Assembly: GCA_963701075.1 (NCBI GenBank) | Contig: OY969559.1 | Location: 544,001 to 608,000 of the forward strand | DNA: 64,000 nucleotides | Source: an uncultured Nitrososphaerota archaeon | Lineage (GTDB): Archaea > Thermoproteota > Nitrososphaeria > Nitrososphaerales > Nitrosopumilaceae | Direction of reading: 5' to 3' | Shown: positions 1 to 64,000 of the stretch, piece by piece | Position numbering within the stretch: the stretch's first letter is position 1 | How the letters are laid out: the number at the start of each line of letters is the position of its first letter | Program-made: the position numbers and the translations under genes | The notes under the pieces: model-generated | The model's input: only the letters and a program-made list of their open reading frames with translations | What the model was told of the DNA's origin: nothing | Database searches by the model: none

Positions 1-873
1 TACCACACATCTCTGGTTCCGACGCCGCAGGAGATGTAGTTGCTGTTGGCGAAGATGTCACAGGTTTCAAAGTTGGTGACAAAGTTGTTTCTCACTCAAA
101 CATGTCCTGCAGAGTGTGTCAAGCATGCACTGACGGTCGTGAATATGATTGCCAGAAGAGAAGCATCTGGGGATTCCAGACAGGTCCTCTATGGGGTGCA
201 TTTTCTGAGCTTACTCATTTACCTGAAGTTAATGTAGCAAAGATTCCTGACGGTGTAAGTTATGATGAAGCGGCGGCAGCTTCAATGACATTACTTACTT
301 CTTGGCACATGTTAGTAGGCCGAGCAAAAATTCGACCAGGTCAAGTAGTCCTTATCATGGGAGGGGGTTCTGGTGTAGGAAGCTTTGGAATTCAAATTGC
401 AAAACTGTACAATTGTACTGTAATCTCAACCGCAAGTGGAGATAAACTAGACAAGCTAAAACAGACTTGGCGCAGATTATGCAGTAGACCACAGGAAAGA
501 AGACTGGAGCAAACAAGTAAGAGATATAGCAAAACCATACGGTGGCATCGATATCTCATTTGACCACATTGGTCAGACACACTGGAATGCTCAACTCACA
601 TTGCTAAAGTATGGTGGAACACTTGTTTCATGTGGTGCAACAACCGGATATGACGCAAAGACTGACTTGAGGCATATCTTCTTCAAAGGAACAAACATCC
701 TAGGTTCAACACAAGGAACAAAAGCTGAACTAGAGCATGGCCTGTTCTGGATGGGTAAAAAGAAGATAAAAGCTGTAATTGATTCTTCATATAGCTTTGA
801 AAATGCCGCAGAAGCACACACCAAAATGTTAACCGGTAAGGGACTCTTCGGCAAAATCTTATTGAAGCCATAG
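1..873 (+). CDS. Zn-dependent alcohol dehydrogenase / MDR family oxidoreductase (5' partial; apparent +1 frameshift at ~465)
   Basis: PHISGSD, CxxCxxC...C structural Zn site, GGGSGVG Rossmann motif. Removing one base in AG[a]CT at 465 joins ORF 102..563 to 601..873 (KQLGADYAVDHRK). Confidence 0.85.
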
Positions 874-886
874 TACCACCAACTTT

Positions 887-1747
887 ATGGCAAGACTCTT
901 ACGCAGTCTCCTGTTTGTACCAGGTAACAACCAACGTTTCTTAGAAAAAGCCAAGACACTTTCTGCTGACATTATTTGCTTTGATCTTGAAGATTCTGTA
1001 CCGCTTGAAGAAAAAAAATCTGCCAGAAATATCATCAAAGGGGCGCTGGAAAGACGCACAGACTATCAAGCTGAAATCTATGTCAGAACAAATTCACCAG
1101 TGTCAGGATTAATTGGAGAGGATCTTGCTGCAATTGTTCAGAAGGGAATTGATGGTATAGTTATACCAAAAGTCAATAATGCTAGTGAGATAAAAAAAAT
1201 AGAAAAAGTACTGGCAAATTTAGAAAAGAAGCGAAAATTGAAACCAATAGAGCTAATGGCATCTATCGAATCCACTGAAGGAGTAGTAAATGCATATTCC
1301 ATCGCATCTGCCAGCAAACGCGTATCTTCCCTGATATTTGGCGTCTTTGACCTGCTCAATGATTTGGGAATAGAATACACAAAACAAGCAGAGGGAGCAA
1401 AATACGCAAGGGCAAAGATTCCCATAGATGCCAGAGCAGCAGGGAAATATGCACTAGATGCAATCTGGCAGGACCTAAACGACGAGGCTGGCCTTGAGCA
1501 AGACTGTACTATGGCAAAGAACTTGGGCTATACAGGAAAAACCATTATTCACCCAAATCAGATTCAAACCACTCATAGAATATTTTATCCAACAAGTTCT
1601 GAGATTCAATGGGCAAAAAAAGTGATTGATGCATATGTATCAGCAAAGAAAAAGAAGAAAGGTGCAACAAAGGTGGAAGGAAAAATGATAGATGAGGTGC
1701 ACTTTAAGAGAGCACAAACATTACTCCAGTCTGTTAATTCTGCATGA
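887..1747 (+). CDS. CitE-like CoA ester lyase (HpcH/HpaI aldolase/citrate lyase beta family)
   Basis: RSLLFVPG, FDLEDSV, GKTIIHPNQI, GKMIDE motifs. Confidence 0.85.
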   Translation: MARLLRSLLFVPGNNQRFLEKAKTLSADIICFDLEDSVPLEEKKSARNIIKGALERRTDYQAEIYVRTNSPVSGLIGEDLAAIVQKGIDGIVIPKVNNASEIKKIEKVLANLEKKRKLKPIELMASIESTEGVVNAYSIASASKRVSSLIFGVFDLLNDLGIEYTKQAEGAKYARAKIPIDARAAGKYALDAIWQDLNDEAGLEQDCTMAKNLGYTGKTIIHPNQIQTTHRIFYPTSSEIQWAKKVIDAYVSAKKKKKGATKVEGKMIDEVHFKRAQTLLQSVNSA

Positions 1748-1812
1748 CCGTATAATGTACCAAAGACATATCCAACGATGAACATAAATCATGTTTAGTC
1801 CATAAAATCGTT

Positions 1813-2403
1813 ATGTTTACTGGAATTATTGAAGGGCTGGGCACGATAATACGATTTGATAAGAATACGAAAACCCGTAGCGAAGCAAAGATGATGGTAA
1901 ATCTTGGTAATCTTGCAAAGGGGCTCAGAGTTGGAGATAGTGTTGCAATAAACGGCGTATGCCTAACGGCGATACATATTGCAAAAGGCATGGCAAAATT
2001 TGAAATGGTTGGAGAGACAATAAAGAAAACCAACCTTGGCTCTTTAGAAAATGGCGATAGAGTAAATATAGAACGCAGTCTCAAGATGGGCGATCGACTA
2101 GAAGGGCATTTTGTGCTTGGACATGTTGACGGGTCTGGAATAATTTCAAAAATAAATAAACAACCCAATCAAGTCCAAATCTGGATAGAATTACCAAAAC
2201 AATTATCAAAATATGTAGCTAAAAAAGGATCTATAACAGTAGATGGTATTAGTTTGACGATAGTTGATAAAATAAAAAACAAATTCTCAGTTTCTATAAT
2301 TCCACATACTATGAAAGTAACAAATCTTGGACTGAAGAAAATTGGCGATAAAGTTAATATTGAAACTGATGTTCTTGGAAAGTATATTTTATCAAAAGAT
2401 TAA
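1813..2403 (+). CDS. ribC: Riboflavin synthase (bacterial-type alpha chain)
   Basis: MFTGII N-terminus, INGVCLT, GHFVLGHVDG, VDGISLT. Confidence 0.93.
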   Translation: MFTGIIEGLGTIIRFDKNTKTRSEAKMMVNLGNLAKGLRVGDSVAINGVCLTAIHIAKGMAKFEMVGETIKKTNLGSLENGDRVNIERSLKMGDRLEGHFVLGHVDGSGIISKINKQPNQVQIWIELPKQLSKYVAKKGSITVDGISLTIVDKIKNKFSVSIIPHTMKVTNLGLKKIGDKVNIETDVLGKYILSKD

Positions 2404-2476
2404 CTATTTACCACTTTTGTGGTAATAACCAATTTTGTAGTAAGATTTATAATTATAATTCCAAGCTGATCATATC

Positions 2477-3157
2477 ATGTCCTTAGAAGAAACTATAACT
2501 TCGCTGAAAAGAGGAGATTTTGTCTTACTTCATGATGGAAATACGCGAGAAAATGAGGTAGATATGGTAGTTGCTGCTGATTTTGTTACCCCTGAACATA
2601 TTGCAAGAATGCGACAGGATGCAGGCGGGCTCATTTGCTTATCCATAAACCATGCTTTTGCAAAAAATCTTGGCCTAAACTATATGCATGATATACTTTC
2701 TAATTCTCAGAATATTGATGCAGAATCCAAAAGGATGATTATTGGAAAAGCACCATATGGAGACAGACCGTCATTTTCAATCTCAATTAATCATCAAAGT
2801 ACCTATACTGGAGTTACGGACAGAGATAGAGCACTGACAATGTCAGAAATAGCTCGTCTATACAAAAGCCCAAATAAAAACAAGAAGGAAATTTTTAATT
2901 CAAGTTTTAAAACACCTGGTCATGTTTCCATTCTCATTGCATCAGAAGGACTATTATCTAGTAGATTGGGACATACGGAGATGTCAGTTTATTTGGCCAC
3001 TCTTGCAGGTTTGTCGCCTGTGACTGTTATTTGTGAAATGTTAGATTCAGAAACATATGGAGCACTTTCTACTGAAAAGGCAAAAAAATACGCAAAGCAA
3101 AATGCCATACCATATTTTGACGGTAGCAAACTTGTAGAATACGCCAAGGAGCATTAA
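2477..3157 (+). CDS. ribB: 3,4-dihydroxy-2-butanone 4-phosphate synthase
   Basis: RENEVD, TGVTDRDRA, PGHV, RLGHTE, CEML motifs; riboflavin cluster. Confidence 0.93.
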   Translation: MSLEETITSLKRGDFVLLHDGNTRENEVDMVVAADFVTPEHIARMRQDAGGLICLSINHAFAKNLGLNYMHDILSNSQNIDAESKRMIIGKAPYGDRPSFSISINHQSTYTGVTDRDRALTMSEIARLYKSPNKNKKEIFNSSFKTPGHVSILIASEGLLSSRLGHTEMSVYLATLAGLSPVTVICEMLDSETYGALSTEKAKKYAKQNAIPYFDGSKLVEYAKEH

Positions 3158-3159
3158 TT

Positions 3160-3570
3160 TTGAATATTGCAATTGTTGTAGCAGAATTCAACGATGAAGT
3201 AACCTCAAAAATGCTCGAGGTAGCGCTTGAAAAGGCAAGATCTCTCAAGATGACAATAACTCATATCTGCAAGGTTCCAGGCGTATTTGATATGCCTCTT
3301 GTAATAGATATCTTACTGAAAAAGAAAGAGGTTGATGCCGTAATAACACTTGGCGCAGTAATAAAAGGTCAAACAAAACATGATGAGCTTATTGCAAATG
3401 TTGTGGCAAAAGCATTAACTGAGCTATCATTGAAGTATCAAAAACCAATTTCTCTTGGAATAACAGGTCCTGGTATGAGTGATAGACAAGCTCATCAGCG
3501 AATAAGGCCAGTTGCAGAAAGGGCTGTGGAGGCTACACAAAAAATATTTGATGAATTAAAAAAGATTTGA
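3160..3570 (+). CDS. ribH: 6,7-dimethyl-8-ribityllumazine synthase
   Basis: IVVAEFN, VPGVFDMP, LGAVIKGQTKHD. Confidence 0.93.
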   Translation: MNIAIVVAEFNDEVTSKMLEVALEKARSLKMTITHICKVPGVFDMPLVIDILLKKKEVDAVITLGAVIKGQTKHDELIANVVAKALTELSLKYQKPISLGITGPGMSDRQAHQRIRPVAERAVEATQKIFDELKKI

Positions 3571-3571
3571 A

Positions 3572-4324
3572 ATGATTCAACTTACTATACTGAAAATAAC
3601 AGGATACGGCCCATGGACTCTTACTTTGGGAAGTGACAGGGAACACAGGCTTCAGATGCTCCAGTCATCACTATACAAGGAGATTCAAAATCTGTTTTCA
3701 GAGAAGAACTGTCTTGCCTTTCCTAACAGATTCGATGAGATTTTTGTCATCACAAATGGACTCACAATAAGGGATCATGTGGAAATTCAAGAAAAGTTGT
3801 CAAAACTCTTCGATCTAGGCCTATCAATGACAATAGGACAAGGAGGGACTCCCTTTGAAGCAAACTCAAACGCAGATAATGCACGAAGGGCAAATCTTGT
3901 TTTGGACAAGGAACACAATATTTTCGGACAATCCCTGCAAAATGGCGACGACCTAGTACAGGTAATACACATGGACGTAGATGGCTCTACATCCATTTCG
4001 GCCAAGAAATCCCCCTATGAGGTTTCATCGCTTATACTCAAACTGTACTCAGAGATGTCTGAATTTTTTCTAAAAAAGAACTCTCTTACATTCTTTATGG
4101 GCGGAGATAATTTTATGATAGTTAGTTCATCTGTTGAGCAAGAAACCATATCTGAATTTCTTGAATTGATAAAAGGGCGTCATGGCATATCGTTTAATTG
4201 CGGTATAGGAACTGCAAGGACAGGACGAGACGCAGCAAAGCTAGCAACCAAATCGCTTGACAAAATACGAGAGATTCGCGATTCTGGTAAAAATGAACAG
4301 AGAATTCTTGAGCTTACATGTTAA
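3572..4324 (+). CDS. gch3: GTP cyclohydrolase III (IIa)
   Basis: YGPWTLTLGSDRE, RFDE, GGDNF motifs. Confidence 0.9.
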   Translation: MIQLTILKITGYGPWTLTLGSDREHRLQMLQSSLYKEIQNLFSEKNCLAFPNRFDEIFVITNGLTIRDHVEIQEKLSKLFDLGLSMTIGQGGTPFEANSNADNARRANLVLDKEHNIFGQSLQNGDDLVQVIHMDVDGSTSISAKKSPYEVSSLILKLYSEMSEFFLKKNSLTFFMGGDNFMIVSSSVEQETISEFLELIKGRHGISFNCGIGTARTGRDAAKLATKSLDKIREIRDSGKNEQRILELTC

Positions 4325-5508
4325 TACGAAATGTTAGTCTTCTTTATGGCAAAGACCTGGATTATATTGTTAAAACAAACGTAAGAATTTCTAAAAAATA
4401 TATTGAATCAATAGGAGAAGGCCTGATACCTCACAGTAAAGAGAAAGTTATTGATTGCGAGGGTCTCTTGATGATGCCTAGTTTTGTTAATTCACATACT
4501 CACATAGGAGATTCTATAGGAAAGGATGTAGGAATCAATTCAGATGTGGAATCAAAGATTCACCCTGTAAGTGGATTTAAACAAAGAATTCTCAAAAATT
4601 CAGAGATCTCTCATCTTACAAATTTTATTAGAAATTCTTGTATTGCTATGATTCGAAAAGGAATAACCACCTTTATTGACTTTAGAGAGGGAGGCCTCGA
4701 AGGAGTCAAAATACTGAAAAACGCATCATCTAAAATTCCTATAAGACCAATAGTTTTGGGCAGAATAAATTATTATCAAGATTCTAAATTAATCAAGAAA
4801 AATGATTTTCTGCCAGAATCAAAAAAGACAGATCTTAAAAATCTTATAAAAAATTGTGATGGCTTAGGAATCAGTGGACCAAATGAGTTCAGCGATTCTG
4901 TCCTGAAATATTTCTCAAAACAGAAAAGCATGCGTGCGATTCACTCTGCAGAGACCGAGGAAAGCAATAGTATATCAAAAAAAATAACACAAAAAACAGA
5001 AACCCAGAGGGCTTTGCTTGCAAAACCAAACCTGCTCATTCATATGACATATGCCTCAAAAAGTGACCTTCTGCTTGCTGCCGGAAATAAAGTGGGTGTT
5101 GTAGTATGTCCACGCGCAAATGGTGCCCTTGCTGAGGGCATACCGGACATTAGTCTGATGATGAAAGCAGGATGTAATCTTACGATTGGCACGGATAATG
5201 TAATGATAAACTCTCCTGACATGTTCAGGGAGATGGACTATCTCTGGAAAGTTTCTATGGGCATGAACAAAACGCGAATATCTCCAAAATCTATACTAAA
5301 AATGGCAACGGTTAATGCCACAAATACACTTGGCAATAAAGTTGGAACTATTCAAAGAAATAGCTTTGCAGATTGTATATTCATAGAAAAACATGCAATT
5401 GATCTGGAACCCATGCATAATCCTTACGCGGCTATTGTACATCGCGCATCAGAGAGCACAATTAGAGCAGTAATGTTTGAGGGAGAACTAGTACATGGCA
5501 AATTCTAA
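4318..5508 (+). CDS. Metal-dependent amidohydrolase (TIM-barrel)
   Basis: NSHTHIGD, DFREGG, IHSAE, CPRAN, GTDN. Confidence 0.85.
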   Translation: MLIRNVSLLYGKDLDYIVKTNVRISKKYIESIGEGLIPHSKEKVIDCEGLLMMPSFVNSHTHIGDSIGKDVGINSDVESKIHPVSGFKQRILKNSEISHLTNFIRNSCIAMIRKGITTFIDFREGGLEGVKILKNASSKIPIRPIVLGRINYYQDSKLIKKNDFLPESKKTDLKNLIKNCDGLGISGPNEFSDSVLKYFSKQKSMRAIHSAETEESNSISKKITQKTETQRALLAKPNLLIHMTYASKSDLLLAAGNKVGVVVCPRANGALAEGIPDISLMMKAGCNLTIGTDNVMINSPDMFREMDYLWKVSMGMNKTRISPKSILKMATVNATNTLGNKVGTIQRNSFADCIFIEKHAIDLEPMHNPYAAIVHRASESTIRAVMFEGELVHGKF

Positions 5509-6142
5509 ACCATATGTTATCTTGAATGCAGCTATGAGCATAGATGGAAAGATAGCTACACGTAAGGGAAAATCAAAATTTTCTTCAAGCAAAGATCTTG
5601 CGCGTGTTCATAGACTTCGTGGTAGTGTAGATGCTATACTAGTTGGAAGAAATACTGTATCTGTAGACAACCCCTCTCTTACGGTAAGACATGTAAAAGG
5701 TAGAAACCCAATTAGAATAATTCTTGATCCTAAAGCAACAATTTCTTCTAACTCAAAAATTGTAAAAACCTCCAAGAAGATCCCCACTATGGTAATAGTA
5801 TCAGAAATTGCACCAGCAAGGCATGTATCTCTTCTCACAAAGAAAGGATTGGAAGTGATCAAGTGTGGTAAAATCAGAATTGATCTCAAAAAACTGTTAT
5901 CGATCTTAGCAAAGCGAGGCATCAGAAAGATACTCGTTGAGGGTGGAGGGACAACTAACTGGTATTTCTTAAAAGAAAAACTAATTGATGAAATTATTGT
6001 AACTGTCACTCCATACGTGGTTGGTGGCAAAGAATCTATCTCCCTAGTCGAAGGACATGGATTTGACAATATATCATATCCCTTAAAACTAACGCACGTC
6101 AAAAAGGTGGGCGACGAGATAGTTTTACACTATATCACTTAG
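5495..6142 (+). CDS. arfC: 2,5-diamino-6-ribosylamino-4(3H)-pyrimidinone 5'-phosphate reductase (RibD C-terminal-like)
   Basis: AMSIDGKIA, DAILVG, DNPSLTVR, VEGGG. Confidence 0.88.
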   Translation: MANSKPYVILNAAMSIDGKIATRKGKSKFSSSKDLARVHRLRGSVDAILVGRNTVSVDNPSLTVRHVKGRNPIRIILDPKATISSNSKIVKTSKKIPTMVIVSEIAPARHVSLLTKKGLEVIKCGKIRIDLKKLLSILAKRGIRKILVEGGGTTNWYFLKEKLIDEIIVTVTPYVVGGKESISLVEGHGFDNISYPLKLTHVKKVGDEIVLHYIT

Positions 6143-6648
6143 TGTTTCAAGTCATCACGTAACTGATCAATTTTTACTTGCATTGCTTTTTTCAGCTTGT
6201 CATTTTTTGAAAGGTTAACAAGCTTTCCACAGGTAGGGCACTTGAAGGACAGGTCTAAAGCTTTTTCAAACGTTAATTTTTGACAGTCCATGTTGCCACA
6301 ATGATAAAAATCTGCAGAATTCTCATAATCGAGCCTTTGTTGTAGCCTCTCGACAATCTTTTTCTTCTGGTTTCCTATGAAATTGTCTACTTCGTCTCTT
6401 CTGGCTCTCCATCTGTAAACAAACCATCCTTTCTTTTCGTCCTTTACCCTTATTCCAGTTATCAGGGCTTTTCCAAAAAGGTCATACAGCACCTTTCTGA
6501 CAATGTTGATTCTAAGACCCGTAGAGTCTGCAATCTCCTCATCCGTTGCATCCTCTGTATTTAGTAGGGAACGAGCCACCTTTAGATATTCATCGCCGCC
6601 AATCAAGGCAGCTATTTTAACAAAAGGATCTTCATGCTCTACATTCAT
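6139..6648 (-). CDS. tfe: Transcription factor E (TFIIE alpha)
   Basis: wHTH (TDEEIA...VRKVLY...GWFVYRW) plus Zn ribbon (FKCPTCG). Confidence 0.9.
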   Translation of the reverse strand: MNVEHEDPFVKIAALIGGDEYLKVARSLLNTEDATDEEIADSTGLRINIVRKVLYDLFGKALITGIRVKDEKKGWFVYRWRARRDEVDNFIGNQKKKIVERLQQRLDYENSADFYHCGNMDCQKLTFEKALDLSFKCPTCGKLVNLSKNDKLKKAMQVKIDQLRDDLKH

Positions 6649-6675
6649 GTCAAAATCTTTCCTCTTCTCTCATAT

Positions 6676-7206
6676 TTAATCAATGGTTTTATTCATTACT
6701 CTTTTTCCCTTTTTTGTAGGAATTATTTCACGCTGCGCATTGCCAAGTTTCTTTTGTAGTTGTTTTCCATCTAGTATTCTATCAAGCAAGATGGCTAATG
6801 CCGATATTTCTGAATGAGGTTGGTTCCCTATCGCTATGTTATAATCTGCAATATCGTAAACTTCTCTTGGTACCTTTTCTGCCCCCACCACAACCAAGAT
6901 CTTGTCTTCTTTTTTTAGTTCAGTTTCTATCGTATTGATATTTTCACCATACATTGTTAGATGGACAATTTTGTACAAATCAGATTTCTTAGATCTGAGA
7001 GCTTTCTTCCAATCCTCAATGATTTCCACTTGAAAATCACCCCCCCACATTTTGTTTACTTTGGAAACAGTGTCTTTTATCTCTGGATTGGCGTCATACA
7101 TCAATATTTTTGATGCACCAAATGCTCTTGACACAAGGGCAACATGAGTGGTTACTCTGTCATCCCTTACCAATCTCTGGCCTATTCGTAAAACTTCAAT
7201 CTTCAT
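6676..7206 (-). CDS. trm56: tRNA (cytidine(56)-2'-O)-methyltransferase
   Basis: [36 protein letters not shown]. Confidence 0.93.
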
Positions 7207-8323
7207 GGTTGATTTTTATTTCTTGTTTTGCTATTTCATTTTTCTCATTCAATAAGGGATGATTTTCTAGTATGTTGTAAATGAGGTTCTCAAGGGCCGG
7301 AATGTTTTTGCCCGTTGCCGCTGATACGGGCAGACATTTTTTATTCTCTTTCAAGCCCAGTTGATCTGCCTTTTCAATAATCTCTTCTTCTGAAACCAAG
7401 TCTGACTTGTTTAGAGCAAAAATTATCTTATCTTGATTTACACCTATTTCATCAAGGGTAGACACGCAACTTCTGAACTTCTTTTTTAATTCTGGAAAGG
7501 GATCGCTTGAATCTATTACCACTATTACAATATCTGTGTAAACTAATTCCTCAAGAGTAGACTTGAACGCATCAATCATGTATGCTGGAAGCTTGCTTAT
7601 GAAGCCAACCGTGTCAGATATCAGTATCTCAGTACCGCGTAACACTATTTTTCTTGTGGTTGTTGAAAGGGTAGTGAAGAGCTTCGGACTTTCTTCTTTT
7701 TGCTCTCCAGTCAATGTGTTAAACAATGTAGTTTTTCCAGCCGATGTGTATCCAGCAAGAGAAATGGTCTTAAATCCAATTCTTTTTCTTGCCTGCCTGT
7801 GAAGTTCGCGCTGTTTTGACGACTTGACTAGTCTAGACTTGGTGTTATTCATTCTATTTTTGATATCATTATGGTACACGTCTACTTCGAATTTTCCAAT
7901 GCCCATAAAGCCTGGCTGCTCTCCCATCTTTGCAAGCCTTACCCGTTCCTTGGCTCTTGACATCTCGTATCTTAGATGGGCCAACTTGACTTGCAGCATT
8001 GATTCCGAACTTTTGGCTCTGCGTTGGAAAATTTCCAATATCAGCATTTCCCTGTCTAGAATTTTGGTTTTGAGAGTAGATGCAAGATTGTAATTCTGGC
8101 TGGGCCTTAGTATTTCGTCATATATTATAACATCTGGCCTTAAGGAACCGATAAACTCCTTGAGTTCCTCAACCTTTCCCTCTCCTAGTCCAAATTTAGA
8201 TCTGTTAAGGAATTTTTGTCGTATTATTTTTTTTATCTCATAGCCTGCGGCATCACAAAGAGCAATGGCCTCCTTGACAACGTCCTCTTTATCGTATGTT
8301 ATCAGGATGGCAGAATCTTTCAA
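7196..8323 (-). CDS. hflX: GTPase HflX
   Basis: [28 protein letters not shown]. Confidence 0.92.
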
Positions 8324-8348
8324 TATGTACAGTCCTTTTTTTCGTATA

Positions 8349-9404
8349 TCATTGCCTTCGCAGACTCTTTTCTATGGTCATATTCATTACGATTTCAGCA
8401 ATATCGCTGGCGTATTCCGCTATTCTACGTATGTTTTCGTTCATTCGCCTAACGCGGTATATCTCTTCGTCATCTCTGAGTGACTTGATGCTGTCTAGGA
8501 TTTTTTTTTCATACTTGGAAATTTCAGCGCTCTTTTCCACTGTACGCTCTGCCTGATTGAAATCCCTCTTGAAAAGAGATAGACAAGCTTCATCAAGCAC
8601 AGTTAGTGCAAATGTATTCAATTCCTGAATTGGTTCAAGTACTGACTTTTTGATAGGTTTTTTAAATTCTCGAAGATCCTTGGCTAATTCTGTGGCATGG
8701 TCTCCAACACGTTCAATGTTTTTAACAATTAATCTATAGCCCAGGCAATGGTGTGGGCTCTCTATTCCCATCTCCTTTAACATATGCTCGTTTTGAATTG
8801 CAATTTTTAGCTGTCGTATTATGTAGAAACTAAATCTATCAACTTCATCATCGCTATCGATAACTTCCTCTGCCAAGTCATAGTTGGCTTCTTCTAAAGC
8901 AAGTAATGCGTCATTTTGCATGGATTTTGCAATTATCAACATTCTCTTTAATGCACCATCCACTGAAAGCTCAAAGAGATTTATCAGAACCTGAATGGTA
9001 AGTCCCTCTGTTGAATCTGCAATGATCTCAGTACCCATTAAAATTCCCTTTACTGCCTCCTTGACAGCATTTCTCTGAGACGGTTTTAGTCTTCCAATTT
9101 TTGGTTTAACGTTTATGATGTTAAAGCCAAGCAAGTATAACGAAATAAGCTTCCTGATAATTACAGCGCCCTCATCCTCTGGTTTTATCTCAATAGTTGC
9201 ATCTTCTGTAACCACAGGTTTGTTGTGGTGCTTTAGTGGAACAATCTGCAATGTGGAAATTCCCTGTCGAACTACGGCCACTTGATCTCCCTGTTTTAAT
9301 CCCATATCGGCAACCCATTGTTTTGGAAGTGAAACAATATAGGAAGACTTGCCGGTGAACTGTATTTTTCTCATCTCTTCGGTATTTCCCATATAGTATT
9401 GCAT
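8349..9404 (-). CDS. Phosphate uptake regulator, AbrB + tandem PhoU domains
   Basis: [19 protein letters not shown] AbrB N-terminus; DDEVDR, ERVGDHA, RRIAEYA PhoU repeats. True start may be 9392. Confidence 0.88.
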
Positions 9405-9415
9405 TATGATCTGTT

Positions 9416-9447
9416 CTATATAGTTCTTCAGTTATACTATATAGTAT
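9416..9447. promoter_or_regulatory. Putative operator: CTATATAG boxes upstream of the PhoU regulator
   Basis: CTATATAG at 9416-9423 and a perfect 14-bp palindrome ATACTATATAGTAT at 9434-9447. Confidence 0.4.
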
Positions 9448-9497
9448 GATACTCATTATAAAAATAATTATGGGGCTTTGCAAATGACAAGTTAGAG

Positions 9498-9956
9498 ATG
9501 GACTCCATTTTGAAGATCAAGTATACCCTTGATGCTCTTTTTGGTATTGGTGTATCAAAATACCTGCCAAAAGATGTTAGATTCACTTATTCAAAAAAAA
9601 CTGGTAGAATCCAACATGTGTATCAAAATGATATGCTATTGTGTACATTACGAATAGACGGCGGGCTTGCAATCACTCCAAATTTTGCCCAAATGCTAAT
9701 GAAAAGCAAGAAATTTCGAGAAAACTGTGTGGAAGTAGACGATGATTCAAAGCCATTTGTTGAAAATGGTAACTCGGTCTTTTGCAGTCATATTACACGG
9801 TGTGGCAAGAATATCCTAATTGGCTCTGATGTTCCGGTTTTACACGGGAATAAAGTTATTGCCGTCGGTAGAGCCATTCTTTCGTCAAAAATGATGAGTT
9901 CTTTGAAGAGAGGGGTTGCTGTGAAGATCAGAGATAGTTTAAAAAGTCTAGATTGA
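9498..9956 (+). CDS. PUA-domain protein (TGT C-terminal-like)
   Basis: SKKTGRI, TLRIDGG, GNSVFC, AVGRA, GVAVKIR. Confidence 0.8.
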   Translation: MDSILKIKYTLDALFGIGVSKYLPKDVRFTYSKKTGRIQHVYQNDMLLCTLRIDGGLAITPNFAQMLMKSKKFRENCVEVDDDSKPFVENGNSVFCSHITRCGKNILIGSDVPVLHGNKVIAVGRAILSSKMMSSLKRGVAVKIRDSLKSLD

Positions 9957-9972
9957 GGAATATGAGTAGAAA

Positions 9973-10314
9973 ATGATGCGTGGCGGAAACCGAGAAATGC
10001 GTAGGATGTTGGATAGGATGGGCCTAGAAATGAAGGAGCTCAATAATGTTCAGGAGGTTATAATCAAGACTGATACAAAGGAGATTATAATTGCCAAGCC
10101 AGCTGTTACAGAAATGAAGGCAAAAGACAACTCTATCTTTCAAGTAATTGCTGAAAGTTATGAAGAAAGAGAACTAGAAGTACCAGTCTTTAGCCAAGAT
10201 GACATAATGCTTGTGGCACAACAAGCCAATGTTTCGCCAGAAGAAGCAACCAAAGCACTGACTGAAGTTAAGGGTGATCTAGCAAGAGCGATACTCTTGT
10301 TGACAACTAAATGA
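9973..10314 (+). CDS. nac: Nascent polypeptide-associated complex protein
   Basis: MRRMLDRMG NAC domain and C-terminal UBA-like GDLARAIL. Confidence 0.92.
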   Translation: MMRGGNREMRRMLDRMGLEMKELNNVQEVIIKTDTKEIIIAKPAVTEMKAKDNSIFQVIAESYEERELEVPVFSQDDIMLVAQQANVSPEEATKALTEVKGDLARAILLLTTK

Positions 10315-10403
10315 GCTCCGTTGATCAACAATAGAATACAAAAAAACTTTAAATTTTCAAAGAAAGCAGGCTAGTCATAGCGTATCAAACACAAAGTAAC
10401 ATT

Positions 10404-11030
10404 GTGGTTGCGACTGTATATGGTAGATCTTATTTTAAATTCGTAAATACGCTAAAAAATCTAAAATTAGATTATGACTCTGTCCTGCCAGAAGAAATTA
10501 CAAATTCTGATAGGAGATTAATCCTTACGACAGTTAGAGAATCGTCTAAAATACCAAGCAATCTTGTTCTATTTGATGATGAATTTGATCATGATCCTAC
10601 GATAGTACGGGGTAGAATAGTGCAAAAACTGGAATCAGGAATTCATCATAGTTCATTAATAATAGGAATTGATCCTGGTAACAGAATAGGGCTTTCTGTG
10701 TTTTATTATGAGAAGGAGATAGAGAGCTCTATTTACACATCAGTTGACGACCTGATCTCTCATATAGTAAAAGTTCTTGTTGGACTGAATGCAGAACAAA
10801 AAGTAGTCAAGGTAGGAAATGGAAATATGCAAATTGCAAAACAGATAGCCAATTTGCTAAATCTTCGCTTCTGTTCCCATTTTGAATTAGAATTTGTTGA
10901 TGAACGCAGAACATCACTTAGGGTTAAGAACTATAACAAGCGAGGAATACGTGACAAGTTATCTGCAAGATACATTACTCAAAGAGAGGGATATCGTCAT
11001 CTTGTACTGCCTCTTTCAAGAATAGGGTAA
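10404..11030 (+). CDS. Conserved protein with RNase H-like (YqgF/RuvC-like) domain
   Basis: IIGIDPG, GNG, FVDERRTS, D..SA motifs. Confidence 0.6.
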   Translation: MVATVYGRSYFKFVNTLKNLKLDYDSVLPEEITNSDRRLILTTVRESSKIPSNLVLFDDEFDHDPTIVRGRIVQKLESGIHHSSLIIGIDPGNRIGLSVFYYEKEIESSIYTSVDDLISHIVKVLVGLNAEQKVVKVGNGNMQIAKQIANLLNLRFCSHFELEFVDERRTSLRVKNYNKRGIRDKLSARYITQREGYRHLVLPLSRIG

Positions 11031-11286
11031 CAAAATCAAAAAGCGATCAGGCATCTTTAAATACATGCTCGAAAAAGTTGTTCAAAATTTGGGGAATCTT
11101 GATTTTTAAAATAACATACATATTTATAGAACATTTCCTCGTTTTTTCTGAAAACTGTTGCCCTGATCTTGGAAGATACATGTAATTTCTATAAAAAATA
11201 GCACTCTAAACTATAAAAATTTCTGATCCATGCTTAAATCGTACTATTACTATATGAAATTACACAAGGTAAAAAGTGACTATAGA

Positions 11287-11700
11287 ATGACATGTAAAGG
11301 AATATGCACAAGATACAAGGCACAGAAGCCAGTAGGTACGGGACGTTACGCATCAGGACAAAAAAGATGCCAAATCTGCGAGATCTTCATAAAATGGGAA
11401 GGTCTTTGGTGTCCTTGCTGCGGATACAGACTCAGAACTAAACCACGAAACCTCAAGTATAAAGCAAAACTACGAGCAAGAGTCGAAGCTGATCAATTAG
11501 AAGCTGTTGCTGTAAAGGCTATGGAAGTAGAAGAGATAGCACCAGTGATAGTAAAATCTCCAAGAAAGGCAAAGACGACTAAGGCTAAGGCTATGGAAGT
11601 AGAAGAGATAGCACCAGTTGTAGTAAAGTCTCCAAGAAAGGCAAAGACGACTAAGGCTAGTACTATAAGGAAAGTAGCAATAGAACCTGTAGCAGTATAG
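11287..11700 (+). CDS. Thaumarchaeal Cys-rich Zn-finger protein with Lys-rich duplicated tail
   Basis: MTCKGIC...KRCQIC...CPCCG; ATG at 11287 preferred over 11230. Confidence 0.75.
   Translation: MTCKGICTRYKAQKPVGTGRYASGQKRCQICEIFIKWEGLWCPCCGYRLRTKPRNLKYKAKLRARVEADQLEAVAVKAMEVEEIAPVIVKSPRKAKTTKAKAMEVEEIAPVVVKSPRKAKTTKASTIRKVAIEPVAV
11515..11658 (+). repeat. In-frame tandem duplication, 2 x 72 bp
   Basis: 11515-11586 and 11587-11658 encode KAMEVEEIAPV(I/V)VKSPRKAKTTKA twice. Confidence 0.95.
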
Positions 11701-11713
11701 GCGTAGTTAGCTG

Positions 11714-12055
11714 TTGATATCACAAGTCGGGTATAAGAAAAAAACCGTCAGCGTGAATCAACGAGAATTTTTGGTTCAAATAGTTCCCTTCGATAATGGA
11801 GATTTTATTTCTATAACTGAAGGAAAGGAAAAGATTGGAACACTTGTTGTTTCAATAGGTTCTGCTGGGCGTACTACAAGTACTGCCACAGTAATACCAT
11901 CGAAATCAGAAACAATTTTTCTCAAGATGGTAGCTGAACGCGTAGCTTCAACTATTAATGGCATTTGTATTTTTTCATTAAATATTCAAAAAGAATTGGA
12001 ACTTGATAGTATGAAGGTTCTAATGAATGAAGTAATGGAGATTATACGACCATGA
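11714..12055 (+). CDS. Hypothetical protein (possible proteasome assembly chaperone-like fold)
   Basis: Clean 113-aa ORF overlapping the ubiD-family start (ATGA). Confidence 0.55.
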   Translation: MISQVGYKKKTVSVNQREFLVQIVPFDNGDFISITEGKEKIGTLVVSIGSAGRTTSTATVIPSKSETIFLKMVAERVASTINGICIFSLNIQKELELDSMKVLMNEVMEIIRP

Positions 12056-13386
12056 CTGCAGACTTGAGAGGGTATCTAAGCCAAGTTTCTAAGGCAAAAG
12101 AGTTGGCAATTGTAAAAAAGCGGGTCTCTACAAAATATGAGATTGCAGCTGTAACAGCAAAACTTGATGGCTCAAAAGCGGTCTTGTTTGAAAATATTAA
12201 AGAAAGCAAATTTCGTGTAGTATCAAATCTTGTTGGTACAAAGAAAAGATTTGCACTTGCAGTAGGAGCTACAGAAGACAAGATTCACGACAAAGTAATC
12301 CATGCGATAAATCATGCATCAAGGCCCAAGATAATAAGAAAAGGCAGATTCATGGAAAATCATTCACAAGACCTCTACGATCTGCCTATAATAACACATT
12401 TTGAAAAGGAGCCAGGTGCCTTTATCACATCTTCCATAATTTATACAAAAAATCAGGAGACTCAAACCCAAAACTCGTCTTTTCATAGGCTTCTCAGGCT
12501 TGACAAGAGCCACTTTTCAGTAAGAATGGTCGAAGGAAGACATCTACATAGATCCTATATGTATGCCAAAGAGCATGGTGAAGACCTGCGTGTAGCCATT
12601 ACTGTAGGAGTACACCCTGCTGTATCAATAGCAGGCGCCTATCAGGCTGAATGGGGCAAGGATGAGCTTGAGATAGCAAACGAACTGCTAACCAGGAAAC
12701 TGACACTGGCAGCGTGTTCTTACTCTGGTATGCTGGTGCCATCCGAATCCGAAATAGTCTTGGAGGGGCGTATACTCAAGGACAAGACCCACAAGGAGTG
12801 GATGGTGGAGATGCTTCGCACATATGACTTTAAGAGAGAACAGCCAGTCTTTGAGCTCGATAGGATGTATTTTAGAAACAATCCCATCTTTCATGATATC
12901 TTGTCAGGATATGCAGAACACAGATTACTCATGGGAATGCCAATTGAAGCAAAACTAAACAAAAATCTCAAGCAGATATTGCCACAGATAAAAAGTGTAG
13001 TACTAAGTGATGGGGGATGCAATTGGCTTCATGCCATAGTGCAAATTTCAAAGAAGAAAGAATCCGATCCAAAGAAGGCAATCAATGCAACCTTTGGTGC
13101 TCACAGGTCACTCAAACAGGTAACTGTGGTAGATGATGATATTGATCCGTCCAATCCAGTGGAGGTTGAATATGCCATAGCAACAAGATTTCAGGCAGAC
13201 AAGAATCTTGTAATAATACCAAAGGTACGCGGTTCAAGCCTTGACCCATCAAGTGATCAAAAAAATTTACTTACAACAAAAATGGGAATAGATGCAACCA
13301 AATCTTTCTCAAAACGTCCGGAAGGATTTGAGATTGCAAAGATTCCACGATCAGAAAAAGTCTCTCTGAAAAATTATCTCAAGTAA
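12052..13386 (+). CDS. UbiD family prFMN-dependent decarboxylase (candidate anhydromevalonate phosphate decarboxylase)
   Basis: DLPIITHFEKEPG, SFHR, EIVLEG, VDDDID, SSLDPS, KMGIDAT. Confidence 0.88.
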   Translation: MTADLRGYLSQVSKAKELAIVKKRVSTKYEIAAVTAKLDGSKAVLFENIKESKFRVVSNLVGTKKRFALAVGATEDKIHDKVIHAINHASRPKIIRKGRFMENHSQDLYDLPIITHFEKEPGAFITSSIIYTKNQETQTQNSSFHRLLRLDKSHFSVRMVEGRHLHRSYMYAKEHGEDLRVAITVGVHPAVSIAGAYQAEWGKDELEIANELLTRKLTLAACSYSGMLVPSESEIVLEGRILKDKTHKEWMVEMLRTYDFKREQPVFELDRMYFRNNPIFHDILSGYAEHRLLMGMPIEAKLNKNLKQILPQIKSVVLSDGGCNWLHAIVQISKKKESDPKKAINATFGAHRSLKQVTVVDDDIDPSNPVEVEYAIATRFQADKNLVIIPKVRGSSLDPSSDQKNLLTTKMGIDATKSFSKRPEGFEIAKIPRSEKVSLKNYLK

Positions 13387-13387
13387 A

Positions 13388-14297
13388 CTATCTTAGAGCA
13401 GAGTCTACCATGAGTGCAATAAACAAGATTGCAAGGTATGGACTAGAGAACTTGAACAATGTCCAAGATGCCCTCTCAGAAGGTTTCACAAGAAGCCATA
13501 TGCTTAACGCTATCATTATTGCACCTGATGCTATTGCGCTGTAAAGATAGGTTGCATGGAACAAATGTTTTCCAGAAGCGTCTGTCATGAAAAATGGTAA
13601 CACGCTGAACAACACCATCATCAAGGTGGTGCCAGCTATTACTCGAACCGATGTCTTTTCAGATTCAACTGCAGTAAGCATTGGGACTTTGACTTTGTTG
13701 TAATCGTCCTTGACATGTAACGTGAGACTCCAGATGTGCATTGGAATCCAGACAAAGACCAATCCTGCCATGACCAATCCGAGATCCCACATGCCGGTTG
13801 TTGTTACTGCCACATAGCCAATCATTGCGGGAGCTCCTCCTGAGAACCCTCCCAAAACAATATTTGTCCTGCTTCTTCGCTTTAGAAATTTACTATAAAC
13901 TAGAATGTTGTCTGCAAGACCAAATGCCATAAAGATACCAGCCCATATGTTAATTGCAAATGCACAAACTAGTGATATGCCGGCAAGAATTAATCCAAAA
14001 TACAACGCCTTCTTTGCTGGATATATTCTCCTGCTTGGGATCGGCCTTTCCTTTGTTCTTTCCATGATGGCATCAATGTCCCTGTCATTGTAGTTTGTTA
14101 GTGTGTTAGCTGCGGCAGAGCCTGCTATGACACCAAAGGTTACAAGTGCCCAAGTCAGGGCAGATACTGGAATATGATATAGATTAGAAGCAGTATATGT
14201 TGCACCCATTGCGGTAAAGACCAAAAGGTACCATATCTTAGGCTTGGTTACTTCATAGTACGTCTTAATTCTGGAACTAGACTTTTGTTGTTAGCAC
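13388..14297 (-). CDS. ctaB: Protoheme IX farnesyltransferase (heme O synthase); apparent frameshift near the start
   Basis: DRDIDAIMERTKERPIP, WIPMHIWSL, DDY..VKVPM. Upstream in-frame YYEVTKPKIWYLL; GTG 14297 joins if the extra base in AG[a]CT at 14281 is removed. Confidence 0.9.
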
Positions 14298-14350
14298 ACT
14301 CTCTGCCCTTTTTGGAGACTTTTTGTTATTTATAGGTTGAAAATATTGGA

Positions 14351-14809
14351 TTATTTAGCAGTCTTATAGGGCATTGGCTTTGTGGTTCTTTTCATCTCAA
14401 TGAAGCTCTCAGAACGCTGAACTCCTTGTATTCGTCCGACCCTCTCTGATATGAGCCTGTGCATCTCATCTAGATTCTTGGCATACATTGTAACAATGAT
14501 GTCAAACCTGCCTGTTACTTCTGAGATCTCCCTTACCTCAGATATCTTTAGCAGCTCCTCAATTACGTGGTCCCTCATCTTCGAGTCCATGTTTATGCCC
14601 GTTAGGGCTTTCACAGTATAGCCAAGCTCCCTGTCATTTACTACGATGGTAAAACGCTCAATCAACTTTCTTTTGATGAGCCTTTTGATTCTGCTGTAAA
14701 CAACAGACGAGTTTACGTTTATCTTCTTTGAGATTCGAGGAACTGAAATATTTGCGTCCTGTGACAACTCCGATAAAATTATCATATCTAAATCATCAAC
14801 TTTTGCCAT
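14351..14809 (-). CDS. Lrp/AsnC family transcriptional regulator
   Basis: VDDLDMIIL...SVVYSRIKRL HTH, EVTGRFDI. Confidence 0.9.
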   Translation of the reverse strand: MAKVDDLDMIILSELSQDANISVPRISKKINVNSSVVYSRIKRLIKRKLIERFTIVVNDRELGYTVKALTGINMDSKMRDHVIEELLKISEVREISEVTGRFDIIVTMYAKNLDEMHRLISERVGRIQGVQRSESFIEMKRTTKPMPYKTAK

Positions 14810-14884
14810 TCAAAACACCATTTATTGTGAATAAATGGATCTTAATAAACTTGTTATTATAATTTTTCTATAATTCACAGTAGA

Positions 14885-15964
14885 CTAGATGTAGCCTTTC
14901 TTGTATAGCATTTCAGCTAACAAGACAGCTCCCTTGGCAGAGCCCATCTTCTCGTTATGTGAGAATAACACGTACTTTATGCCGTTATCAAAAACTGTAT
15001 CCTCTCTGATTCTGCCAACCACTGTTGTCATGCCGTCATTAATTTCACGATCTAGTCTTGGCTGTGGTCTTGTTGGATCTTCATGAACCAAAAGATACTC
15101 TTTTGGGGCAGATGGAAGACCCGTGACACTTATCTTGCTTGAAAACTCTTGCATGGCCTTCTTTACACTTTCTGGGTCAGTGTGAGATGCCATTTCGACG
15201 AAAACAGTTTCTGTATGCCCATCAATTACAGGAACTCTTGTGCATGTACAGCTAACTTTCAGTTTGGCCGGGTCTATCTTACCATCTACTAGTTTGCCAA
15301 GAATTTTTCCTGTTTCAAGCCTAACCTTGTCTTCTTCTTTTGGAATGTATGGAATTATGTTATCTGTAATATCCAACGCAGAAACACCAGGAGACCTTCC
15401 GGCTCCGGACATTGCCTGCATCGATGTCATGATTATTTTTTGTGCGCCAAACTTGTCCAAGAGTGGCTTCATTGTAATTGCAAGACCAGTAGTGGTACAA
15501 TTTGGTAGAGGTGCTACAAATCCCTTCCATCCTCTGTTTTTTCTCTGCTGATCTAAGAGTGCAACATGATCGTCATTTATTCCTGGAATCAAAATTGGTA
15601 CATCTGCTTCATATCTGTACGCTGCAGAGGTGCTAATGACAGGTATGTCCTGTGCAAATTTTGACTCTATATCTCTCGCAGCTTCGCTTTCAACGGAGCT
15701 GAAAACTAGATCGAGGTTTTCTGGTTTGATATCATCAACTGATTCAATTATCATATCCTTAACGTATTCAGGAATGGGTTCCCTGAGATGCCATCTAAGT
15801 ATACCGCTATTTGGGTCTCTTATTGCATCGACAAACTTTTTCTTTGCAGACCTTTCTGATGCAGCTATCTGCTTTACCTCAAACCATGGATGGTTGTTTA
15901 GGGCTAACACAAACTCCTGTCCTACTGCTCCAGTAACGCCTATTACAGCTACCCGTTTCTTCAT
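14885..15964 (-). CDS. asd: Aspartate-semialdehyde dehydrogenase
   Basis: GVTGAVGQ, PNCTT, QAMSGAG, RVPVIDGH, RPQPRLD. Confidence 0.93.
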   Translation of the reverse strand: MKKRVAVIGVTGAVGQEFVLALNNHPWFEVKQIAASERSAKKKFVDAIRDPNSGILRWHLREPIPEYVKDMIIESVDDIKPENLDLVFSSVESEAARDIESKFAQDIPVISTSAAYRYEADVPILIPGINDDHVALLDQQRKNRGWKGFVAPLPNCTTTGLAITMKPLLDKFGAQKIIMTSMQAMSGAGRSPGVSALDITDNIIPYIPKEEDKVRLETGKILGKLVDGKIDPAKLKVSCTCTRVPVIDGHTETVFVEMASHTDPESVKKAMQEFSSKISVTGLPSAPKEYLLVHEDPTRPQPRLDREINDGMTTVVGRIREDTVFDNGIKYVLFSHNEKMGSAKGAVLLAEMLYKKGYI

Positions 15965-16031
15965 ATGAAAAAATTCTGCTCATACAATTAATATTCCTTT
16001 AGCAGGGGATCCAAAACACAACTAAATACCC

Positions 16032-17129
16032 ATGAGATATCATGAGGGTGTGAGACTCAGAGTAGAACCTCATGTTGCCAATCACAAAACCGTAATCCAT
16101 GGAGGAGTCTATTCTGCAGGACTTGAATTTGATCCAAAAATACTAGACTTTAGCTCAAACGTCAATCCATTGGGGTTTCCGCATGCAATAAGAAATGATC
16201 TAAAAAAAAATTCTGCTTTGTTTTCCGTATATCCTGATTCCGATTCAACTAAACTAAGGGATCATTTGGAAAAATATACTGGAGTTCCAAAAAGTCAGAT
16301 AATAGTAGGCAATGGGGCCACTGAGATAATTTACAACTTTAGCAAGGCATTTTTGAACAAGCGCAATGTGTCAATTCCAATACCGACATTTGGAGAATAC
16401 GAGTCGGCAGCAAAACTGAATGGTGCCAGAGTTTCTTATTTTAAGACCATGAACCTAAATCAAGACATTGATAATTTTTTAAAAACAATCTCAAAAAACC
16501 ACTGCATCTTTGTTTGCAACCCAAACAATCCTACCGGTGTTCTCACTAGCCAAAAAAACATGCTCAAGATCTTAGATCTCTCGCATAACAAGTCTGCTCT
16601 GGTCTTTGTAGATGAGTGTTTCATCGAACTTGCTTCAAACCCAAAAGAAAGCATAGTATCCAAGCTGCATGAATTTGATAACCTCTTTATCTTGAGGTCT
16701 ATGACAAAATCCTTTGGGCTTGCAGGCCTACGAGTAGGATATGGACTTGGAAGCAAGAAGATGGTTGGGTTTCTAAACAAGATCAAGATTCCATGGAATG
16801 TCAGTGGCATTGCCCAAAATATTGCGATAAGAGCACTATCAAGCAGATCACATCTAGAAAAGACAAGAAAACTAATTGAAAAAGAACGCAAGTTTCTGAA
16901 TAGTTCAATATCAAAGATTGATGGATTTCGATGCTATGACTCTGACGCAAATTTTATTTTGATAAAATCAAAAATAAGCTCAAAGCAATTACAGAAAAAA
17001 CTGTTGAAAAAAAATATTTTGATAAGGAATTGTAGCTCGTTTAGAGGGCTAGACAGCAAGTTCATTCGTATTGCTGTACGAACCCATGGTGAAAATCAGA
17101 GACTTGTCAAAGAGTTTGGAAAGTCATGA
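16032..17129 (+). CDS. cobD: L-threonine-O-3-phosphate decarboxylase (PLP class I)
   Basis: HGG, DFSSNVNPLG, CNPNNPTG, RSMTKSFGLAGLRVGY; first gene of the cob cluster. Confidence 0.85.
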   Translation: MRYHEGVRLRVEPHVANHKTVIHGGVYSAGLEFDPKILDFSSNVNPLGFPHAIRNDLKKNSALFSVYPDSDSTKLRDHLEKYTGVPKSQIIVGNGATEIIYNFSKAFLNKRNVSIPIPTFGEYESAAKLNGARVSYFKTMNLNQDIDNFLKTISKNHCIFVCNPNNPTGVLTSQKNMLKILDLSHNKSALVFVDECFIELASNPKESIVSKLHEFDNLFILRSMTKSFGLAGLRVGYGLGSKKMVGFLNKIKIPWNVSGIAQNIAIRALSSRSHLEKTRKLIEKERKFLNSSISKIDGFRCYDSDANFILIKSKISSKQLQKKLLKKNILIRNCSSFRGLDSKFIRIAVRTHGENQRLVKEFGKS

Positions 17130-17968
17130 CAAAAACATTAATGATTCAAGGAACATCTTCTGGTGCAGGCAAGACAACTCTTGTCACTGCACTGTGCAGA
17201 ATTTTTGCAGACGAAGGTTACAGGGTGACCCCATTCAAGTCACAAAACATGTCATCATATTCTTATCGAAGAGATGATTTTGAGATCTCAAGGGCTCAGG
17301 CAATTCAGGCCATTGCAGCCAGGACAGATATCTCTGTGCATATGAATCCTATTCTATTAAAACCGCTTGGAGATTACAAAAGTGAAGTCTTTGTCAAGGG
17401 AAAATTCTACAAAAAGATGCACGCTGGTGAATATTACAAAAAGTTCTCTCTCACGAGGGGTCTTGACATAGCAAAGGAATCGCTTGATCATCTAAGAGAG
17501 AGGTATGATCTTGTTATTCTAGAAGGAGCAGGTTCTCCTGCAGAGATAAACATGCAAAAGTATGATATCGCTAACATGAAAATGGCAAAGTATTGTTCAT
17601 CACCCGTAATTTTAGTATCTGATATAGATAAGGGAGGAACATTTGCTAGTATAGTAGGAACACTGGAACTGCTTGAGGGAGAATACAAGAGATTTGTCAA
17701 GGGATATGTGATAAACAAGTTCAGAGGCGACATTGAGATTTTACGTCCGGGTTTTATGATGTTAAAGAAGAAGACTGGCAGGCCAGTATTTGGAACAATT
17801 CCGCTCTTAAAATTTGATATTCCAGATGAGGACTCGTTGCATGCAAATCCAAAACAAGTATCATTTACTACAAAATACATTAGATCCCTTGACAAAGAGA
17901 TAGAGAATTTAAGTCGCGTTGTGAGATCAAGTCTAAATATGAAAGCAATACGTGGTCTTTTGAAATGA
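17126..17968 (+). CDS. cobQ: Cobyric acid synthase (synthetase domain only, 280 aa)
   Basis: QGTSSGAGKT, PFKSQNMS, NPILLKP, EGAGSPAEIN, INKFRGD, DEDS. Confidence 0.9.
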   Translation: MTKTLMIQGTSSGAGKTTLVTALCRIFADEGYRVTPFKSQNMSSYSYRRDDFEISRAQAIQAIAARTDISVHMNPILLKPLGDYKSEVFVKGKFYKKMHAGEYYKKFSLTRGLDIAKESLDHLRERYDLVILEGAGSPAEINMQKYDIANMKMAKYCSSPVILVSDIDKGGTFASIVGTLELLEGEYKRFVKGYVINKFRGDIEILRPGFMMLKKKTGRPVFGTIPLLKFDIPDEDSLHANPKQVSFTTKYIRSLDKEIENLSRVVRSSLNMKAIRGLLK

Positions 17969-18957
17969 TGCTAGTACTTGCTCTCTCAGTTGTACTTGCA
18001 ATTGGACTTGATCTTGCCCTTGGCGATCCAAAAAACAGGTATCACCCAACAGTTTGGATCGGAACCCTGATTGGCAAGTTTGCACCATTGGTAAGATCAA
18101 ACAATCCCATGTCTGAAAAATTAGGGGGACTAATTCTTGTTGTCTCTGTAGCAACACTTGTTGCTGTTTTAGCGTTTTACATTGATCAAGCCTTTGCGTA
18201 TCTTAACCGCCTTGATCTGATTGAATTCTCAAAGGTTCTAGTCTTGGCAACTTCTGTGTTTGCAATTGGATTGTTGCTAAAGACTACTATTGCAGTCAAG
18301 GGAATGCAAATGCATGCATCGCAAATCATGGACTCTCTGTCACGAGATGATCTAGATGATGCAAGGGCAAAACTATCAATGATAGTGAAGAGAAACACAA
18401 AAAATCTGGACAAGCAACACGTCATATCTGCTACACTTGAGAGCATAAGTGAGAATACTGTGGATGGAATCACGGGTCCTCTGTTTTACTTTGCATTTTT
18501 TGGACTTGTGGGAGCCTTTGTTTATCGAACCATAAACACTGTAGATTCAATGATTGGATACAAGACTGACCTTTTTAGAAACTTGGGATGGTTTGGAGCA
18601 AATTGTGATAAGATGCTAAATTTTGTACCCTCAAGATTGACAAGTCTGATTATGATACTTGCAAGCATAATTGTAGGAGGTAACTGGAAACACTCACTTG
18701 AAGTAATGAAGCGAGATGGTCCAAAGACTGAGAGCCCAAATGCTGGATATCCAATGGCAACAATGGCTGGCGCACTGGGAGTTAAATTTGAAAAACTAGA
18801 TCACTATGTATTGGGTGATGGCAGCACAGAGTTTACAGAGAAACATTTCAAGGCTGCCATTTCGATAATGAAAGTTACAACCATTCTGTTTGCTATATTG
18901 TTTACAATTCCCATGATTGTAATCTTGTCTTACTTGGGATGGTGGAGTCTTGTTTAA
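17965..18957 (+). CDS. cbiB: Adenosylcobinamide-phosphate synthase
   Basis: GDP...HP, ESISENTVDG, NTVDSMIGY, SPNAGYP. Confidence 0.92.
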   Translation: MMLVLALSVVLAIGLDLALGDPKNRYHPTVWIGTLIGKFAPLVRSNNPMSEKLGGLILVVSVATLVAVLAFYIDQAFAYLNRLDLIEFSKVLVLATSVFAIGLLLKTTIAVKGMQMHASQIMDSLSRDDLDDARAKLSMIVKRNTKNLDKQHVISATLESISENTVDGITGPLFYFAFFGLVGAFVYRTINTVDSMIGYKTDLFRNLGWFGANCDKMLNFVPSRLTSLIMILASIIVGGNWKHSLEVMKRDGPKTESPNAGYPMATMAGALGVKFEKLDHYVLGDGSTEFTEKHFKAAISIMKVTTILFAILFTIPMIVILSYLGWWSLV

Positions 18958-19675
18958 AGGAATCACATCGGTAATTTCATTTCTAACAATTATTCCGTCA
19001 AAAAGCGCCGAGCTTGATACTGTTGCAAAAAACATGTATCTCTTCCCAATTGTCGGTGCATTGATTGGACTGATGATTGGTACCGCAGGTTATGGACTCT
19101 CTTTGTATGTTCAGCCACTAATTGTAGGTCTTGTTCTAACAGGTGCACTTGTAATCATTACGGGAATACATCATACAGACGCTCTCTGCGATTTTGCCGA
19201 TGGTATGATGGCAAAGGGAACAAAGGAAAAGAAACTCAAAGCGATGAGGGACCCGGCAGTTGGCTCAGCAGGTGTAGTTACTGTAGTTCTTTACGTAGCT
19301 GGAATGATAATGTCAATTTCCATGATGAAGGGTTTTGTTCTCTTTGAGGCAATATTGGTTAGCGAGCTTATGGCAAAGTTTGCCATGGTTCTACAAGCAA
19401 ATCGAGGTTCCTCTGCATGGCAAGGGCTCAGCTCTCCATTTACACAATCCATGAAAAGTCCAGCCAAATTGGCTGTGGCAGCTACATTGGCAATAGTGCC
19501 TACCATTATTCTAGGCGGCATTACCGGAATCATAGTAACAGGTGTTACTGTTGGGATGTCATTTTTGCTTCTTGCTGTGGCAAACAGGAGCTTTGGGGGA
19601 ATTTCAGGCGACGTCTTTGGGGCAAGCAATGAACTTGTAAGACTTGCATCGCTTATACTTTTTGCATCGAGATGA
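18950..19675 (+). CDS. cobS: Adenosylcobinamide-GDP ribazoletransferase
   Basis: FLTIIP, GIHHTDALCDFADG, MRDP, GGISGDVFGA. Confidence 0.92.
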   Translation: MFKGITSVISFLTIIPSKSAELDTVAKNMYLFPIVGALIGLMIGTAGYGLSLYVQPLIVGLVLTGALVIITGIHHTDALCDFADGMMAKGTKEKKLKAMRDPAVGSAGVVTVVLYVAGMIMSISMMKGFVLFEAILVSELMAKFAMVLQANRGSSAWQGLSSPFTQSMKSPAKLAVAATLAIVPTIILGGITGIIVTGVTVGMSFLLLAVANRSFGGISGDVFGASNELVRLASLILFASR

Positions 19676-20256
19676 TTGGCCTTGTAATGTGTGGAGGCAA
19701 GGGTACAAGGATGGAGTTAGCCCAGGAAAAACTCCTCCTCAAATACAGAAAACCCATTATCCAACATGTTATTTCCGCATTAGAAGAATCTGGATGTTTC
19801 TCAAAAATAATATGCGCTACAAGTTGTAATGCTCCAAAAACATCCAAGTTTGTAAAAGATCTTGGTATGTCAACAGTTGAAACAAGGGGAGAAGGATACG
19901 TGAAGGATCTAAATGAGGCACTGAAAAGTTTTGATGATAATGTCTTTGTAGTGTCCGGTGATCTTGCATTGCTAGATTCTGAAATCATACAAAAAATTGT
20001 AAATGATTTTGAAAACAGGCAATCGTGGACAAGTGTTCTTGTAAGCAAGAAATTCTTAGACTTGATTGGAATAAAACCAGAATATCTTGTAAATTACAAC
20101 GGAAAAGAATGTGCATTTACAGGCATATCAATTGTAAACCCAAAAGCGATTGTAGGAATGGAACATGTACAAGAATCCTATATTGTCATTGATGACAAAC
20201 GTATTGCGATAAATCTTAACACAAAAAGCGATTACGAGCTACTCGGCGCTGCCTAA
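19672..20256 (+). CDS. cobY: Adenosylcobinamide-phosphate guanylyltransferase
   Basis: MCGGKGTRM...EK, GYVKDL, INLNT; cob cluster. Confidence 0.85.
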   Translation: MIGLVMCGGKGTRMELAQEKLLLKYRKPIIQHVISALEESGCFSKIICATSCNAPKTSKFVKDLGMSTVETRGEGYVKDLNEALKSFDDNVFVVSGDLALLDSEIIQKIVNDFENRQSWTSVLVSKKFLDLIGIKPEYLVNYNGKECAFTGISIVNPKAIVGMEHVQESYIVIDDKRIAINLNTKSDYELLGAA

Positions 20257-20439
20257 AACTTTACCATTAATCTCTGCGATAGAACCTGTTGGTTCAGCCA
20301 ATGTATTGCCACAAGCCTTGCATGCAACTGTGGTAGAAACATGGGAATAAACAACACTTTCTTCTCCGCATTCTTTACACTGGACTCGCTGGAATCTACT
20401 TCCTGGTTTTGGGATAAGGATTTGGGCCTTTTTCATTAT
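20239..20439 (-). CDS. rps27e: 30S ribosomal protein S27e
   Basis: PKPGSRFQRVQCKECG...CKACG..LAEPTG; start taken at MKKAQ. Confidence 0.95.
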   Translation of the reverse strand: MMKKAQILIPKPGSRFQRVQCKECGEESVVYSHVSTTVACKACGNTLAEPTGSIAEINGKVLGSAE

Positions 20440-20717
20440 GCAGCAACCAACTCCAACTTTCTTAGTCTTATTCCTGGCACATTCCATTTCTTTTTACATT
20501 CAGGACATGCAAAAATAGGTGTCATCTTCTTTGTAGTCTTTGCCGGCTTGGCTAACTTGGGGAATTTCTGACCGCCGTATCCTTTCTTGTCTTCGGCGTG
20601 TCTTCTTTCACCTATTGCAGAACCTCGTCTTTTTCCTGCCTTGTACAAGGAGACCTTCTGTAGCGTATGTTTCTTACACTTGCGACAGTATCGCCTGATC
20701 TCCTTTGGCATGTTCAT
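20436..20717 (-). CDS. rpl44e: 50S ribosomal protein L44e
   Basis: YCRKCKKHT, GYGGQ, CPEC. Confidence 0.95.
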   Translation of the reverse strand: MNMPKEIRRYCRKCKKHTLQKVSLYKAGKRRGSAIGERRHAEDKKGYGGQKFPKLAKPAKTTKKMTPIFACPECKKKWNVPGIRLRKLELVAA

Positions 20718-20742
20718 AAAAGAAGACGATGGCTGACCGTAA

Positions 20743-20755
20743 TTTAAACATCGCT
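20743..20755 (+). repeat. attL core TTTAAACATCGCT
   Basis: Identical to 33053-33065; lies immediately upstream of the likely integrase start. Confidence 0.8.
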
Positions 20756-20773
20756 ATACCTAATGTCAAGCGT

Positions 20774-21886
20774 ATGTTAAATGAGAACGCACAAACTGAT
20801 ATCGTGGAGAAAAGTTTGCTGGTATTTGAAAAATATACCAGATCTAATGCTACAAGAAAGATGTATCGCTATCTCTTTGTAAGGTTTTTGAATTGGACTA
20901 AAATTAACGATGTGGATGGAATATTACAACTCAAGGAATCCTATCTACAACAATTAGTTGAAGATTATATTTTGTATATGCGAAAACAAATACTGCCAAA
21001 TTCATTCCAGCCTATTGTTGCATCATTAGAATTATTTTTTTCAATGAATGACAAGACCCTTAATTGGAAAAAAATCCGTAAGATGATACCTTCTCCTGTT
21101 AAGAAATCTGGATACAATGCTTGGCAAACAAAAGATATTGAAAAAATGCTTCAGCTTACCACATCCTTGAGAAACAAGGCTCTTCTTCACTTTCTTGCTT
21201 CTACTGCATGCAGGATAGGGGCAATATCGGAATTAAAGATAAAACATCTCTCTGACATGCCTGATAATTGCAAATCGGTATTGTTCTATGAGGGTACAAA
21301 CGAAGAATATGATGGATTTCTGACACCTGAAGCAAGTCAAATCATTAATGAATATCTAAACAAACGAAGAAAGGATGGCGAATATCTTAATGATGAATCA
21401 CCGCTTTTTAGAGCATCATACCAAGTAGGGGTACAAAAGGCTAAACCTCTTTCATTAAACTCGATTACCCAGATATTACACAGACTTGTCAAGCAAATTG
21501 ATACTAGAAAGAGGATTGGAAATAGGTTTAACGTAATGATGGCTCACGGATTTAGAAAGAGATTTGCTACGATCATCAAACTTGACAACAAGATAAGCTG
21601 GTCAGTTGGAGAAAGACTGCTTGGACACAAAACCTATCTTGAACGAGAATATTTCAGGCCAGTCAAGAATGAACTTTTTACAGAATTTAAGAAGATAATG
21701 CCTGATTTGATAATAGACCAGTCGGAGAAGCTAAGAGTAGAAGCACATCTCAAAGATGAACAAATGAGAAGGATAGAATCTCAAAAAGATGGTCTAATTC
21801 AGCAGCTCCAAGAACAGATTAAGGAAAATGAAAAAACTAAGACTAGCGTACAGAAGATATTAAATCATCTGAAGCTGGCATGCTGA
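20774..21886 (+). CDS. Tyrosine recombinase / integrase
   Basis: Catalytic R (ACRIGAI), HGFRK, LLGH, Y (EYF) and C-terminal coiled coil. The ORF track starts at 20729, outside attL; ATG 20774 is preferred. Confidence 0.92.
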   Translation: MLNENAQTDIVEKSLLVFEKYTRSNATRKMYRYLFVRFLNWTKINDVDGILQLKESYLQQLVEDYILYMRKQILPNSFQPIVASLELFFSMNDKTLNWKKIRKMIPSPVKKSGYNAWQTKDIEKMLQLTTSLRNKALLHFLASTACRIGAISELKIKHLSDMPDNCKSVLFYEGTNEEYDGFLTPEASQIINEYLNKRRKDGEYLNDESPLFRASYQVGVQKAKPLSLNSITQILHRLVKQIDTRKRIGNRFNVMMAHGFRKRFATIIKLDNKISWSVGERLLGHKTYLEREYFRPVKNELFTEFKKIMPDLIIDQSEKLRVEAHLKDEQMRRIESQKDGLIQQLQEQIKENEKTKTSVQKILNHLKLAC

Positions 21887-22464
21887 AATACCATTTTATT
21901 TGATACTTGTACGAAGAATTCTCTATGCATTGCAGGATCTGATTGCTCGAGTAGTTCGAATAAATTCTTAATTTTGCTCAAACCTGAATCCCCAAATCTC
22001 TTAATCGTTTTCTCAGTGATTTTTGCCGTATTGCCAGAAATTACTGTTAGTGTCAATATGCGATAGGTCTGGAACCAATCAAGAGTTTTCCTGACCAATA
22101 TTTTCATAAGACTAGATTTAATCTTCTTATTTTCACGAGTATTTTTTTTATGAAAATCTAGTGTGGACTTGACCGTGTCCGTTAATTTATCCAAAATATT
22201 AAGTTCATTTTCTAACCAGTACTGAATACTATCGTTCACCGTTTTAAGTCCAGAAGGTATCCAATACTTGCCTTTTTCTTTTTTTGTTGGTGGTGTAAAC
22301 TCTACTATTCCTTTTTTTACCATTTTCTTAAGATGTTCATTGAAAGTTCTAGTAGTACATTTCTTGATAGTCTGAACTTCATCAAACAATTCGTTGTAAC
22401 GGAAACTTTCTTCTCTAATCAAAGATCTAAGAATTGCATCTTCAAAATCTAAATTTTCACTCAC
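21865..22464 (-). CDS. Winged-helix transcriptional regulator
   Basis: FRYNELF...TRTFNEHLKKMVKKGIV...KYW wHTH pattern; convergent with the integrase. Confidence 0.7.
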   Translation of the reverse strand: MSENLDFEDAILRSLIREESFRYNELFDEVQTIKKCTTRTFNEHLKKMVKKGIVEFTPPTKKEKGKYWIPSGLKTVNDSIQYWLENELNILDKLTDTVKSTLDFHKKNTRENKKIKSSLMKILVRKTLDWFQTYRILTLTVISGNTAKITEKTIKRFGDSGLSKIKNLFELLEQSDPAMHREFFVQVSNKMVFQHASFR

Positions 22465-22514
22465 TATACTTGAGGTATAGCCGATTATTTATTTAACTAC
22501 TGAGATGATGAGTT

Positions 22515-22655
22515 ATGGCACAAATACACATAAAGGATCAAACGATCGACCGCATTGAAAAAATAACAAGAAAAAAATTTACTCGAGGTGGTGATCGATT
22601 AATCAATGAGGTTATTGACATTCTAGAAATGAGGAAAAATAATGAAAACATCTAA
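22515..22655 (+). CDS. Small ribbon-helix-helix-like protein (46 aa, not in ORF track)
   Basis: MAQIHIKDQTIDRIEKITRKKFTRGGDRLINEVIDILEMRKNNENI: beta-alpha-alpha pattern, overlaps the next ORF. Confidence 0.6.
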   Translation: MAQIHIKDQTIDRIEKITRKKFTRGGDRLINEVIDILEMRKNNENI

Positions 22656-22884
22656 GCCTAATTTTCCATTCGAGGATCCTAAGTACATTGATGATTCTAT
22701 TAACACAGAAATATGCCCTTCTTGTAATTTGTCTTTTTCAGAACATACCAACCATGAGATTGTAAAATGTGCATTAGACGAGCTAAGAGGTGGAAAGAAG
22801 CGGACTATTGACTTGACTGATCTGGAAAATAACGAATGGGTATGTGAAAAGTACCCGTCTAATAATCAAAATTGCGATCCATAG
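22642..22884 (+). CDS. Small putative Zn-binding protein
   Basis: CPSC..S.SEH.....C motif. Confidence 0.5.
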   Translation: MKTSKPNFPFEDPKYIDDSINTEICPSCNLSFSEHTNHEIVKCALDELRGGKKRTIDLTDLENNEWVCEKYPSNNQNCDP

Positions 22885-22898
22885 CAAAGAAAGGAGGA

Positions 22899-23063
22899 TT
22901 GAGTACAATATCCACTGATTCATTCTCGAATTTAACAACGATTACAATAACCGCTGAGACTCGCAGGAGATTAGAGGTATTATGCAAGAAAGATCAAGAT
23001 TTTGACAGTGTGATAAACAAGCTTATTTTACTCTCGTCTGACAAATTGGAGGATTTTTGGTGA
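22899..23063 (+). CDS. Ribbon-helix-helix (CopG-like) protein
   Basis: TTITITAETRRRLEVLCKKDQDFDSVINKLI; TTG start with a purine-rich AAGGAGG just upstream; directly precedes the putative rep gene. Confidence 0.7.
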   Translation: MSTISTDSFSNLTTITITAETRRRLEVLCKKDQDFDSVINKLILLSSDKLEDFW

Positions 23064-23890
23064 GTAACGGATCAGTAACACATCGAGGTCACGGATCAGA
23101 GTATGATATTGAACAGTTTTACAAAAGGGCTCTATCTATATGTGAAACTGGAAAGAGACCGTTTTGCTTTAAGGATTTTGATGATATCAGCCCAGGCAAC
23201 TTTAGGCAATATGTTCACAGATCAGGAAGCAAGATAGAGATTGTAAAAAAGGGAAGGCCAACACTGTACAAAGTTAGAGGAATTGAACTTGCAGGCGATT
23301 CCCATAGAATAACGAATAGGGTAACGGGGGTTAATCCAGAATTTGAACATCTACTAGAATCGCTCAGAGACCAACCTCCAATGATTCATGATATTCATCT
23401 AAAATTTGAATCTGAGTTGCATTCTAGTCTTGTTTCTAAAGGGTTATCGGTCAATCCAACTAATCACGCCATAGAGAACATAAGATATGCCGCACTTGAC
23501 AACAATATCAAAACCAAGATCCTGGTGTATCCATATACAACCCAGATTATCATAGGGTGTACTTGCAAACCAATTATCTATGATGCTTCAGGAATTTGGT
23601 CTCTATTTTCATATCTTTCTCAGGTACAATTTCATTTATCAGAACTAACAAACCATCAAGTCGTAATTCCAGAGGTAAAAACATGGATTGTTACACGTTA
23701 TGATTTCAATAAAGATGGTTCGGAATCAGTTATTGGAGGGCCTTTTTGCATGGAATTTCAAGATGTTTCAAATGGACTTATACGATTTTACCTAAAGAAG
23801 ATGCCAAACGGTGAAAGGATTCCAAGACTTGAACAAACTAGGACTCCTAACAAGTCGATTTCAGATATTGTGCAGGAGATCCTGTCGTAA
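23057..23890 (+). CDS. Putative Rep_trans/MOB_T-like replication initiator or relaxase with N-terminal HTH
   Basis: WIVTRYDFNKD, IRFYLK and RLE occur in the same order as the Rep_trans motifs; copG-rep gene order. By-eye inference. Confidence 0.5.
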   Translation: MVSNGSVTHRGHGSEYDIEQFYKRALSICETGKRPFCFKDFDDISPGNFRQYVHRSGSKIEIVKKGRPTLYKVRGIELAGDSHRITNRVTGVNPEFEHLLESLRDQPPMIHDIHLKFESELHSSLVSKGLSVNPTNHAIENIRYAALDNNIKTKILVYPYTTQIIIGCTCKPIIYDASGIWSLFSYLSQVQFHLSELTNHQVVIPEVKTWIVTRYDFNKDGSESVIGGPFCMEFQDVSNGLIRFYLKKMPNGERIPRLEQTRTPNKSISDIVQEILS

Positions 23891-23906
23891 TGAACAATTG
23901 AGCCAA

Positions 23907-24137
23907 ATGACCCCACCAAAGCCTCCCTCGTTTAAAGCTAAAACGGGAAGAAAGACAAAACGTGAAAGGATCCAACAAGACGGAAGATTAATGACAAACG
24001 CCATTCTGGGAGATAGTCCTTGGGAAGCTTCTCTTTACGCAGGATGTGGCTATGAATATGCGGTGAAAAAATTCCTAGAGTTTGGATTCATTTTTGATCA
24101 TAAAACACGACTATGGATCAGGATCAAACGATTCTAA
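23907..24137 (+). CDS. Small basic hypothetical protein (possible HTH)
   Basis: ORF continuing the rep operon; Lys/Arg-rich N-terminus. Confidence 0.45.
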   Translation: MTPPKPPSFKAKTGRKTKRERIQQDGRLMTNAILGDSPWEASLYAGCGYEYAVKKFLEFGFIFDHKTRLWIRIKRF

Positions 24138-24154
24138 GTAAATGTAGAGACTCA

Positions 24155-24385
24155 TTTTTACGTAAAATACGTAAATTTAGGCACGTAATGTTACAGGTTT
24201 TAGGGAATGGAGTCAGGATATGAAATTTTACGAAAAGTTCGTAAATTTAGGCACGTGATTTTACGGAATTTTCACAAAATGTGAAAATTTAGGCACGTGA
24301 TTTTTCACATTTTTGGTGAACTGGAAATAGAGGTTATGAAATTTTACCTATTTTGGGTAAATTTAGGCACGTGATTTTACACATT
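24155..24385 (+). repeat. Array of four hairpin + AAATTTAGGCACGT units (candidate origin)
   Basis: Cores at 24173, 24243, 24285 and 24359, each preceded by a 3-nt-loop hairpin; partial fifth core TTTAGGCACG at 24604. Confidence 0.9.
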
Positions 24386-24745
24386 TTTATGAGTAGAAGG
24401 GGGAATGAAATTTATGAATACAAAACATCGTCCCGAGTTTCGTTCCTAGAATAGGGGGATCACCAGGGAAAAATAGACAAAAAAGAAGGTGTGATACCGA
24501 TCCCGAGTTTTAGATAGCGTTAATGGAAGATATCTACGAAATTTTTGAGTAATTGTGGGGGTACTGATCTGCGTTTTATTATTTTATGTCATATCATCCT
24601 AATTTTAGGCACGAAAATATGGCATCATATGACCGAGGTAAAATTTCTGCTTGAAAGACATACTAACTTCGGTATAAAAAAAGATGAGATACGATCTAGA
24701 ATTTGTGGTCTTGCATGTGTATGATCAGAGATAATTTCTAAAACA

Positions 24746-24916
24746 TCAAACATCAGTACTTTTTGCAAGGTAAATTTTGTCATTTTCTTCTACGAACATG
24801 ATAGTCTCTCCTTCCTGAAGATGATATTTCTCTCTGACCTTCTTTGGTATGGTTACCTGGAACTTGTAGCTTATGGTCGTCATTCCAAGTATCTCTTTCT
24901 TTGAATCCTTTATCAT
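24746..24916 (-). CDS. AbrB/MazE/SpoVT family DNA-binding protein
   Basis: TTISYKFQVTIPKKVREKYHLQEGETIMF; start uncertain (24883, 24916 or 24958). Confidence 0.85.
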   Translation of the reverse strand: MIKDSKKEILGMTTISYKFQVTIPKKVREKYHLQEGETIMFVEENDKIYLAKSTDV

Positions 24917-25090
24917 TATTACTTGCCTTGATTGTAATGAATGTAAAGCAAGATTCATTAATTAGACCCAAGAAAGTAAAGAATTCTTGGAAAGTAAAGA
25001 TAATTTCATTCATGGATTAAGAGATTCCAGAGTTGGGATGAAGATAGAACCGTACCAAGTTCTATTTGTTAAATTTTACAATCGAGAACT

Positions 25091-25744
25091 ATGAAGCTTA
25101 ATCTCAATTATTCTGTCACTAGTACTTGCAAGCTCTGTCATAGGATATGGTGTACAAGCATCTGCTCAGATGACAGGTGGCGGGATCTGTGGTAATCATC
25201 CATGTGCACCAGGAGAGGTCTATCCGCCAAGTACCCCTTCATCAGGAACTGGAATTACAGTCTCAACTGACAAACCGTCATATAATTATGGTGACACCAT
25301 TACCATATCGGGTACAACGAGTGTTTATCTTGGTGATACCCCTCTTACGCTTATTCTAAGAAATCCAGTTGGAAATATTGTCATAGCAACACAACTCACA
25401 GTGGGAACAGACGATACCTTTTCTGAGACTGCGGTTGCTACAGGTGCACTGTGGCAATCTGCTGGTACGTATACAATATCTGCCATATATGGTAACACAA
25501 ACATGTCTGCTACAACCACATTCCAGTTCTCAGGTTCTTCTTTACTCCATCAAGTCCAAGTACTGTACCAAACGCTGGCACAAATGCTACTATTCAACAA
25601 CCACCATCTTCTACCACCCCGCAATCAAAGATTCCCGCTTGGGTCAAAAACATCTTCATCTGGTATGGCAGGGGCAGCATCTCAGACGATGAATTGATAG
25701 GTGCCATACAGTTTCTTATACATCAGGGAATAATCAAAGTCTGA
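25091..25744 (+). CDS. Secreted/surface protein with Ig-like domain and thaumarchaeal C-terminal IPxWVKN domain (two apparent frameshifts)
   Basis: Signal peptide MKLISIILSLVLASS after correction at ~25099; STDKPSYNYGDTITISG; after a shift at ~25542 it reads IPAWVKNIFIWYGRGSISDDELIGAIQFLIHQGIIKV*. Confidence 0.75.
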
Positions 25745-25915
25745 AATTTTTGAATTACAAAACATCAACCTGAATTTCAGAAAACTTGATTCTCTTTGCG
25801 GTATCTATGGCATCACTCATACACAATTAATATGTAATACTAGTAAAAAATCATGATAACGATTACTAATGATTTGTACATTAGAGAAGAAAACTAAACA
25901 GAATTAGTTTTGCAT

Positions 25916-27355
25916 CTACTCAGTAATATAATGACGATTCTTAGGCCACATTTTGAATATTGGTTTATACTTATCCATTTTCAAGTAATTCTTTACAATT
26001 TTTATCTTGTTTTCTAGTTTTTCTGAACCTTGTTGGAATTGTGCATTTTCCAGCATAATGTATAATTCGTCTTTTGTTTTGTTTAAAATAACATATGTTG
26101 CAATAATTATTCTCGCATAATCCATCATCAAGAAGCCAAATTCATCCTTATTCTTGAATCGTTTTTTTATTGCCTTTTCAGTTTTATTACTCATTTTATC
26201 GCCATGAACATATTTGCTTCTTACATCATATGCAGTCAACATATCATCATACACCTTCTTCGAATCTAGTCCGATTAAACCTAATAATTTTGAAGAATTT
26301 AACGCAAATCGTAACTTTTGATCTCCCTCGGATTTAATCAATAATGCTTCGATAGCCATAACTGCATATGATACTGAAATTCGGATTAAATGAATTGATT
26401 TTAATCCATTCATATATCGTGATAATGATATTTCTAGTTCATTATCTTCCCTGTAATGGTTAACTATAGATCTAGTTAATCGTTTTTCCATTACTCCATA
26501 AAATAGCTTAAGATATTCTATCTCATTTTCTTTAATTCTTGCGTAGTATTGTAATCCTGGATCATGATAAAACCCCAATCTATACGTGCCATGAAATGTA
26601 CGTTCTATGTTTGAAGATTTGTTACTTATTCCAATACAATCAGGCGATGATAATTTGAATAATGTAAGAATTAATTCGATTTTTTTTAATGTTTCAAAAC
26701 TGTGATCATATTTCAAATCTTGTTTATACGTAAATTCTAATATGCAAAAACATTGCTCTACTACCTCATTATAATCATCCCATTCCTCTGGTTTAACTTC
26801 GATCTCAAAATCTTTCTTGTTGGCTTTTCTTATTCTAAGATATTTGTTTACGATGATTTCGTTTTGTTCTATCATAATTCCTGAAAGATAAGATGTTGTT
26901 TTGATTATCGGCAGTTCATCTTTAATCGAGTTAATAAGGTATTTCACTAAATTCTTAACATTAAAAAATTTTGTATCATGCTCATAACAAAAAACAAATA
27001 ATGCTTTTTCTACAAACGCTCCAAAAAGAAATTTATCTTCGTTCTTACTAATTTTGTTTATTCTTTCATTCATTTTTTTGTAAAAATCATCTTGTTTCAA
27101 ATCATTATGTGCAACGTAAAGGAGTCGATCCCAATCAATTTTTTCTTTAGTATCTGTAAATCTGTCAATAGAATACCATTTGTGAAACTTTGACCATCTT
27201 ACATTTGGAATTTTATAATATTTTTTACCCAGGGGGTGGTTTCTTTTTTTCAAATCTAGAACTAAATTTCGTAGATATGTGGTATACCTATACAGATCTA
27301 TCTCAATCTGTTTTAATTCTTGATCTGATGAAGACATGGAGTCATTATCTTTCAA
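25916..27355 (-). CDS. HEPN-domain protein (ApeA-like), putative anti-viral RNase
   Basis: AIEALL and RSKYVH (Rx4H) HEPN motifs in the C-terminal half. Confidence 0.75.
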   Translation of the reverse strand: MKDNDSMSSSDQELKQIEIDLYRYTTYLRNLVLDLKKRNHPLGKKYYKIPNVRWSKFHKWYSIDRFTDTKEKIDWDRLLYVAHNDLKQDDFYKKMNERINKISKNEDKFLFGAFVEKALFVFCYEHDTKFFNVKNLVKYLINSIKDELPIIKTTSYLSGIMIEQNEIIVNKYLRIRKANKKDFEIEVKPEEWDDYNEVVEQCFCILEFTYKQDLKYDHSFETLKKIELILTLFKLSSPDCIGISNKSSNIERTFHGTYRLGFYHDPGLQYYARIKENEIEYLKLFYGVMEKRLTRSIVNHYREDNELEISLSRYMNGLKSIHLIRISVSYAVMAIEALLIKSEGDQKLRFALNSSKLLGLIGLDSKKVYDDMLTAYDVRSKYVHGDKMSNKTEKAIKKRFKNKDEFGFLMMDYARIIIATYVILNKTKDELYIMLENAQFQQGSEKLENKIKIVKNYLKMDKYKPIFKMWPKNRHYITE

Positions 27356-27463
27356 TTGTTTTTATTGATAAAGTAATCTGAAGTTTTAGAATTAGTATAA
27401 CAATAGGCCAGAACAAAATTGGCCTGATTCAAGATTATATACAATGTTCTGCTTCGTAATCTA

Positions 27464-28834
27464 TTGAGCATATTTTCTAAAAAAATCGATTCAATAACCC
27501 GAGAAGACTTGGAATCTCTGATAAGAGAATCTGAACGAGAGAGCATACAACTTGATTATAAACAAGGCATAAATCCTTCAGAAAATGGCAAACATGATTT
27601 GGTGAAGCTGGTAGTAGGAATGGCAAACACAGAAGGGGGATACATAATTTTTGGAATTAATGAAGACAAACAAAAGGGAATACCGACTAAAATGGAAGGA
27701 ATAGATCCATCTGTTGGAGGACAAAAGGTTGACGAATGGCTAGAAAATGTCATCAATCCCCACATAAGTCCAAGAGTTGTAATTAGGATTAAAACTATAG
27801 CACTTGAAACCAAAATAGCATTAGTTTTGTGGGTACCGCAAAGTACAAGAAAGCCGCACATGTCGACCCTTGATAATGACTTTAGGATTTACCGACGTTA
27901 TAATACTCAGTCACTGCCTGCCAGTGAAGGAGAATTAAGAGAAATGTATCTTGCATCTAATAAAATTGAAAGAGTAAGAGAAGATTTCATATTGAAAAAA
28001 AATCTTACTAATGTCTCAAATAAGGAATTTGGTCTAACAACAAATTCTGATAACCTCCTGTCAAAGCTTGGCATAGAAAATAAGTATGAATATCCAATTG
28101 TGACGCTTTCATCCTGCCCTAGGTTTCTAGAAGAGAAAGTAAATTTCTCATCTGACACTTTTCAATCATGGCTGTCGAAAAATTCTTTTACAAAAATCCA
28201 GAATCAAGATATAGAAATTTTTCGTTATAATCCACCTATTCTAGAACAAAATTCGATAACAATATTGCGTAAGATGGGAATGAATGATAAAATATTGGAA
28301 TACCTTGAAATCCAAAGAAATGGATTTATTGAACAATGTAAAACATTACAACTTATTCATTCTGATGGAAACAAATTTGTATTAAATCTTGGGAGATTAA
28401 CTGTTGCACTTTGGGCATTTTTATATTATGTAAAAAATTTCTATCAACAAATTGATTATTTAGATGAATTTTCTATTTTTATGTCCATTAGAAATTCTAA
28501 TCGCCTTGAACTATGCGGTTTGTTAGGACTATCCGAAAGAGGACACCCGTATTCTACTGAATCAGATGACCTTTTTAGATATCTGGATATTACCCCCATG
28601 TATACTGCCACTACGTATGATCCAGTTTTTCCTACTACTCAAAAGGAACAAAATCTATCACATTCAGTTAATTTAACTATGAATAATCTCACGGATGAAG
28701 AGATCTATGACATTGTGAAAAATTTTGCAGATAGGATAAGTAATGCATTTGGTTTGGCTAAAGCACATTGTTATAATAACGATGGAACATTTGTTAATAG
28801 ACACTTAGACTTTTACAACAAACTACTATCTTAA
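27464..28834 (+). CDS. Schlafen AlbA_2-domain protein with uncharacterised C-terminal domain
   Basis: RESIQLDYK, MANTEGGYIIFGINE, KPH, IYRR. Confidence 0.85.
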   Translation: MSIFSKKIDSITREDLESLIRESERESIQLDYKQGINPSENGKHDLVKLVVGMANTEGGYIIFGINEDKQKGIPTKMEGIDPSVGGQKVDEWLENVINPHISPRVVIRIKTIALETKIALVLWVPQSTRKPHMSTLDNDFRIYRRYNTQSLPASEGELREMYLASNKIERVREDFILKKNLTNVSNKEFGLTTNSDNLLSKLGIENKYEYPIVTLSSCPRFLEEKVNFSSDTFQSWLSKNSFTKIQNQDIEIFRYNPPILEQNSITILRKMGMNDKILEYLEIQRNGFIEQCKTLQLIHSDGNKFVLNLGRLTVALWAFLYYVKNFYQQIDYLDEFSIFMSIRNSNRLELCGLLGLSERGHPYSTESDDLFRYLDITPMYTATTYDPVFPTTQKEQNLSHSVNLTMNNLTDEEIYDIVKNFADRISNAFGLAKAHCYNNDGTFVNRHLDFYNKLLS

Positions 28835-28881
28835 CGCAGTATACTTGTGATCATTGAAGAAGATTCAATTATTTATGACAT

Positions 28882-29184
28882 TCAAACAGGTCTCAGAAGC
28901 TCTTCGATTTTTGTGAGGATTACTTCATTTTCCACAGTTTTTTTTCTTACCTCTTCATTCATCTGTTCTTGATTTTTCTTGTATGTTCTGAGTAATTCAT
29001 AAATTGAAAGCCTTTCCTTTGCACGATCCTCAGTGGTTTTGAAAAGATTATGATCTGCCCAGAATCGTTGGTGACATTTACTACACATCGGTTCAGATAC
29101 TCCAGATGAAAAGACACGTTTACACGTAGGTCTGGGACACTGGACATATCTTGGTTGATGGGTACGCATCCAAATACCGCCCAT
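28882..29184 (-). CDS. Zn-ribbon + coiled-coil protein
   Basis: CPRPTC...CSKC, helical C-terminus. Confidence 0.65.
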   Translation of the reverse strand: MGGIWMRTHQPRYVQCPRPTCKRVFSSGVSEPMCSKCHQRFWADHNLFKTTEDRAKERLSIYELLRTYKKNQEQMNEEVRKKTVENEVILTKIEELLRPV

Positions 29185-29245
29185 GTTATATAGATAACAT
29201 TTTTTTGTATTTTAATGTTATTGGATAACAGAACTTTTAATATAT

Positions 29246-29266
29246 ACACTACTAGTATAGTAGTGT
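29246..29266. promoter_or_regulatory. Inverted repeat operator ACACTACTA-GTA-TAGTAGTGT
   Basis: Perfect 9-bp arms between a TATA-like TTTAATATA and ATG 29281; extra half-site AGTAGTGT at 29272. Confidence 0.6.
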
Positions 29267-29280
29267 GGAGAAGTAGTGTA

Positions 29281-29923
29281 ATGCAAATAGAATTAGATCA
29301 AAAGAAAATAGCAAGAAGCGGAGGAAGCACCGTATTGTACCTATCTAATGATGCTAAAAAATACATTCACGAAGGTGACCTTGTAGATTATCAAGTAATT
29401 CTAGACGATAACGTAGTAAAGATATTCATAACAAAAAAGCTGTTCAATTTTACTCTTGAAGATATCAAGAATCTCGTAAAAAAACATGAATTTGAAATAG
29501 AATATGATAAAACACTAGATCATATTCTGGTATTTAACGCAATAAAAAATCATCTTTCATTAAGACTATACTAAGAATGTTAATGAAAAAATATCTCCAG
29601 CAAATATTGCACTTTCTTTAACATGGCCTGACGTGAATGATTATGAAAAATACAAACATGTAACAGAACAGATAGATCAATTAAAAAATAAATACGATTT
29701 GATTACAAGAACTGAAGGAGATTTGGATGTGATTAACATACTGAAAGAACCATCTAGATATAAAGTGGACATAGTAGAGGCATTAAAACTACTTAAGAAA
29801 GCTGGCAAGAAAATAGGCTTATCAGCTGTAATTCGATTTGATGATGGAAAAGACGATCTTAATCGTATATCTAGTGCCCTCAACGAATTAATGACCTTAG
29901 ATTCCAAGATCTCTTTTCAATAA
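29281..29923 (+). CDS. AbrB-like N-terminal domain protein (apparent frameshift at 29565)
   Basis: KKIARSGGSTVLYL...EGDLV AbrB signature; removing the extra base in AG[a]CT fuses it to ORF 29633..29923. Confidence 0.7.
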
Positions 29924-30511
29924 GTGTGCTAGCCGTAACATTATAGGTGTAACCGTAGGTTTTCTATCTAGACCGCTTATTTCTGCTTCAATGATAGTGT
30001 CAGATGAAATAATTTTCTCATCCCCATTAAGTTTAGAAACTATTATCACTACAACACGAACTCCAATTTTTTTAAAGAATTGCTTCCATTCATCAATCTT
30101 TTCAGTTTCATCTTCTTTACACACTATTATTCCATGTGTAGCCACTTTGAAAATCATCTCTGATTCTTTTGATATACGACCTGGGCCATCGCCAATTGCA
30201 ATAACATGACTTTGAGAAAGACTCTTAAATTCTTGAACCGCGGTTGTTACCTCTTTTGTTGTAACATTCGTTCGTTTACGGGAATCTCTATCTTCTTTTG
30301 TCATATTGCCAATGATAAATTCAATTGTTTGAGACCATAAATCCAATTCTTTGTGATCTGCATCTACGGCTATATCTTGTAAGGCTCTTGTAATACGTAC
30401 CGCAAATGTACTTTTTCCAGAATTGGGTGGACCACCAATAATGATTCTAATTGAGGATTTTTTCTCTATGCCTAGCTCTTTTCTGTGTTTGTGATGACTC
30501 ATCTTAACCAC
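29897..30511 (-). CDS. P-loop NTPase resembling the ATPase domain of Csx3-AAA fusions
   Basis: IIIGGPPNSGKST Walker A, IGDGPGRIS, ATHGIIV, W..F motifs. Confidence 0.65.
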   Translation of the reverse strand: MVKMSHHKHRKELGIEKKSSIRIIIGGPPNSGKSTFAVRITRALQDIAVDADHKELDLWSQTIEFIIGNMTKEDRDSRKRTNVTTKEVTTAVQEFKSLSQSHVIAIGDGPGRISKESEMIFKVATHGIIVCKEDETEKIDEWKQFFKKIGVRVVVIIVSKLNGDEKIISSDTIIEAEISGLDRKPTVTPIMLRLAHLLKRDLGI

Positions 30512-30557
30512 AATGAGTGTAGTAATCCTTTATATATTAGGTTTTAATGCCTATAGC

Positions 30558-31607
30558 ATGGCTGTTAGGGCCAATTCACGCACACGAAAGATGGAAATTC
30601 TGCAATTTACCTTACTTGCATCTGAACTAGTTTGGCGGGGGCGAACTCCATTTTTTGCCATAAATTCCAACAGATTTGGTAAACCATGGGAAGTTGAAAT
30701 AAACTATGGCCACGGTGAAGTAAAAGATATCCGAAAAAGAACAGAAAACGGTCCAAGCCGAAAGATCTTCCGGCAGTACCTTCCAGAACTACTCAAAGAG
30801 CGACTACTTACTAGAATAATTACAAAAGATAAAAAATCAAAATATTATTCAATTACTCCTCTTGGAATCATACATTTAATAAAATCTGAAATGTTTTTTG
30901 ATGGCGTCAGATATCCTCATCCTGAACGTAATTATGTATTATTGAGACTGGAAACATTTGCTGAACAAAATGTAAAGCCCTATAAGAGTATAATTTTTGA
31001 AAATGAGAAATTTTTCAAGTCTGATATCGATTTATTGAATGATATGTGGAAATCTCATCTTATTAGTCTTAGAGAAGAAATAACGCATGTTTTTACAAAC
31101 GTTGACATAATACAAGAACAAATGAATACAGAATATGAGTGGAATCACATGGAATACTATATTACAAATGGATATTCTGACGGAAATAGAATAAGATTAG
31201 CAAGCTTTGATTTAGAAAATAATAACTATGTAAAAATAACAGAATTAAATCAACTTCCTTCAGTAAGAGGCAGTGATTCTTCTGAACGTGAAGATAACGC
31301 TTTGATCCTAGATTCAGATCAGTTTAATCATTATCTGGCAAATCTTATGCTTTGTTCATTAATTTACGATAGTATAATGGCACACTATGATATAGCTAGA
31401 TATAGAAAAGTAAAGTGGGGTAGGAAAAAAGAATCAACAAAGACCATGGATGAGGAATTCAAAGAAGATCTGAAAAATATCCCGGAATATTTTTTGCGAA
31501 TACTCTTCTTATTTAGTAAACATATTTTACGCATAACGCAAGACCAATATCAATTAACAGTCAGATTTAGTGATAATTTGACTAAAACTCAATTCATAAA
31601 AAACTGA
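30558..31607 (+). CDS. Hypothetical protein with N-terminal winged helix
   Basis: QYLPELLKERLL...KYYSITPLG wing motif; TTTATATA at ~30528 favours ATG 30558. Confidence 0.6.
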   Translation: MAVRANSRTRKMEILQFTLLASELVWRGRTPFFAINSNRFGKPWEVEINYGHGEVKDIRKRTENGPSRKIFRQYLPELLKERLLTRIITKDKKSKYYSITPLGIIHLIKSEMFFDGVRYPHPERNYVLLRLETFAEQNVKPYKSIIFENEKFFKSDIDLLNDMWKSHLISLREEITHVFTNVDIIQEQMNTEYEWNHMEYYITNGYSDGNRIRLASFDLENNNYVKITELNQLPSVRGSDSSEREDNALILDSDQFNHYLANLMLCSLIYDSIMAHYDIARYRKVKWGRKKESTKTMDEEFKEDLKNIPEYFLRILFLFSKHILRITQDQYQLTVRFSDNLTKTQFIKN

Positions 31608-31625
31608 TTAGTATATCATGATTCC

Positions 31626-31772
31626 ATGATCGGTATACTTCCTTATTTTTACTTAAGGAAGAGCGACAGAAATCGAGCTAAAAAATGTTTGATATTAGGA
31701 ATTGTTGCTATTCCTGTCTCGTTTGTGGTTGGATTGTTCGCTATTGTAGCGAGTATTTTGATCAATCATTGA
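31626..31772 (+). CDS. Small membrane protein or gene fragment (48 aa, not in ORF track)
   Basis: MIGILPYFYLRKSDRNRAKKCLILGIVAIP..., one hydrophobic helix. Confidence 0.4.
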   Translation: MIGILPYFYLRKSDRNRAKKCLILGIVAIPVSFVVGLFAIVASILINH

Positions 31773-31878
31773 CCCATACTCAAAGCCCACTTGGACTAGA
31801 ATATCTGATCTAAAATTTATAACTATAATTTAGCTGGTTTGTAATTGTTTATAATCAATTAGTAATTTAGTTATCAAG

Positions 31879-32505
31879 GTGTACCATAACTACTCTTTAC
31901 TAACTGTCAAAAAATTATTTAGTCTTCATAATAATCACTGTGCATTTCTTGGATGTAAGCAGGAATTAATTACAACAGACAAGAAAATCAATGTTTCAGA
32001 TATATGTCACATTGAAGGAGGAGAAGAGGATTCACCTCGATATAATCCTAGTTTGGGTCCAGCAGAATTAGATGATTACGAAAATTTAATCTTAATGTGT
32101 AAGGTTCATCATAAAATAATCGATACTGATACCATGACCTTCACCGTATCTTATTTAAAAAAATTAAAGATTGAACATGAGAAAAATCAAAATGGACAAG
32201 TATATTCAATTTCAGATGAAGTGGCAAAAAGGATCATTGCAGAACAAATGACTCAAGTAAATGTGAATGCGGGTTCTGGAATTCAAAATATTACTCAAAA
32301 AGGTGATATTATTCATTATGATAATCCTCCTTCTTCAGATGGTCCTTTGATGATATTTTATCAGATACCTAGGAATTGCATATTATGCGGGAGTATGAAT
32401 ATTCGACATATGGAGGGATTTCAAATGAATGGTCGTGAACGCAGAAATAGAACATGTAGAGATTGTGGTGCTATTATGATTTTAGCGGACGGAATAGGAG
32501 GATAA
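31879..32505 (+). CDS. HNH endonuclease with C-terminal Zn ribbon
   Basis: CAFLGC, ICHI, PRY, NLILMCKVHHKIID; C-terminal CILCG...CRDCG. Confidence 0.85.
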   Translation: MYHNYSLLTVKKLFSLHNNHCAFLGCKQELITTDKKINVSDICHIEGGEEDSPRYNPSLGPAELDDYENLILMCKVHHKIIDTDTMTFTVSYLKKLKIEHEKNQNGQVYSISDEVAKRIIAEQMTQVNVNAGSGIQNITQKGDIIHYDNPPSSDGPLMIFYQIPRNCILCGSMNIRHMEGFQMNGRERRNRTCRDCGAIMILADGIGG

Positions 32506-32622
32506 ACTCCAACTGCCATCTTTCAATCATGCCAAAATTAGTTAGACGAATTATTGTTATAGATAGACGGTAAATACGAACTAAGAATTAATTTAAGTAG
32601 TAAATCCATTACCTAGAACTGC

Positions 32623-32928
32623 TTGAGCTGGAAGTCGTTTAGAGATGATTATCTTACTAATCTTTTCATCATTTGGCACATAATATTAACTGGAATCAAT
32701 CTTCTGAGTCATGCTTCACCATTAATCAATAGTTTTAGAACCTTGCTATGGGCCAATGATGGATGGCTTGTAATAATAATGCCAATTGCGATAACGGAAA
32801 TTTACTACCAAGTTATGATGATACGAAACAATCCAGAATTTTTTGAAAAAGTCAGACATGGAATAGAAAATATGCTCTTGCCCCGTTTATTTGGGCACGA
32901 GTTTTTACAGATATCATTCTTGCCTTAG
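32623..32928 (+). CDS. Small membrane protein
   Basis: Two hydrophobic segments. Confidence 0.4.
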   Translation: MSWKSFRDDYLTNLFIIWHIILTGINLLSHASPLINSFRTLLWANDGWLVIIMPIAITEIYYQVMMIRNNPEFFEKVRHGIENMLLPRLFGHEFLQISFLP

Positions 32929-33052
32929 TAGGAGTTTCCCTTATCATAGGCGACCAATTTCCTGGTTCCATCATAGACATAAACAAGTATAATTTTTGGG
33001 ACGTGTTCTCATATGTGGCTATTTTACTTTCTTTAACTTACGTTTTGCAAGG

Positions 33053-33065
33053 TTTAAACATCGCT
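33053..33065 (+). repeat. attR core TTTAAACATCGCT
   Basis: Identical to 20743-20755; just upstream of adenine deaminase. Confidence 0.8.
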
Positions 33066-33094
33066 TTAATAATGTATTTGCCCAAAGTCACTTT

Positions 33095-34868
33095 GTGAAG
33101 GCCAGCTCTCTTGCATCTATGATTGGTTCACTAAACAAAGTTGCGATGGGCGAAAAAAAAGCAGACATTGTATTGAAAAACTGCAAACTTGTCAATGTAT
33201 ACTCGAGAGAAATAATACCGCAAACACAGATTGCCATTTTTAAAGACAGAATTGCATATGTTGGAAAGGACGCGTCGCATACTGTTGGTGAAAAAACTGC
33301 AGTCATTGACTTGGAAGAAAAATTTGTCACTCCGGGATTTGCAGATTCACACATACACATGGACCAGTACATCATGCCTTCTGAACTTGCAAAACATTCT
33401 CTTCTATGTGGAACTACTACATTATTTTCAGATCCAATTGATATTGTAAGTGTTTGTGGATACCGGGGCTTTAGGGAATTTGTCAAGATGACAGAGAATC
33501 TACCAATAAGGGTATTTCACATGATACCAGGCGGTCTTCCAGTTGACAGAAAGTTTAGTCATGCAAGAACAATATCACAGACAGAACAGAAGAGGGCCTT
33601 TGAATTAGAAAATGTTCTTGGCATGGGGGAAGTATTTTCCTGGACCAAGGTCACAACGCGGGATCCAAATACAATTCAAAGTCTAAATTACATTCTTGAA
33701 AATGATGGAATCATAAACGGTCACACTGCAGGTGCAAGCGACAAGAAGCTGAAATGCCTACATTGCATCTGGAATATTATCATGTCATGAGCCAATAGAC
33801 TATGATCAAGTGATGGAGAGACTAAGGCTTGGAATGTGGGTTATGATGAGGGAAGGATCGATACGAAGAGACCTTGATAAGATAATACCAAACGTGCTAT
33901 CTCAGAAGACCTATTTTGATAGGCTGATGTTTTGCACTGATGGAGTAACTCCAAAGGATCTCTTAGACTTTGGCATGATTGATCATTGCATCAGAAAATC
34001 AACATCTATGGGAATGGAATTGATAGATGCGATAACCATCGCATCTCGAAACTGCTTTGAATATTATAAGATGGATAAAGACTTGGGGGGAATTGCTCCG
34101 GGAAAGCTTGCCGACATTCTAGTTTTCGGTGATCTAAACAAGGTAAAACCGGACAAGGTCTTCGTGGGAGGAAGATTAGTGGTGGCTCACGGTAAACCTG
34201 TATTCAAAAATGCAAAACTAGCAATCTCAAAATGGATGACAGAAACGGTAAAAGTACGACGTAAATTTACCGAGAAGGATTTTGTGGTCAAGAGCAAGGA
34301 AAATTCTACTCAAGCCCTTGTAATCCGACTAGATACTGAAATTATAACAAGAAAGGATCATGAAGAGCTTTGCGTAAAGGACGGAAATGTAATTGCTTCT
34401 CAAGAGAAAGATGTCTGGAAGGTGGCAGCAATAGACAGAACATATGGTACTGGACAGCAATGTGTTGGATTCTTGAAGAACTTTGGTGGTGAGATTGGAG
34501 CCTTTGGATGTACGCAGAGCTTTCATGAAAATGACCTGATCGTAATTGGCTCCAATGAAAAGGACATGGCCTTTGTGACAAACGATCTAGTAAAAACGCA
34601 GGGTGGAATGGTTGCTGCAAGAGATGGAAAAATAATCTGCAAATTTGAAATGCCTGTTGCAGGCCTAGCCTCCAAATTACCCCTTGAGGAGGCAGTAACC
34701 AAGTACAAGGAGGTTGACGAAAAGCTAGTTGAGGCAGGATGCAGATTTAAACAACCTCATCTAATTCCGCTCTTTCTCCCATTTCTTGCATTACCGGAGA
34801 TTAGAATCTTGTATAGCGGTATAGTAGATGTTAAAAACAGAACTTATCTTAAAATTTTGGATGGATAA
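33095..34868 (+). CDS. ade: Adenine deaminase (apparent frameshift at ~33751)
   Basis: PGFADSHIH, GMGEV, NGH, SCHE (after correction), MREGS, FCTDG, IAPGKLADI; GTG start at 33095 assumed. Confidence 0.9.
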
Positions 34869-34912
34869 GGTATTAAAAGGGGAAACTAAATCACGATAGC
34901 GAGAGGATAATT

Positions 34913-36541
34913 TTGGCTTCAATTCAACAAACACCACAAGGTCCTGTTCTTGTGCTAAAGGAGAGCGCCTTACAGCAAAAGGGACGAGATGCTCAGAAAA
35001 ACAATATTGCAGCAGCAAAACTTGTTGCTGAACTAGTACGAACAAGCCTTGGCCCAAGAGGAATGGACAAGATGCTTGTAGATGGATTAGGCGATGTTAC
35101 AATTACAAACGATGGTGCAACTATTCTAAAGGAAATTGACGTTCAACATCCGGCAGCAAAGATGATGGTAGAGATCTCAAAGACAGTAGACACTGAAGTA
35201 GGAGATGGAACAACATCCTCTGTTGTCTTTGGCGGAGCCCTTTTGGCAAAGGCTGAAGAGCTATTAGAAAAAGATGTTCACGCTACTGTGATCATTGAGG
35301 GATTCCAGGCGGCTTCTGAGAAGGCACTTTCTCTTCTCCAAGAGCTTGCCAAGCCTGTGAGCCCAAATGAAAAGGACATTCTTTTGAAGGTTGCAAAAAC
35401 AAGCATGGAATCAAAACTAATCTCAGAGGATAGTGGCATGCTCTCAAAACTTGTTGTGGATGCAATCCTGCAAGTAGTTGAAAAAGAGGAAGGAGGCAAT
35501 AAAGTTGATCTAGATAATATCAAAGTAGAAAAGAAAGCTGGTGGCTCGATTAGAAATACACAACTCATCAAAGGCATTGTACTTGATAAAGAAATAGTTC
35601 ATAGTGGCATGCCCACAAAAACAGAAAAGGCAAAAATTGCTCTGCTAAATTCCGCTCTTGAAATTGAAAAGACCGAGATGAGCGCAGAGATCAGAATTAC
35701 CGATCCTTCTCAAATGCAAATGTTCCTTGAGGAAGAAAATAGGATGCTAAAATCCATGGTAGACAAGATTCATGAAATTGGTGCTAATGTACTGATATGT
35801 CAAAAGGGCATAGATGACATTGCACAACATTACCTTGCAAAACAAGGAATCCTTTCAGTAAGAAGAGTAAAGGAAAGCGATATGACAAAACTTGCAAAAG
35901 CAACTGGTGGAAGAATCAGCAGCAATATCGATGACATGACTGCAAAGGATCTAGGATCTGCTGAACTAGTAGAACAAAGAAAGGTAGAGACAGAAAAGTG
36001 GACATTTATTGAAGGATGCAAGAATCCAAAGGCAATTACAGTGCTGATTAGAGGTGGCTCACAAAGAGTTGTAGATGAAGTAGACAGATCACTTCATGAT
36101 TCATTAATGGTGGTAAAAGACGTAATTGAAAAGCCAGCAGTTGTAGCTGGCGGCGGCGCTCCAGAAGAATTTCTTGCATCACATCTAAAAGACTGGGCAG
36201 ACAGATTCGAGGGAAGAGAGCAGCTTGCAATCAAAAAATATGCAGAAGCTCTTGAAATAATTCCATTGACAATAGCCGAGAACGCTGGTATGGATCCAAT
36301 CAATACCATGGTTACTCTGCGTGCAAAGCACAGTCAGGGCAAGAAATGGACTGGAATTGATGCACGAAATACAAGGGTGGCTGACATGTACTCTCTTGAT
36401 ATCATAGAGCCGGTGGCAGTAAAGGAGCAGATAATAAAATCTGCAACAGAAGCTGCATGCATGATTCTAAGAATAGATGATGTAATCGCATCATCTGGTA
36501 AAGGAGGACGAGGCGGACCTCCAATGCCTCCAATGGGCTAA
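34913..36541 (+). CDS. ths: Thermosome (group II chaperonin) subunit
   Basis: [30 protein letters not shown]. Confidence 0.96.
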
Positions 36542-36549
36542 ACCATTTC

Positions 36550-37563
36550 ATGCTAGAAAAACTAGAAAACATTAACCTAGTAGATTCAGTTGTTGTTCTA
36601 AACGATTTTTTTCTTGATAGGATAATTTCTATACCTGATCTTGGCAAGGTCTACAGCCAGATTCTTGAGAAAAGCAAGCTTGGCGGAAGCATCCGCGGTG
36701 TTCCACAAAAGGACCTCAAAGGTGGCAATGCTACAAATGTTGCATATGCTCTTGCAAAGCTTGGGTGTCCTGTCTCTCTTATTACGGTGGCAGACAAGGC
36801 AGGCTCTGCTCTTCTAACTGAGGTATTTTCAGAGTTTGAAAATGCATCGCTTTTTGTAATTGACGGAAAACCAGGCAGAACTACCGCACTTGAATTTCGA
36901 GATGGCAGAAACATTACAAACGTGATGCTCTCTGATCTTGGTGACAATGAAAATTTTGGACCTGAAAAGCTTGGAGCAAAGGAACAACAAGCACTAAAAA
37001 ACTCCAAAGCCGTTATTGTGGCAAATTGGGCAAGCAACAAGAAAGGAACGGAACTATCAAAGTTTGCATTTGAAAAATCTAGCTCTGCGCTTCATTTCCT
37101 AGATCCTGCTGACACACAAACAAGACCTAAAGAATTCAAGGAAGCCCTAAATGAACTCCACTCTAGCTTGAATTCTCTATGTATCAATGAGAATGAATGT
37201 AACATATTGCTCAAACAGTATGGCCTTGGCACAATCTCTGATGCTAAAGGCACAAAAAAACTAGTTCAAGAACTGGCAAAGAAGATATCTGTAGCAATAG
37301 ATCTTCATACTGCTTCTGGCTCCTACTGGTCAAATGGAAGCGAGGTTGAATTTGTCAAGTCATTTCAAGTCGAACCTGTTATTGTTACTGGCGCAGGAGA
37401 TGTGTGGGATGCAGCAAATATCGTGGGGTATCTTGCAAACCTCAGTACACAGGAACGACTCGTCTTTGCAAATGGTACCTCTGCACTTTACATAAAAAAC
37501 ACGCAAGGAGATCCCCCCACATTACATGAAGTATTGTCTTTTGCAACAAAAAATTGGGCCTAG
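36550..37563 (+). CDS. PfkB family carbohydrate kinase
   Basis: GGNATNVA, NENE, TGAGD. Confidence 0.88.
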   Translation: MLEKLENINLVDSVVVLNDFFLDRIISIPDLGKVYSQILEKSKLGGSIRGVPQKDLKGGNATNVAYALAKLGCPVSLITVADKAGSALLTEVFSEFENASLFVIDGKPGRTTALEFRDGRNITNVMLSDLGDNENFGPEKLGAKEQQALKNSKAVIVANWASNKKGTELSKFAFEKSSSALHFLDPADTQTRPKEFKEALNELHSSLNSLCINENECNILLKQYGLGTISDAKGTKKLVQELAKKISVAIDLHTASGSYWSNGSEVEFVKSFQVEPVIVTGAGDVWDAANIVGYLANLSTQERLVFANGTSALYIKNTQGDPPTLHEVLSFATKNWA

Positions 37564-37586
37564 CTCAAAAATGGACTAGAATCATC

Positions 37587-37817
37587 TTACAACAAGTCAC
37601 TGTACTTTTTATAAGATAATTCCATTTTTTTGTCACAGTGTGTTTTGTGCTTTGGAAGCTTTTCAAGGCATATCTCACAATAAACTTGAGTAGTTGGCTT
37701 GTGGCAGCGCTTGCAAACAAGAGTTTTACATTTAGTACAATGAACGGTATCGTTATGCCCGCAGACTATACACTTGATCGCTGGGCCTGCCTTGGCATTC
37801 CCATGTATTTTGTGCAT
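37587..37817 (-). CDS. Small Cys-rich Zn-finger protein
   Basis: Four CxxC pairs in 76 aa. Confidence 0.6.
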   Translation of the reverse strand: MHKIHGNAKAGPAIKCIVCGHNDTVHCTKCKTLVCKRCHKPTTQVYCEICLEKLPKHKTHCDKKMELSYKKYSDLL

Positions 37818-38222
37818 ATCATCTGGTTTGAATTGATACCAATTTTAAATTTGGCATGACTATTGGCCATTATTAGGCATATATCATGGCTGTCTCATTT
37901 TGCCGCGGCTCAAAACTAGAATTTTGCCTTTTTACGATGAAAAACACGTCAACACTTCATGATGTTATAAGTATGATTGGTCGGAGTTGGATATTATATT
38001 GAAAAACAAAAAGAGTTTAGAATCTAATTTTTTTTACTTTTTTGATTCTTCAGATTTTTTTACGGTATTCATGTCATCAGATGATTTCTTGTTACAAGAG
38101 CAAGATTTCAATTTTGCAATTATTTCTTTTAACATGTTTAGTACGACTTTCACGGTTATATAAAGGCAGGAATATTAGGATAAAGACTTCAGAGGATCAA
38201 CTCTTGCCAGATTTATGTCAGA

Positions 38223-38384
38223 CTATAACTTGATGGAGATAACTTTGTTGCAGTCCATGCACTTGATGGTATTCTGCTCACGCTGAATGTTGTCAGAACC
38301 GCATCTTATGCAAATGAGTATGTATTTTCTCAAGCTTTTTACTCCAAAGAAATTCAAAAGTTCAAGCTTGTTACTTGATGCCAT
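38223..38384 (-). CDS. Small Zn-ribbon protein (53 aa, not in ORF track)
   Basis: MASSNKLELLNFFGVKSLRKYILICIRCGSDNIQREQNTIKCMDCNKVISIKL. Confidence 0.6.
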   Translation of the reverse strand: MASSNKLELLNFFGVKSLRKYILICIRCGSDNIQREQNTIKCMDCNKVISIKL

Positions 38385-38538
38385 CTCTAACCACAATCAA
38401 CTTCGTTTTGTGTAATTTAATCAGTAGGTATGCACTAGAGTGCATTGCAAACATCATAGCCATCAATTCTAGAAATAAAGAATCAATTTTCATTCTTATT
38501 GTAAAGGTTTAGGTTAGAGGCACAGGCTAGCACATCAA

Positions 38539-38808
38539 ATGGTGGAATTCAAGAAATGTAGAAAGTGCCAAGCAAACAGGGTTGGCTTTGAATGGATTCA
38601 AAATAATGTCAATGACGTGATGGTATCTAACAAGTATCCTGGAACCGCCACTGATAGTCAGAATATATTGAATCGTCTAATAGAACACGTAAAACTAGAA
38701 ATCAATAAAGATGGAAAACCACCTTGTTCTTTGTGCTTATCTGAATACGGGCAAATGATCAATGATGCGGTATATTCATTCAAGAAGAAAAACTACACTC
38801 AAAGGTAA
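38539..38808 (+). CDS. Hypothetical protein with two CxxC motifs
   Basis: CRKC ... CSLC. Confidence 0.55.
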   Translation: MVEFKKCRKCQANRVGFEWIQNNVNDVMVSNKYPGTATDSQNILNRLIEHVKLEINKDGKPPCSLCLSEYGQMINDAVYSFKKKNYTQR

Positions 38809-38946
38809 AAGAACAACTGCGTCAATTCCTTGCCTAATCTAATAGATTAGAATTTGGTTGAGGGGATCAAACTAGTTTATACCTTTGATTAGGAAATAAT
38901 TATCCAATGGCGATATTTTACGCACTATAATAAATGGAGATTTGGA

Positions 38947-39888
38947 TTGGCGACAATGTTAATGGCGTTATGTTTCCTAGGTTCAACTGGTATTCCTAAT
39001 GTATTTGCTCAAAGTATTACAAATGTCGCAACGTTATTGATTTACACCGATGTACCTTGGCAAGGGAACATAGGAACCTCGTCCAATTCTACATCAATAA
39101 ATGGTAATACTTATGCACAATATTCTTTTGTCTGCAATTACAATGATACTTATTCCATAACATTGCAAAGTGCAGAAAGTACGGGAAGAGGAATAGGGAT
39201 ATGGACAGTTGCAAATCTAATTCAGGATGATAAAATGATTGATATGGCAGTAAACAGAGTGGCTAACGGAATAATCAATCTATCTGGCCAATGTCATGTG
39301 GCTAAATTTTCTATGGCAAATAATGGAATGGTTTCATTCTCAACTGATAAGACAACATATCAATACGGTGAACCAATTCGAATTTCCGGAGAAACGCTGC
39401 CAGATTTTCAAAGAAACTATGTTCTGAGCATTACAATATTAAATTCTGACGGTCTTATCATGAAAAGAGATAGTACACTTGTAAGGGATAATATTTTTCA
39501 GGATTATGTAACTGCGCATGGAGGATTGTGGAAACCAGGAAAATACAAAATCCAAGTTCAGATAGCAAATTCCATGGCAGAGACTGATATTACAATCAAT
39601 TCCGTTCAACAAGGGCAATCTACAACAACATCTGAAAACCATATACCAAGTTGGATTAAAAATACCGCAAAATGGTGGTCAGATGGAAGTATAAGTAACA
39701 GTGAATTTATTCAAACAATACAATATTTGATTCAACAGGGAACTCTAAAAATTCCAAATTATTATTCAAATAGTATTACAACTCAATCGTTACTTCCTTG
39801 GATCAAAAACAACGCGGCCTTGTGGGCAAATGGACAAATATCTGATGATGACTTTGTTAAAGTATTGCAGTATCTAAATATCCAGTAA
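38947..39888 (+). CDS. Secreted/surface protein with Ig-like domain and two thaumarchaeal C-terminal (I/L)PxWIKN domains
   Basis: Signal peptide, STDKTTYQYGEPIRISG, IPSWIKNTAKWW...IQYLIQQG, LPWIKNNAALW. Confidence 0.75.
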   Translation: MATMLMALCFLGSTGIPNVFAQSITNVATLLIYTDVPWQGNIGTSSNSTSINGNTYAQYSFVCNYNDTYSITLQSAESTGRGIGIWTVANLIQDDKMIDMAVNRVANGIINLSGQCHVAKFSMANNGMVSFSTDKTTYQYGEPIRISGETLPDFQRNYVLSITILNSDGLIMKRDSTLVRDNIFQDYVTAHGGLWKPGKYKIQVQIANSMAETDITINSVQQGQSTTTSENHIPSWIKNTAKWWSDGSISNSEFIQTIQYLIQQGTLKIPNYYSNSITTQSLLPWIKNNAALWANGQISDDDFVKVLQYLNIQ

Positions 39889-39999
39889 TCTTCAACAAAA
39901 AGGATCTATTCCTTGTGAAAAGACTAGCCTTGAATTTTGTACTTTGATTGAGAGGCCGTAGCCATGTAGGAATAGTGATTTAATTGGCTCTTCTTGCCT

Positions 40000-40581
40000 C
40001 TATGTATCAAGATTTTGATCCCTCAAAGAAGAGAATCGAAGGTCATATTCTTTTTGAATATCTAATTTTCTTCCATTTTCTGTATCATGCTCATATTGCA
40101 TTTGCTCATCTTGCCATTCTTTTTTGACTTCATTCATAATTCTAGACACTTTCTCATCAGCAAATTCTTCGGCATTCTTTTTGATTTCCGTTTCATTTTT
40201 ACCCTTAATGGAATAACTCTTATTCAGTAATTCTGCATTTAGTCTTTCTTGAAGTATTCTTGCATATTTTTCACAAATATCAAAATGACCCTGTTCATGT
40301 TTCAAAATTATACTATGATCGCTTTCTAGGATCCTGTCATTTTTTACCCATGATTTTGATGGAACAAAACAGGCTTCCACTACAAATTTTTTGAATTTAA
40401 ATTTTCTTTTGTAGCTAGTTTGTATATACTCTAATTCATGGTTCTCATCCATTCCAACTCCTGATTCAGCTGTTGCTTGTTCTTTACTTGGATCAGGTAT
40501 CCCTTTGAAGTCACCCCATCGTAGGAGTCGATCTTTTTTCCAAATTATCTTATCATCGTACAATACACTCGTATTGATCAA
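40000..40581 (-). CDS. DUF922-like putative Zn-dependent protease
   Basis: LRWGDFKG, SWV, HEQGHFDI (HExxH), YEHDT. Confidence 0.7.
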   Translation of the reverse strand: MINTSVLYDDKIIWKKDRLLRWGDFKGIPDPSKEQATAESGVGMDENHELEYIQTSYKRKFKFKKFVVEACFVPSKSWVKNDRILESDHSIILKHEQGHFDICEKYARILQERLNAELLNKSYSIKGKNETEIKKNAEEFADEKVSRIMNEVKKEWQDEQMQYEHDTENGRKLDIQKEYDLRFSSLRDQNLDT

Positions 40582-40645
40582 TACTTGACCATATTCTTTA
40601 CGAGACGTGTCAGATTTTCACGAGTAAATGAGGGGTGTTCTATTT

Positions 40646-42169
40646 TTATTGAGGCTCAATGGTTGCAGGGGGTTTGCTTGATACAACATAACTCACCCAC
40701 GCAACATCCTCAACCTCGTTTGTGATTCTATTGCTTATCTTCTCAAGTATCTCTGAAGGCAACCTAGTCCAGTCTGCAGTCATTGCGTCAATCGAGTCCA
40801 CTACACGAATAAGAACAACATGTCCATATTTTCGCTCATCGCCTACCACGCCAACAGCCCTGTCGTCTCCTACTGCTGCAAAAGCTTGCCATACCTTGTC
40901 ATACCAACCTGCAACCAAAAGCTCATCTTCAACAATCTTGCTTGCCTGTTTGCATACCCGTAACTTCTCTGGTGTTACCTCATTCATTATTCGAACAGCA
41001 AGACCTGGGCCTGGGAAGGGATGACGGTTCAAAAGCTTGTCTGGAACACCAAGGATCTTTCCTACCTTTCTTACCTCGTCTTTGTACAGAAATCTCAATG
41101 GCTCAAGTATCTGCAGGTCAAGCCAAGAAGGAAGTCCGCCAACATTGTGGTGGGTCTTGATCACAGCAGCAGGTCCCTTTGATACTCCACTTTCAATCAC
41201 GTCAGGATAAAGTGTCCCCTGAGCTAACCACTTGAACGGGCCACTCTTTTCTGCAAACTCGGTGAATATCTTGACAAATTCTTCCCCAACTATCTTTCGT
41301 TTCTGTTCGGGATCTGCTATCCCCTTTAGTCTAGAAAGAAATCTTTCTTTTGCATTAATTGCAGTAAAATTCATTCCAAAATTATTCTTGAACATCTCCT
41401 CGACTTCTTTTTCTTCACTTAATCGAAGAAGACCATTGTCTACAAAGACACACTTTAACCTGGTTCCTATTGCCTTTTGAATCAAGAGTGCAGCTACTGT
41501 AGAATCTACTCCTCCACTAATACCACACAATACATTGCCATCAATCTTTGAAATCTCTGAAACGGTACTGTCAATAAAGTTCTCAAGAGTCCAGTCTTGT
41601 TTTGCCTTGCATATATTTAGAACAAAATTTCTGAGAACCTGGACACCCTTTTCAGTGTGAACCACTTCAGGGTGGAATTGTATTCCGTAGATAAGCTTCT
41701 GCCTGTTGGCAATTGCTGCTGCAAAAGAGCTCTCGGTATGTCCTATGACCTCAAACCCATTTGGCAGGCTTTCTGCTGCATCACCATGACTCATCCATGC
41801 TCTTGTAGATGAGCCAATTCCAGACAGTAGATCTGAGCTGTTATCTATTTTCAGAGTCGATGAACCATATTCTTTGTTTGCTTGTCTTACCTTGCCTCCA
41901 AAATTATTTACAATCAATTGATGACCATAACAAATTCCAAGAACAGGGAGGCCAATCTCAAATATTCCCGATGAAGGCTGGGGTGAATCTTTGCTGTACA
42001 CACTTGCAGGCCCCCCACTAAAGACAATCCCCTTTGGATTCATCTTCTTTAGTTCTTCAAGTGAGATATTGTATGGTACCAGCTCAGCATATACTGAAAA
42101 TTCGCGAATTCGTCTGCAGATTAGATGACTGTACTGTGAACCAAAATCTAGTACAATTATCTTGTCCAT
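40646..42169 (-). CDS. guaA: GMP synthase (glutamine-hydrolysing)
   Basis: LDFGSQY, GICYG, QFHPE, SGGVDS, KTHHN, KPPATIE. Confidence 0.96.
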   Translation of the reverse strand: MDKIIVLDFGSQYSHLICRRIREFSVYAELVPYNISLEELKKMNPKGIVFSGGPASVYSKDSPQPSSGIFEIGLPVLGICYGHQLIVNNFGGKVRQANKEYGSSTLKIDNSSDLLSGIGSSTRAWMSHGDAAESLPNGFEVIGHTESSFAAAIANRQKLIYGIQFHPEVVHTEKGVQVLRNFVLNICKAKQDWTLENFIDSTVSEISKIDGNVLCGISGGVDSTVAALLIQKAIGTRLKCVFVDNGLLRLSEEKEVEEMFKNNFGMNFTAINAKERFLSRLKGIADPEQKRKIVGEEFVKIFTEFAEKSGPFKWLAQGTLYPDVIESGVSKGPAAVIKTHHNVGGLPSWLDLQILEPLRFLYKDEVRKVGKILGVPDKLLNRHPFPGPGLAVRIMNEVTPEKLRVCKQASKIVEDELLVAGWYDKVWQAFAAVGDDRAVGVVGDERKYGHVVLIRVVDSIDAMTADWTRLPSEILEKISNRITNEVEDVAWVSYVVSSKPPATIEPQ

Positions 42170-42173
42170 AGAT

Positions 42174-42746
42174 TCACTTTCTTGAATTTTCCATCATTCG
42201 TGAGAATGACCATGTTGCAGTATTGATAATCTCATTTGCTCTCTCCTTTTGTCGATAATTTTTAATTAGAATCTCTCTGATCTTACTTCCATCCTTGTTT
42301 ACCATGCAGCTTATGACAGAACCCTGTGAAATCTTGCCATTTTTAACATCAGCGCTATCTTGACTCTCCATGTTACCAATTATTCTCCCCAAGAAAAATG
42401 ACTTGAATGGTTGTGTCTCAATGTCAAGTGATACCTCCTCTGATGGTATGATTACAATCTCATCTGGGGTGACATGTGCATTTGCTATTATTTGATTATC
42501 AGGGGCTTTCATTTGAATTACATCAGCTGTCTCTTGTATTGACTGCTGATTTGACGTTCTAGCTGGAGGTGGTGATGATGCCAGATAAGATGCCTTGCTA
42601 AAACTTGACTGTTTTACCAGAGAATCTAAAATTCGAAGATTTTGTGTTAATCGCTCCATCTCTTTTTTGCGTTTGTCTATCTCGTCTGAGATCCATTCTC
42701 GTAACTCTAAGATGTCACGAACCTCTTCCTCCGAATGATAATCCAT
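42174..42746 (-). CDS. Conserved hypothetical protein
   Basis: 190-aa ORF with N-terminal coiled coil, co-directional with guaA. Confidence 0.6.
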   Translation of the reverse strand: MDYHSEEEVRDILELREWISDEIDKRKKEMERLTQNLRILDSLVKQSSFSKASYLASSPPPARTSNQQSIQETADVIQMKAPDNQIIANAHVTPDEIVIIPSEEVSLDIETQPFKSFFLGRIIGNMESQDSADVKNGKISQGSVISCMVNKDGSKIREILIKNYRQKERANEIINTATWSFSRMMENSRK

Positions 42747-42789
42747 ATCTTGTCTATTGATGAACGGATAATAAATATTAAAACAAACT

Positions 42790-43530
42790 CTATTCCCTGA
42801 CTAACTCTTGAAGATCTCCAAATGAAATCTCTTGGAATCCCTTTATCGGCTCTGAGGTGGTATAGAGTTGACGTCTGTCCTTTGACGCAAGCCACTCCAA
42901 AAGAGATCTTGCTTTTCTAAGTTTTTGCAGTTTTACCGCCCTATTGTATTTCCCTTCCTTGGAGTACATCCCTATCTTGTACCCAAAATCCATGCCAAAC
43001 AAGATTATTCTTTTTGCTCCAAAATATCTAGCAAGAAAGACACATCTATCGCCATCTGTGAATCCGCCAAAGTTTCTTATCTTGTCAAATGGCCTTCCTT
43101 CTGTTGTACCTATACAGTTTCTAAACAGTGAAGCAATGGGAAGTATCCCGATATTATCTCCATGAGAATGTACTACCATTATAGCATTCATTTTAGAAGC
43201 TTTTTTGAGATATTCTAAATTCCCATCAAGGTCAGTTACTACTATGTCAGGTCTAATTCCATTTTCAATTAAAGCTCTTGTAGCGCCATCTGCAACAATC
43301 TTTGTTGCCTTTTTGAACTTCTTAATGGATGGAATCGATGAAGAAAGTGATGGTCCGGCCCCAATAACGAACACTACCTTGTTTTTTATCTCACGTTCTA
43401 ACTTATTCAAAGGAACCCTAGTTCTAACAAGTAAGTTTAGGAGATTGGCTGCAAATGTGTCATCTTTTTTGTCAAAATTGAATTCACGCAAAATCTCTCT
43501 ATACTTTTGTTCCCATCCGCATAACTTCAT
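42790..43530 (-). CDS. mptE: 6-hydroxymethyl-7,8-dihydropterin pyrophosphokinase (archaeal)
   Basis: GAGPSL, ADGA, TDLDG, HSHGDN, FGGFTDGDR; divergent from folP. Confidence 0.88.
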   Translation of the reverse strand: MKLCGWEQKYREILREFNFDKKDDTFAANLLNLLVRTRVPLNKLEREIKNKVVFVIGAGPSLSSSIPSIKKFKKATKIVADGATRALIENGIRPDIVVTDLDGNLEYLKKASKMNAIMVVHSHGDNIGILPIASLFRNCIGTTEGRPFDKIRNFGGFTDGDRCVFLARYFGAKRIILFGMDFGYKIGMYSKEGKYNRAVKLQKLRKARSLLEWLASKDRRQLYTTSEPIKGFQEISFGDLQELVRE

Positions 43531-43566
43531 GTAAGTCTAAATGTACATGAGCTAATCATAAACCAT

Positions 43567-44442
43567 ATGAACAAACTTGGTTCTGTACCTGTAGGGAATT
43601 CAAACCCCCCAAGAATAATGGGCATAATTAATGTAAGTCCAGAATCGTTTTACAAAAAATCAGTATACACAGAACCAAAAGAGATTGCTAAAATTGCAAA
43701 GCAGATAGAAGAAGATGGTGCAGATTTCATTGACATAGGGGGCATGTCTACCGCTCCATACCTGAAGACTCGGGTGACAGAAAAGACCGAGATTGATAGG
43801 ATCACAAAGGCAATTTCTGCTGTCCAAAAGATCTCCAAACTACCAATCTCGGTAGATACTTGCAGAGCAAATGTTGCCAAGAAAGCCTTTGAACTAGGCG
43901 TTGAAATTCTAAATGATGTTACAGGATTACAGTATGATCAGAACATGACAGTTATACTGGAAGAATACTGTCCATCAGTCATAGTTTGCGCTTTTAGTAA
44001 ACAGACAATAACAGGAAATCAAGTAACGCAGACAAGAAATCTACTTGCAAAAAGCATATCGATCGCAGAAAAATCTGGAATATCAAAAAGCAAGATTGTA
44101 GTAGACCCAGCAATAGGATTTTTTAGAAAAAATGCCAAGGGAATACTGTTCACTAAAATAAATTCAGATTGGCTCAAAAGAGACATTGACATTATTCAAA
44201 ATCTTTCATCGATCAAACTTGGATGTCCTCTTCTTGTTTCCGTTTCAAGAAAGTCCTTCATAGGATCTTTGTTAAATGAGAAAGATCCTGACAAGAGACT
44301 TTATGGATCTCTTGCAGCAGAAACCATTGCAGTTCTAAACGGAGCAAACATTGTCAGAACTCATAATGTTAAAGCAACTTGTGATGCAATAGAAATTGCA
44401 AAAAATCTGTCTGACCCAAGAAAGGCTTATAACAGATTGTAA
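43567..44442 (+). CDS. folP: Dihydropteroate synthase
   Basis: MGIINVSPESF, IDIGGMST, SVDT, DPAIGF, SRKSF, RTHNV. Confidence 0.92.
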   Translation: MNKLGSVPVGNSNPPRIMGIINVSPESFYKKSVYTEPKEIAKIAKQIEEDGADFIDIGGMSTAPYLKTRVTEKTEIDRITKAISAVQKISKLPISVDTCRANVAKKAFELGVEILNDVTGLQYDQNMTVILEEYCPSVIVCAFSKQTITGNQVTQTRNLLAKSISIAEKSGISKSKIVVDPAIGFFRKNAKGILFTKINSDWLKRDIDIIQNLSSIKLGCPLLVSVSRKSFIGSLLNEKDPDKRLYGSLAAETIAVLNGANIVRTHNVKATCDAIEIAKNLSDPRKAYNRL

Positions 44443-44462
44443 ATCTAATCAAGAAGGTTTCA

Positions 44463-45902
44463 TTGGATATAAGGGAAGGATTGACTTTCGACGATGTACT
44501 CCTTGTCCCCAAACACTCCAATGTGGCTACTAGATCACAAACTAATTTACAAACAAAACTCTCACGAAATATTTCACTCAATATTCCTATCATCAGCGCT
44601 AACATGGACACAGTAACCGAGTCTCCAATGGCAGTAGCAATGGCAAGAGAGGGTGGTATAGGAATAATACACAGATTTCTTACAATATCTGAACAAGTCA
44701 CCGAAGTACTCAAGGTCAAGCGTTCCGGCAGCATCTTGATTGAAAACCCATACACCATAGGGCCCAACCAAACTGTTCGGGAAGCAATTGAATACATGCG
44801 AGAAAAAGGCGTCTCCGGTCTACTTGTAACAGATCCTCAAGGCAAGCTGGTAGGGATATTGACAAGAAGAGATATTGTAATGCTGGAATCGGCAGACGAA
44901 ACAAAACAAGTAAAGGAAGTGATGACAAGCGATGTAATCACTGCTAGGTCAGGAGTAGGTGTACCGGAAGCCAAAGACCTCCTAAGGAAAAACTGCATAG
45001 AAAAATTACCGCTTCTAGATGAGCGAGGAAATGTGAAGGGACTGATAACAAGTAAAGACATCATAAATGCTGGAAATTATCCACATGCCTCTAAGGACAA
45101 GAAGGGAAGGCCCTTGGTAGGGGCAGCAGTAGGAGTAAAGGGCGATTTTATGGAAAGAACTGAAGCATTGCTTGATGCTGGCACAGACGTAATTGTAGTT
45201 GACATCGCTCATGGTCATAGTGATAATGCACTCAATACAGTACGATTAATCAAGAAAGCATTTCCAAACTGTGAGCTTATTGCAGGAAACGTTGCAACGG
45301 CTCGCGGAGCTGAAGACCTTATAAAAGCAGGTGTTGATGCAATAAAAGTCGGAGTAGGTTCTGGTTCAATCTGTATTACAAGAGTAATTACTGGTTCTGG
45401 TGTGCCACAACTCACAGCTGTTGTAGACTGTGCCCAAATCGGCAAAAAATATGATATTCCAATAATTTCCGATGGTGGAGTTAGAAATTCAGGTGACGCA
45501 ACAAAGGCACTAGCAGCAGGAGCATCAACTGTAATGGTAGGAAGTTTGCTTGGAGGAACCGATGAAAGCCCGGGCTCGTATGTCATGAAAAATGGCAAGC
45601 GATACAAGATCTACCGAGGAATGGCTTCCTTTTATGCGGCACTTGGTAGAAAGGCAAAAGAAACAGGTACAGCAGCCATGAGTGAAGACCTTAATGATTA
45701 CGTAGCTGAGGGTGTTGAAGCAATGGTTCCATACAAAGGCACTGTTGTGGATATAATAAAACAACTTACTGGTGGCATACGATCAGGCCTGAGCTACTGT
45801 GGAGCAAACACAATACCACAAATGCAACAAAACGCGGAATTTATAAAAATGTCAACTGCCGGCTATGCAGAAAGCCAGCCTCATGACGTAGAATTGATGT
45901 AA
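44463..45902 (+). CDS. guaB: IMP dehydrogenase
   Basis: LTFDDVLLVP, CBS pair, GSGSICIT, YRGMAS. Confidence 0.96.
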   Translation: MDIREGLTFDDVLLVPKHSNVATRSQTNLQTKLSRNISLNIPIISANMDTVTESPMAVAMAREGGIGIIHRFLTISEQVTEVLKVKRSGSILIENPYTIGPNQTVREAIEYMREKGVSGLLVTDPQGKLVGILTRRDIVMLESADETKQVKEVMTSDVITARSGVGVPEAKDLLRKNCIEKLPLLDERGNVKGLITSKDIINAGNYPHASKDKKGRPLVGAAVGVKGDFMERTEALLDAGTDVIVVDIAHGHSDNALNTVRLIKKAFPNCELIAGNVATARGAEDLIKAGVDAIKVGVGSGSICITRVITGSGVPQLTAVVDCAQIGKKYDIPIISDGGVRNSGDATKALAAGASTVMVGSLLGGTDESPGSYVMKNGKRYKIYRGMASFYAALGRKAKETGTAAMSEDLNDYVAEGVEAMVPYKGTVVDIIKQLTGGIRSGLSYCGANTIPQMQQNAEFIKMSTAGYAESQPHDVELM

Positions 45903-45940
45903 TTCACTTTTAAATATGGTATGAGATTTAGTTTTGGTCA

Positions 45941-46405
45941 GTGCTAACAAAAAGAACCGCAATAGGAATTGGTATAGGGGCGCTTGGAATTGTATTGGGA
46001 TCTTTCTTCTTGATAGAATCAATCATATCAAATGTTAATCCAGTAAACGACACTGTTGATATTGCTAAAAGTGATGTGTTTCAATTTAACGCACAGAAAC
46101 ATTTTCATGAATTACTTAATGTTACAGGAAGTTCTTTTCATGTAACCCTGCAGACGCCATCCAACGGATTGCAAATAGACAAAGATTTTCAAAACGAGGT
46201 AAGCTTTGATTGGTTTAGTCTTCAGGATGGGATACATTTTATCAACATAACAAATACGGGCAATTCTACCTTACATGTTACTGGACAGTTACAGGCTCTT
46301 CAGAATCCATTGATCTTCATGTCGCACCTAATTGTAATATCGTCAGGAATTCTAATAGTTGGAATCAGTGCTGCCTTTTCAGTTCGAAAGCCTCGAGGCT
46401 TTTAG
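45941..46405 (+). CDS. Membrane protein (two TM helices flanking a beta domain)
   Basis: Hydrophobic N- and C-terminal segments. Confidence 0.6.
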   Translation: MLTKRTAIGIGIGALGIVLGSFFLIESIISNVNPVNDTVDIAKSDVFQFNAQKHFHELLNVTGSSFHVTLQTPSNGLQIDKDFQNEVSFDWFSLQDGIHFINITNTGNSTLHVTGQLQALQNPLIFMSHLIVISSGILIVGISAAFSVRKPRGF

Positions 46406-47217
46406 TCAAGCTCAGCCCTTGGATAAGAGCCAAGAATCTTTAGAAAGACCGTATTTGGTTTGATTTTTTCAAGAGCATCCTGGATATTTTTATCATTTTG
46501 ATTCCCCTCAAAATCAACATAAAAGTTGTATTCCCACGGTGTGGCTTTTGTGGGACGAGATTCAATTTTTGTAAGATTTATCTTGTTTATGTGGAATTTT
46601 TCAAGTACGCTATAAAGTGCACCTGGAACATGTTTTATTGAAAAAATTATGGACGTCTTATCCTTTGACGTTCTTTCTTGTTTTCTATTTGAGAGAACCA
46701 AGAATCTGGTATAATTGTTAATGTTGTCTTCTATTCCTTCCATTATGATAGGGGCTTTGTAGATTTCAGCTGCTCTTCTACTTGCTATGCATGATATGTT
46801 CTCCTTTTTTAGCTCTAGGAGAATCTTGACACTTCCTGCTGTGTCATAAGTGGGTATGGCTTTGAGATGATGATCCTGAATGAATTTTCTGCACTGACCT
46901 AGTGCCTGTGGATGCGAATAAACAGTATCAATTTTTCCAAGGTCTTGAAAACCAATGAGGCAATGCTTTATTCTGTGATAAATCTCTCCTGTTACATTAA
47001 GATTGGTTGTCAATAACAAGTCATTACTTTCTCCTACTATACCTTCAAGAGAGTTTTCAACAGGCAGTACCGCATAGTCTGATTTGCCACTCTCTGTAGA
47101 TTCTAAAACTTCATGAAACGTGGAATATGGAATAGTTTCAATCAAATCTTTGAAAAAGGCCATGGCAGCAGCTTCACTATAAGCACCATGTTCTCCTTGA
47201 AATGCCACTTTGAGCAT
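46402..47217 (-). CDS. pheA: Prephenate dehydratase
   Basis: FQGEHGAYSE, PVENS, SHPQALGQC, NYTRF, IESRP. Confidence 0.94.
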   Translation of the reverse strand: MLKVAFQGEHGAYSEAAAMAFFKDLIETIPYSTFHEVLESTESGKSDYAVLPVENSLEGIVGESNDLLLTTNLNVTGEIYHRIKHCLIGFQDLGKIDTVYSHPQALGQCRKFIQDHHLKAIPTYDTAGSVKILLELKKENISCIASRRAAEIYKAPIIMEGIEDNINNYTRFLVLSNRKQERTSKDKTSIIFSIKHVPGALYSVLEKFHINKINLTKIESRPTKATPWEYNFYVDFEGNQNDKNIQDALEKIKPNTVFLKILGSYPRAELD

Positions 47218-47221
47218 ATTC

Positions 47222-47776
47222 TTAGTTGGAATCGAATTTTATAAAATCGCTGTTTCCGAATTTAGTTGATAGTTTTCTCTCTTCTATATAACCACAATCA
47301 ACACATTTTACATTGCTGCCAAGCGGCACTATGTTGCCAGCACATTTGTTGCATATTGAGAACAAGACTCCAAGTTCCGGTTCTCCAATTGTGGCATGAA
47401 TTACGCCATTTAGCAAATTGATTACCTTAGCCATTACGATGTCGCTTACTCTTACAAGAATTCTCTTCTTTGCACCTCTTGCTTGGCAAATAACTTCAAG
47501 ACCCGAGTGGGTAGGCTTGCCATTTATGTACAATATGTTTATTGCAAACATGTTATTCATCAACGCCGATATGTTCCCTACTATGACATCACCTTTCTTT
47601 GGAACTGCAGGTGTTTTGATCTCATTAATTTTGGCTATGCGATTTGTTTTATCAAATTCTGGCATACCTACTACTGACGACCTTATCGAATGTCCATCAT
47701 CAAATGTATTCTGACCGGTCTCAAATTCCTCGATTATTGCAATTTTGTCTCCTGGAAGAGCTTGTTTACTAGACAA
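47222..47776 (-). CDS. csl4: Exosome complex component Csl4
   Basis: PGD...EEF, S1 domain, ELGV..S.C..C...C..CG..E.RK. Confidence 0.9.
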   Translation of the reverse strand: MSSKQALPGDKIAIIEEFETGQNTFDDGHSIRSSVVGMPEFDKTNRIAKINEIKTPAVPKKGDVIVGNISALMNNMFAINILYINGKPTHSGLEVICQARGAKKRILVRVSDIVMAKVINLLNGVIHATIGEPELGVLFSICNKCAGNIVPLGSNVKCVDCGYIEERKLSTKFGNSDFIKFDSN

Positions 47777-47851
47777 TAGTGTGAATTGAGGTTCCGATGA
47801 TTATAATTGTTTATGCCTGGAGATCTAAAATCTTTCACATGTAAATTGCAT

Positions 47852-48847
47852 CTAAAGCCAATGAGGAACCTGAAGAAAACTATCCATGTTTTCCTTTTTC
47901 AGTATCTTGATTAATGCATTAGCCTGAGGAGTAGACAAGACGGGCTTATGAAAATGATTGTCAGTTGAAATTCTCGGACAAGCTACTTGTATGAAGGAAT
48001 CTATTCCTTTCAAATTACGAAGCTTATCATCTGTTACCTCAGTCAGAGCAAAGAGCTGAACCTTTTTTCCTAGATTTTCTAGTTCTTTTTTGAATTTGAG
48101 AGCAGTAGTCTTTGAGAACTGACCTTCCTTTAGACCTACAATAATTCCAAATGATTCCGACTCGGCTGCCTTGTATACAGAAAGTATGGCCTTTTTCTGA
48201 AGTTTTTGAGCAAACTCTGTGACCTCCCTTATCTCGTTAAAATATGGATCAAGAACATATGTTGGTATATTTGTCGATAATGCAATTCCAGCTGCATGAA
48301 AATTACTTTGGCCCAAGAATACATTGGCATCTACATTGTATCTTGTCTCCATTACAGGATAAAACTCACATCCAAAGACCTGTCCGTCATTTAGTTGGCC
48401 TTTTCCCTTTCCTATCATAACTTTAACTCCGCCTTCCTCGAGTATGCCCTTCACTTTTTCTACCTCATGGAGGTGTTGGCTATCTGTAACTAGCGATACT
48501 GTTTTTCCTTTAAACTCTTCAGCACATTTTTTTGCTATATTTTCAAATGAGATATTGTCAAATGCGTCTACTAGAACTATGCTATCTCCAAAAGTAGTAG
48601 AATTTATGGTGTGGCCTATGTGGAAGAGAATCTCTGCACCTAGGACCTTTGCTCCATTTGTATTCATATCACACGTTCCAAAACAACTGTCTGCAAGAAC
48701 ATAAGCTGGAATGCCATAGATTTGCATTATCTTGGATGCGGTCTCTTGTATTTTTGGCAAAATTCCATCCGGTCCATTCAAAGCTACTGACACAGGTTTT
48801 CTTCTCTGAATTTCATCGAAGATCCTCTTTTCATCTATTACTATCAA
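47852..48847 (-). CDS. dph2: Diphthamide biosynthesis enzyme Dph2
   Basis: CFGTCD, HIGH, GQVFGC, ACPRI. Confidence 0.92.
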   Translation of the reverse strand: MIVIDEKRIFDEIQRRKPVSVALNGPDGILPKIQETASKIMQIYGIPAYVLADSCFGTCDMNTNGAKVLGAEILFHIGHTINSTTFGDSIVLVDAFDNISFENIAKKCAEEFKGKTVSLVTDSQHLHEVEKVKGILEEGGVKVMIGKGKGQLNDGQVFGCEFYPVMETRYNVDANVFLGQSNFHAAGIALSTNIPTYVLDPYFNEIREVTEFAQKLQKKAILSVYKAAESESFGIIVGLKEGQFSKTTALKFKKELENLGKKVQLFALTEVTDDKLRNLKGIDSFIQVACPRISTDNHFHKPVLSTPQANALIKILKKENMDSFLQVPHWL

Positions 48848-48930
48848 TCGTTATCTAGGATTATTTTTTTAATTTAAATCAAACGAATACACGCACAATA
48901 TTTAATATCGTAGATCTTCAAGAGCAACTG

Positions 48931-49161
48931 ATGTCTATCGCATTTGTATTGCTCAATGCAGAATTAGGAGCCGAAAATGAATTGCTCAACCAAGTCAAGT
49001 CTATTGAACATGTCAAGTACGTGTATGTTCTTTATGGTGCCTATGACCTAGTAGTTAAGATAGAAGCTCCTGATAGTGAGACGCTAAAAAAGACCATCTC
49101 AGGCCAGATAAGGCAACTCAAAAATGTGCGTTCAACTCTTACTATGACAGTTATAGAATGA
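48931..49161 (+). CDS. Stand-alone Lrp/AsnC ligand-binding (RAM) domain protein
   Basis: AFVLLN...YGAYDLVVK...VRSTLT. Confidence 0.85.
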   Translation: MSIAFVLLNAELGAENELLNQVKSIEHVKYVYVLYGAYDLVVKIEAPDSETLKKTISGQIRQLKNVRSTLTMTVIE

Positions 49162-50480
49162 AACAAAGCATACTTCATGTGGGTTTTGACGACACGGATT
49201 CCAGAAATGGAATGTGCACAACATTTCTTGCCTATAAAATTGTAGAGTATCTTAGAAAGGAAAAAGTCAAGTTTCTAGATTACCCATATTTGATTAGATT
49301 CAATCCAAATATTCCATGGAAGACTCGAGGTAATGGTGCAGTAGCGCTCAAAATTCAAACCAAGACCCCCAATTTAGTCAAGAAAGACATAATCAATTTT
49401 GTAAAAAGATATTCCGCTATACGAGACGGAGCAAATCCTGGGCTTGTTTTTTACGAAAATAATGATATTCCAAAAGAATTTTCTGATTTTGGCAAGATGG
49501 CACTATGTACTCTTGTAAACAGAAACAAGGCAAAGGAATTTGCAATACAAAATAACATTGAGACATTCTATCTGGGAAATGGCCAGGGATTAGTAGGTGC
49601 AATAGGTGCCATAGGTTACAATTTTCGTGATCATACCTTTGAATTGATTTCATATAGGCATAAATCAAATTTTGGAAAGAAGAGACTGATCTACAAAGAC
49701 AGTGTAAAGAAAATGCAAGAAACAACTTTTCCAAAAACATTCAACAGCTATGATGATTCTAAAAATCGTACTCTCATAGCTCCTCACGGTCCTGATCCGG
49801 TCTTTTTCGGAGTACGTGGAGAAGATGTACAAACTGTTGTTAGAGGCGCATCTCTTGTAAAATCGCCGGAAAAGTTCTCTGGATACATGGTTTTTCGTTC
49901 AAATCAGGGAACAGGTGATCATTTACAAAACGAACTAGATGTTAACAATCTTAGGCCATTTTCTTCAGGTTATATGGTTGGTCATGTAATTGAAACGCCT
50001 AAAATTAAGATGGGCGGTCACGTAATGTTTGCAATCTCAAAATCTGGTAAAAAGGCAAATTGTGCCGTCTATAAACCAACAGGCCTTACAGGTATTGCAT
50101 CAAGTTTAATCAAAGGAGATCTGATAAGGATTGGCGGGGGTATAAGAAAAGCCTCAAAGACCCACGGCAGAGTGCTTAATGTAGAGTTCATAGATGTTAT
50201 CAAACTTGCAAAAAATTCTGTACTGGTGAATCCTTTCTGTACTGGATGCATGAAACATATGAAATCAAGAGGAAAAGGCCAAGGCTACAAATGTGAAAAA
50301 TGTGGCCGAGCATCACAAAATAAAATACCCAAGAAAATTCCACGCAAGATAAAAGACCGACTTTATCTGCCTGTCCCATCAGCTCATAGACATCTGACAA
50401 GGCCACTGCAAAGAATTTCTAGATTCAACACAAAAATTGAATTTGATGGTTCAGAGAAATGGTTTTGTAATTCTATCTAA
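49158..50480 (+). CDS. tiaS: tRNA(Ile2) agmatidine synthetase
   Basis: GFDDTDS..GMCTT, NPNIPWKTRGN, PHGPDPV, TGDH, HLTRP. Confidence 0.94.
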   Translation: MKQSILHVGFDDTDSRNGMCTTFLAYKIVEYLRKEKVKFLDYPYLIRFNPNIPWKTRGNGAVALKIQTKTPNLVKKDIINFVKRYSAIRDGANPGLVFYENNDIPKEFSDFGKMALCTLVNRNKAKEFAIQNNIETFYLGNGQGLVGAIGAIGYNFRDHTFELISYRHKSNFGKKRLIYKDSVKKMQETTFPKTFNSYDDSKNRTLIAPHGPDPVFFGVRGEDVQTVVRGASLVKSPEKFSGYMVFRSNQGTGDHLQNELDVNNLRPFSSGYMVGHVIETPKIKMGGHVMFAISKSGKKANCAVYKPTGLTGIASSLIKGDLIRIGGGIRKASKTHGRVLNVEFIDVIKLAKNSVLVNPFCTGCMKHMKSRGKGQGYKCEKCGRASQNKIPKKIPRKIKDRLYLPVPSAHRHLTRPLQRISRFNTKIEFDGSEKWFCNSI

Positions 50481-50493
50481 TTTTTTTGAAGGA

Positions 50494-50598
50494 TAGCGGG
50501 GAGTAGATTTGAACTACTGACTTGCGGGTTTCTCATCCGGATTGATTATGAGCCCGCCGGGATGACTTAGCCCCAAGGTCTGGCTTCCCCACCCCGCT
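50494..50598 (-). tRNA. Initiator tRNA-Met(CAT) with two introns
   Basis: AGCGGGG/CCCCGCT acceptor stem (A1-U72), GGG/CCC anticodon stem, anticodon at 50548-50550, TTCAAAT T-loop; introns at 50530-50546 (37/38) and 50567-50579 (D-loop). Confidence 0.92.
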
Positions 50599-50680
50599 AA
50601 GTGAAAAGAGGTTTCAGGGTGATATATACGCTTTATCTGATTTTAGAAATAATTAATAGGATTTCAAAAGTGCCAGATCC

Positions 50681-51775
50681 GTGGACAAAAGAACTAGAAT
50701 TATAGGAATAGCTGCCGCAGTCGCTTTTTCAATTATTATTCTTACATCTCCTTCTAACTCGATTGTAATTCCATCACCAACTACAAGTCCTACTGGAACA
50801 GATGCAGTACAATTTGTTGCAACAAACTTGCAAAAACCATGGGACATGAGTTTTGGTGATAATAAAATATTCTTTACAGAAAAAATAGGAAAAATAAGAG
50901 TAATTGATAATGATACACTTGTAAATGAATCAGTAGCCGATCTTCAAGTTGCAGATGTTACAGATGCAGGTCTACTTGGAATAACATTAGACCCAGATTT
51001 TGAGAAGAATCATTTCATCTATGTGTATTATACATACCAAGAAGGCAATAATCTATGGAATAAGGTACTAAGAATTACCGAGTCCAACGATAAAATGGTA
51101 GATGAAAAGGTGATTTTGGATAAAATACCTGGGGCAGAATTCGATGATGGCGGAGTAATAAAATTTGGCCCTGACGAAAAATTATACATTGGTACAGGGG
51201 ATGCTACAAATCAAAACTCTGCCCAAGATTTGAAATCTCTTGCAGGTAAGATCCTAAGACTAAACGATGATGGTTCAATTCCGCAGGACAATCCCTTTCC
51301 AAATTCGCCGGTTTATTCTTATGGACACAGGAATCCTCAAGGGCTTGCTTGGGATGATAAGGGAAATTTGTATGAGACAGAGGAAGGACCAACAAGAAAT
51401 GATGAAATAAACCTAATAAAACCAGGACAAAATTATGGTTGGCCTAGCCAAGAATGTTCTGGCTCACAGCAGTATCAAGCGGCATTAGTTTGCTATAACC
51501 CAAGTATTGGCCCTGCTGGGATTACTTATTATTCCTCAGGCAAACTTGATATTAAAAACAGTCTTATCTTATCTACACTGCTTGGACAAAGTCTTTACGA
51601 ACTACCTGTTCAGAATGGTACCATACTTGAACAAAAAATCATATTGGACGGAGTAGGAAGAATTAGGGATGTCAGCGAAGGTCCAGATGGTTATCTATAC
51701 ATTCTCACATCAAACACAGATGGCATGGGTTTTCCCGACAAAAATGACGACAAACTTTTGAGGATTGTAAAATAA
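50681..51775 (+). CDS. PQQ-dependent glucose/sorbosone dehydrogenase family protein, membrane-anchored
   Basis: PW, GLLG, FGPD.KLY..TGD, GKILR, YGHRNPQG, NYGWP, GRIRDV. Confidence 0.88.
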   Translation: MDKRTRIIGIAAAVAFSIIILTSPSNSIVIPSPTTSPTGTDAVQFVATNLQKPWDMSFGDNKIFFTEKIGKIRVIDNDTLVNESVADLQVADVTDAGLLGITLDPDFEKNHFIYVYYTYQEGNNLWNKVLRITESNDKMVDEKVILDKIPGAEFDDGGVIKFGPDEKLYIGTGDATNQNSAQDLKSLAGKILRLNDDGSIPQDNPFPNSPVYSYGHRNPQGLAWDDKGNLYETEEGPTRNDEINLIKPGQNYGWPSQECSGSQQYQAALVCYNPSIGPAGITYYSSGKLDIKNSLILSTLLGQSLYELPVQNGTILEQKIILDGVGRIRDVSEGPDGYLYILTSNTDGMGFPDKNDDKLLRIVK

Positions 51776-53029
51776 TTGACTGATTCATCCATCAAGAAAT
51801 TTCATGAAAAGAGCAGGGAGGAGAGAATCAAGGCAGTGAAATCCTTTGCCAGTCTTTCTAAAGAGGACATTGAAATCCTCAAAAGCAATGGCGGAATCTC
51901 ATTTGATGAAGCAAATCATATGGTGGAAAACGTAATCAGCACCTTGTCATTTCCACTTGGCATTGCAACTAATTTCAAGATAAATGGAAAAGACTACCTT
52001 GTTCCAATGGTGATTGAAGAGTCATCAGTTATTGCTGCTGCGTCCAAGGCAGCAAAGATAGCAAGAAAATATGGTGGTTTTACCATGGAGTCAGACGAAT
52101 CATACAGCATAGGGCAAGTTCAGATAGTAGATGTGGATGTGAAGTCGGCAATTCCCAAGGTGATGTGTGCTTCAGATAGGATACTTGAGCTTGCCAACTC
52201 AAAAAGTAAAACCTTATCCAAGATGGGTAAGGGTGCAAAGGAGATAACATGCAAGGAACTGAAAACAAAATCTGAAACCATGTTAATAGTTGAGATACTC
52301 ATTGATGCAGGAGATGCAATGGGAGCAAATGTAACCAATACAATGTGTGAAGGAATTGCTCCGTTAATAGAAAAACTTACAGGTGGAAGGGCACTTCTTA
52401 GAATTTTATCAAACTATTCCACAAGGAGACTTGTCAGAGGTAAAGCTATTTTTGATAAAGAAGAGATAGGTGGAGAACAAGTTGTTGATAATGTTATACT
52501 TGCATATGAATTTGCAGCAAATGATCCGTATAGAGCAGTCACTCATAATAAAGGAGTAATGAATGGAATTATTGCAGTTGCAAACTCTACAGGACAGGAT
52601 ACTAGAGCAATTGAAGCTGCATCGCATGCATACGCATCAAAAAATGGCAAGTATACTTCTTTGACAAGGTGGAAAAAAAACAAACAAGGTAATCTGGTAG
52701 GTGAGATTGAAATACCAATGCCTGTTGGAATTGTAGGCGGAATAGTAAATGTACATCCTATGATTAAGGTATGCATAAAGATTCTCGGTGTAAAATCAGC
52801 AAAGGAATTGGGATGTGTCATTGGGGCGGTTGGCCTTGCTCAAAACTTTAGTGCAATAAGAGCACTTGCCTCAGAGGGAATACAGAAAGGCCACATGAAA
52901 CTTCATGCAAAAAACATAGCAATAAGCGTCGGTGTACCAAAAAGCAAGATGAATGAGGTAGTAGCAAGTATGGTAAAAGAGGGTAACGTATCAGTTACTC
53001 GAGCCAAAGAAATCCTCAAGGAACTATAG
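51776..53029 (+). CDS. mvaA: HMG-CoA reductase, class II
   Basis: ENVI, EESSV, DAMGAN, THNKG, GIQKGHMKLH. Confidence 0.92.
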   Translation: MTDSSIKKFHEKSREERIKAVKSFASLSKEDIEILKSNGGISFDEANHMVENVISTLSFPLGIATNFKINGKDYLVPMVIEESSVIAAASKAAKIARKYGGFTMESDESYSIGQVQIVDVDVKSAIPKVMCASDRILELANSKSKTLSKMGKGAKEITCKELKTKSETMLIVEILIDAGDAMGANVTNTMCEGIAPLIEKLTGGRALLRILSNYSTRRLVRGKAIFDKEEIGGEQVVDNVILAYEFAANDPYRAVTHNKGVMNGIIAVANSTGQDTRAIEAASHAYASKNGKYTSLTRWKKNKQGNLVGEIEIPMPVGIVGGIVNVHPMIKVCIKILGVKSAKELGCVIGAVGLAQNFSAIRALASEGIQKGHMKLHAKNIAISVGVPKSKMNEVVASMVKEGNVSVTRAKEILKEL

Positions 53030-53067
53030 CGACTAGATATATATCCAAAAGGATTGGTAGGACTACG

Positions 53068-54045
53068 TTGGCCAAGGTAAAATTTGCAGTACCAAAAGGT
53101 AGCATTGAAGAATCTACATTTAAGATATTAGAGAAATCCTGGACTAGGGTAGTTCGGAGAGACAGAACCTATCGAATAATGTTGGACGACCCAGAGATTT
53201 CAGTTAAGATGTTACGTCCGCAAGAGATTCCAAACTTGGTAAACGATGGACTGTATGATGTTGGAATAACCGGCAGAGACTGGGTTAACGAAACAAAATC
53301 TGACGTGAAGATTCTTCTTGATTTGGAATATGGAAGAATAAAACTTGTAATTGCAATCCCAGATTCTTACAATTTCAAATCTCTTGATGAAATGATACTT
53401 GCCTATGCAAAGAAGAAGAAAATTCTCAGAATTTCTTCAGAATATCTCACAACTGCCGCTAAATTTATCACACAATGTAAAAACTACAAGAAACTTTACG
53501 GCTCAAAGCAACCTCTGATTGTTACACCTTGGCTAAGATTGGGTTCTAACAAGAATGTGCAGATATTTCTTTCCTTTGGAGCAACAGAGGCAAAACCGCC
53601 AGAGGATGTAGATGCTATAATGGATGTAACCGAGACAGGCACTACACTTACACAGAATCAACTGAAAATAGTAGATACAGTGATGGAATCAACTGCTGTC
53701 TTGATCGCAAACAAGGCATCACTTAAGGACAAGGTTAAGCGAGAAAAGATCTATGACATTGTAACCATGTTACATGGTGCAGTTGAGGGTAAGAAGCACT
53801 TACACCTATTCCTAAACGTAAAGGAAGAAAATATGCAAAAATTACTTGATGAACTACCATCTCTTAAACGTCCTACCATAAGTCCACTAAGCGAGAAGGG
53901 CTGGTATGGCATAAACACGGTGATTCCAAAATCGGAATTTCACAAACTAATCCCAAAATTAAGGAAGATAGCCCAAGGCTTAGTTGTACACGAACCAAAG
54001 CAGATTCTTGCACTTGAGGAGATAAAACGTGACGAGGAAAATTGA
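53068..54045 (+). CDS. hisG: ATP phosphoribosyltransferase (long form)
   Basis: PKGS, RPQEIP, GITGRD, GATE, ETGTTL. Confidence 0.94.
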   Translation: MAKVKFAVPKGSIEESTFKILEKSWTRVVRRDRTYRIMLDDPEISVKMLRPQEIPNLVNDGLYDVGITGRDWVNETKSDVKILLDLEYGRIKLVIAIPDSYNFKSLDEMILAYAKKKKILRISSEYLTTAAKFITQCKNYKKLYGSKQPLIVTPWLRLGSNKNVQIFLSFGATEAKPPEDVDAIMDVTETGTTLTQNQLKIVDTVMESTAVLIANKASLKDKVKREKIYDIVTMLHGAVEGKKHLHLFLNVKEENMQKLLDELPSLKRPTISPLSEKGWYGINTVIPKSEFHKLIPKLRKIAQGLVVHEPKQILALEEIKRDEEN

Positions 54046-55313
54046 TGAGAATCATAACTATTCAAAACATAGATCCTATCCTAGAATCTCTGAGGCCTCA
54101 GCCTAATAGAGAGCTAAAGAAGAAAGTAATCTCTATCATTTCAGATGTACAAAGACGAAAGGATACGGCGTTACGAGACTATGAGAGAAAATTTAACAAG
54201 GTAAACCTGAAATCATTTCGAGTAACTCAAACTGAGATAAAAACTGCTTACAAACAGGTCTCAAGAGATCAAATTGAAGCAATAAAACTCGCAAAGAAGA
54301 GACTTGAAAGATCTGAGTCTGTAATAAAGAAACAACTGCAAAATGTCTCAATCTTAGCTGACGGAATAAAGATAAACAAAATTTTTTCTCCTTTGGATAG
54401 CATAGCATGCTATATTCCAGGTGGCAAGGCGCGCTACCCGAGCACTGTGATCATGTCCGTCATACCTGCCAAAGTAGCAGGAGTGAAAAAAATAATAGCA
54501 GTATCTCCAGCAGATCAAAAAGGCAAGATTGATCCTCTTACACTTGTAGCAGCTGATATCTGTGGTGTGAATGAGTTTTACAAAATAAGTGGCGCTCAGG
54601 CAATAGCAGCACTTGCATACGGTACACAATCAATCCCAAAAGTAGACAAGATAGTTGGTCCTGGAGGAATGTTTGTGACACTAGCAAAATCTCTTCTTAA
54701 TGATATTGTTTCAATAGATATGATTGCAGGCCCCACAGAACTCGCAATTATTGCTGATTTATCAGCAGATCCTAATTATGTTGCAGTTGACCTGATCTCA
54801 CAAGCAGAGCACAGTGTTGACACAATGTGTTGTCTGATAACAAACTCTAGATCGCTAAAGGATCAAGTAATAAAATCACTTAAACAAAGAATTAATTTCA
54901 TATCAAGATCTAGTATAGTCAAAGAGAGTCTTCAAAATAATGGATTTATTGCTATCTGTAAAACGGAGGCTCAAATGATAGACCTTGCAAACAAACTTGC
55001 TCCAGAACACTTGGAGATTATAACTCGGGACTCGCAGAAGATGGCTAAAAAAATAACTTCTGCAGGTCTTGTACTTGTGGGGTGCAACACTCCCTCTTCT
55101 GCAAGTGATTATCTCTTGGGTTCGAACCATATTCTGCCCACTAATGGGTTTGGAAAGACAAGAGGCTCTCTTGGAGTATTAGATTACTTGAAGCTACAGA
55201 CTAGAATTGAGTCGTCCAAGATATCGCTTGAGAAGATCTCAAAATATATGAAGGCCTTTACTGATGCAGAAGGACTTCCAAATCACTATGAGGCAGTAAG
55301 GAGTAGATTATGA
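54042..55313 (+). CDS. hisD: Histidinol dehydrogenase
   Basis: YIPGG..RYPS, DMIAGPTE, QAEH, APEHLE, DY..GSNHILPT. Confidence 0.95.
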   Translation: MMRIITIQNIDPILESLRPQPNRELKKKVISIISDVQRRKDTALRDYERKFNKVNLKSFRVTQTEIKTAYKQVSRDQIEAIKLAKKRLERSESVIKKQLQNVSILADGIKINKIFSPLDSIACYIPGGKARYPSTVIMSVIPAKVAGVKKIIAVSPADQKGKIDPLTLVAADICGVNEFYKISGAQAIAALAYGTQSIPKVDKIVGPGGMFVTLAKSLLNDIVSIDMIAGPTELAIIADLSADPNYVAVDLISQAEHSVDTMCCLITNSRSLKDQVIKSLKQRINFISRSSIVKESLQNNGFIAICKTEAQMIDLANKLAPEHLEIITRDSQKMAKKITSAGLVLVGCNTPSSASDYLLGSNHILPTNGFGKTRGSLGVLDYLKLQTRIESSKISLEKISKYMKAFTDAEGLPNHYEAVRSRL

Positions 55314-56380
55314 GAAAAAGTTGGTATGAAAAAAAGATAGAAAATCTATCCAAGCTTAGCGGATACAAAAAACCAATCAAATATTCAAATGCAATCAAGC
55401 TTGACTCTAATGAAAATTATGCAGTTGACTCTTCCTTCTTTCAAGATCTGATGAACCAAATCCGAGAAAAAATGGATGTACGAGAATACCCACTCGGAGG
55501 AACAGATAGGCTGATTGTAGCACTCTCAAACTACATAAAAATGCCAAAGGAAATGATAGGTGTTGGCAACGGTTCAGACCAAATAATTGACCTAATTCTT
55601 GGAAATCTGGCCTCAAAGGAAACCAGGATTTTGACATCTGACCCAACTTTTGGCTTTTTTGAAGAAAGATGTAAACTGTATGCTATTCCAACAACTAAGA
55701 TTCAATTTAATGAAGAAATGAATCTGCGCCTTGAAGATTTTATTACCAACTCCAAAAAGGCTGATATTTTGTATCTAGACTCCCCAAATAACCCAACTGG
55801 ATTTCAGTTTCAAAGAAAACAACTTGAAAAATTGATCCAGTCATTTAACGGACTTGTAATCATAGACGAGGCATATGTCGAATTTGCAGGCTATTCTATT
55901 GCTAACATGACAAAAAAGATGAATAATCTAATTGTACTGAGAACACTCTCAAAATCATTTGGGCTTGCAGGACTACGAATTGGTTATTTTGTAGCTAACA
56001 AAAAAACTATAGATGCATTTTCTCGAGTTATTCAGTATCCATATCCGCTTAACACTATTGCAATAGAAGCAGGAATTCTGGCCTTGAAACACTCAAAATA
56101 TTTTGTAGATGTGGCAGATTTTGTGAAAAAGGAACGTACTCGCATAATTGAGAAGCTTCGAGAGATGAAGGTTTTCAAGGTATTTGACTCTGAGGCAAAT
56201 TTTGTTTTATTTGCAGCAGATGGCGCAAGCCAGCGGATTCACAAGGCACTCATAGAGCAAGGTATAGTGATAAAGAATTTGGGGAAAGTAGGCAAACATG
56301 ATGGATGCCTCAGAGTTACTGTTGGTACTCAAGAAATGAATTCAAGATTTCTTACCGCAATACGTGATTTGCTGAATTGA
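55310..56380 (+). CDS. hisC: Histidinol-phosphate aminotransferase
   Basis: DSNEN, GNGSD, PNNPTG, DEAY, RTLSKSFGLAGLRIGY. Confidence 0.92.
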   Translation: MRKSWYEKKIENLSKLSGYKKPIKYSNAIKLDSNENYAVDSSFFQDLMNQIREKMDVREYPLGGTDRLIVALSNYIKMPKEMIGVGNGSDQIIDLILGNLASKETRILTSDPTFGFFEERCKLYAIPTTKIQFNEEMNLRLEDFITNSKKADILYLDSPNNPTGFQFQRKQLEKLIQSFNGLVIIDEAYVEFAGYSIANMTKKMNNLIVLRTLSKSFGLAGLRIGYFVANKKTIDAFSRVIQYPYPLNTIAIEAGILALKHSKYFVDVADFVKKERTRIIEKLREMKVFKVFDSEANFVLFAADGASQRIHKALIEQGIVIKNLGKVGKHDGCLRVTVGTQEMNSRFLTAIRDLLN

Positions 56381-57363
56381 CCCTAAAAAAAATAGATAAT
56401 GGCATCTATGTAGATGCGCAAAAAACAGACAAGATCAAAAATTTAGATGCGGTAATATTTGACTGTGATGGAGTACTAATTGACGTTTCAAATTCATATG
56501 ATCTTGCAATAAAAAAAACAGTAGATTTTGTAGCAAATAAAATTGCCTTAATAAATAAATCGTCGTTAGTTACAACAGAAATGATAGACAGTTTCAAAAA
56601 AACAGGCGGTTTTAATGACGAAGTTAATGTAACATACGTTATGATACTTGCAGCTGTGGCATCGGAGAAAACCGGTAAGAATTTCTCTGATCTTGTCTTT
56701 GAGGCTGCAAAAAATGCTGACCAAACAGGAATAAAATCAGTTGAGAGATATCTTGATTCAATAAAAATAGACTTGACTGATATCAAAACAAAACTTGTTT
56801 ATCCTGCAAAAAGATTTGAAAGTCCACTTTCATCTATTTTTGATGAAATCTTTTATGGAACAGATCTATACATTCAGCTTTACAAAAGATCTCCAAAGTT
56901 TTTCAATGGAAAGGGTCTAATTGAAAATGATATTGTACTTGTAACAAAGAATCTCTTAGATGAACTACGTCAAAGATTTGGCAAAAAAATTTCCATCATT
57001 ACAGGTAGAGGAGTGATCTCAGCAAGACATTCTCTTGAGAAACTGTTTGACGAATTTGACTTGAAGAATTCAAAATTCCTTGAGGATGAACCACGTGAGA
57101 TGGCAAAGCCCAACCCTCAATCTCTCATATCGTCAATTAAGGGAATGGGCGCTTCTTGTTCCATATTTGTTGGTGATTCTATGGAGGACTTTATCATGGC
57201 ACACAAGGCAACTGAGTCTGGAAATGCAACTTTATTTTGTGGTATATATGGTACCAGCAAAGACCACGAAGCCAAGAGGAACTTCTTTGAACAAAAAGGT
57301 GCAGATATGATACTGGAATCAATCCATCTGCTTCCGAAGGCATTAAATCTAGTTAGGGCATAA
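56377..57363 (+). CDS. HAD superfamily hydrolase (candidate histidinol-phosphatase)
   Basis: FDCDGVL, TGR, KPNP, VGDS..D; located between hisC and hisB. Confidence 0.8.
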   Translation: MTLKKIDNGIYVDAQKTDKIKNLDAVIFDCDGVLIDVSNSYDLAIKKTVDFVANKIALINKSSLVTTEMIDSFKKTGGFNDEVNVTYVMILAAVASEKTGKNFSDLVFEAAKNADQTGIKSVERYLDSIKIDLTDIKTKLVYPAKRFESPLSSIFDEIFYGTDLYIQLYKRSPKFFNGKGLIENDIVLVTKNLLDELRQRFGKKISIITGRGVISARHSLEKLFDEFDLKNSKFLEDEPREMAKPNPQSLISSIKGMGASCSIFVGDSMEDFIMAHKATESGNATLFCGIYGTSKDHEAKRNFFEQKGADMILESIHLLPKALNLVRA

Positions 57364-57387
57364 GCCACTTCTCTACAGGGGGATTTC

Positions 57388-57975
57388 ATGAAATCTAGGA
57401 TAAACAATATTGTTAGAAAGACCAAGGAGACCGAGGTATCAATATCAATTAACTTGGATGGTACTGGTAAGATTTCTGTAAAGACAGGTTTGCCATTTCT
57501 TGATCATCTAGTCATCTCATTTGCAAAACATGCTACATTTGATCTCAAACTCAATGCAGTTTCAAAAGATGGAATAGACCACCACCTAGTTGAAGATACT
57601 GCAATTGCTCTAGGTAATGTTATAGACGAATCACTTGGAAATAGGTCAGGAATCACGCGATTCGGACATGCATCAATACCCATGGATGAAGCTCTTGCAG
57701 AGGCTTCACTTGATCTTGTGAAAAGACAGTATCATAAAATTGAATTATCTATAATTCGAAATCAAATTGAGGGAATTTCAAAAGAAGACCTTGAACACTT
57801 TTTCAGATCTCTAGCCCAGAGCTTGAACATATGCATGCATGTATCAGTTAAATATGGTGAAAATGATCACCACAAAATTGAGGCCGCTATCAAAGCACTA
57901 GCGGTAGCATTGAGAAACGCAGCAAGTCAAGACAAAAAGCAAAAGGGAATACCTAGCACAAAAGGTGCCATGTAA
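57388..57975 (+). CDS. hisB: Imidazoleglycerol-phosphate dehydratase
   Basis: [30 protein letters not shown]. Confidence 0.95.
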
Positions 57976-58580
57976 TGGTAAAAGTAGCAATCTTTGATTA
58001 TGGTGCAGGTAATATATTCAGCCTAAAATTGTCTCTTGAAAAAAATGATGCTCAAGTGGATGTCATAACAAATCTGGATAAAATTAATGGATATTCTGGT
58101 CTTTTGTTACCAGGTGTGGGAAACTTTGATCCTGCAATCAAAAGCCTTAACACATCCAAAGTTGCCTTTCAGGATCTTACCAAGAACAAAATTCCAGTTC
58201 TTGGAATATGTCTTGGAATGGAAATGTTCTTTGAGAAGAGTGAGGAAGGTAAACTCCATGGATTAGGAGTTCTTGAAGGAGAGGTTGTCATACTTCCAAA
58301 CAAGTTCAAAATTCCTCATATGGGATGGAATGACTTGCAGGTAAAGAAACCAAGTATACTTTTAGAAGGAGTAAAGGAAGGTTCTTGGGTTTACTTTGTT
58401 CACTCATACAGAGTCAAACCAAAAAATGAAGATATCATAAAGGCTGATTCTGACTATGGAATCAATGTACCTGCAGTTATAGAGAGCGAGAATCTCTTTG
58501 GGACTCAGTTTCATCCAGAAAAATCTGGAAAAATCGGTGCTCAAATGATTAAAAACTTTTTGCGGACGTGCAAAAAGTGA
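57975..58580 (+). CDS. hisH: IGP synthase glutaminase subunit
   Basis: DYGAGN, PGVG, GICLG, PHMGWN, QFHPEKS. Confidence 0.95.
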   Translation: MVKVAIFDYGAGNIFSLKLSLEKNDAQVDVITNLDKINGYSGLLLPGVGNFDPAIKSLNTSKVAFQDLTKNKIPVLGICLGMEMFFEKSEEGKLHGLGVLEGEVVILPNKFKIPHMGWNDLQVKKPSILLEGVKEGSWVYFVHSYRVKPKNEDIIKADSDYGINVPAVIESENLFGTQFHPEKSGKIGAQMIKNFLRTCKK

Positions 58581-59284
58581 AAGTCATACCAGCAATTGAC
58601 ATTATGGAAAATAAGGTAGTTCGCTTGGTAAAAGGCGATCCAAAAAATAAAACCGTCTATAACAACAATCCCATAGAAACTGCCAAGCTGTGGGAAGCCG
58701 CGGGAGCAGATATGCTGCACGTTGTAGATCTTGATGCAACTTTGGGACTTGGTTCTAATTTGAAAACAATAAAGAGAGTTGTAGGTGAAGTTTCAATACC
58801 TGTAGAAGTTGCAGGAGGCTTGCGCACGGAAGAGACAATAGAAAGTGTGTTAGATTTTGCGCCAAAAGTAGTGCTTGGAACAGTTGCATTCAAAAATAGA
58901 GATGTGTTACAGAGAATATCAAAAAAGTTTGGGAGAGATAGAATAGTGATATCAGCTGACCAATTAAATGGAAAAATAGTAGTAAGTGGCTGGAAGGAAA
59001 ACACTGGAGTAGATCTCATACCAGGAATTGAAGAATTTGTAAACCTAGGTTTTTCAGAATTTCTCATTACAAGCGTTGATAGAGATGGCACCCTCAAAGG
59101 TCCAGACCTTGATTCTCTAAGAAAGGCATGCAATATAGAAGGAACCCAAGTAATAGCAAGCGGAGGAATTTCCAATCTGAAAGATACCGTAGAAGTAAAG
59201 AAAGCTGGTGCTACAGGTGTTATACTTGGTAAGGCATTATATGATGAAAAAATCACGATTGAAGAGGTTAAAGCAATAGCATGA
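58577..59284 (+). CDS. hisA: ProFAR isomerase
   Basis: IPAID...VVRL, HVVDLD, GGLR, RDGTL.G, ASGG. Confidence 0.94.
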   Translation: MKVIPAIDIMENKVVRLVKGDPKNKTVYNNNPIETAKLWEAAGADMLHVVDLDATLGLGSNLKTIKRVVGEVSIPVEVAGGLRTEETIESVLDFAPKVVLGTVAFKNRDVLQRISKKFGRDRIVISADQLNGKIVVSGWKENTGVDLIPGIEEFVNLGFSEFLITSVDRDGTLKGPDLDSLRKACNIEGTQVIASGGISNLKDTVEVKKAGATGVILGKALYDEKITIEEVKAIA

Positions 59285-60096
59285 CTCTGACTAAGCGAGT
59301 CATACCTTGTTTGGATGTAGATAACGGTAGAGTTGTCAAGGGTATGCACTTTAAATCAATAAAGGATGCAGGAGATCCGGTTCTACTAGCAGAAAAGTAT
59401 AGCAACGAAGGAGCAGATGAGCTAGTGTTTCTTGATATCACCGCTTCAGAACAACAACGAGAAACCATCAAAAGTCTTGTTAAGAAGGTAGCACAGGTAA
59501 TAGATATCCCATTCACAGTGGGAGGCGGAGTAAAGACACTTCAAGATGCAAGGGATATTCTTCTTAGTGGTGCTGACAAGGTTGCAATTAACACAGGTGC
59601 TGTAAAGAATCCAGATATAATCACTAAACTAATGGAGATTTTTGGAAAACAATGTGTCGTTGTTGCAATGGATGTAAAACATAACTATGGTATCAAAGAG
59701 GGCAAGAACATCTTTACTTCAGATTCTAAAAAATTCTGGTTTGAAGTCTACATTTATGGAGGCAAAACTCCTACAGGTCTTGATGCAATAGAGTGGGCAA
59801 AAGAGGTGGAAAGGCGTGGTGCTGGAGAGATACTGTTGACCAGTATAGACATGGATGGCACAAAGGAAGGATATGATATTCAGCTCACCAAAGAGATAGT
59901 TAATGCAGTAAATATCCCTGTTATTGCTTCTGGCGGTGCAGGAAAACCAAAACACATGCTTGATGTGTTCCTACAAACTAACGTAGACGCTGCTCTTGCA
60001 GCTTCAATATTTCACTACAAAACACATTCTGTAGACAGGGTAAAAGAATACCTTAAAGAAAATGGTGTTCCTGTAAGAATAGGAGAAATGAGGTGA
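59281..60096 (+). CDS. hisF: IGP synthase cyclase subunit
   Basis: [36 protein letters not shown]. Confidence 0.95.
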
Positions 60097-60106
60097 GTAA
60101 ATAGCC

Positions 60107-60436
60107 ATGAAAATGAAAATCTCAAACATTGACTTTGCAAAAGGAGATGGACTCATTCCTGTTATAGTTCAAGACGTTAACACAAAAGAAGTTTTGACCT
60201 TGGCTTATACAAACAAAGAATCTCTTGAGTTAACTCAAAAGACTGGAAATTCTTGGTTTTGGAGCAGATCTAGAAATAAACTATGGATGAAAGGGGAAGA
60301 ATCTGGGAATGTACAAAAAGTAAAAGAAATTTTGGTTGATTGTGATTCTGATGCGATAATATATCTAGTCGAGCCATCAGGCCCCGCCTGCCATACGGGA
60401 GATAGAGTCTGTTTTCATAATCAATTAGAAAAATAA
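60107..60436 (+). CDS. hisI: Phosphoribosyl-AMP cyclohydrolase
   Basis: SRSR..LW.KGEESG, DCDSD, ACHTG..CF. Confidence 0.95.
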
Positions 60437-60437
60437 T

Positions 60438-60929
60438 CTAAGGACAAGGGGGTGGTATAGATTTTATTTCTGATTGTCCACTCGGTACCCACTCGTTTAT
60501 AATTTTGAAATGTATTGGATCATAAGAGGTTCCTGGGAAAGCTATCGTCCAATTTCCAACCAAATCTTGCGGTGTACATATTTTTGCTAGCCTTTCTGTA
60601 TTTGGCTTGAAAAAGTAATTAAAATCGGATTTCAGTGTACCATTAAATGGAGTCTTTGTATAAATTGCACCTTCAGGATCATATACCGTAATATTACCTG
60701 CATCAGTTGGCTTCAAACCAATAACTACCATGAAAACATTGTCATCAATTCTGTATGTTCCATTGGTAATTGCAAATGGTCCTGAAGTGATCCACTGTGC
60801 AGTATTGTCCTCCCCAGAAGTTTTTTGATGGTTGTAGAAATAGATGGCTGATGCTGAAATAGCTATTATTACTATTACTGCAATTATGGCACTAGACGCA
60901 CTCTTTTTTCTACTCTTAGGTTTTTTCAA
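60438..60929 (-). CDS. Membrane-anchored hypothetical protein
   Basis: Basic N-terminus, one TM helix, then a beta-rich domain. Confidence 0.6.
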   Translation of the reverse strand: MKKPKSRKKSASSAIIAVIVIIAISASAIYFYNHQKTSGEDNTAQWITSGPFAITNGTYRIDDNVFMVVIGLKPTDAGNITVYDPEGAIYTKTPFNGTLKSDFNYFFKPNTERLAKICTPQDLVGNWTIAFPGTSYDPIHFKIINEWVPSGQSEIKSIPPPCP

Positions 60930-61163
60930 TTTTCGTTTAACATTTCTTTGATATAGTTAATATTTCTTCTAATTGTAAAAAATTCATAAAATATCTAATT
61001 TACAATAATTTTTAATATTCCAAATCAAGTTTAGACTCGCCTTTTTTATATTAAATCGTGAATTCATGTTAATTTTCACTGAATTCTACAGTCGTTAAAA
61101 TTAAGTATTGCTTAAATTAATATTAGGATTTTTTATGTACCATTTTATAAAGTCATAATTGTC

Positions 61164-62382
61164 TTGGCAAAGATAAAATCGCTGCAATGTAGAGAATGTA
61201 AGAAAGAGTATACTCCTACATTTAGGTACATCTGCGAAGAATGCTTTGGCCCTCTTGACGTGTGTTATGATTTTCCTAAAGTGAACAAGAATACATTTGC
61301 AAATCGTGAACATACTTACTGGCGCTACCATGAGTCTGTTGCCAATTGAATCAAAATCAAACATTGTAAGTATTGGTGCAGGACTCACTCCTCTCATTAA
61401 AGCAGACAAACTAGGTGAGCAGCTTGGTCTTAATAATTTGTATATAAAAAATGATTCTGTAAATCCTACTTTTTCATTCAAAGATAGACCAGCAGGTGTT
61501 GCAGTTTCAAAAGCAAAAGAATTTGGTCTTTCTGCAGTAGGGTGTGCATCAACTGGAAATCTCGCCTCAGCTACTGCAGCTCATGCTGCAAAGGGTGGTT
61601 TTCCATGTTATATTTTTGCACCAAGTGACATAGAGCATGCAAAAATCACACAAGCTCTTTCCTATGGGGCAAATTTCATTGCAGTTGATGGTACATACGA
61701 TGACGCAAATAGAATTGCAGCACAGATAGGAGATAGTAAGGGAATAGGAATAGTAAACATTAACATGCGCTCATACTATGTTGAAGGATCAAAAACTCTA
61801 GCCTTCGAAGTTGCAGAACAACTTGATTGGCAAGTGCCTGATCAACTCATAGTACCTGTGGGGAGTGGTGCCATGTTAAATGCCATCTGTAAGGGATTTG
61901 AGGAACTTGAAGGATTATCCCTCGTAAACAAAGTATCTAACATGCATATGATTGCAGCACAGCCGCACGGTTGTGCCCCAGTGGTAGATGCCTTTAAGAA
62001 AAATAAAACTGAGATTATACCAGTAGAGCATCCAGATACAATTGCAAAGAGCCTTGCCATTGGAGATCCAGGAGATGGCCAATATGTACTCAAACGATTA
62101 AAACAGTACAATGGATACGCTGAAGAATCATCAAACAGAGAGATTCTGGATGCTATTCTATTACTTGCAAGAACCGAAGGAATCTTTACAGAGCCTGCTG
62201 GAGGTGTGGCAGTTGCGGTTCTCAAAAAGATGATAGAAGCAGGAAAAATTGACAAGAATGACTCCGTTATATGCTATGTAACAGGAAATGGTTTGAAGAC
62301 TACTGAGGTAATGATGGAAGTACTTTCAAAGCCTCAAACCATGCAAGCTGACATATCTAAGATTGCTGCACTGGTGAGATAA
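61164..62382 (+). CDS. thrC: Threonine synthase (apparent frameshift at 61335)
   Basis: N-terminal CREC...CEEC, YWRY, NPTFSFKDR, CASTGN, EGSKT, TGNGLK; joined by removing the extra t in AG[t]CT. Confidence 0.9.
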
Positions 62383-62383
62383 T

Positions 62384-63701
62384 GTGGCCAGTATAAAATT
62401 CACCATACCATCAGTACTAAACAAAGGTGGAGGGGAAAAAAAAGTCGATATCTTGGCTGCTACACTAAATGAGGCATTCGCCAAGGTCTCAGAACAGTTT
62501 GGAGATGAATTCAAACGAAGGGTTCTAAATCCTGATGGCACTCCTCGTTCTCTAATCAACATATACGTAAATGGCAAAAATATGAGGTTTTCAGGAGGGA
62601 TGGAAACTACGCTAAAGGATGGTGACGAGATCTACATACTTCCAGCAGTAGCTGGTGGTTCTGAACTATCTAGTAAGGAACTTGAACGATATTCTAGACA
62701 AGTTATGCTTGAAGAGATAGGCTATGAGGGACAACTAAAGATTAGGAATGCAAAAGCATGTGTTGTAGGAGTAGGTGGTCTTGGTAATCCCATAGTGAGT
62801 AGGCTGGTAGCCATGGGCATTGGTACGATAAGAATTGTAGATAGGGATGTTGTAGAGTCTATCAAATCTACACAGGCAGACCATGTTTGATGAATCAGAC
62901 ATAGGGCAAGTAAAAGTGGAAGCTGCAGCAAGGAAGTTAAAAAAAATGAATTCTGATGTAGTAATTGAATCTCTACCTGTATCTGTAAACGATTACACTG
63001 CTTTAGATGTTGTAGAAGGATGTGATGTAGTAATAGATGCCCTTGATAGTGTAAATGCAAGATATTCACTCAACAAGGCATGTGTGAAAAAAAATATCCC
63101 ATTTGTGACAGGAGCGGCTGTAGGTGTTTCAGGACAAGTATTTACAATTATACCAAATCAAACCGCTTGCTATCATTGTGTCTTTCCGTCACTTGATGAA
63201 AATTCCATGCCAACATGTAGTACTGAGGGAGTACATCCATCAATTCTTTCCATAGTAGGAGGAATTGAGGTTGCCGAAGCTGTTAAAATACTGATTGGGA
63301 AATCTCCAACTTTGGCAAATAAGCTCCTCTACATAGATTTAGACAATCTGGATTTCAGTACAGCGGAATTCAAGAAAGTTGATGAATGTTCTGTCTGTGG
63401 AAAAGGAGAAAAAGAAGAATTACCAAAACAAGAACTAATAATTGAGGAACTTTGTGGCCGCAGCAGAGGTAAGAGAACTTTTTCAATAACTCCCACGACA
63501 ATGTTCGAGATTGACGTATCAAAAATTACAAATGCAGCATCAACAAAAGGATTCAAGATACAAAATCAAGGAGAACTTGGTCTTTCAATATCCACAAATG
63601 ACATCTTTGTAAGCTTCCTAAAGCGAGGTTCTGCAGTTATTGTGGGAGAAAAAGATGAAGATTCAGCAATTGCATTGTATAAAACACTGGTAAACGCTTA
63701 G
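62384..63701 (+). CDS. MoaD/SAMP-like ubiquitin fold fused to ThiF/MoeB E1-like enzyme (apparent frameshift at 62858)
   Basis: PAVAGG, RYSRQ, GVGGLG, DRD.VELSNLHRQ (after correction), CYHC, CSVC. Confidence 0.88.
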
Positions 63702-63707
63702 AAATAT

Positions 63708-64000
63708 TTACAAAGTCTTAATCACAGATACTAATTTTGAAAAAGGATCTTCCATAGAATTCAATATCTTTCGTGCCTTCTCTTTGTTCTTTGGACCTTC
63801 GGTGAGCATTTTTCTGGCCACTTGAAGAATATTTCTGGGACTTGTTTCTCTTTTTACTAGCCCAATTTTTACCAGATATTTTTCAATATAATTAGGTACT
63901 GCATCGTAGGATATAGTTGGAATTCCCATTAACGCAGATTCGGCAGTCATTGTACCGCCAGATCCTATAAAAAGATCAGTAACAGAAAGAAGAGATTTTC
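63708..64000 (-). CDS. DUF354-like glycosyltransferase-fold protein (partial, continues beyond the window)
   Basis: GSGGTMTAESALMGIPTISY, MEDP. Confidence 0.7.
   Translation of the reverse strand, partial: KSLLSVTDLFIGSGGTMTAESALMGIPTISYDAVPNYIEKYLVKIGLVKRETSPRNILQVARKMLTEGPKNKEKARKILNSMEDPFSKLVSVIKTL

Follow-up and report, generated by a model that had tools for sequence, protein, structure and literature searches.

Known Elements and Replication Initiators

Integrated elements of Thaumarchaeota include a class described as 'cryptic integrated elements' (CIE; Krupovic et al. 2019, PMC6563490). In the text of that paper they are typically <20 kb and carry a tyrosine integrase, wHTH and RHH genes and restriction or defence cargo, often without a recognisable replication protein. 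Their att sites have a median length of 17 bp, some being 13 bp. Targets are intergenic in 15/68 elements, and a diphthamide-synthesis gene is among those listed. According to the same text, the class lacks a signature gene.

Rep-Arvir (DUF7845, PF25227) is a family of proteins that includes RepSNJ2 of pleolipovirus SNJ2. As described by Wang et al. 2026 (PMC13107129), a TBP-like catalytic-type domain is fused to a wHTH, a conserved Tyr lies between conserved acidic residues, and the genes are borne by integrase-carrying temperate elements; in SNJ2 a hairpin origin is found downstream of the rep-type gene. The main text of that paper has 0 occurrences of Nitroso- or Thaumarchaeota. Rep_trans initiators (PF02486) are represented by RepD/RepDE (4CWC), RepSTK1 (4CIJ) and RepC of pT181, whose origin is described as an inverted repeat with an adjacent site.

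The thaumarchaeal locus examined here lies in a stretch of 64,000 nucleotides (the window). Its mobile element resembles the CIE in its tyrosine integrase, short att site, intergenic target and size, as well as in its wHTH/RHH genes and defence-type cargo. The original prediction did not recognise the backbone as a described family, but the class is already known under the CIE name. The element differs in that the integrase is paired, at most related loci, with a member of one protein family (277 residues here).

Integration between rpl44e and ade

A complete integrative element, with a core-to-core length of 12,310 bp (~12.3 kb), sits between rpl44e and ade. It is bounded by exact direct repeats of 13 bp, TTTAAACATCGCT, at 20743..20755 (attL core) and 33053..33065 (attR core), as had been claimed, and the two copies are identical. 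Repetition of a 13-mer is not rare by itself, since 183 distinct 13-mers recur inside the window. This one, however, occurs only twice in the genome (1,915,938 bp), and no other repeat of at least 11 bp is represented within the 100 bp that precede the integrase start. The G+C content of the element is 33.6%, compared with 38.4% in the remaining window. The core lies in a short spacer, conserved in the genus, that separates rpl44e on the minus strand from ade on the plus strand, and the insertion point is a promoter. With one copy of the core at either end of the element, rpl44e and ade each retain their own upstream sequence.

Related genomes contain precise empty sites. In 8/11 congeneric loci (L002-L012), rpl44e is adjacent to ade, with left flank, a single core copy and right flank contiguous, and all eight breakpoints coincide exactly with the 13-bp repeat. 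Two of these loci are from unpublished genomes (L003 = G019 and L005 = G011), leaving six from published ones. Two further sites are occupied by other DNA: ~3.3 kb in G008, with neither an integrase nor a second core copy, and ~460 bp in G013. In the remaining locus the contig terminates ahead of the site. Site-specific recombination at the 13-bp core thus brought the element into the chromosome. Relatives do not carry these genes as conserved chromosome, and no breakpoint departs from the repeat. The flanks in element-free genomes are 93-95% identical (one at 95%), and from this the insertion appears recent.

Backbone Genes and Related Loci

The backbone runs int > < wHTH, RHH > Zn > RHH > 277-aa protein > small ORF > hairpin array. 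This is the predicted arrangement, with four corrections, two of them to coordinates: the integrase ORF opens at 20729, in host DNA, and its start is now taken as 20774; the first RHH gene is the ORF at 22515..22655. The other two concern the 'rep-like' protein and the array (below). The tyrosine integrase (20774..21886, plus strand, 370 aa) is counted from the in-frame ATG that comes first within the element, and it is intact when integrated. Its reading frame is unbroken and family matches are full-length (Pfam PF00589, 2.7e-10; PHROG integrase, 2.4e-13; NCBIfam XerA-like, 3.9e-15, which is under that model's cut-off). The divergent 199-aa protein (21865..22464, minus strand) has only weak wHTH matches in Pfam and is a probable regulator; its counterpart of equal position and orientation in related loci has, by eye, a wHTH-like N-terminus. 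Three small genes on the plus strand follow: a 46-aa protein (22515..22655) that reads as RHH-like and matches DUF7557 weakly (E 0.035), an 80-aa Cys-rich, zinc-finger-like protein (22642..22884) with a weak zf-C2H2_5 match, and a 63-aa RHH protein of the DUF7557 type (22872..23063; PF24434, 2.1e-5, slightly below cut-off). Small Zn-ribbon ORFs take the position of the 80-aa gene in related loci. The 277-aa gene (23057..23890, plus strand) is followed by a small basic ORF of 76 aa without a family match (23907..24137, plus strand, counted from the ATG at 23907; the longest ORF begins at 23811). The integrase and every backbone ORF are open. The element ORFs matched no family of capsid, terminase, VirB4, MCM or primase proteins, with Pfam run on all 17 listed ORFs and PHROGs, PADLOC and NCBIfam on subsets of ten.

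The int-to-277-aa arrangement is also present in 11/16 related loci. In these, and in L053, the integrase is 1.4-3.0 kb upstream of the 277-aa gene and in the same orientation. Among highly divergent elements, no gene accompanies the integrase more constantly than the 277-aa gene. In L037 the protein is 71% identical, and its element adjoins a diphthamide-synthesis gene, one of the listed CIE targets (PMC6563490). The element is therefore part of a recurrent thaumarchaeal lineage consisting of integrase, divergent wHTH gene, small Zn-ribbon/RHH genes, the 277-aa protein and then variable defence-type cargo. The 277-aa family comprises 670 cluster representatives (profile search, E<=1e-3). Its distribution is patchy, with homologues in 47/401 genomes of the order (a tally that takes in the unpublished G283) and 19/82 genera. 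None was found on any record of the plasmid and phage collections or IMG/VR, and the two longer metagenome contigs bearing homologues have no terminal overlap. No description of the family as a signature or replication gene was found in the literature, including the text of PMC6563490.

The 277-Residue Protein

This protein has no match in Pfam, PHROG, PADLOC or NCBIfam. Its structure model (pLDDT 82) consists of an N-terminal wHTH (Z 8.3) and a C-terminal TBP-like domain. The latter matches TBPs (Foldseek E 3.8e-5; VIA Z 7.0-7.3 over 131-141 residues) and Rep_trans initiators (Foldseek 4cij, E 5.4e-3, prob 0.95; VIA Z 5.5-5.6 over 142 residues); these are middling scores, and VIA Z < 8 may reflect a common structural arrangement. 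The TBP score exceeds that of RepDE (4cwc; Z 7.3 vs 5.6). In a viral structure library the matches are giant-virus TBPs and Inoviridae proteins, one named 'GST REP'.

Conservation is concentrated in the TBP-like domain, the wHTH being less conserved. Among 145 diverse representatives the near-invariant residues are H111 (142/144), D220 (138/140), Y245 (136/138), K247 (128/137), R257 (135/137) and E259 (133/137). Position 216 is Asp in this protein vs His in 123/139 relatives. The residue order acid...acid...Tyr...acid is that of RepDE (D46/D142/Y191/E214) and RepSNJ2 (E25/D207/Y283/E303), the equivalences being by order alone, and Y245-x-K247, with Lys following the Tyr, is similar to the Rep_trans YxxK motif.

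The family mirrors Rep-Arvir yet is not a member of it. Shared features are the TBP-like domain fused to a wHTH, the Tyr with its flanking acidic residues in matching order, a downstream hairpin element and carriage by integrase-bearing elements; the Foldseek pattern of TBPs plus Rep_trans/Inoviridae reported for RepSNJ2 recurs here, even to the accession A0A2N9QVX7 (PMC13107129). However, the domain order is reversed, with the wHTH N-terminal, and the motif reads YxK, not KHYYM. At ~280 aa there is no third domain, whereas the wHTH of RepSNJ2 alone occupies residues 395-469 (PMC13107129). None of 15 family members matches PF25227 or PF02486 in Pfam at E<=1, and PF25227 was not detected in this genome or in 401 genomes of the phylum. 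The Rep_trans proteins likewise differ in sequence (hhalign of the family against RepC-type sequences gives a probability of 0.4%), in lacking the added wHTH and in not having an archaeal host. The protein had been called 'rep-like'. It has no HUH motif, and the fold with its near-invariant Tyr makes it a candidate for an uncharacterised rolling-circle replication starter, possibly a Rep_trans-like tyrosine nickase.

The Hairpin Array

Four units are found 250 bp downstream of the 277-aa gene (24145..24392, plus strand), each with a hairpin of 8-bp stem and 3-nt loop, a box TTTAGGCACGT(G/A)A and then the stem arm repeated a third time. The box recurs once more, in degenerate form (TTTAGGCACGAAA), as a fifth copy at 24604..24616 (plus strand). 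The predicted hairpins gain support from the stems, where 32/32 cells pair and 3/8 pairs show compensatory change; the covariation score was matched by 1/500 shuffles, and the single-stranded DNA fold of the array has z of -4.8 and -5.9. As in pT181, inverted repeats occur with an adjacent site, but there are four tandem units here vs one nick hairpin in Rep_trans systems. A tandem set of four nick-site-like hairpins would be an unusual, atypical rolling-circle origin. No comparable array was detected near the 277-aa gene in 15/16 related loci, L050 being the exception, and none was seen by eye in L053 or L055.

Cargo

Beyond the array is a small DNA-binding protein of AbrB/MazE type (24746..24958, minus strand; PF04014, 4e-8), with an 85% identical homologue in the equivalent place in L037. 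A 175-aa Ig-like protein (25170..25697, plus strand; homologues in L037 and L044) is seemingly secreted; it begins like a signal peptide, in a different frame from the ATG that lies upstream at 25091. The 479-aa protein at 25916..27355 (minus strand) has a C-terminal HEPN-like domain, as judged from motif conservation (R379, S380, H384 and G385 invariant in 8/8 sequences) and from its best five VIA matches, four HEPN-domain proteins and Csm6 (Z 7.4-7.9). It occurs in 10/401 genomes. The 456-aa Schlafen-type protein (27464..28834, plus strand) has an AlbA_2 domain at residues 26-153 (PF04326, 1.2e-16). Its intact motif E26-x4-D31-x-K33 fits the Ex4(E/D)xK of prokaryotic Schlafen defence nucleases as given in PMC13056530. 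In contrast to those, it has ~300 C-terminal aa without any match; the PADLOC models did not recognise the protein, and its nuclease role is predicted.

The remaining genes are a 100-aa Cys-rich protein (28882..29184, minus strand; weak IBR match, 5e-4), two ORFs of 119 and 96 aa without assigned function (29215..29923, plus strand), a P-loop ATPase of the Csx3-fused/associated kind (29897..30511, minus strand; PADLOC Csx3 (associated) 1.9e-23, Csx3-AAA 3.4e-20, weak AAA matches in Pfam), a 364-aa protein divergent from it (30513..31607, plus strand; no match in Pfam, PADLOC or NCBIfam), an HNH nuclease with a C-terminal zinc ribbon (31879..32505, plus strand; HNH_2 7.7e-5, PADLOC PDC-M68A 1.1e-24 and HNH effector models) and a small hydrophobic, membrane-like ORF without a family match (32623..32928, plus strand). 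With its Schlafen-type nuclease, HEPN protein, HNH nuclease and AAA ATPase, the cargo appears defence-like, and the predicted defence role has gained support from the intact Schlafen-type motif, the HEPN motif and the HNH nuclease. In related elements the same backbone is followed by type I R-M, double-GTPase/GAP1 and caspase-TPR genes. A 42-bp stretch at 31812..31853 (plus strand) shares 86% identity with the right end, on the element side, of the L037 element, including its presumed att core TAATTGTTTAT, and by this likeness is possibly a relic att arm.

Proposed Mechanism and Alternatives

We infer that the element excises, is nicked and replicates. The integrase would excise it, and the 277-aa protein would then serve as a tyrosine nickase of the Rep_trans-like kind. 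The wHTH at its N-terminus may recognise the repeated box or the palindromes of the array, and the TBP-like domain would cut one strand at an extruded hairpin with Tyr245 and a metal site (His111, Asp220, Glu259). Cutting would initiate rolling-circle replication of the circle, by analogy with RepSNJ2 and the pT181-type RepD. The small RHH, AbrB and wHTH proteins could set the switch, and the Schlafen-type nuclease, HEPN, HNH nuclease and AAA ATPase would protect the host against other mobile elements. We consider the whole account, observed integration and proposed mechanism together, somewhat better than an even bet; the mechanistic steps taken alone are tentative, at slightly under even chances.

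The element could instead be a nonreplicating integrative island, spread purely by chromosomal inheritance with occasional excision and transfer, in which the 277-aa protein binds boxes or palindromes only as a regulator of integrase and cargo. Its wHTH is clear, RHH, AbrB and wHTH regulator genes surround it, no sequence links it to any Rep family, and the top structural matches of its C-terminal domain, the TBPs, bind DNA without catalysis; Krupovic et al. 2019, in the text of PMC6563490, warn that wHTH proteins of such elements may be regulators. However, the residues most conserved are the His, Asp, Tyr, Lys, Arg and Glu of the TBP-like domain (97-99%, K247 93%) and the wHTH is less so, which suggests an enzyme and not a DNA saddle, and the most constant partner of the integrase fits a core role in replication or transfer better than an element-specific regulator. 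A regulator thus seems unlikely, if still worth serious consideration. The view that the element is a decayed, immobile remnant, a genomic island fixed after an old integration, draws on two frameshift-like defects near or inside it (in ade and in the signal peptide of the 175-aa ORF), and no circular form was observed. It is very improbable given the identical cores, the open integrase and backbone ORFs and the recent insertion.

A role for the 277-aa protein as relaxase of an integrative mobilisable element, the array serving as oriT and the strand being moved by a co-resident conjugative element, would suit an element without transfer genes of its own. Rep_trans includes relaxases of ICE/IME, as described in PMC9371924 and PMC7563843 (NicK is a PF02486 example), and integrative-conjugative elements occur in Thaumarchaeota according to PMC6563490. 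Against this, no coupling-protein or VirB4 genes are among the ten recurrent gene families scanned in the 16 related loci, and the structural basis is as weak as for the replication reading; we judge it improbable. Relaxase and replication-initiator roles can coexist in one protein.

Insertion between rpl44e and ade

The element, 12,310 bp from core to core, is bracketed by exact 13-bp direct repeats (TTTAAACATCGCT) at 20743-20755 and 33053-33065, as originally noted. Since 183 distinct 13-mers recur in the 64-kb window, such a repeat is by itself weak proof of an insertion. This one has no further copy anywhere in the 1,915,938-bp genome (a reversed-pattern control gave 0 copies), and it is the sole repeat of at least 11 bp that has a copy within 100 bp upstream of the integrase start. 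A left-flank search across 40 relatives recovered loci from 11 congeners. In eight of them the site is empty, with rpl44e beside ade, the left flank, one core and the right flank contiguous, and breakpoints that match the repeat exactly, which is what had been anticipated for an integrated element. The empty-site junction reads ...GACCGTAA-TTTAAACATCGCT-TTAATA..., and in one such locus (L002) the flanks are 95% identical. Two of the eight loci (L003 from genome G019 and L005 from G011) belong to unpublished genomes; the conclusion holds on the other six. The G+C content of the element is 33.6%, compared with 38.4% for the remainder of the window. Given a repeat unique to two sites, its position by the integrase, the empty sites and this difference in composition, the insertion is real, precise and recent.

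The other three congeneric loci comprise one contig that stops short of the site and two genomes with other DNA there. G008 (L015, 1054-4352) carries about 3.3 kb in the rpl44e/ade spacer, encoding an HTH-membrane protein and a 748-aa protein, with one core-like copy only and neither an integrase nor a second core. G013 (L016) has about 460 bp of other DNA at the same place, without a core. The spacer may be a hotspot.

The att core and the integrase

The att core sits in the spacer separating rpl44e (20436-20717, minus strand; PF00935, 1.2e-25) from the adenine deaminase gene ade (from 33119, plus strand; PF01979, plus PF13382 in its second part). The core and its neighbouring bases are identical even in genomes whose flanks are just 73-77% identical, so the spacer is under constraint. 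The TATA box of archaeal promoters lies about 26 nt upstream of the start site. The core starts with TTTAAA, at a distance of approximately 28 nt from two ATG codons, that of rpl44e on one strand and that of the integrase (20774) on the opposite one, and this spacing suggests that the core is a promoter element. If so, with the core duplicated, rpl44e and ade would each retain the sequence upstream of them, and the integrase would have a TATA box in both states. In 20717-20774 the TTTAAA may be a bidirectional TATA box shared by rpl44e and the integrase; a shared box would give the integrase a differing BRE-side sequence in the integrated and excised forms.

The integrase gene (20774-21886, plus strand; PF00589, 2.7e-10; PHROG integrase, 2.4e-13) is whole. 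A long ORF from 20729 begins in host DNA, and the Pfam, PHROG and NCBIfam matches (residues 22-301) all lie downstream of the core. A self-splitting integrase of the SSV type was rejected, as the core is 19 bp upstream of the ATG at 20774 and leaves the gene unsplit. In the excised form the integrase frame would be open across attP for about 72 codons upstream of the core (window 32850-33065), with no ATG; these codons encode two hydrophobic stretches. Beside attR, ade is split into two ORFs (33119-33790 and 33810-34868) at a 1-nt insertion near 33751, relative to two close relatives and outside any homopolymer; in G008 the gene is a single 590-aa ORF. The split ade reflects either a genuine pseudogene or a mistake in the assembly.

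Anatomy and class of the element

Behind the integrase, a divergent wHTH-like gene (21865-22464, minus strand) is followed on the plus strand by an RHH-like ORF (22515-22655), a Cys-rich ORF (22642-22884), an RHH ORF (22872-23063; DUF7557), the gene for a 277-aa protein (23057-23890), a small basic ORF (23907-24137) and a repeat array (24145-24392). Between the wHTH gene and the RHH operon, the sequence CTATAC TTGAG GTATAG (22464-22480) forms a perfect palindrome, 6 bp with a spacer of 5 nt; in this divergent promoter region it is likely an operator.

The element belongs to an established class, the cryptic integrated elements (CIE) of Thaumarchaeota, which according to Krupovic et al. 2019 have no signature gene and often no candidate replication protein (PMC6563490). 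A tyrosine integrase gene is present at one end. Viral structural and conjugation hallmarks are absent among the ORFs searched, small ORFs without a family remaining: no capsid, terminase, VirB4, MCM or primase family was matched by Pfam in all 17 ORFs or by PHROGs, PADLOC and NCBIfam in ten-ORF subsets. A provirus or satellite was discarded as structural genes were not found. Searches for Rfam families and for tRNA genes in the window gave none. The suggestion that the backbone belongs to no described family holds for the 277-aa protein, for which no describing paper was found (supplementary tables of PMC13107129 and PMC6563490 may bear on this), but not for the element, whose class is described (PMC6563490).

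The 277-aa protein

No match to the 277-aa protein was obtained in Pfam, PHROGs, PADLOC or NCBIfam. Its named database relatives are all "hypothetical" and all from Thaumarchaeota. A profile search of 1.84 billion representatives gave 670 at E<=1e-3 and 158 at E<=1e-30. A profile search found nothing below E 0.2 among PDB sequences, the ESM Atlas gave no usable match, and ten longer fused relatives showed no Pfam domain.

An AlphaFold model (15-sequence alignment, pLDDT 82) predicts a wHTH at residues 14-77 (VIA structure comparison Z 8.3, 62 residues, rmsd 1.8), followed at residues ~101-275 by a putative pseudo-twofold alpha/beta domain resembling the TATA-binding protein (TBP). In a Foldseek search of the PDB, TBPs came top (E 3.8e-5, prob 1.00), and the rolling-circle initiator RepSTK1 (4cij) was matched at E 5.4e-3 (prob 0.95). 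VIA gave matches of moderate strength to TBPs (Z 7.0-7.3, 131-141 residues, rmsd ~4) and aligned 142 residues of RepDE (4cwc) at Z 5.6 and rmsd 4.9. In a viral structure library the matches were TBPs of giant viruses and proteins of Inoviridae, among the latter one labelled "GST REP".

Conservation was counted in 145 diverse family representatives. The near-invariant residues all fall within the TBP-like domain: H111 (142/144), P172 (137/141), W210 (136/139), D220 (138/140), Y245 (136/138), K247 (128/137), R257 (135/137) and E259 (133/137). Y245, D220 and E259 are 97-99% conserved and stand in the right order for the Tyr and acidic residues of Rep_trans, an equivalence drawn from order and not from coordinates. 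By the strand boundaries of the model and beta-strand geometry, a single hairpin should present R243, Y245, K247, R257 and E259 on one face. A polar cluster of this kind, centred on a Tyr, suggests enzymatic activity.

The hairpin array

Four units make up the array, their starts 70, 42 and 74 nt apart. In every unit an 8-bp stem with a 3-nt loop is followed by a box TTTAGGCACGT(G/A)A and then by the stem arm for a third time; this last arm can alternatively pair with the middle one, so that the box lies in a loop of 14 nt. All 32 of 32 cells pair in the first helix, and three of the eight pairs change on both sides between units; the covariation score was reached by 1 of 500 shuffles, and slid controls pair at 6-50%. 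In the alternative helix 86% of cells pair, with three covarying pairs. Folded as single-stranded DNA, the region is far more stable than its shuffles (z -4.8 and -5.9). That the stem sequences vary with pairing kept argues for recognition of the array DNA (or an RNA) in hairpin form, as happens at the nick sites of rolling-circle replicons. A nick site made of four tandem units would be unusual; the units may serve as binding iterons, as a single-strand origin or in regulation. A CRISPR array was rejected on the irregular spacings, the overlap of units and the lack of an Rfam match.

Beyond this element the box was found in none of the fetched loci, and repeat scans near the 277-aa gene in 16 related loci revealed only one other array (L050); the array is therefore element-specific. 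In L050, GAAAAATTTGATG occurs four times near the end of the gene for the 277-aa homologue, within a stretch that runs from about 100 bp upstream of its stop to 480 bp past it, the last three copies at 147-bp intervals.

A candidate replication initiator

The structure-match pattern of the 277-aa protein is that reported for RepSNJ2, founder of the Rep-Arvir family (DUF7845) (Wang et al. 2026, PMC13107129). As described there, RepSNJ2 has a TBP-fold catalytic domain, a remote relative of Rep_trans and unrecognisable by sequence, with a fused wHTH, essential Tyr and acidic residues, and a hairpin origin downstream of the gene; origin features in Rep-Arvir are conserved neither in position nor in sequence (PMC13107129). 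The predicted TBP-like fold of the catalytic-type domain, at moderate scores, is one point of likeness, and the residue order acid, acid, Tyr, acid, found in RepDE, RepSNJ2 and the 277-aa family, is another. The domain order is reversed, with the wHTH ahead of the TBP-like domain, whereas Rep-Arvir proteins have an N-terminal catalytic domain and a central wHTH. The Rep-Arvir profile PF25227 was detected in none of 15 family members (E<=1), nor in this genome (E<=1) or 401 genomes of the phylum (E<=0.01), a control genome being positive. For Rep_trans, Pfam gave no PF02486 match in the 15 members (E<=1), and hhalign against RepC-type sequences, a set of low diversity, returned a probability of 0.4%. 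On sequence, the protein would be placed in neither Rep-Arvir nor Rep_trans.

That the protein nevertheless works like a Rep_trans-type nickase falls only just short of an even chance. The missing profile matches and the reversed layout count against it, as do structural scores that are middling and higher for TBP. The original prediction of a putative rolling-circle initiator gained support and stays a candidate reading: the modelled fold resembles those of TBP and Rep_trans, and the Tyr and acidic residues are conserved. The protein has no HUH motif and matches no Rep profile. An HUH-type Rep was rejected on the first of these and on a fold that differs. We take the candidate initiator to be a novel variation on the Rep_trans/Rep-Arvir type.

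A wider reading is offered tentatively, with the balance tilted somewhat against it. Besides bacterial Rep_trans and archaeal Rep-Arvir, the TBP-fold tyrosine nickases might include a third lineage, not described so far, which the 277-aa protein would found and which a wHTH in front and a length of only ~280 residues would set apart from the other two; for a large share of the "cryptic" elements of ammonia-oxidising archaea, the protein might supply the replication or transfer enzyme that has been missing; and the four covarying hairpin-plus-box units might be a multi-site origin recognised as extruded DNA. The main text of the Rep-Arvir paper makes no mention of Nitroso- or Thaumarchaeota (PMC13107129). 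If true, the Rep_trans-like fold would be known from one more archaeal phylum, and in another arrangement of domains.

To our knowledge, no plasmid has been isolated from Thaumarchaeota and no genetic system exists for them. A recognisable replication gene has so far been lacking in most of their integrated elements (PMC6563490). If the assignment is right, a small conserved module of integrase and initiator, with a 13-bp target in a conserved promoter, would explain persistence after excision, and the 277-aa gene would be a marker for finding such elements in metagenomes. The integrase with its att site and the candidate replicon would also be parts for a first ammonia-oxidising archaeal vector; the Rep-Arvir replicon has been made into haloarchaeal shuttle vectors (PMC13107129).

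The backbone in related genomes

Homologues of the 277-aa protein are patchily distributed, occurring in 47 of 401 sampled genomes of the order (a count that takes in G000 and the unpublished G283), in 19 of 82 genera, and in just one of 11 sampled congeners. The reach of the family is 670 sequence clusters and about one in nine genomes of the order. The same backbone was found at other loci, as the original prediction had proposed to check. In 11 of 16 fetched loci an integrase gene lies 1.4-3.0 kb upstream of the 277-aa homologue in the same orientation, and in eight of these a divergent gene for 259-430 aa lies between the two. Small Zn-ribbon ORFs are often found upstream of the 277-aa gene. 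The gene order is the same in L053, from a metagenome-assembled genome, where the 277-aa protein is 80% identical. On free replicons no homologue was detected in a plasmid collection, a phage collection or IMG/VR, and the homologue-bearing metagenome contigs L055 and L056 showed no terminal overlap. A minimal, backbone-only element in L043, drawn from a 12-bp repeat, was dropped, as the conserved flank of relatives shows a larger element.

In the relative L037 (277-aa protein 71% identical, integrase 46% identical), the core is apparently TAATTGTTTAT, just upstream of the integrase, and the element adjoins a diphthamide-synthesis gene (PF01866, 1.1e-70). A diphthamide biosynthesis gene is among the thaumarchaeal integration targets listed in PMC6563490. 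A 42-bp, 86% identical copy of the right end of the L037 element lies inside our element at 31812-31853, upstream of the HNH gene. This stretch may be a relic of an older att arm, and possibly the HNH and membrane-protein genes on its right were acquired later.

Cargo

The cargo comprises an AbrB/MazE-type gene, an Ig-like gene whose product looks secreted, genes for a 479-aa protein and a 456-aa Schlafen/AlbA_2 protein (PF04326, 1.2e-16), small ORFs, a P-loop ATPase (PADLOC Csx3-associated, 1.9e-23; Csx3-AAA, 3.4e-20), a 364-aa protein without assigned function, an HNH nuclease (PADLOC PDC-M68A, 1.1e-24) and a small hydrophobic ORF. Besides its PF04326 domain, the 456-aa protein has E26-x4-D31-x-K33 at the N-terminus, read from the sequence, which fits Ex4(E/D)xK, the catalytic motif of prokaryotic Schlafen defence nucleases (PMC13056530).

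The 479-aa protein has homologues in 10 of 401 genomes. HEPN nucleases carry an Rx4-6H motif in a helical HEPN domain. R-S-x3-H-G (R379-x4-H384) is invariant in 8 of 8 sequences of the 479-aa family, and the modelled C-terminal domain is likened by VIA to HEPN-domain proteins and Csm6 (top five, Z 7.4-7.9); Foldseek gave nothing for the model at E<=0.001. In L071 (1483-3650) a homologue lies divergent beside a Schlafen/AlbA_2 homologue, as in the window, this being one of nine other loci, each with only 1.5-kb flanks. The two genes may form a two-gene unit.

PADLOC recognised no complete known defence system in the element. With Schlafen-type, HEPN-like and HNH nuclease genes and an ATPase present, it is reasonable to infer defence cargo, and that part of the prediction stands in this qualified form. 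In related loci (L038, L039, L040, L045, L046 and L051) the backbone is followed by type I restriction-modification, double-GTPase/GAP1 or caspase-TPR genes. In this lineage, then, what comes after the constant module is systems for defence or conflict. The elements act as carriers of putative defence nucleases.

At 25091-25172 a signal-peptide-like stretch without a start codon lies in frame before the 175-aa Ig-like ORF. A nearby ATG (25091) is one base off that frame, possibly a second frameshift.

Follow-up and report, generated by a model that had tools for sequence, protein, structure and literature searches.

Proteins of the Rep_trans family (PF02486), among them RepC, RepD and RepDE of the pT181-family plasmids and RepSTK1 (PDB 4CWC, 4CWE, 4CIJ), have a TBP-like two-module sheet as their fold (Carr et al. 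2016, accessible part of PMC4797284). Their genes adjoin hairpin or palindrome DNA, and pT181-type members carry a C-terminal helical DNA-binding domain. Rep_trans proteins are dimers, and their hallmark activity is metal-dependent, site-specific nicking with formation of a covalent 5'-phosphotyrosyl adduct. The MOB_T relaxases (RelSt3 of ICESt3, Orf20 of Tn916, NicK of ICEBs1) reside in integrative elements and combine an N-terminal HTH-type domain, a linker and a domain of the Rep_trans type; the bind and nic sites of RelSt3 are distinct, according to the available portion of its description (PMC9371924). In archaea, the Rep-Arvir proteins (DUF7845, PF25227; RepSNJ2, PAV1 ORF528 and the Reps of pRT1 and pAMT11) are, in the accessible text of the report, putative non-HUH initiators of rolling-circle replication that join a TBP fold to a winged helix and whose kinship to Rep_trans is visible by structure alone (NAR 2026, PMC13107129). 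Krupovic et al. 2019 described many thaumarchaeal cryptic integrated elements that lack an identifiable replication protein and, for the smallest of these, named a wHTH protein as a possible initiator by analogy with the IncP-1 Reps (PMC6563490, in the part available).

Here we describe a gene from a Nitrosotalea-like ammonia-oxidising soil archaeon, located in a 64,000-nt stretch of its genome (the window, to which all coordinates refer). We consider it somewhat better than an even bet (roughly 0.55) that its 277-aa product is the rolling-circle initiator of a 12.3-kb element and belongs to a new lineage of Rep_trans-like (TBP-fold, non-HUH) tyrosine nickases that sequence comparison does not recognise. 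The protein resembles Rep_trans in its predicted sheet, in the placement of its conserved residues and in the hairpin DNA next to its gene. It departs from that family in having no significant sequence or profile match, a shorter catalytic domain, an archaeal host, and residence in an integrative element with a tyrosine integrase.

The integrated element

The element extends from 20743 to 33052 (~12.3 kb) and is bounded by a 13-nt direct repeat, TTTAAACATCGCT. One copy forms the attL core (20743..20755, + strand), within the opening codons of the integrase ORF, and the other the attR core (33053..33065, + strand). The 13-mer occurs exactly twice in the 1.9-Mb genome, at 20743 and 33053. Empty sites were found in congeners: three genomes of the same genus carry a single copy of TTTAAACATCGCT at an uninterrupted site and lack the element.

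The integrase gene (20729..21886, + strand) encodes a 385-aa tyrosine integrase (PF00589, E 2.7e-10; phrog_216, integrase, 2e-13), which also matched an archaeal XerA-like model at 4.4e-15, under the cut-off of that model. It is followed by a gene divergent from the direction of integrase and initiator (21865..22464, − strand). Its 199-aa product, possibly a regulator, gave weak winged-helix matches, all of them sub-threshold (GMT-wHTH, 0.016); tblastn found no relatives of it in the related loci. A 63-aa gene (22872..23063, + strand) then overlaps the start of the putative initiator gene by 7 nt. The sole family match of its product was DUF7557, at 24.3 bits against a 25-bit cut-off (E 2.1e-5), and no PDB relative was found by sequence. 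A ribbon-helix-helix (RHH) protein is nevertheless plausible, on account of the strand-helix-helix pattern of the sequence. The preliminary description had placed an RHH gene directly upstream, in a copG-rep layout. The gene is there and the pattern fits, while its identity as RHH stays at plausible. As for the layout, a small DNA-binding gene does lie upstream, but its family is not constant: it is of the DUF7557 type here and in one relative (L006, 38.4 bits) and AbrB/MazE-like in two others (L001, L002).

The cargo of the element includes defence-like genes (Schlafen/AlbA_2, HNH_2). No further replication gene could be recognised in those ORFs of the element that were scanned, and they gave no conjugation-related Pfam matches (coupling protein, type IV secretion); the latter result does not prove that conjugation genes are absent, because several element ORFs have no match at all. 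In contigs of four soil metagenome DNA runs the element was seen in its integrated form only, at the depth of its flanks and with 0 circular junctions, which is weak evidence since contigs drop rare forms. Circular contigs numbered 0 among 22 metagenome loci and 8 short genome-derived loci.

A gene of the same family lies downstream of a tyrosine integrase, on the same strand, in 16 of 54 related loci. Twelve of these loci extend 2 kb or more upstream of the gene, and 10 of the 12 have the integrase there on the same strand. PF00589 was confirmed in L001, L002, L004 and L006. The gene holds a fixed place beside the integrase at the end of the element, while the cargo differs entirely between elements.

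The protein and its family

The gene for the putative Rep_trans-like nicking initiator (23057..23890, stop codon included, + strand) begins with TTG; an identical 276-aa database entry starts at GTG 23060 instead. The ORF listing agrees with the unannotated 277-aa frame first reported, and we found no match to the protein in Pfam at E<=1 or among the PHROGs and NCBIfam models. The three strings on which the original proposal was built are present, with codons checked, at residues 210–220 (WIVTRYDFNKD), 240–247 (GLIRFYLK) and 256–260 (PRLEQ). The codon of Tyr245, in R243-F-Y245-L-K247, is at 23789..23791 (+ strand).

The family comprises 295 representative clusters, and so is a large protein family that Pfam, PHROGs and NCBIfam do not yet recognise. 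In the genomes sampled, full-length members were confined to the archaeal class of the host, where they occurred in 36 of 301 genomes (3 of 26 in the genus). This patchy distribution is that of mobile genes. Pfam assigned no family to 96 homologs, with PF02486 and PF25227 both absent at E<=0.1, and named nothing in 15 longer family members. Profile searches of the PDB with two family alignments returned no Rep_trans chain, just ubiquitin-like rows at chance level. The ESM Atlas gave no usable match, and none of 256 pattern matches in IMG/VR encodes a relative. RepC, searched by tblastn against a phage collection, found no match. PF02486 was absent from the host genome, with B. subtilis positive as control and RepC scoring 41.7 bits against a cut-off of 29.6. 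PF25227 was found in 0 of the 301 genomes of the class; here Haloferax volcanii served as the positive control, and HHPV3 ORF11 and PAV1 ORF528 scored 362.5 and 188.5 bits.

The pattern [RH]x[DH]x[NGA]xD...RxYxK...RxE was present in one of the 1701 six-frame ORFs of at least 150 aa in the 1.9-Mb genome, namely the ORF at 23057–23890 itself, and its RxYxK...RxE part in five of 1701, counts that are merely illustrative because the pattern was composed after the family had been inspected. Conservation over the 96 homologs is a stronger argument against chance than this count, and it is unlikely that the three-block pattern arose by chance.

Predicted structure

An AlphaFold2 model built from the 96-sequence alignment had a pLDDT of 90.6. 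It replaced an earlier model from 26 sequences, which was dropped for its pLDDT of 72 and its poor catalytic half, and for which Foldseek returned nothing at E<=1e-3. In the model, a winged helix at the N-terminus is joined by a disordered linker to a TBP-like beta-sheet domain of two modules. The winged helix occupies residues 18–73 in the secondary structure of the model (23108..23275, + strand) and is presumed to be the origin-recognition domain. Winged-helix chains matched model residues 11–77 with Z of 6–8.4 (best rmsd 2.1 over 59 aligned residues), so that the N-terminus first termed HTH-like can be described more exactly. The linker (residues ~80–93) has low model confidence.

The second domain (residues 94–277; 23336..23887, + strand) was assigned by Foldseek and structure comparison. 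Foldseek returned 21 PDB matches at E<=1e-3, the top-ranked being TBPs (probability ~1.0, E from 4.8e-5). Residues ~101–275 have their best structural counterparts in TBPs, at Z 6.3–7.0 and 6–10% sequence identity, and 4cwe_A, a staphylococcal rolling-circle initiator, followed at Z 5.6 (rmsd 4.7, 141 aligned, 14% identity), values which all fall within the "common" range of the comparison tool. The 4cwe_A alignment spans the whole domain (model 104–276 against chain 39–301). This chain ranks below the TBPs and is absent from the top rows of both Foldseek and the wider PDB comparison; in the latter, winged-helix matches dominate and Rep_trans is not among the 50 rows listed. The viral structural matches were Inoviridae proteins and viral TBPs, a pattern like that reported for RepSNJ2 in the accessible part of PMC13107129.

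The model has the crescent TBP-like sheet of two pseudo-symmetric strand-helix modules that typifies Rep_trans, in which each module has five strands. By DSSP, its second module contains four long strands and one strand of 2 residues. As in Rep_trans, the Tyr of R-x-Y-x-K lies on the next-to-last long strand, within the second module, and the Glu of R-x-E on the last; an x-D-x-small-x-D strand follows a long helix, and the first strand bears a conserved acidic or His residue. At the level of a predicted model, then, the Rep_trans type of fold proposed earlier is supported, with 4cwe_A alignable although TBPs score higher. Where pT181-type proteins have a C-terminal helical DNA-binding domain, this protein has an N-terminal winged helix. 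The order of HTH, linker and Rep_trans-type domain is the one found in MOB_T proteins, when compared with the available portion of the RelSt3 description (PMC9371924). The protein differs from the MOB_T relaxases in carrying a winged helix rather than an XRE-type HTH, in giving no PF02486 match and in residing in an element where no conjugation genes were recognised.

The protein differs from TBP itself in its patchy, mobile-element distribution, its winged-helix fusion and a sheet face with conserved Tyr, Lys, Arg, Glu, Asp and His. No TBP match was obtained from Pfam, and instead of a universal single-copy distribution the family shows up in just the 36 of 301 class genomes noted above, within an integrated element.

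Conserved residues and profile comparisons

In our alignment of Rep_trans proteins, three blocks are invariant: R140-x-D142-x-A144-x-D146, R189-x-Y191-x-K193 and R212-x-E214. The corresponding blocks of the family, (H/R)214-x-(H/D)216-x-(N/G)218-x-D220, R243-x-Y245-x-K247 and R257-x-E259, have identical order and identical within-block spacing; in the first, TRYDFNKD of this protein stands against TRLDLAFD of RepC. Among the 96 homologs, Y245 is kept in 95, K247 in 92 and R243 in 78; R257, E259 and D220 in 94, 93 and 94; and H111 and D112 in 94 and 77. Small or hydrophobic residues occupy positions 244, 246, 256 and 258, and the conserved polar residues therefore lie on one face of the sheet.

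The expected conservation of Y, K and E was thus observed, together with that of R257 and D220. For the first motif, which had been described as R/D/D, the order and the final D220 hold but the invariance does not. Of the 96 homologs, 42 have His and 10 have Arg at position 214; at position 216 there are 78 with His and 14 with Asp, the residue found in this protein. The His at the D142 equivalent in 78 of 96, and H111 where D46 would be, set the family apart from Rep_trans. In RepDE the three carboxylate metal ligands, D46, D142 and E214, sit on separate strands. E259 lies within R-x-E like E214, and the equivalences to D46, D142 and E214 rest on order and strand position only.

Profile comparison by hhalign against Rep_trans gave P 0.074 for whole proteins and 0.025 for domains, which is weak and below significance. 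The best local alignment pairs IRFYLK with IRIYNK of Rep_trans, so that Y245 stands opposite Y191 of RepC. This alignment scored 19.5, above all 40 column-shuffled controls (maximum 17.3), but the reversed control came close at 16.9. When the alignment was extended, WIVTRYD fell opposite a RepC strand other than the TRLDLAFD strand. The test has low power at such distance, as DUF7845 against Rep_trans also gave just P 0.24. From the aligned sequences, the Tyr of RFYLK remains a candidate for the nucleophile, as had been suggested. The broader proposal of a divergent archaeal non-HUH Rep_trans-like protein finds support in fold and conservation, sequence and profile similarity being weak or absent.

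Repeats downstream of the gene

Four tandem units, each a hairpin plus a box, occupy 24145..24388 (+ strand) and are a candidate Rep-binding or origin region. Each unit has a perfect hairpin, with a 6–10-bp stem whose sequence differs between units, and then the invariant box TTTAGGCACGT(G/A)A. Folded as single-stranded DNA, the region gave z −4.8 (+ strand) and −5.9 (− strand), and 0 of 200 shuffles were equally stable. Of the 7 genomic copies of TTTAGGCACG, 5 lie in the repeat region downstream of the gene. A fifth, solitary copy of the box (24600..24616, + strand) falls in the loop part of a larger, imperfect hairpin (24588–24634) and is, speculatively, a nick-site candidate; the fold of this hairpin is non-significant (z −1.4, 18 of 200 shuffles folding as well). 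A rolling-circle origin with four copies of a putative recognition unit would be unusual.

Element-specific arrays just downstream of the gene were also seen in L057 (about nine 10–11-bp tandem repeats) and L055. An array equivalent to the present one was found neither in the six loci examined nor in the syntenic N. devanaterra region (L002), and by blastn the downstream non-coding DNA showed no conservation in relatives. No Rfam family matched 23800–25200 at E<=1. The idea that the units are small RNA genes or promoters was dropped, as nothing supported it.

Proposed mechanism and alternative explanations

If the protein is an initiator, the tyrosine integrase would excise the element at the 13-nt att core, and the N-terminal winged helix would bind the element-specific repeats beside the gene, here the four units at 24145–24388. 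The TBP-like domain may then nick one strand nearby. The concave face of its sheet would be lined by R243/Y245/K247, R257/E259, D220, D216 and H111, and E259, D/H216 and H111/D112 would coordinate a divalent metal. Tyr245 would form a covalent bond with the 5' phosphate, and the free 3'-OH would serve host enzymes as primer for rolling-circle replication, the same chemistry closing the circle. A more far-reaching version, to which we give slightly less than an even chance, would add the family to the TBP-fold tyrosine nickases of bacteria (Rep_trans/MOB_T) and archaea (Rep-Arvir) as a third, independent lineage, one that provides the initiator missing from the small cryptic integrated elements with integrases in ammonia-oxidising archaea. 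Histidines (H111, H214/H216) would make up most of the metal site, together with D220 and E259, giving HUH-like metal chemistry on a Rep_trans scaffold, and the cassette of integrase and initiator, with the att site inside the integrase start region, would couple excision to replication.

Both the winged helix and a TBP-like saddle bind double-stranded DNA, and the protein might accordingly act without cleavage, either melting the origin as a theta-type initiator that binds iterons or regulating the element in the manner of a repressor or partition protein. The TBPs at the head of the structural matches, the non-significance of Rep_trans membership by sequence, the gene-adjacent arrays, which with their 10–11-bp period in L057 resemble classical iterons, and the initiation by a wHTH protein suggested in the available part of Krupovic et al. 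2019 (PMC6563490) all fit such a role. We still think it unlikely: near-invariant Tyr, Lys, Arg, Glu, Asp and His on alternate strand positions look like an active site, the within-block spacing of Rep_trans is reproduced, and a PF00352-type TBP signal is missing. Cleavage could instead serve transfer, with the protein nicking an oriT as a MOB_T-like mobilisation relaxase and the excised element being not replicated but transferred by a conjugative element resident in the same cell. The domain order is that of RelSt3 and Orf20 (accessible text of PMC9371924), and thaumarchaeal conjugative elements exist (PMC6563490, part available). This is distinctly improbable for an element whose scanned ORFs gave no conjugation-related match and which has no other recognisable replication gene. 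NicK, the ICEBs1 relaxase, reportedly serves replication too, so the roles of initiator and relaxase need not exclude each other.

The defence-like Schlafen/AlbA_2 and HNH_2 genes raise the thought that the protein is itself cargo, an unrelated enzyme or defence component such as a nuclease on a TBP-like scaffold; its constant position by the integrase, in elements with wholly different cargo, makes this very improbable. The case for a divergent Rep-Arvir member (DUF7845, RepSNJ2-like) in place of a separate lineage draws on the archaeal host, the TBP-like fold with winged helix, the integrase-bearing element and the downstream hairpins. Linked integrases and small DNA-binding genes, and variable palindromes with a conserved element near the gene, are shared as well (PMC13107129, as far as its accessible text goes). 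We find it barely credible. PF25227 is absent from the protein, its 96 homologs and the 301 class genomes, while full-length members of the present family are, among the genomes sampled, found in this class only. Against six DUF7845 domains hhalign gave P 0.071, aligned to their residues 66–105 and away from the catalytic motif at K281-H-Y283. The domain order is reversed, with the wHTH (18–73) preceding the TBP-like domain (94–277), whereas Rep-Arvir proteins have an N-terminal catalytic domain and then a central wHTH; the catalytic domain has ~180 aa against ~300, the whole protein 277 aa against 528–660, and the motif is RxYxK, as in bacteria, against KHYYM. One supplementary file of the Rep-Arvir report contains neither 'Nitroso' nor 'Thermoproteota' (PMC13107129).

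Should the protein prove to be a nicking initiator, the family would supply the missing replication protein for a sizeable share of the mobile elements of ammonia-oxidising archaea, and the archaeal non-HUH rolling-circle branch would gain a second, sequence-unrelated family. Its retention of the bacterial RxYxK/RxE signature bears on the relationships of Rep_trans, MOB_T and Rep-Arvir. The compact cassette of integrase, initiator and origin could serve as a backbone when genetic tools are built for these archaea. It may be noted that the putative replication module is closed by an AbrB/MazE-type DNA-binding gene (24746..24958, − strand; PF04014, E 4e-8), which is 85% identical to a gene in the same position, after the initiator gene, in the Nitrosotalea devanaterra element (L002).

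The putative rep gene and its protein family

The rep gene, proposed to encode a Rep_trans-like nicking initiator, is an ORF of 277 aa with a TTG start (window 23057–23890, plus strand); a database protein of 276 aa, identical to its product, begins at a GTG one codon downstream of the TTG. A 63-aa ORF (22872–23063) overlaps the rep start by 7 nt, and its sole family match was DUF7557 (Pfam, 24.3 bits, below the cut-off of 25). As the preliminary description had it, the rep protein is unannotated, matching no Pfam, PHROG or NCBIfam model, and the motifs quoted there, WIVTRYDFNKD, GLIRFYLK and PRLEQ, were found at residues 210–220, 240–247 and 256–260. No description of its family was found in the literature searched.

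Of 306 candidates from a word-indexed search, 30 were relatives at E ≤ 1e-3, those with names all being Thaumarchaeota hypothetical proteins. An exhaustive HMMER search of 1.84 billion representatives returned 295 at E ≤ 1e-3, of which 151 passed 1e-10 and 47 passed 1e-30. Alignment A1 comprised 26 close relatives, and A2 comprised 96 roughly full-length proteins chosen by eye from both searches, with fragments and long fusions excluded. When A2 was scanned against Pfam at E ≤ 0.1, no member matched PF02486 (Rep_trans, including RepC) or PF25227 (Rep-Arvir, the archaeal DUF7845 initiators including RepSNJ2), and the matches returned were scattered, low in score and to unrelated families. Fifteen longer family members showed no Pfam match at E ≤ 0.01.

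Predicted fold

The model built from A1 had a poor C-terminal half (pLDDT 72). That built from A2 (pLDDT 90.6, pTM 0.68) consisted of a winged helix (18–73), a low-confidence linker and a domain of two strand-helix modules (94–277). Foldseek found 21 PDB matches at E ≤ 1e-3, TATA-box-binding proteins (TBPs) ranking at the top with a probability of about 1.0; against viral models, viral TBPs and several Inoviridae proteins were obtained. With VIA-align, Z was 6.3–7.0 for TBPs and 5.6 for the staphylococcal rolling-circle initiator 4cwe_A, both within the range that the tool calls common; the latter alignment (rmsd 4.7, 141 residues aligned, 14% identity) placed residues 104–276 on chain residues 39–301.

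In Carr et al. 2016 (PMC4797284), the Rep_trans catalytic domain is a crescent of two 5-strand modules, likened to TBP. For RepSNJ2, Wang et al. 2026 (PMC13107129) obtained TBPs too, along with a Rep_trans protein of an inovirus. The search pattern of the rep protein is the same, TBPs and inovirus proteins, the Rep_trans identity of the inovirus match being reported for RepSNJ2. As to the expected resemblance to Rep_trans structures, the model is TBP-like and 4cwe_A aligns over the whole domain, but TBPs outscore it.

Putative active-site layout and profile comparisons

The same study (PMC4797284) places the catalytic Y191 on strand 10 together with R189 and K193, and names D46 (strand 1), D142 (strand 6) and E214 (strand 11) as metal ligands. 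In A3, with eight aligned Rep_trans proteins (four close to RepC), R140, D142, A144, D146, R189, Y191, K193, R212 and E214 were invariant. Three blocks recur in the rep family, with equal order and within-block spacing. Conservation of the Tyr, Lys and Glu proposed earlier was confirmed in A2 (Y245 in 95/96, K247 in 92/96, E259 in 93/96), and W210 (96), H111 and D220 (94 each), R257 (94) and R243 (78) were also conserved; position 112 is D in 77 members and N in 18 more. The 'R/D/D' of the first motif did not prove invariant. His dominates at position 214 (H 42, R 10) and at 216 (H 78, D 14), while 218 is N in 52 and G in 40. The histidines at 214 and 216 suggest a metal site that contains His. 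Since alternate positions in the blocks are hydrophobic or small, the polar residues would lie on one face of a sheet.

Comparison of A2 with A3 by hhalign was weak (P 0.074), as was that of the catalytic domains only (P 0.025); in both runs the best-supported stretch was IRFYLK opposite IRIYNK. The score of 19.5 was reached by none of 40 column-shuffled controls (maximum 17.3), and the reversed control gave 16.9. The extended alignment set WIVTRYD opposite RepC strand 8, not strand 6. From the model, equivalence to strand 6 is preferred because of the topology, the strand following the long helix.

PF25227 was absent from 301 genomes of the class and from the rep protein, the controls HHPV3 ORF11 and PAV1 ORF528 scoring 362 and 188 bits; Thermoproteota homologs of DUF7845 are mentioned in PMC13107129. 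Against six DUF7845 domains, hhalign gave P 0.071, with the alignment lying away from their catalytic motif. DUF7845 against Rep_trans itself gave P 0.24; hence this comparison can detect hardly anything over such distances.

Candidate origin downstream of rep

The rep gene is followed by 855 bp with no convincing gene. Here, four hairpin-and-box units form a candidate origin (24145–24388). In each, a perfect hairpin, self-complementary in its stem although the stem sequence varies among units, precedes the box TTTAGGCACGT(G/A)A. As single-stranded DNA the region folded with z of -4.8 and -5.9, and 0/200 shuffles folded as well. A fifth box (24600–24616) occupies the loop region of a hairpin whose weaker fold was not significant. 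TTTAGGCACG has 7 copies in the genome, 5 of them in this region. It may be noted that TTTAGGCACGTG has a single additional copy, at G000:C1:399909, far from the element. No Rfam family matched the region. The pT181 and SNJ2 origins, as PMC13107129 describes them, have a variable palindrome beside a conserved element; the layout here is alike, the four copies being unusual.

The DNA downstream of rep is not conserved among elements, and the Nitrosotalea devanaterra element (L002) has no comparable array. Locus L055 has repeated modules directly downstream of its rep homolog. In L057, about nine head-to-tail 10–11-bp repeats (CACAGATTAxA and variants; 2300–2400), ~70 bp past the homolog, are a textbook iteron array.

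The element and related loci

Three genomes of the same genus lack the region, the L44e ribosomal-protein gene (end near 20717) leading directly to the gene at about 33000. TTTAAACATCGCT is common to the junctions and occurs in the whole genome only at 20743 and 33053. These empty sites and the repeat pair set the boundaries of an element of ~12.3 kb. In order, its genes are an integrase (20729–21886, PF00589), a protein of 199 aa in divergent orientation that has weak wHTH matches, small ORFs, the DUF7557 gene, rep and, past the 855 bp, an AbrB/MazE gene on the minus strand. The cargo at 25916–32928 looks defence-like and includes a Schlafen/AlbA_2 protein (27464–28834), an HNH_2 endonuclease (31879–32505), a small P-loop NTPase (29897–30511, minus) and two large ORFs of no family (25916–27355, minus; 30513–31607). 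No further replication protein was recognised among the element ORFs scanned.

The attL core lies in codons 5–9 of the integrase ORF, so the first nine codons are partly host-derived. Excision into a circle would exchange the 5′ end of the integrase for sequence of the element's right end, in which no in-frame start codon was seen before Met16 (20729–20755, 33000–33065). This swap recalls the reported excision-dependent operon reconstruction of SNJ2. Contigs of four soil-metagenome runs (two studies) bridge both junctions, with element depth equal to flank depth; one of the runs may have supplied the assembly. These contigs held no circular or empty-site joints, though contigs cannot exclude rare forms.

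By tblastn with six integrases, an integrase was found in 16 of 54 related loci, every time upstream on the same strand, and in 10 of the 12 whose upstream sequence reaches 2 kb or more (five of these being query self-hits). Pfam verified PF00589 in L001, L002, L004 and L006, not in L003. The small gene directly upstream of rep varies, being DUF7557 in L006, AbrB/MazE-like in L001 and L002, and of no match in L003. L002 is syntenic over rep, the non-coding stretch, abrB (85% identity) and an MG2-domain protein.

Proposed function of the rep protein

The most economical reading, with a probability of about 0.55, is that the rep protein is a Rep_trans-like tyrosine nickase serving as rolling-circle initiator of an excisable element. 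Its N-terminal winged helix would bind the origin, and the nickase domain would start replication of the excised element. The leading TBP scores and the winged helix would also suit a purely DNA-binding initiator or regulator, a serious though less probable rival, against which stand the conserved Tyr, Lys and Glu. MOB_T relaxases are known to join an N-terminal DNA-binding part to a Rep_trans-type nickase (PMC9371924), and the rep protein is alike in architecture; a role as mobilisation relaxase is possible at low probability, no conjugation-related Pfam match having appeared among the element ORFs scanned and no other replication gene being recognised there.

Of the Rep_trans-type initiator or relaxase first proposed, the predicted TBP-like fold and the RxYxK/RxE layout were upheld; a PF02486 match was lacking and profile similarity was weak. 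Membership in PF02486 or PF25227 was rejected, because neither defining model matches. That the protein functions like members of these families, while standing outside both as currently defined, is somewhat favoured.

Distribution and minor observations

At E ≤ 1e-5, the rep family had a patchy distribution: 36 of the 301 class genomes sampled carry a member, as do 3 of the 26 genus genomes; the own genome has a single copy. Among 301 genomes sampled across the phylum, full-length matches were confined to the window's own family (7/43), and two more weak matches were restricted to the winged-helix part. Several sister-family genomes (among G170, G185, G286 and G197) carry rep fragments interrupted by stop codons, one contig (G197:C5) holding as many as four partial copies; such elements are decaying or rearranged. 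The contig L005 (CAZJUY010000072.1, 3.4 kb), assigned to the bin 'uncultured Chitinophaga sp.', has a thaumarchaeal-type integrase fragment and a rep homolog (38% identity), and is probably mis-binned. Directly after its int-rep module, L006 (4905–9966) encodes an MT-A70 methyltransferase, an ORC/CDC6-like ATPase fused to SIR2 and a CARF-like protein; it is the same backbone with other defence cargo.

A GTG ORF of 108 aa (23811–24137, plus strand) overlaps the rep 3′ end in another frame. Its match in L001 is limited to the first 42 residues, the part overlapping rep, and it is probably not a gene. Single-base indels separate the window from the contigs of all four metagenome runs at positions 25098, 25544 and 29565 (in order, the contigs omit one base, insert a G and omit one base). 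The assembly may therefore carry frameshift errors in the ORFs at 25170–25697 and 29215–29574, and the MG2-like ORF of 175 aa is probably longer in reality.

Follow-up and report, generated by a model that had tools for sequence, protein, structure and literature searches.

A non-coding gap within a 12.3-kb element that is integrated in the genome of a Nitrosotalea-like thaumarchaeon holds four tandem units in which a hairpin of variable sequence is followed by a constant core. Such a constant core, joined to a hypervariable yet always-paired hairpin tip, is an unusual pattern. We tentatively propose that the array is an origin region of the rolling-circle (double-strand-origin) type, belonging to a 12.3-kb plasmid-like element and used by the element's own protein p277. 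Among the functions suggested in the preliminary description of this DNA, an origin for the adjacent Rep-like protein is the leading candidate because p277 looks like a replication initiator.

All coordinates refer to the window, the 64,000-nt stretch of contig OY969559.1 (assembly GCA_963701075.1, positions 544,001 to 608,000 of the forward strand) that was analysed as a whole. Reading the letters directly, we find the four hairpin and core units where they had been described, in direct order on the + strand, each consisting of an 8-bp hairpin with a 3-nt loop and then TTTAGGCACGT(G/A)A. Unit 1 (24157..24194) comprises the left arm TTTACGTA (24157-24164), the loop AAA, the right arm TACGTAAA (24168-24175) and the core TTTAGGCACGTAA (24176-24188), and ends in TGTTAC. 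Unit 2 (24227..24265) has the arms TTTACGAA (24227-24234) and TTCGTAAA (24238-24245) around AAG and the core TTTAGGCACGTGA (24246-24258), followed by TTTTACG. The same core recurs in unit 3 (24269..24309; core 24288-24300), with the arms TTTTCACA (24269-24276) and TGTGAAAA (24280-24287), loop AAA and a final TTTTTCACA, and in unit 4 (24343..24380; core 24362-24374), with the arms TTTACCTA (24343-24350) and TGGGTAAA (24354-24361), loop TTT and a final TTTTAC. The spacing of the cores (70, 42 and 74 nt) and a lone core further on likewise agree with the earlier account; this lone core, TTTAGGCACGAAA (24604-24616, + strand), lies where an imperfect 19-nt inverted repeat (24588..24633) would form its loop, and that repeat folds no better than shuffles (z -0.9). 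Viewed as a 25-nt direct repeat, GTAAATTTAGGCACGTGATTTTAC, the array has four copies with 88-100% identity at the same irregular spacing. A purine-rich stretch and ATGAAATTT follow 43-48 nt after units 1, 3 and 4, and T5 runs lie behind units 3 and 4.

The array is confined to this place. The word TTTAGGCACG has five exact copies in the window, all on the + strand and within 440 nt, and one further site with one mismatch at 32890; at up to one mismatch, shuffled windows held a mean of 1.97 sites and reached six in 1 of 100 shuffles. In a search of all 1.9 Mb of the genome, exact copies of the 14-mer AAATTTAGGCACGT turned up at the four unit positions only, with one 1-mismatch site elsewhere, and hairpin and core units are absent from the rest of the genome. 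All five cores lie on the strand of p277, and the units begin 20 nt and end 250 nt past the last gene in the p277 gene row, on the same strand. That the array is non-coding holds by position: it lies in a 608-nt gap between the stop of a 76-aa ORF (24137) and that of a convergent AbrB/MazE-like gene (24746), and the ORFs that overlap the units are short (at most 36 aa). Two small peptides that could be read there, MKFYEKFVNLGT and MKFYLFWVNLGT, were rejected as products; the residues at which they differ correspond exactly to the compensating stem bases, which points to a constraint on nucleic acid.

In a four-unit alignment the hairpins vary in sequence and keep their structure, as had been proposed, with the left and right arms pairing in 32 of 32 cells; the one pair outside the Watson-Crick set is a T.G pair on the + strand in unit 4. 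Three of the eight stem pairs differ on both sides among the four units, and the observed left:right pairing or covariation score was reached by 1 of 500 shuffles. The 13-nt core shows no difference among units 2-4 and one against unit 1, and 3-7 of the 9 positions of the hairpin tip differ between units. Between units 2 and 4, seven of the eight differences fall inside the 9-base tip, which makes up 9 of 50 positions (hypergeometric P 2.8e-6). Selection on a single-stranded structure is not the sole route to such a pattern, as hairpin-templated mutation would also keep the symmetry of the palindrome.

Folded as single-stranded DNA, the hairpin of unit 3 clearly beats shuffles (z about -5), and those of units 1, 2 and 4 reach z -1.6 to -2.5. 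Folded as RNA, the whole 281-nt stretch does better than shuffles (z -3.2), and the centroid structure keeps few helices of the minimum-energy fold. The third partial arm behind each core is present as described, but the suggestion that it gives every unit two alternative folds rests almost wholly on unit 3. The alternative helix of right arm and third arm is paired in 87.5% of cells, a value equalled by 66 of 500 shuffles, so that strong support comes from unit 3 only. There the helix is a perfect 12-bp stem, and unit 3 is the sole unit with both alternative hairpins strong (z about -5 each); the right-arm:third-arm hairpin, which would display the core in its loop, is weak in units 1, 2 and 4. 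This helix, formed by GTAAA and TTTAC on either side of the core, is thus stable in unit 3 only.

The integrated element spans 20756-33065 (12,310 nt) and was delimited by means of a 13-bp direct repeat and of a related metagenome contig in which the site is empty. The repeat, TTTAAACATCGCT, is present in exact copies as attL (20743..20755) and attR (33053..33065), both on the + strand, with host sequence up to 20755. Related metagenome contigs track the window to that position and diverge beyond it, and in a peat-metagenome contig with the empty site the 30 nt beyond 20755 correspond to window 33066-33095 at 29 of 30 positions. The attachment site falls within the L44e promoter region and not in a tRNA gene; no tRNA or tmRNA gene was found in the window. 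G+C falls to 0.29-0.35 over 26-33 kb.

The left end of the element carries a 385-aa tyrosine integrase (20729..21886, +; Pfam Phage_integrase 2.7e-10; phrog_216 integrase), the first nine codons of which lie in the host flank and att sequence. A 199-aa ORF (21865..22464, -) without a Pfam or PHROG match diverges from the gene row that leads to p277. This row opens with three small genes (22515..23063, +) encoding 46-aa, 80-aa Cys-rich and 63-aa ORFs, the last resembling DUF7557 (ribbon-helix-helix-like) at 2.1e-5, under the Pfam cut-off. It continues with p277 itself (23057..23890, +; 277 aa), a candidate Rep_trans-like initiator or nickase. The row closes, just ahead of the array, with the 76-aa ORF (p76; 23907..24137, +), which has a basic N-terminus and about 90% identity in a related metagenome contig. 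Beyond the gap lies the AbrB/MazE-like gene (24746..24958, -; Pfam MazE_antitoxin 4e-8); a homologue with 85% identity occupies the equivalent position in an element of N. devanaterra. No conjugation genes and no ParA-type partition ATPase were recognised in the element, and positions 22500-25200 had no match in the phage and plasmid collections searched.

The preliminary description called the neighbouring protein Rep-like, and structure prediction leans the same way: p277 appears to combine a winged helix with a TBP-like/Rep_trans-like fold and a conserved tyrosine motif, as a replication initiator might. A winged helix makes up the N-terminal part (VIA Z 8.4, rmsd 2.4, 63 aligned residues), and the C-terminal domain (residues 92-276; pLDDT 86.4, pTM 0.78) is predicted to be TBP-like and pseudo-dimeric. 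The nearest solved fold to this model is TBP (Z 7.5, rmsd 3.9, 137 aligned; Foldseek E 3.5e-5), followed by the rolling-circle initiators RepDE (4cwc; Z 5.5, rmsd 4.9, 139 aligned) and RepSTK1 (4cij; Z 4.6; Foldseek E 8e-3, prob 0.97), and this Z range of 4.6-7.5 may, by the tool's own warning, reflect a mere common arrangement. TBP, a pure DNA binder, thus outscores the Rep proteins. Neighbours in BFVD are giant-virus TBPs, Inoviridae proteins (one of them named 'GST REP') and A0A2N9QVX7.

Among 62 relatives of p277, down to 21% identity, H110, D219, Y244 and R256 never vary, K246 and E258 are near-invariant, and the tyrosine stands in RxYxK followed by RxE. This His/Asp/Tyr/Lys/Arg/Glu set looks like an active site. 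The family is common in the order, where 61 of the 401 genomes have a member, and falls into 554 clusters at 50% identity; the viral contigs searched contained no relative. Searches of Pfam, PHROG and NCBIfam returned no family match for p277, and none of its family members (0/26 and 0/62) matched Rep_trans (PF02486) or DUF7845/Rep-Arvir (PF25227; E<=10 and E<=1), nor did a six-frame search of the genome return PF02486 at E<=10. In an hhalign comparison with pT181 RepC, the only stretch aligned was ...LIRFYxK against ...FIRIYNKK, which holds RepC Tyr191; the match is weak (E 0.05-0.06, probability about 1%), and its target was a single RepC fragment (from NC_001393) and not a Rep_trans profile. 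Such a profile could not be built because the RepC search listed just close relatives (at least 86% identity). In RepC the motif reads RIY191NK...WRVE214 (NC_001393), and the catalytic Tyr191 is accompanied by D142 and E214 (PMC13107129).

Under the origin reading, the winged helix of p277 would bind the double-stranded inverted repeat or the core, and the AT-rich DNA would extrude or melt, exposing the core TTTAGGCAC between GTAAA and TTTAC. Tyr244 could then nick the + strand in the core and so prime leading-strand synthesis after excision. A variable inverted repeat, 8 bp with a 3-nt spacer, stands ahead of every core, as is typical of such origins. However, a rolling-circle origin normally has one nick site, whereas the array has four identical cores and one partial core, all in direct order, an arrangement that should lead to deletions when the element replicates. 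The multi-copy state would have arisen by local amplification between the ATGAAATTT repeats, since there seems to be a single unit in a related element, and the extra units may be additional Rep-binding sites and not nick sites.

One close parallel is the haloarchaeal pleolipovirus SNJ2, the replication of which requires rep and the intergenic region downstream of it. That region contains a non-conserved inverted repeat adjoining a conserved hairpin and tolerates repeat changes that preserve symmetry (PMC13107129). The origin reading follows the published origins of pT181 and SNJ2, both of them bipartite, in which a 'bind' inverted repeat without sequence conservation adjoins a 'nick' hairpin that is conserved. 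The proven initiator RepSNJ2 (Rep-Arvir) has structural matches to giant-virus TBPs including A0A2N9QVX7 and to an Inoviridae replication initiator (PMC13107129), the same kinds of Foldseek neighbours as p277. Both proteins come from archaeal integrated elements and pair a winged helix with a TBP-like fold whose kinship with Rep_trans is structural only. In both systems the non-coding region downstream of the gene is concerned, and a non-conserved inverted repeat adjoins a conserved element, which in SNJ2 needs hairpin display. The differences are also clear. p277 is about half the size of RepSNJ2 and its family has no PF25227 match (0/62); its winged helix precedes the catalytic-like domain, whereas in Rep-Arvir a central winged helix comes after the N-terminal TBP-fold catalytic domain, and its tyrosine motif is RxYxK against KHYYM in RepSNJ2. 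SNJ2 has one inverted repeat and one hairpin, whereas the array has four full units and a lone core, and the variable repeat of the array overlaps the conserved element, unlike that of SNJ2.

The pT181-family origins (RepC/RepD, Rep_trans) resemble the array in that a nick element of constant sequence adjoins a variable repeat on which specificity depends (PMC13107129; PMC4797284). RepC and RepD share with p277 a TBP-like saddle and a tyrosine in R-h-Y-x-K, then R-h-E; they differ in that there is no similarity at HMM level, the host is bacterial, and the origin is single, within the rep gene and has a nick sequence unrelated to the array core. The MOB_T relaxases RelSt3 and NicK have an N-terminal helix-turn-helix and then a Rep_trans-type nicking domain, the same order as in p277. 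Like p277 they act in the context of integrated elements (ICESt3 and ICEBs1; PMC9371924 and PMC6499999), but they have no sequence similarity to it, and no conjugation genes were recognised here. Theta-plasmid iterons (Konieczny et al. 2014, cited in PMC6563490) also comprise several direct repeats of ~20-25 bp beside a winged-helix gene; in contrast, the array is irregularly spaced, each of its repeats is preceded by a palindrome with compensating changes, and its neighbour has a putative active site. The element itself, from an ammonia-oxidising archaeon, resembles the cryptic integrated elements of thaumarchaea (Krupovic et al. 2019, PMC6563490), which are small and integrase-bearing, without virion or conjugation genes, and for many of which no replication protein could be identified; it differs in its attachment site, which is in a promoter region and not in a tRNA gene.

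No comparable array was found beside the p277 homologues examined, at 8 loci and at 27 further ones. Nor did a core with a hairpin occur elsewhere in 401 genomes of the class or 61 of the genus, and viral and metagenome contigs gave 63 exact 16-mer core matches, none with a hairpin. A 40-nt, 83% match to unit 3 in a genome of the genus (G429) was dismissed as chance; it lies inside a 248-aa ORF without element genes nearby. A 7.5-kb contig of metagenome run X6, from a related element, appears, judging from its joints, to carry unit 1 only, at about 90% identity and with small indels, and to be without 24206-24394. When the gap was aligned with its counterpart in the N. devanaterra element (L007), no meaningful conservation emerged. 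Short tandem repeats occur near some p277 homologues, such as 3 x 15 nt in L120. Behind 36 p277-homologue loci the motif TTTAGGCAC (up to one mismatch) has five + strand matches within 70 nt of the stop (L007, L008, L012, L117 and L131), and L008 and L012 have a CGT(C)AATTCTAGGCAC...TTACG site 45-50 nt past the p277 homologue. This resemblance is not significant: in an unbiased local alignment of the 26-nt unit the score of 22 was reached by 5% of shuffles, blastn-short gave nothing below E 0.05, and TAGGCAC is surrounded by a perfect stem at 1 of 15 sites, compared with 690 of 7200 positions chosen at random. We therefore take the resemblance as a lead only.

Several known kinds of repeat were set aside. 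A CRISPR array with a 25-nt repeat would leave spacers of 45, 17 and 49 nt, the 3' end of each spacer pairs with the next repeat, and the repeat is absent from the rest of the genome. Integron attC sites, IS200/IS605 ends and REP/BIME elements were rejected as no cognate enzyme, neither an integron integrase acting at the array nor a Y1 HUH transposase, was found in the scanned part of the element, where the sole recombinase is the phage-type tyrosine integrase. Arm-type sites of that integrase would be expected near the att site, and the array is 3.4 kb from attL. Single-stranded DNA recombination sites, among the earlier candidates, drew no positive evidence, the 13-bp att site of the integrase being at the element ends, 3.4 kb off; the processed small-RNA array suggested alongside them fared the same, with no Rfam match.

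Two alternatives would place the function in transcription or in the transcript. We regard it as unlikely that the units are tandem promoters and operators, in which the core TAAATTTA would be a TATA-like box and the preceding palindrome an operator for ribbon-helix-helix-like proteins, p76, the AbrB-like protein or the p277 winged helix, with units 1, 3 and 4 driving short transcripts that start about 25 nt downstream. The purine-rich stretch and ATGAAATTT behind these units would fit this, and the element encodes several small DNA-binding proteins; moreover, gtTTAAATTacgg stands at about -30 in the L44e promoter of the host, and TAAATT (3.4-fold) and AATTTA (2.5-fold) are enriched between -45 and -18 relative to 1033 crude gene starts of this genome. 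However, TTTAGG is just 1.4-fold enriched and the top promoter words of the genome, TTAAAT, TAAATA and TTAATA (6-fold), are absent from the core, the array sits at the 3' end of the gene row facing a convergent gene, and the counterpart of the last ATGAAATTT in the run X6 contig appears to be CTGAAATTTTT. The would-be products are peptides of 12-14 aa that differ exactly in residues set by compensating stem bases, and a single repressor could not read four palindromes unless it contacted the outer TTTAC/GTAAA only. It is improbable that the array acts as an RNA element of the p277-p76 transcript, whether as 3'-UTR stability hairpins, oligo-T terminators or both, or as a source of cut small RNAs. 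Its start 20 nt past the p76 stop on the coding strand, the T5 runs behind units 3 and 4, the fold of the 281-nt stretch and the lone T.G pair, which on the + strand would be a tolerable G.U in RNA, all speak for it. Against this, Rfam 15 gave no match in the window at gathering score and none even at E<=1 in 24050-24800, few minimum-energy helices survive in the centroid structure, and an invariant, unpaired 13-nt core present four times would be left unexplained.

The remaining alternatives keep the array as DNA. It could be a recent amplification without function, a quasi-palindrome duplicated by slippage between the ATGAAATTT repeats with its arms kept by template-switch mutation; we think this rather unlikely, less so than the RNA element and more so than the promoters. 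The seemingly single-unit related element, the failure to find the array among the loci, genomes and contigs searched, the unconserved N. devanaterra gap and the thermodynamic weakness of three of the four hairpins speak for such an amplification, but neutral decay should not spare a core with 0-1 of 13 differences beside a tip with 3-7 of 9, unit 1 is kept in the related element, and all five cores lie on one strand. Theta-type iterons, in which a non-nicking p277, through its winged helix, or a partition or copy-control protein would bind the 25-nt repeat in duplex form and the hairpins would be incidental, are about as improbable as the RNA element. Here the four near-identical direct repeats beside a gene for a winged-helix protein count in favour, as do the short tandem repeats by some homologues (L120) and the proposal of Krupovic et al. 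2019 (PMC6563490), drawn from the analogy to iteron plasmids, that winged-helix proteins might be initiators of small thaumarchaeal elements; the irregular spacing lacks the regular helical phasing of iterons, no ParA-type ATPase was recognised in the element, and neither the compensating changes and hypervariable palindrome tip nor the invariant residue set of p277 would be accounted for. Least probable to us is an elaboration of the origin reading, a multi-specificity origin in which a constant nick or recognition core is coupled to four different hairpin tips that act as address codes, likened to the variable IR-III of pT181-family plasmids. Several Rep alleles from related elements or viruses of the same population would fire or silence it, an arms race over Rep/origin compatibility would impose diversifying selection on the 9-nt tip, and p277 would be the first member of a new family of Rep_trans-like initiators confined to ammonia-oxidising archaea.

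We know of no plasmid vector or genetic system for ammonia-oxidising archaea. If the simpler reading, a rolling-circle type origin used by p277, is true, p277 and the array would be a candidate rep-plus-origin cassette for vectors, as has been done with SNJ2. Should the two form a minimal replicon, the newly recognised TBP-fold, Rep_trans-like type of rolling-circle initiation (PMC13107129) would reach a second, unannotated protein family.

Read across 23700-24900, the array 3' of p277 (a 277-aa protein at 23057-23890, + strand, and a candidate Rep_trans-like initiator) consists of four units with the anatomy given in the preliminary description: left and right arms of 8 nt, complementary to each other across a 3-nt loop, then TTTAGGCACGT(G/A)A and a second, incomplete version of the left arm, here called the third arm. 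A repeat finder placed the cores at 24176, 24246, 24288 and 24362, at the expected spacing of 70, 42 and 74 nt, and the lone core reported at 24604 is present as TTTAGGCACGAAA; all 5 of 5 cores lie on the + strand. Exact copies of the 14-mer AAATTTAGGCACGT occur in the 1.9-Mb genome at the four array sites only. Units 2 and 4 are near-identical across 50 nt apart from the hairpin tip, with 7/8 differences falling within the 9 nt of the loop and its three adjoining base pairs (P = 2.8e-6), and the 13-nt core shows no differences among units 2-4 (0/13). That stems differ while pairing is kept was borne out by the four-unit alignment, in which the helix of left and right arms is paired in 32/32 cells and 3/8 pairs are changed on both sides; the observed pairing or covariation was reached by 1/500 column shuffles. 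The helix of right and third arms is far weaker (87.5% paired, equalled by 66/500 shuffles). When folded as ssDNA, unit 3 alone is clearly better than shuffles (z about -5), units 1, 2 and 4 giving z of -1.6 to -2.5. The proposal of two alternative folds per unit is convincing for unit 3 only, where the helix of right and third arms has 12 perfect base pairs.

Around unit 4, a perfect 12-nt inverted repeat (GAAATTTTACCT / AGGTAAAATTTC, 24338-24349 and 24636-24647, 286 nt apart) joins the left side of the unit to the sequence directly 3' of the lone-core hairpin, and may be due to chance. Directly 3' of the unit, a stretch of ~36 nt (GAAATTTATGAATACAAAACATC..., 24406-24441) has an 84% identical copy downstream of a 175-aa gene (25742-25778), and a related contig from metagenome run X6 is, at the place equivalent to the first copy, closer to the second.

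The left end of the surrounding insertion was located by aligning public metagenome-run contigs to 19500-26500 of the window. A 62-kb X6 contig follows the window at ~94% identity as far as 20755 and then carries 30 nt absent there, which equal window positions 33066-33095 at 29/30 positions. Since both junctions (20743-20755 and 33053-33065) also carry the 13-mer TTTAAACATCGCT, the array lies inside an integrated element of 12,310 nt. A G+C trough at 26-33 kb agrees with this extent. Thermosome, ribosomal protein L44e and cobamide genes mark the flanks as archaeal and, together with the thaumarchaeal relatives of p277 named below, point to a Nitrosotalea-like ammonia oxidiser as the host. The element opens with a tyrosine integrase, its first nine codons being host and att sequence, followed by a 199-aa ORF in divergent orientation, small genes in a row (products of 46 and 80 aa, and a 63-aa DUF7557 ORF), p277, a 76-aa ORF (23907-24137, +), the 608-nt gap with the array, a convergent AbrB/MazE-like gene and, past it, the cargo. 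No genes for virions, for conjugation or for a known type of replication were recognised in the element. Its right two thirds (25900-32950) carry cargo of a possible defence type, with a Schlafen/AlbA_2 protein (27464-28834), an AAA/kinase-like P-loop protein (29897-30511, -), an HNH_2 nuclease (31879-32505) and two large ORFs without any family (25916-27355, -, and 30513-31607).

The att repeat (regions 20715-20760 and 33040-33070) overlaps a TATA-like box, gtTTAAATTacgg, in the promoter of host L44e, at ~-30 relative to the start at 20717 (- strand). Together with host flank, the repeat also provides the ATG and those nine codons of the integrase, which must therefore have another 5' end once the element is an excised circle, a change that we compare with the operon restored on excision in virus SNJ2. 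Directly right of attR, adenine deaminase is present as two ORFs in different frames (32996-34868), one for the amidohydrolase N-terminal part (32996-33790) and one for the Adenine_deam_C part (33810-34868), which may stem from a frameshift, an error in sequencing or a true split of the gene. For part of the 175-aa gene (25325-25541), each metagenome run compared has several other matching contigs, with diverged copies of equal length, pointing to a protein domain that is repeated or multi-copy within the population.

The p277 protein is a member of an unannotated TBP-fold family (loci L108-L137) common in ammonia-oxidising archaea. It matched no Pfam, PHROG or NCBIfam model, while a profile search returned 554 representatives at E<=1e-3; copies occur in 61/401 genomes of the order, and named relatives are from Nitrosotalea and other Thaumarchaeota. 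In one soil-lineage family (39/111 genomes) there are often several copies per genome, and at locus L006 a homologue adjoins what appears by eye to be a terminase gene; some copies may lie in proviruses. The full-length model (pLDDT 73.8) has an N-terminal winged helix resembling PefI (VIA Z 8.4, rmsd 2.4, 63 residues aligned), with many regulators next. Modelled alone, residues 92-276 form a TBP-like pseudo-dimer (pLDDT 86.4, pTM 0.78), for which TBPs head the list of solved structures (VIA Z 7.5, rmsd 3.9, 137 aligned; Foldseek E 3.5e-5) and the rolling-circle initiators RepDE (4cwc; Z 5.5, rmsd 4.9, 139 aligned) and RepSTK1 (4cij; Z 4.6; Foldseek E 8e-3) rank below, all at modest Z values, as Z <8 may reflect merely a common arrangement. 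In BFVD, neighbouring structures belong to giant-virus TBPs and to Inoviridae proteins, among them one with the name 'GST REP'. In 62 relatives, the most distant at 21% identity, H110, P171, D219, Y244 and R256 are invariant and K246, E258 and W209 nearly so, a set more suggestive of an active site than of a DNA saddle. The sequence of pT181 RepC carries RLD142, RIY191NK and WRVE214, and comparing the p277 family with this protein in hhalign gave a single, weak stretch (...LIRFYxK / ...FIRIYNKK, E 0.05-0.06) that aligns Y244 with RepC Y191. No family member scanned matched PF02486 or PF25227.

The array appears private to the present lineage. Downstream of p277 homologues, the search found no direct-repeat family of at least three copies in 8 loci, and only unrelated short tandems in 27 further ones. 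At <=1 mismatch the 14-mer has scattered single or few matches in 134/400 other class genomes, and among the class genomes searched it clusters in the present one only. The gap gave only short marginal matches against 60 genus genomes; one 40-nt match is coding and was put down to chance. These negative counts take in some unpublished genomes (G132, G231, G327, G364 and G407), on which none of the positive claims relies. Single exact copies of the 16-mer lie in 63 contigs (1 viral and 62 from metagenomes), and at no site is the hairpin present (best, 6/8 stem positions). A 7.5-kb X6 contig, ~90% identical, spans the end of p277, the 76-aa ORF and unit 1 (to 24205), has four indels of 1 nt around the hairpin of unit 1, and then skips to the equivalent of ~24395 onward. 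Hence, judging from the alignment joints rather than the contig's own letters, the X6 relative seems to have one unit, and the stretch with units 2-4 (24206-24394) appears to have been amplified, or lost, between ATGAAATTT repeats. At two loci with homologues 35-44% identical (L008 and L012), the 100 nt 3' of the gene read CCTTC-ccg-GAAGG ... CGTCAATTCTAGGCACACTTACG, the layout of a unit: a mini-hairpin, then TAGGCAC between CGT(C)AA and TTACG. An unbiased alignment test did not single out this site, and we treat the resemblance as a lead, not as evidence.

Other homologues have small repeats of their own. The homologue of L010 is followed at 15-80 nt (1269-1332) by a pair of perfectly matched mini-hairpins, each with a loop of 1 nt (TACCCGGAAA-a-TTTCCGGGTA and ATCCGGTAA-t-TTACCGGAT), similar to the array in position and unrelated in sequence. 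Short direct repeats of mutually unrelated sequence occur within 0.6 kb at L120 (2930-2981, 3 x 15 nt tandem), L135 (1451-1482, 2 x 16 nt tandem), L128 (1224-1255, 2 x 16 nt tandem) and L113 (2857-2906, 2 x 19 nt at 31-nt spacing). In the N. devanaterra element (L007), the gap that separates the p277 homologue from the AbrB-like gene (4870-5330) has TTTTTAGTCAC 55 nt past the stop, one mismatch from the core, and, by eye, two apparent diverged direct repeats of ~55 nt, ~390 nt apart (…ATGTCTTAG…CAAAGT…AAAAATGA…), which the repeat finder did not report.

Several other functions could be assigned to such units. As promoters or operators they would fit the enrichment of TAAATT (3.4-fold) and AATTTA (2.5-fold) in the -45 to -18 interval of 1033 crudely called gene starts, and a purine-rich stretch with an ATG 43-48 nt past units 1, 3 and 4; however, the genome's top words at -45 to -18 are others, and the encoded peptides of 12-14 aa differ exactly at the compensating stem positions. 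An RNA element would suit the T.G pair and the 3' UTR position, but the array has no Rfam match and the repeated unpaired core is left unexplained. Theta-type iterons are at odds with the irregular spacing and would account for neither the palindromes nor the putative active site of p277. An invariant core next to a hypervariable but paired tip speaks against a neutral repeat, although such a repeat could retain complementary arms without selection, through hairpin-templated mutation.

The closest published parallel is the Rep-Arvir family (DUF7845), described in a 2026 report (PMC13107129) as archaeal initiators with a TBP-like fold and a winged helix that are related to Rep_trans at the structure level only. 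There, replication of virus SNJ2 requires rep and a non-coding stretch downstream of it, in which an inverted repeat of non-conserved sequence adjoins a conserved hairpin; disrupting the hairpin stem or mutating its loop abolished replication, symmetry-preserving change of the inverted repeat was tolerated, and the authors equate the layout with the pT181 bind and nick sites (PMC13107129). Foldseek neighbours of RepSNJ2 are giant-virus TBPs, A0A2N9QVX7 among them, and an Inoviridae Rep (PMC13107129), the same kinds of structural neighbours as listed here for p277. For many thaumarchaeal cryptic integrated elements, Krupovic et al. 2019 (PMC6563490) state that no replication protein could be named, and literature searches and a term search of a 2025 AOA virome preprint, supplementary tables aside, found no description of the p277 family or the array.

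We tentatively read the array as a rolling-circle-type origin region of the element, at somewhat less than even odds; its design is probably that of a bipartite rolling-circle origin, but multiplied and with hypervariable paired hairpin tips. After excision of the element, p277 would bind the inverted repeat or the core via its winged helix, the AT-rich region would melt or extrude to leave TTTAGGCAC single-stranded between GTAAA and TTTAC, and nicking of the + strand by Tyr244 would start rolling-circle synthesis, the extra units being additional binding sites or replication by-products. From pT181, one would expect four identical, directly repeated cores to be unstable in an active rolling-circle replicon, and our confidence in the origin reading is limited because of this main objection. 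We know of no genetic tools for ammonia-oxidising archaea. If true, the origin reading would name a replication module for these organisms, and hence it is worth testing at the bench.
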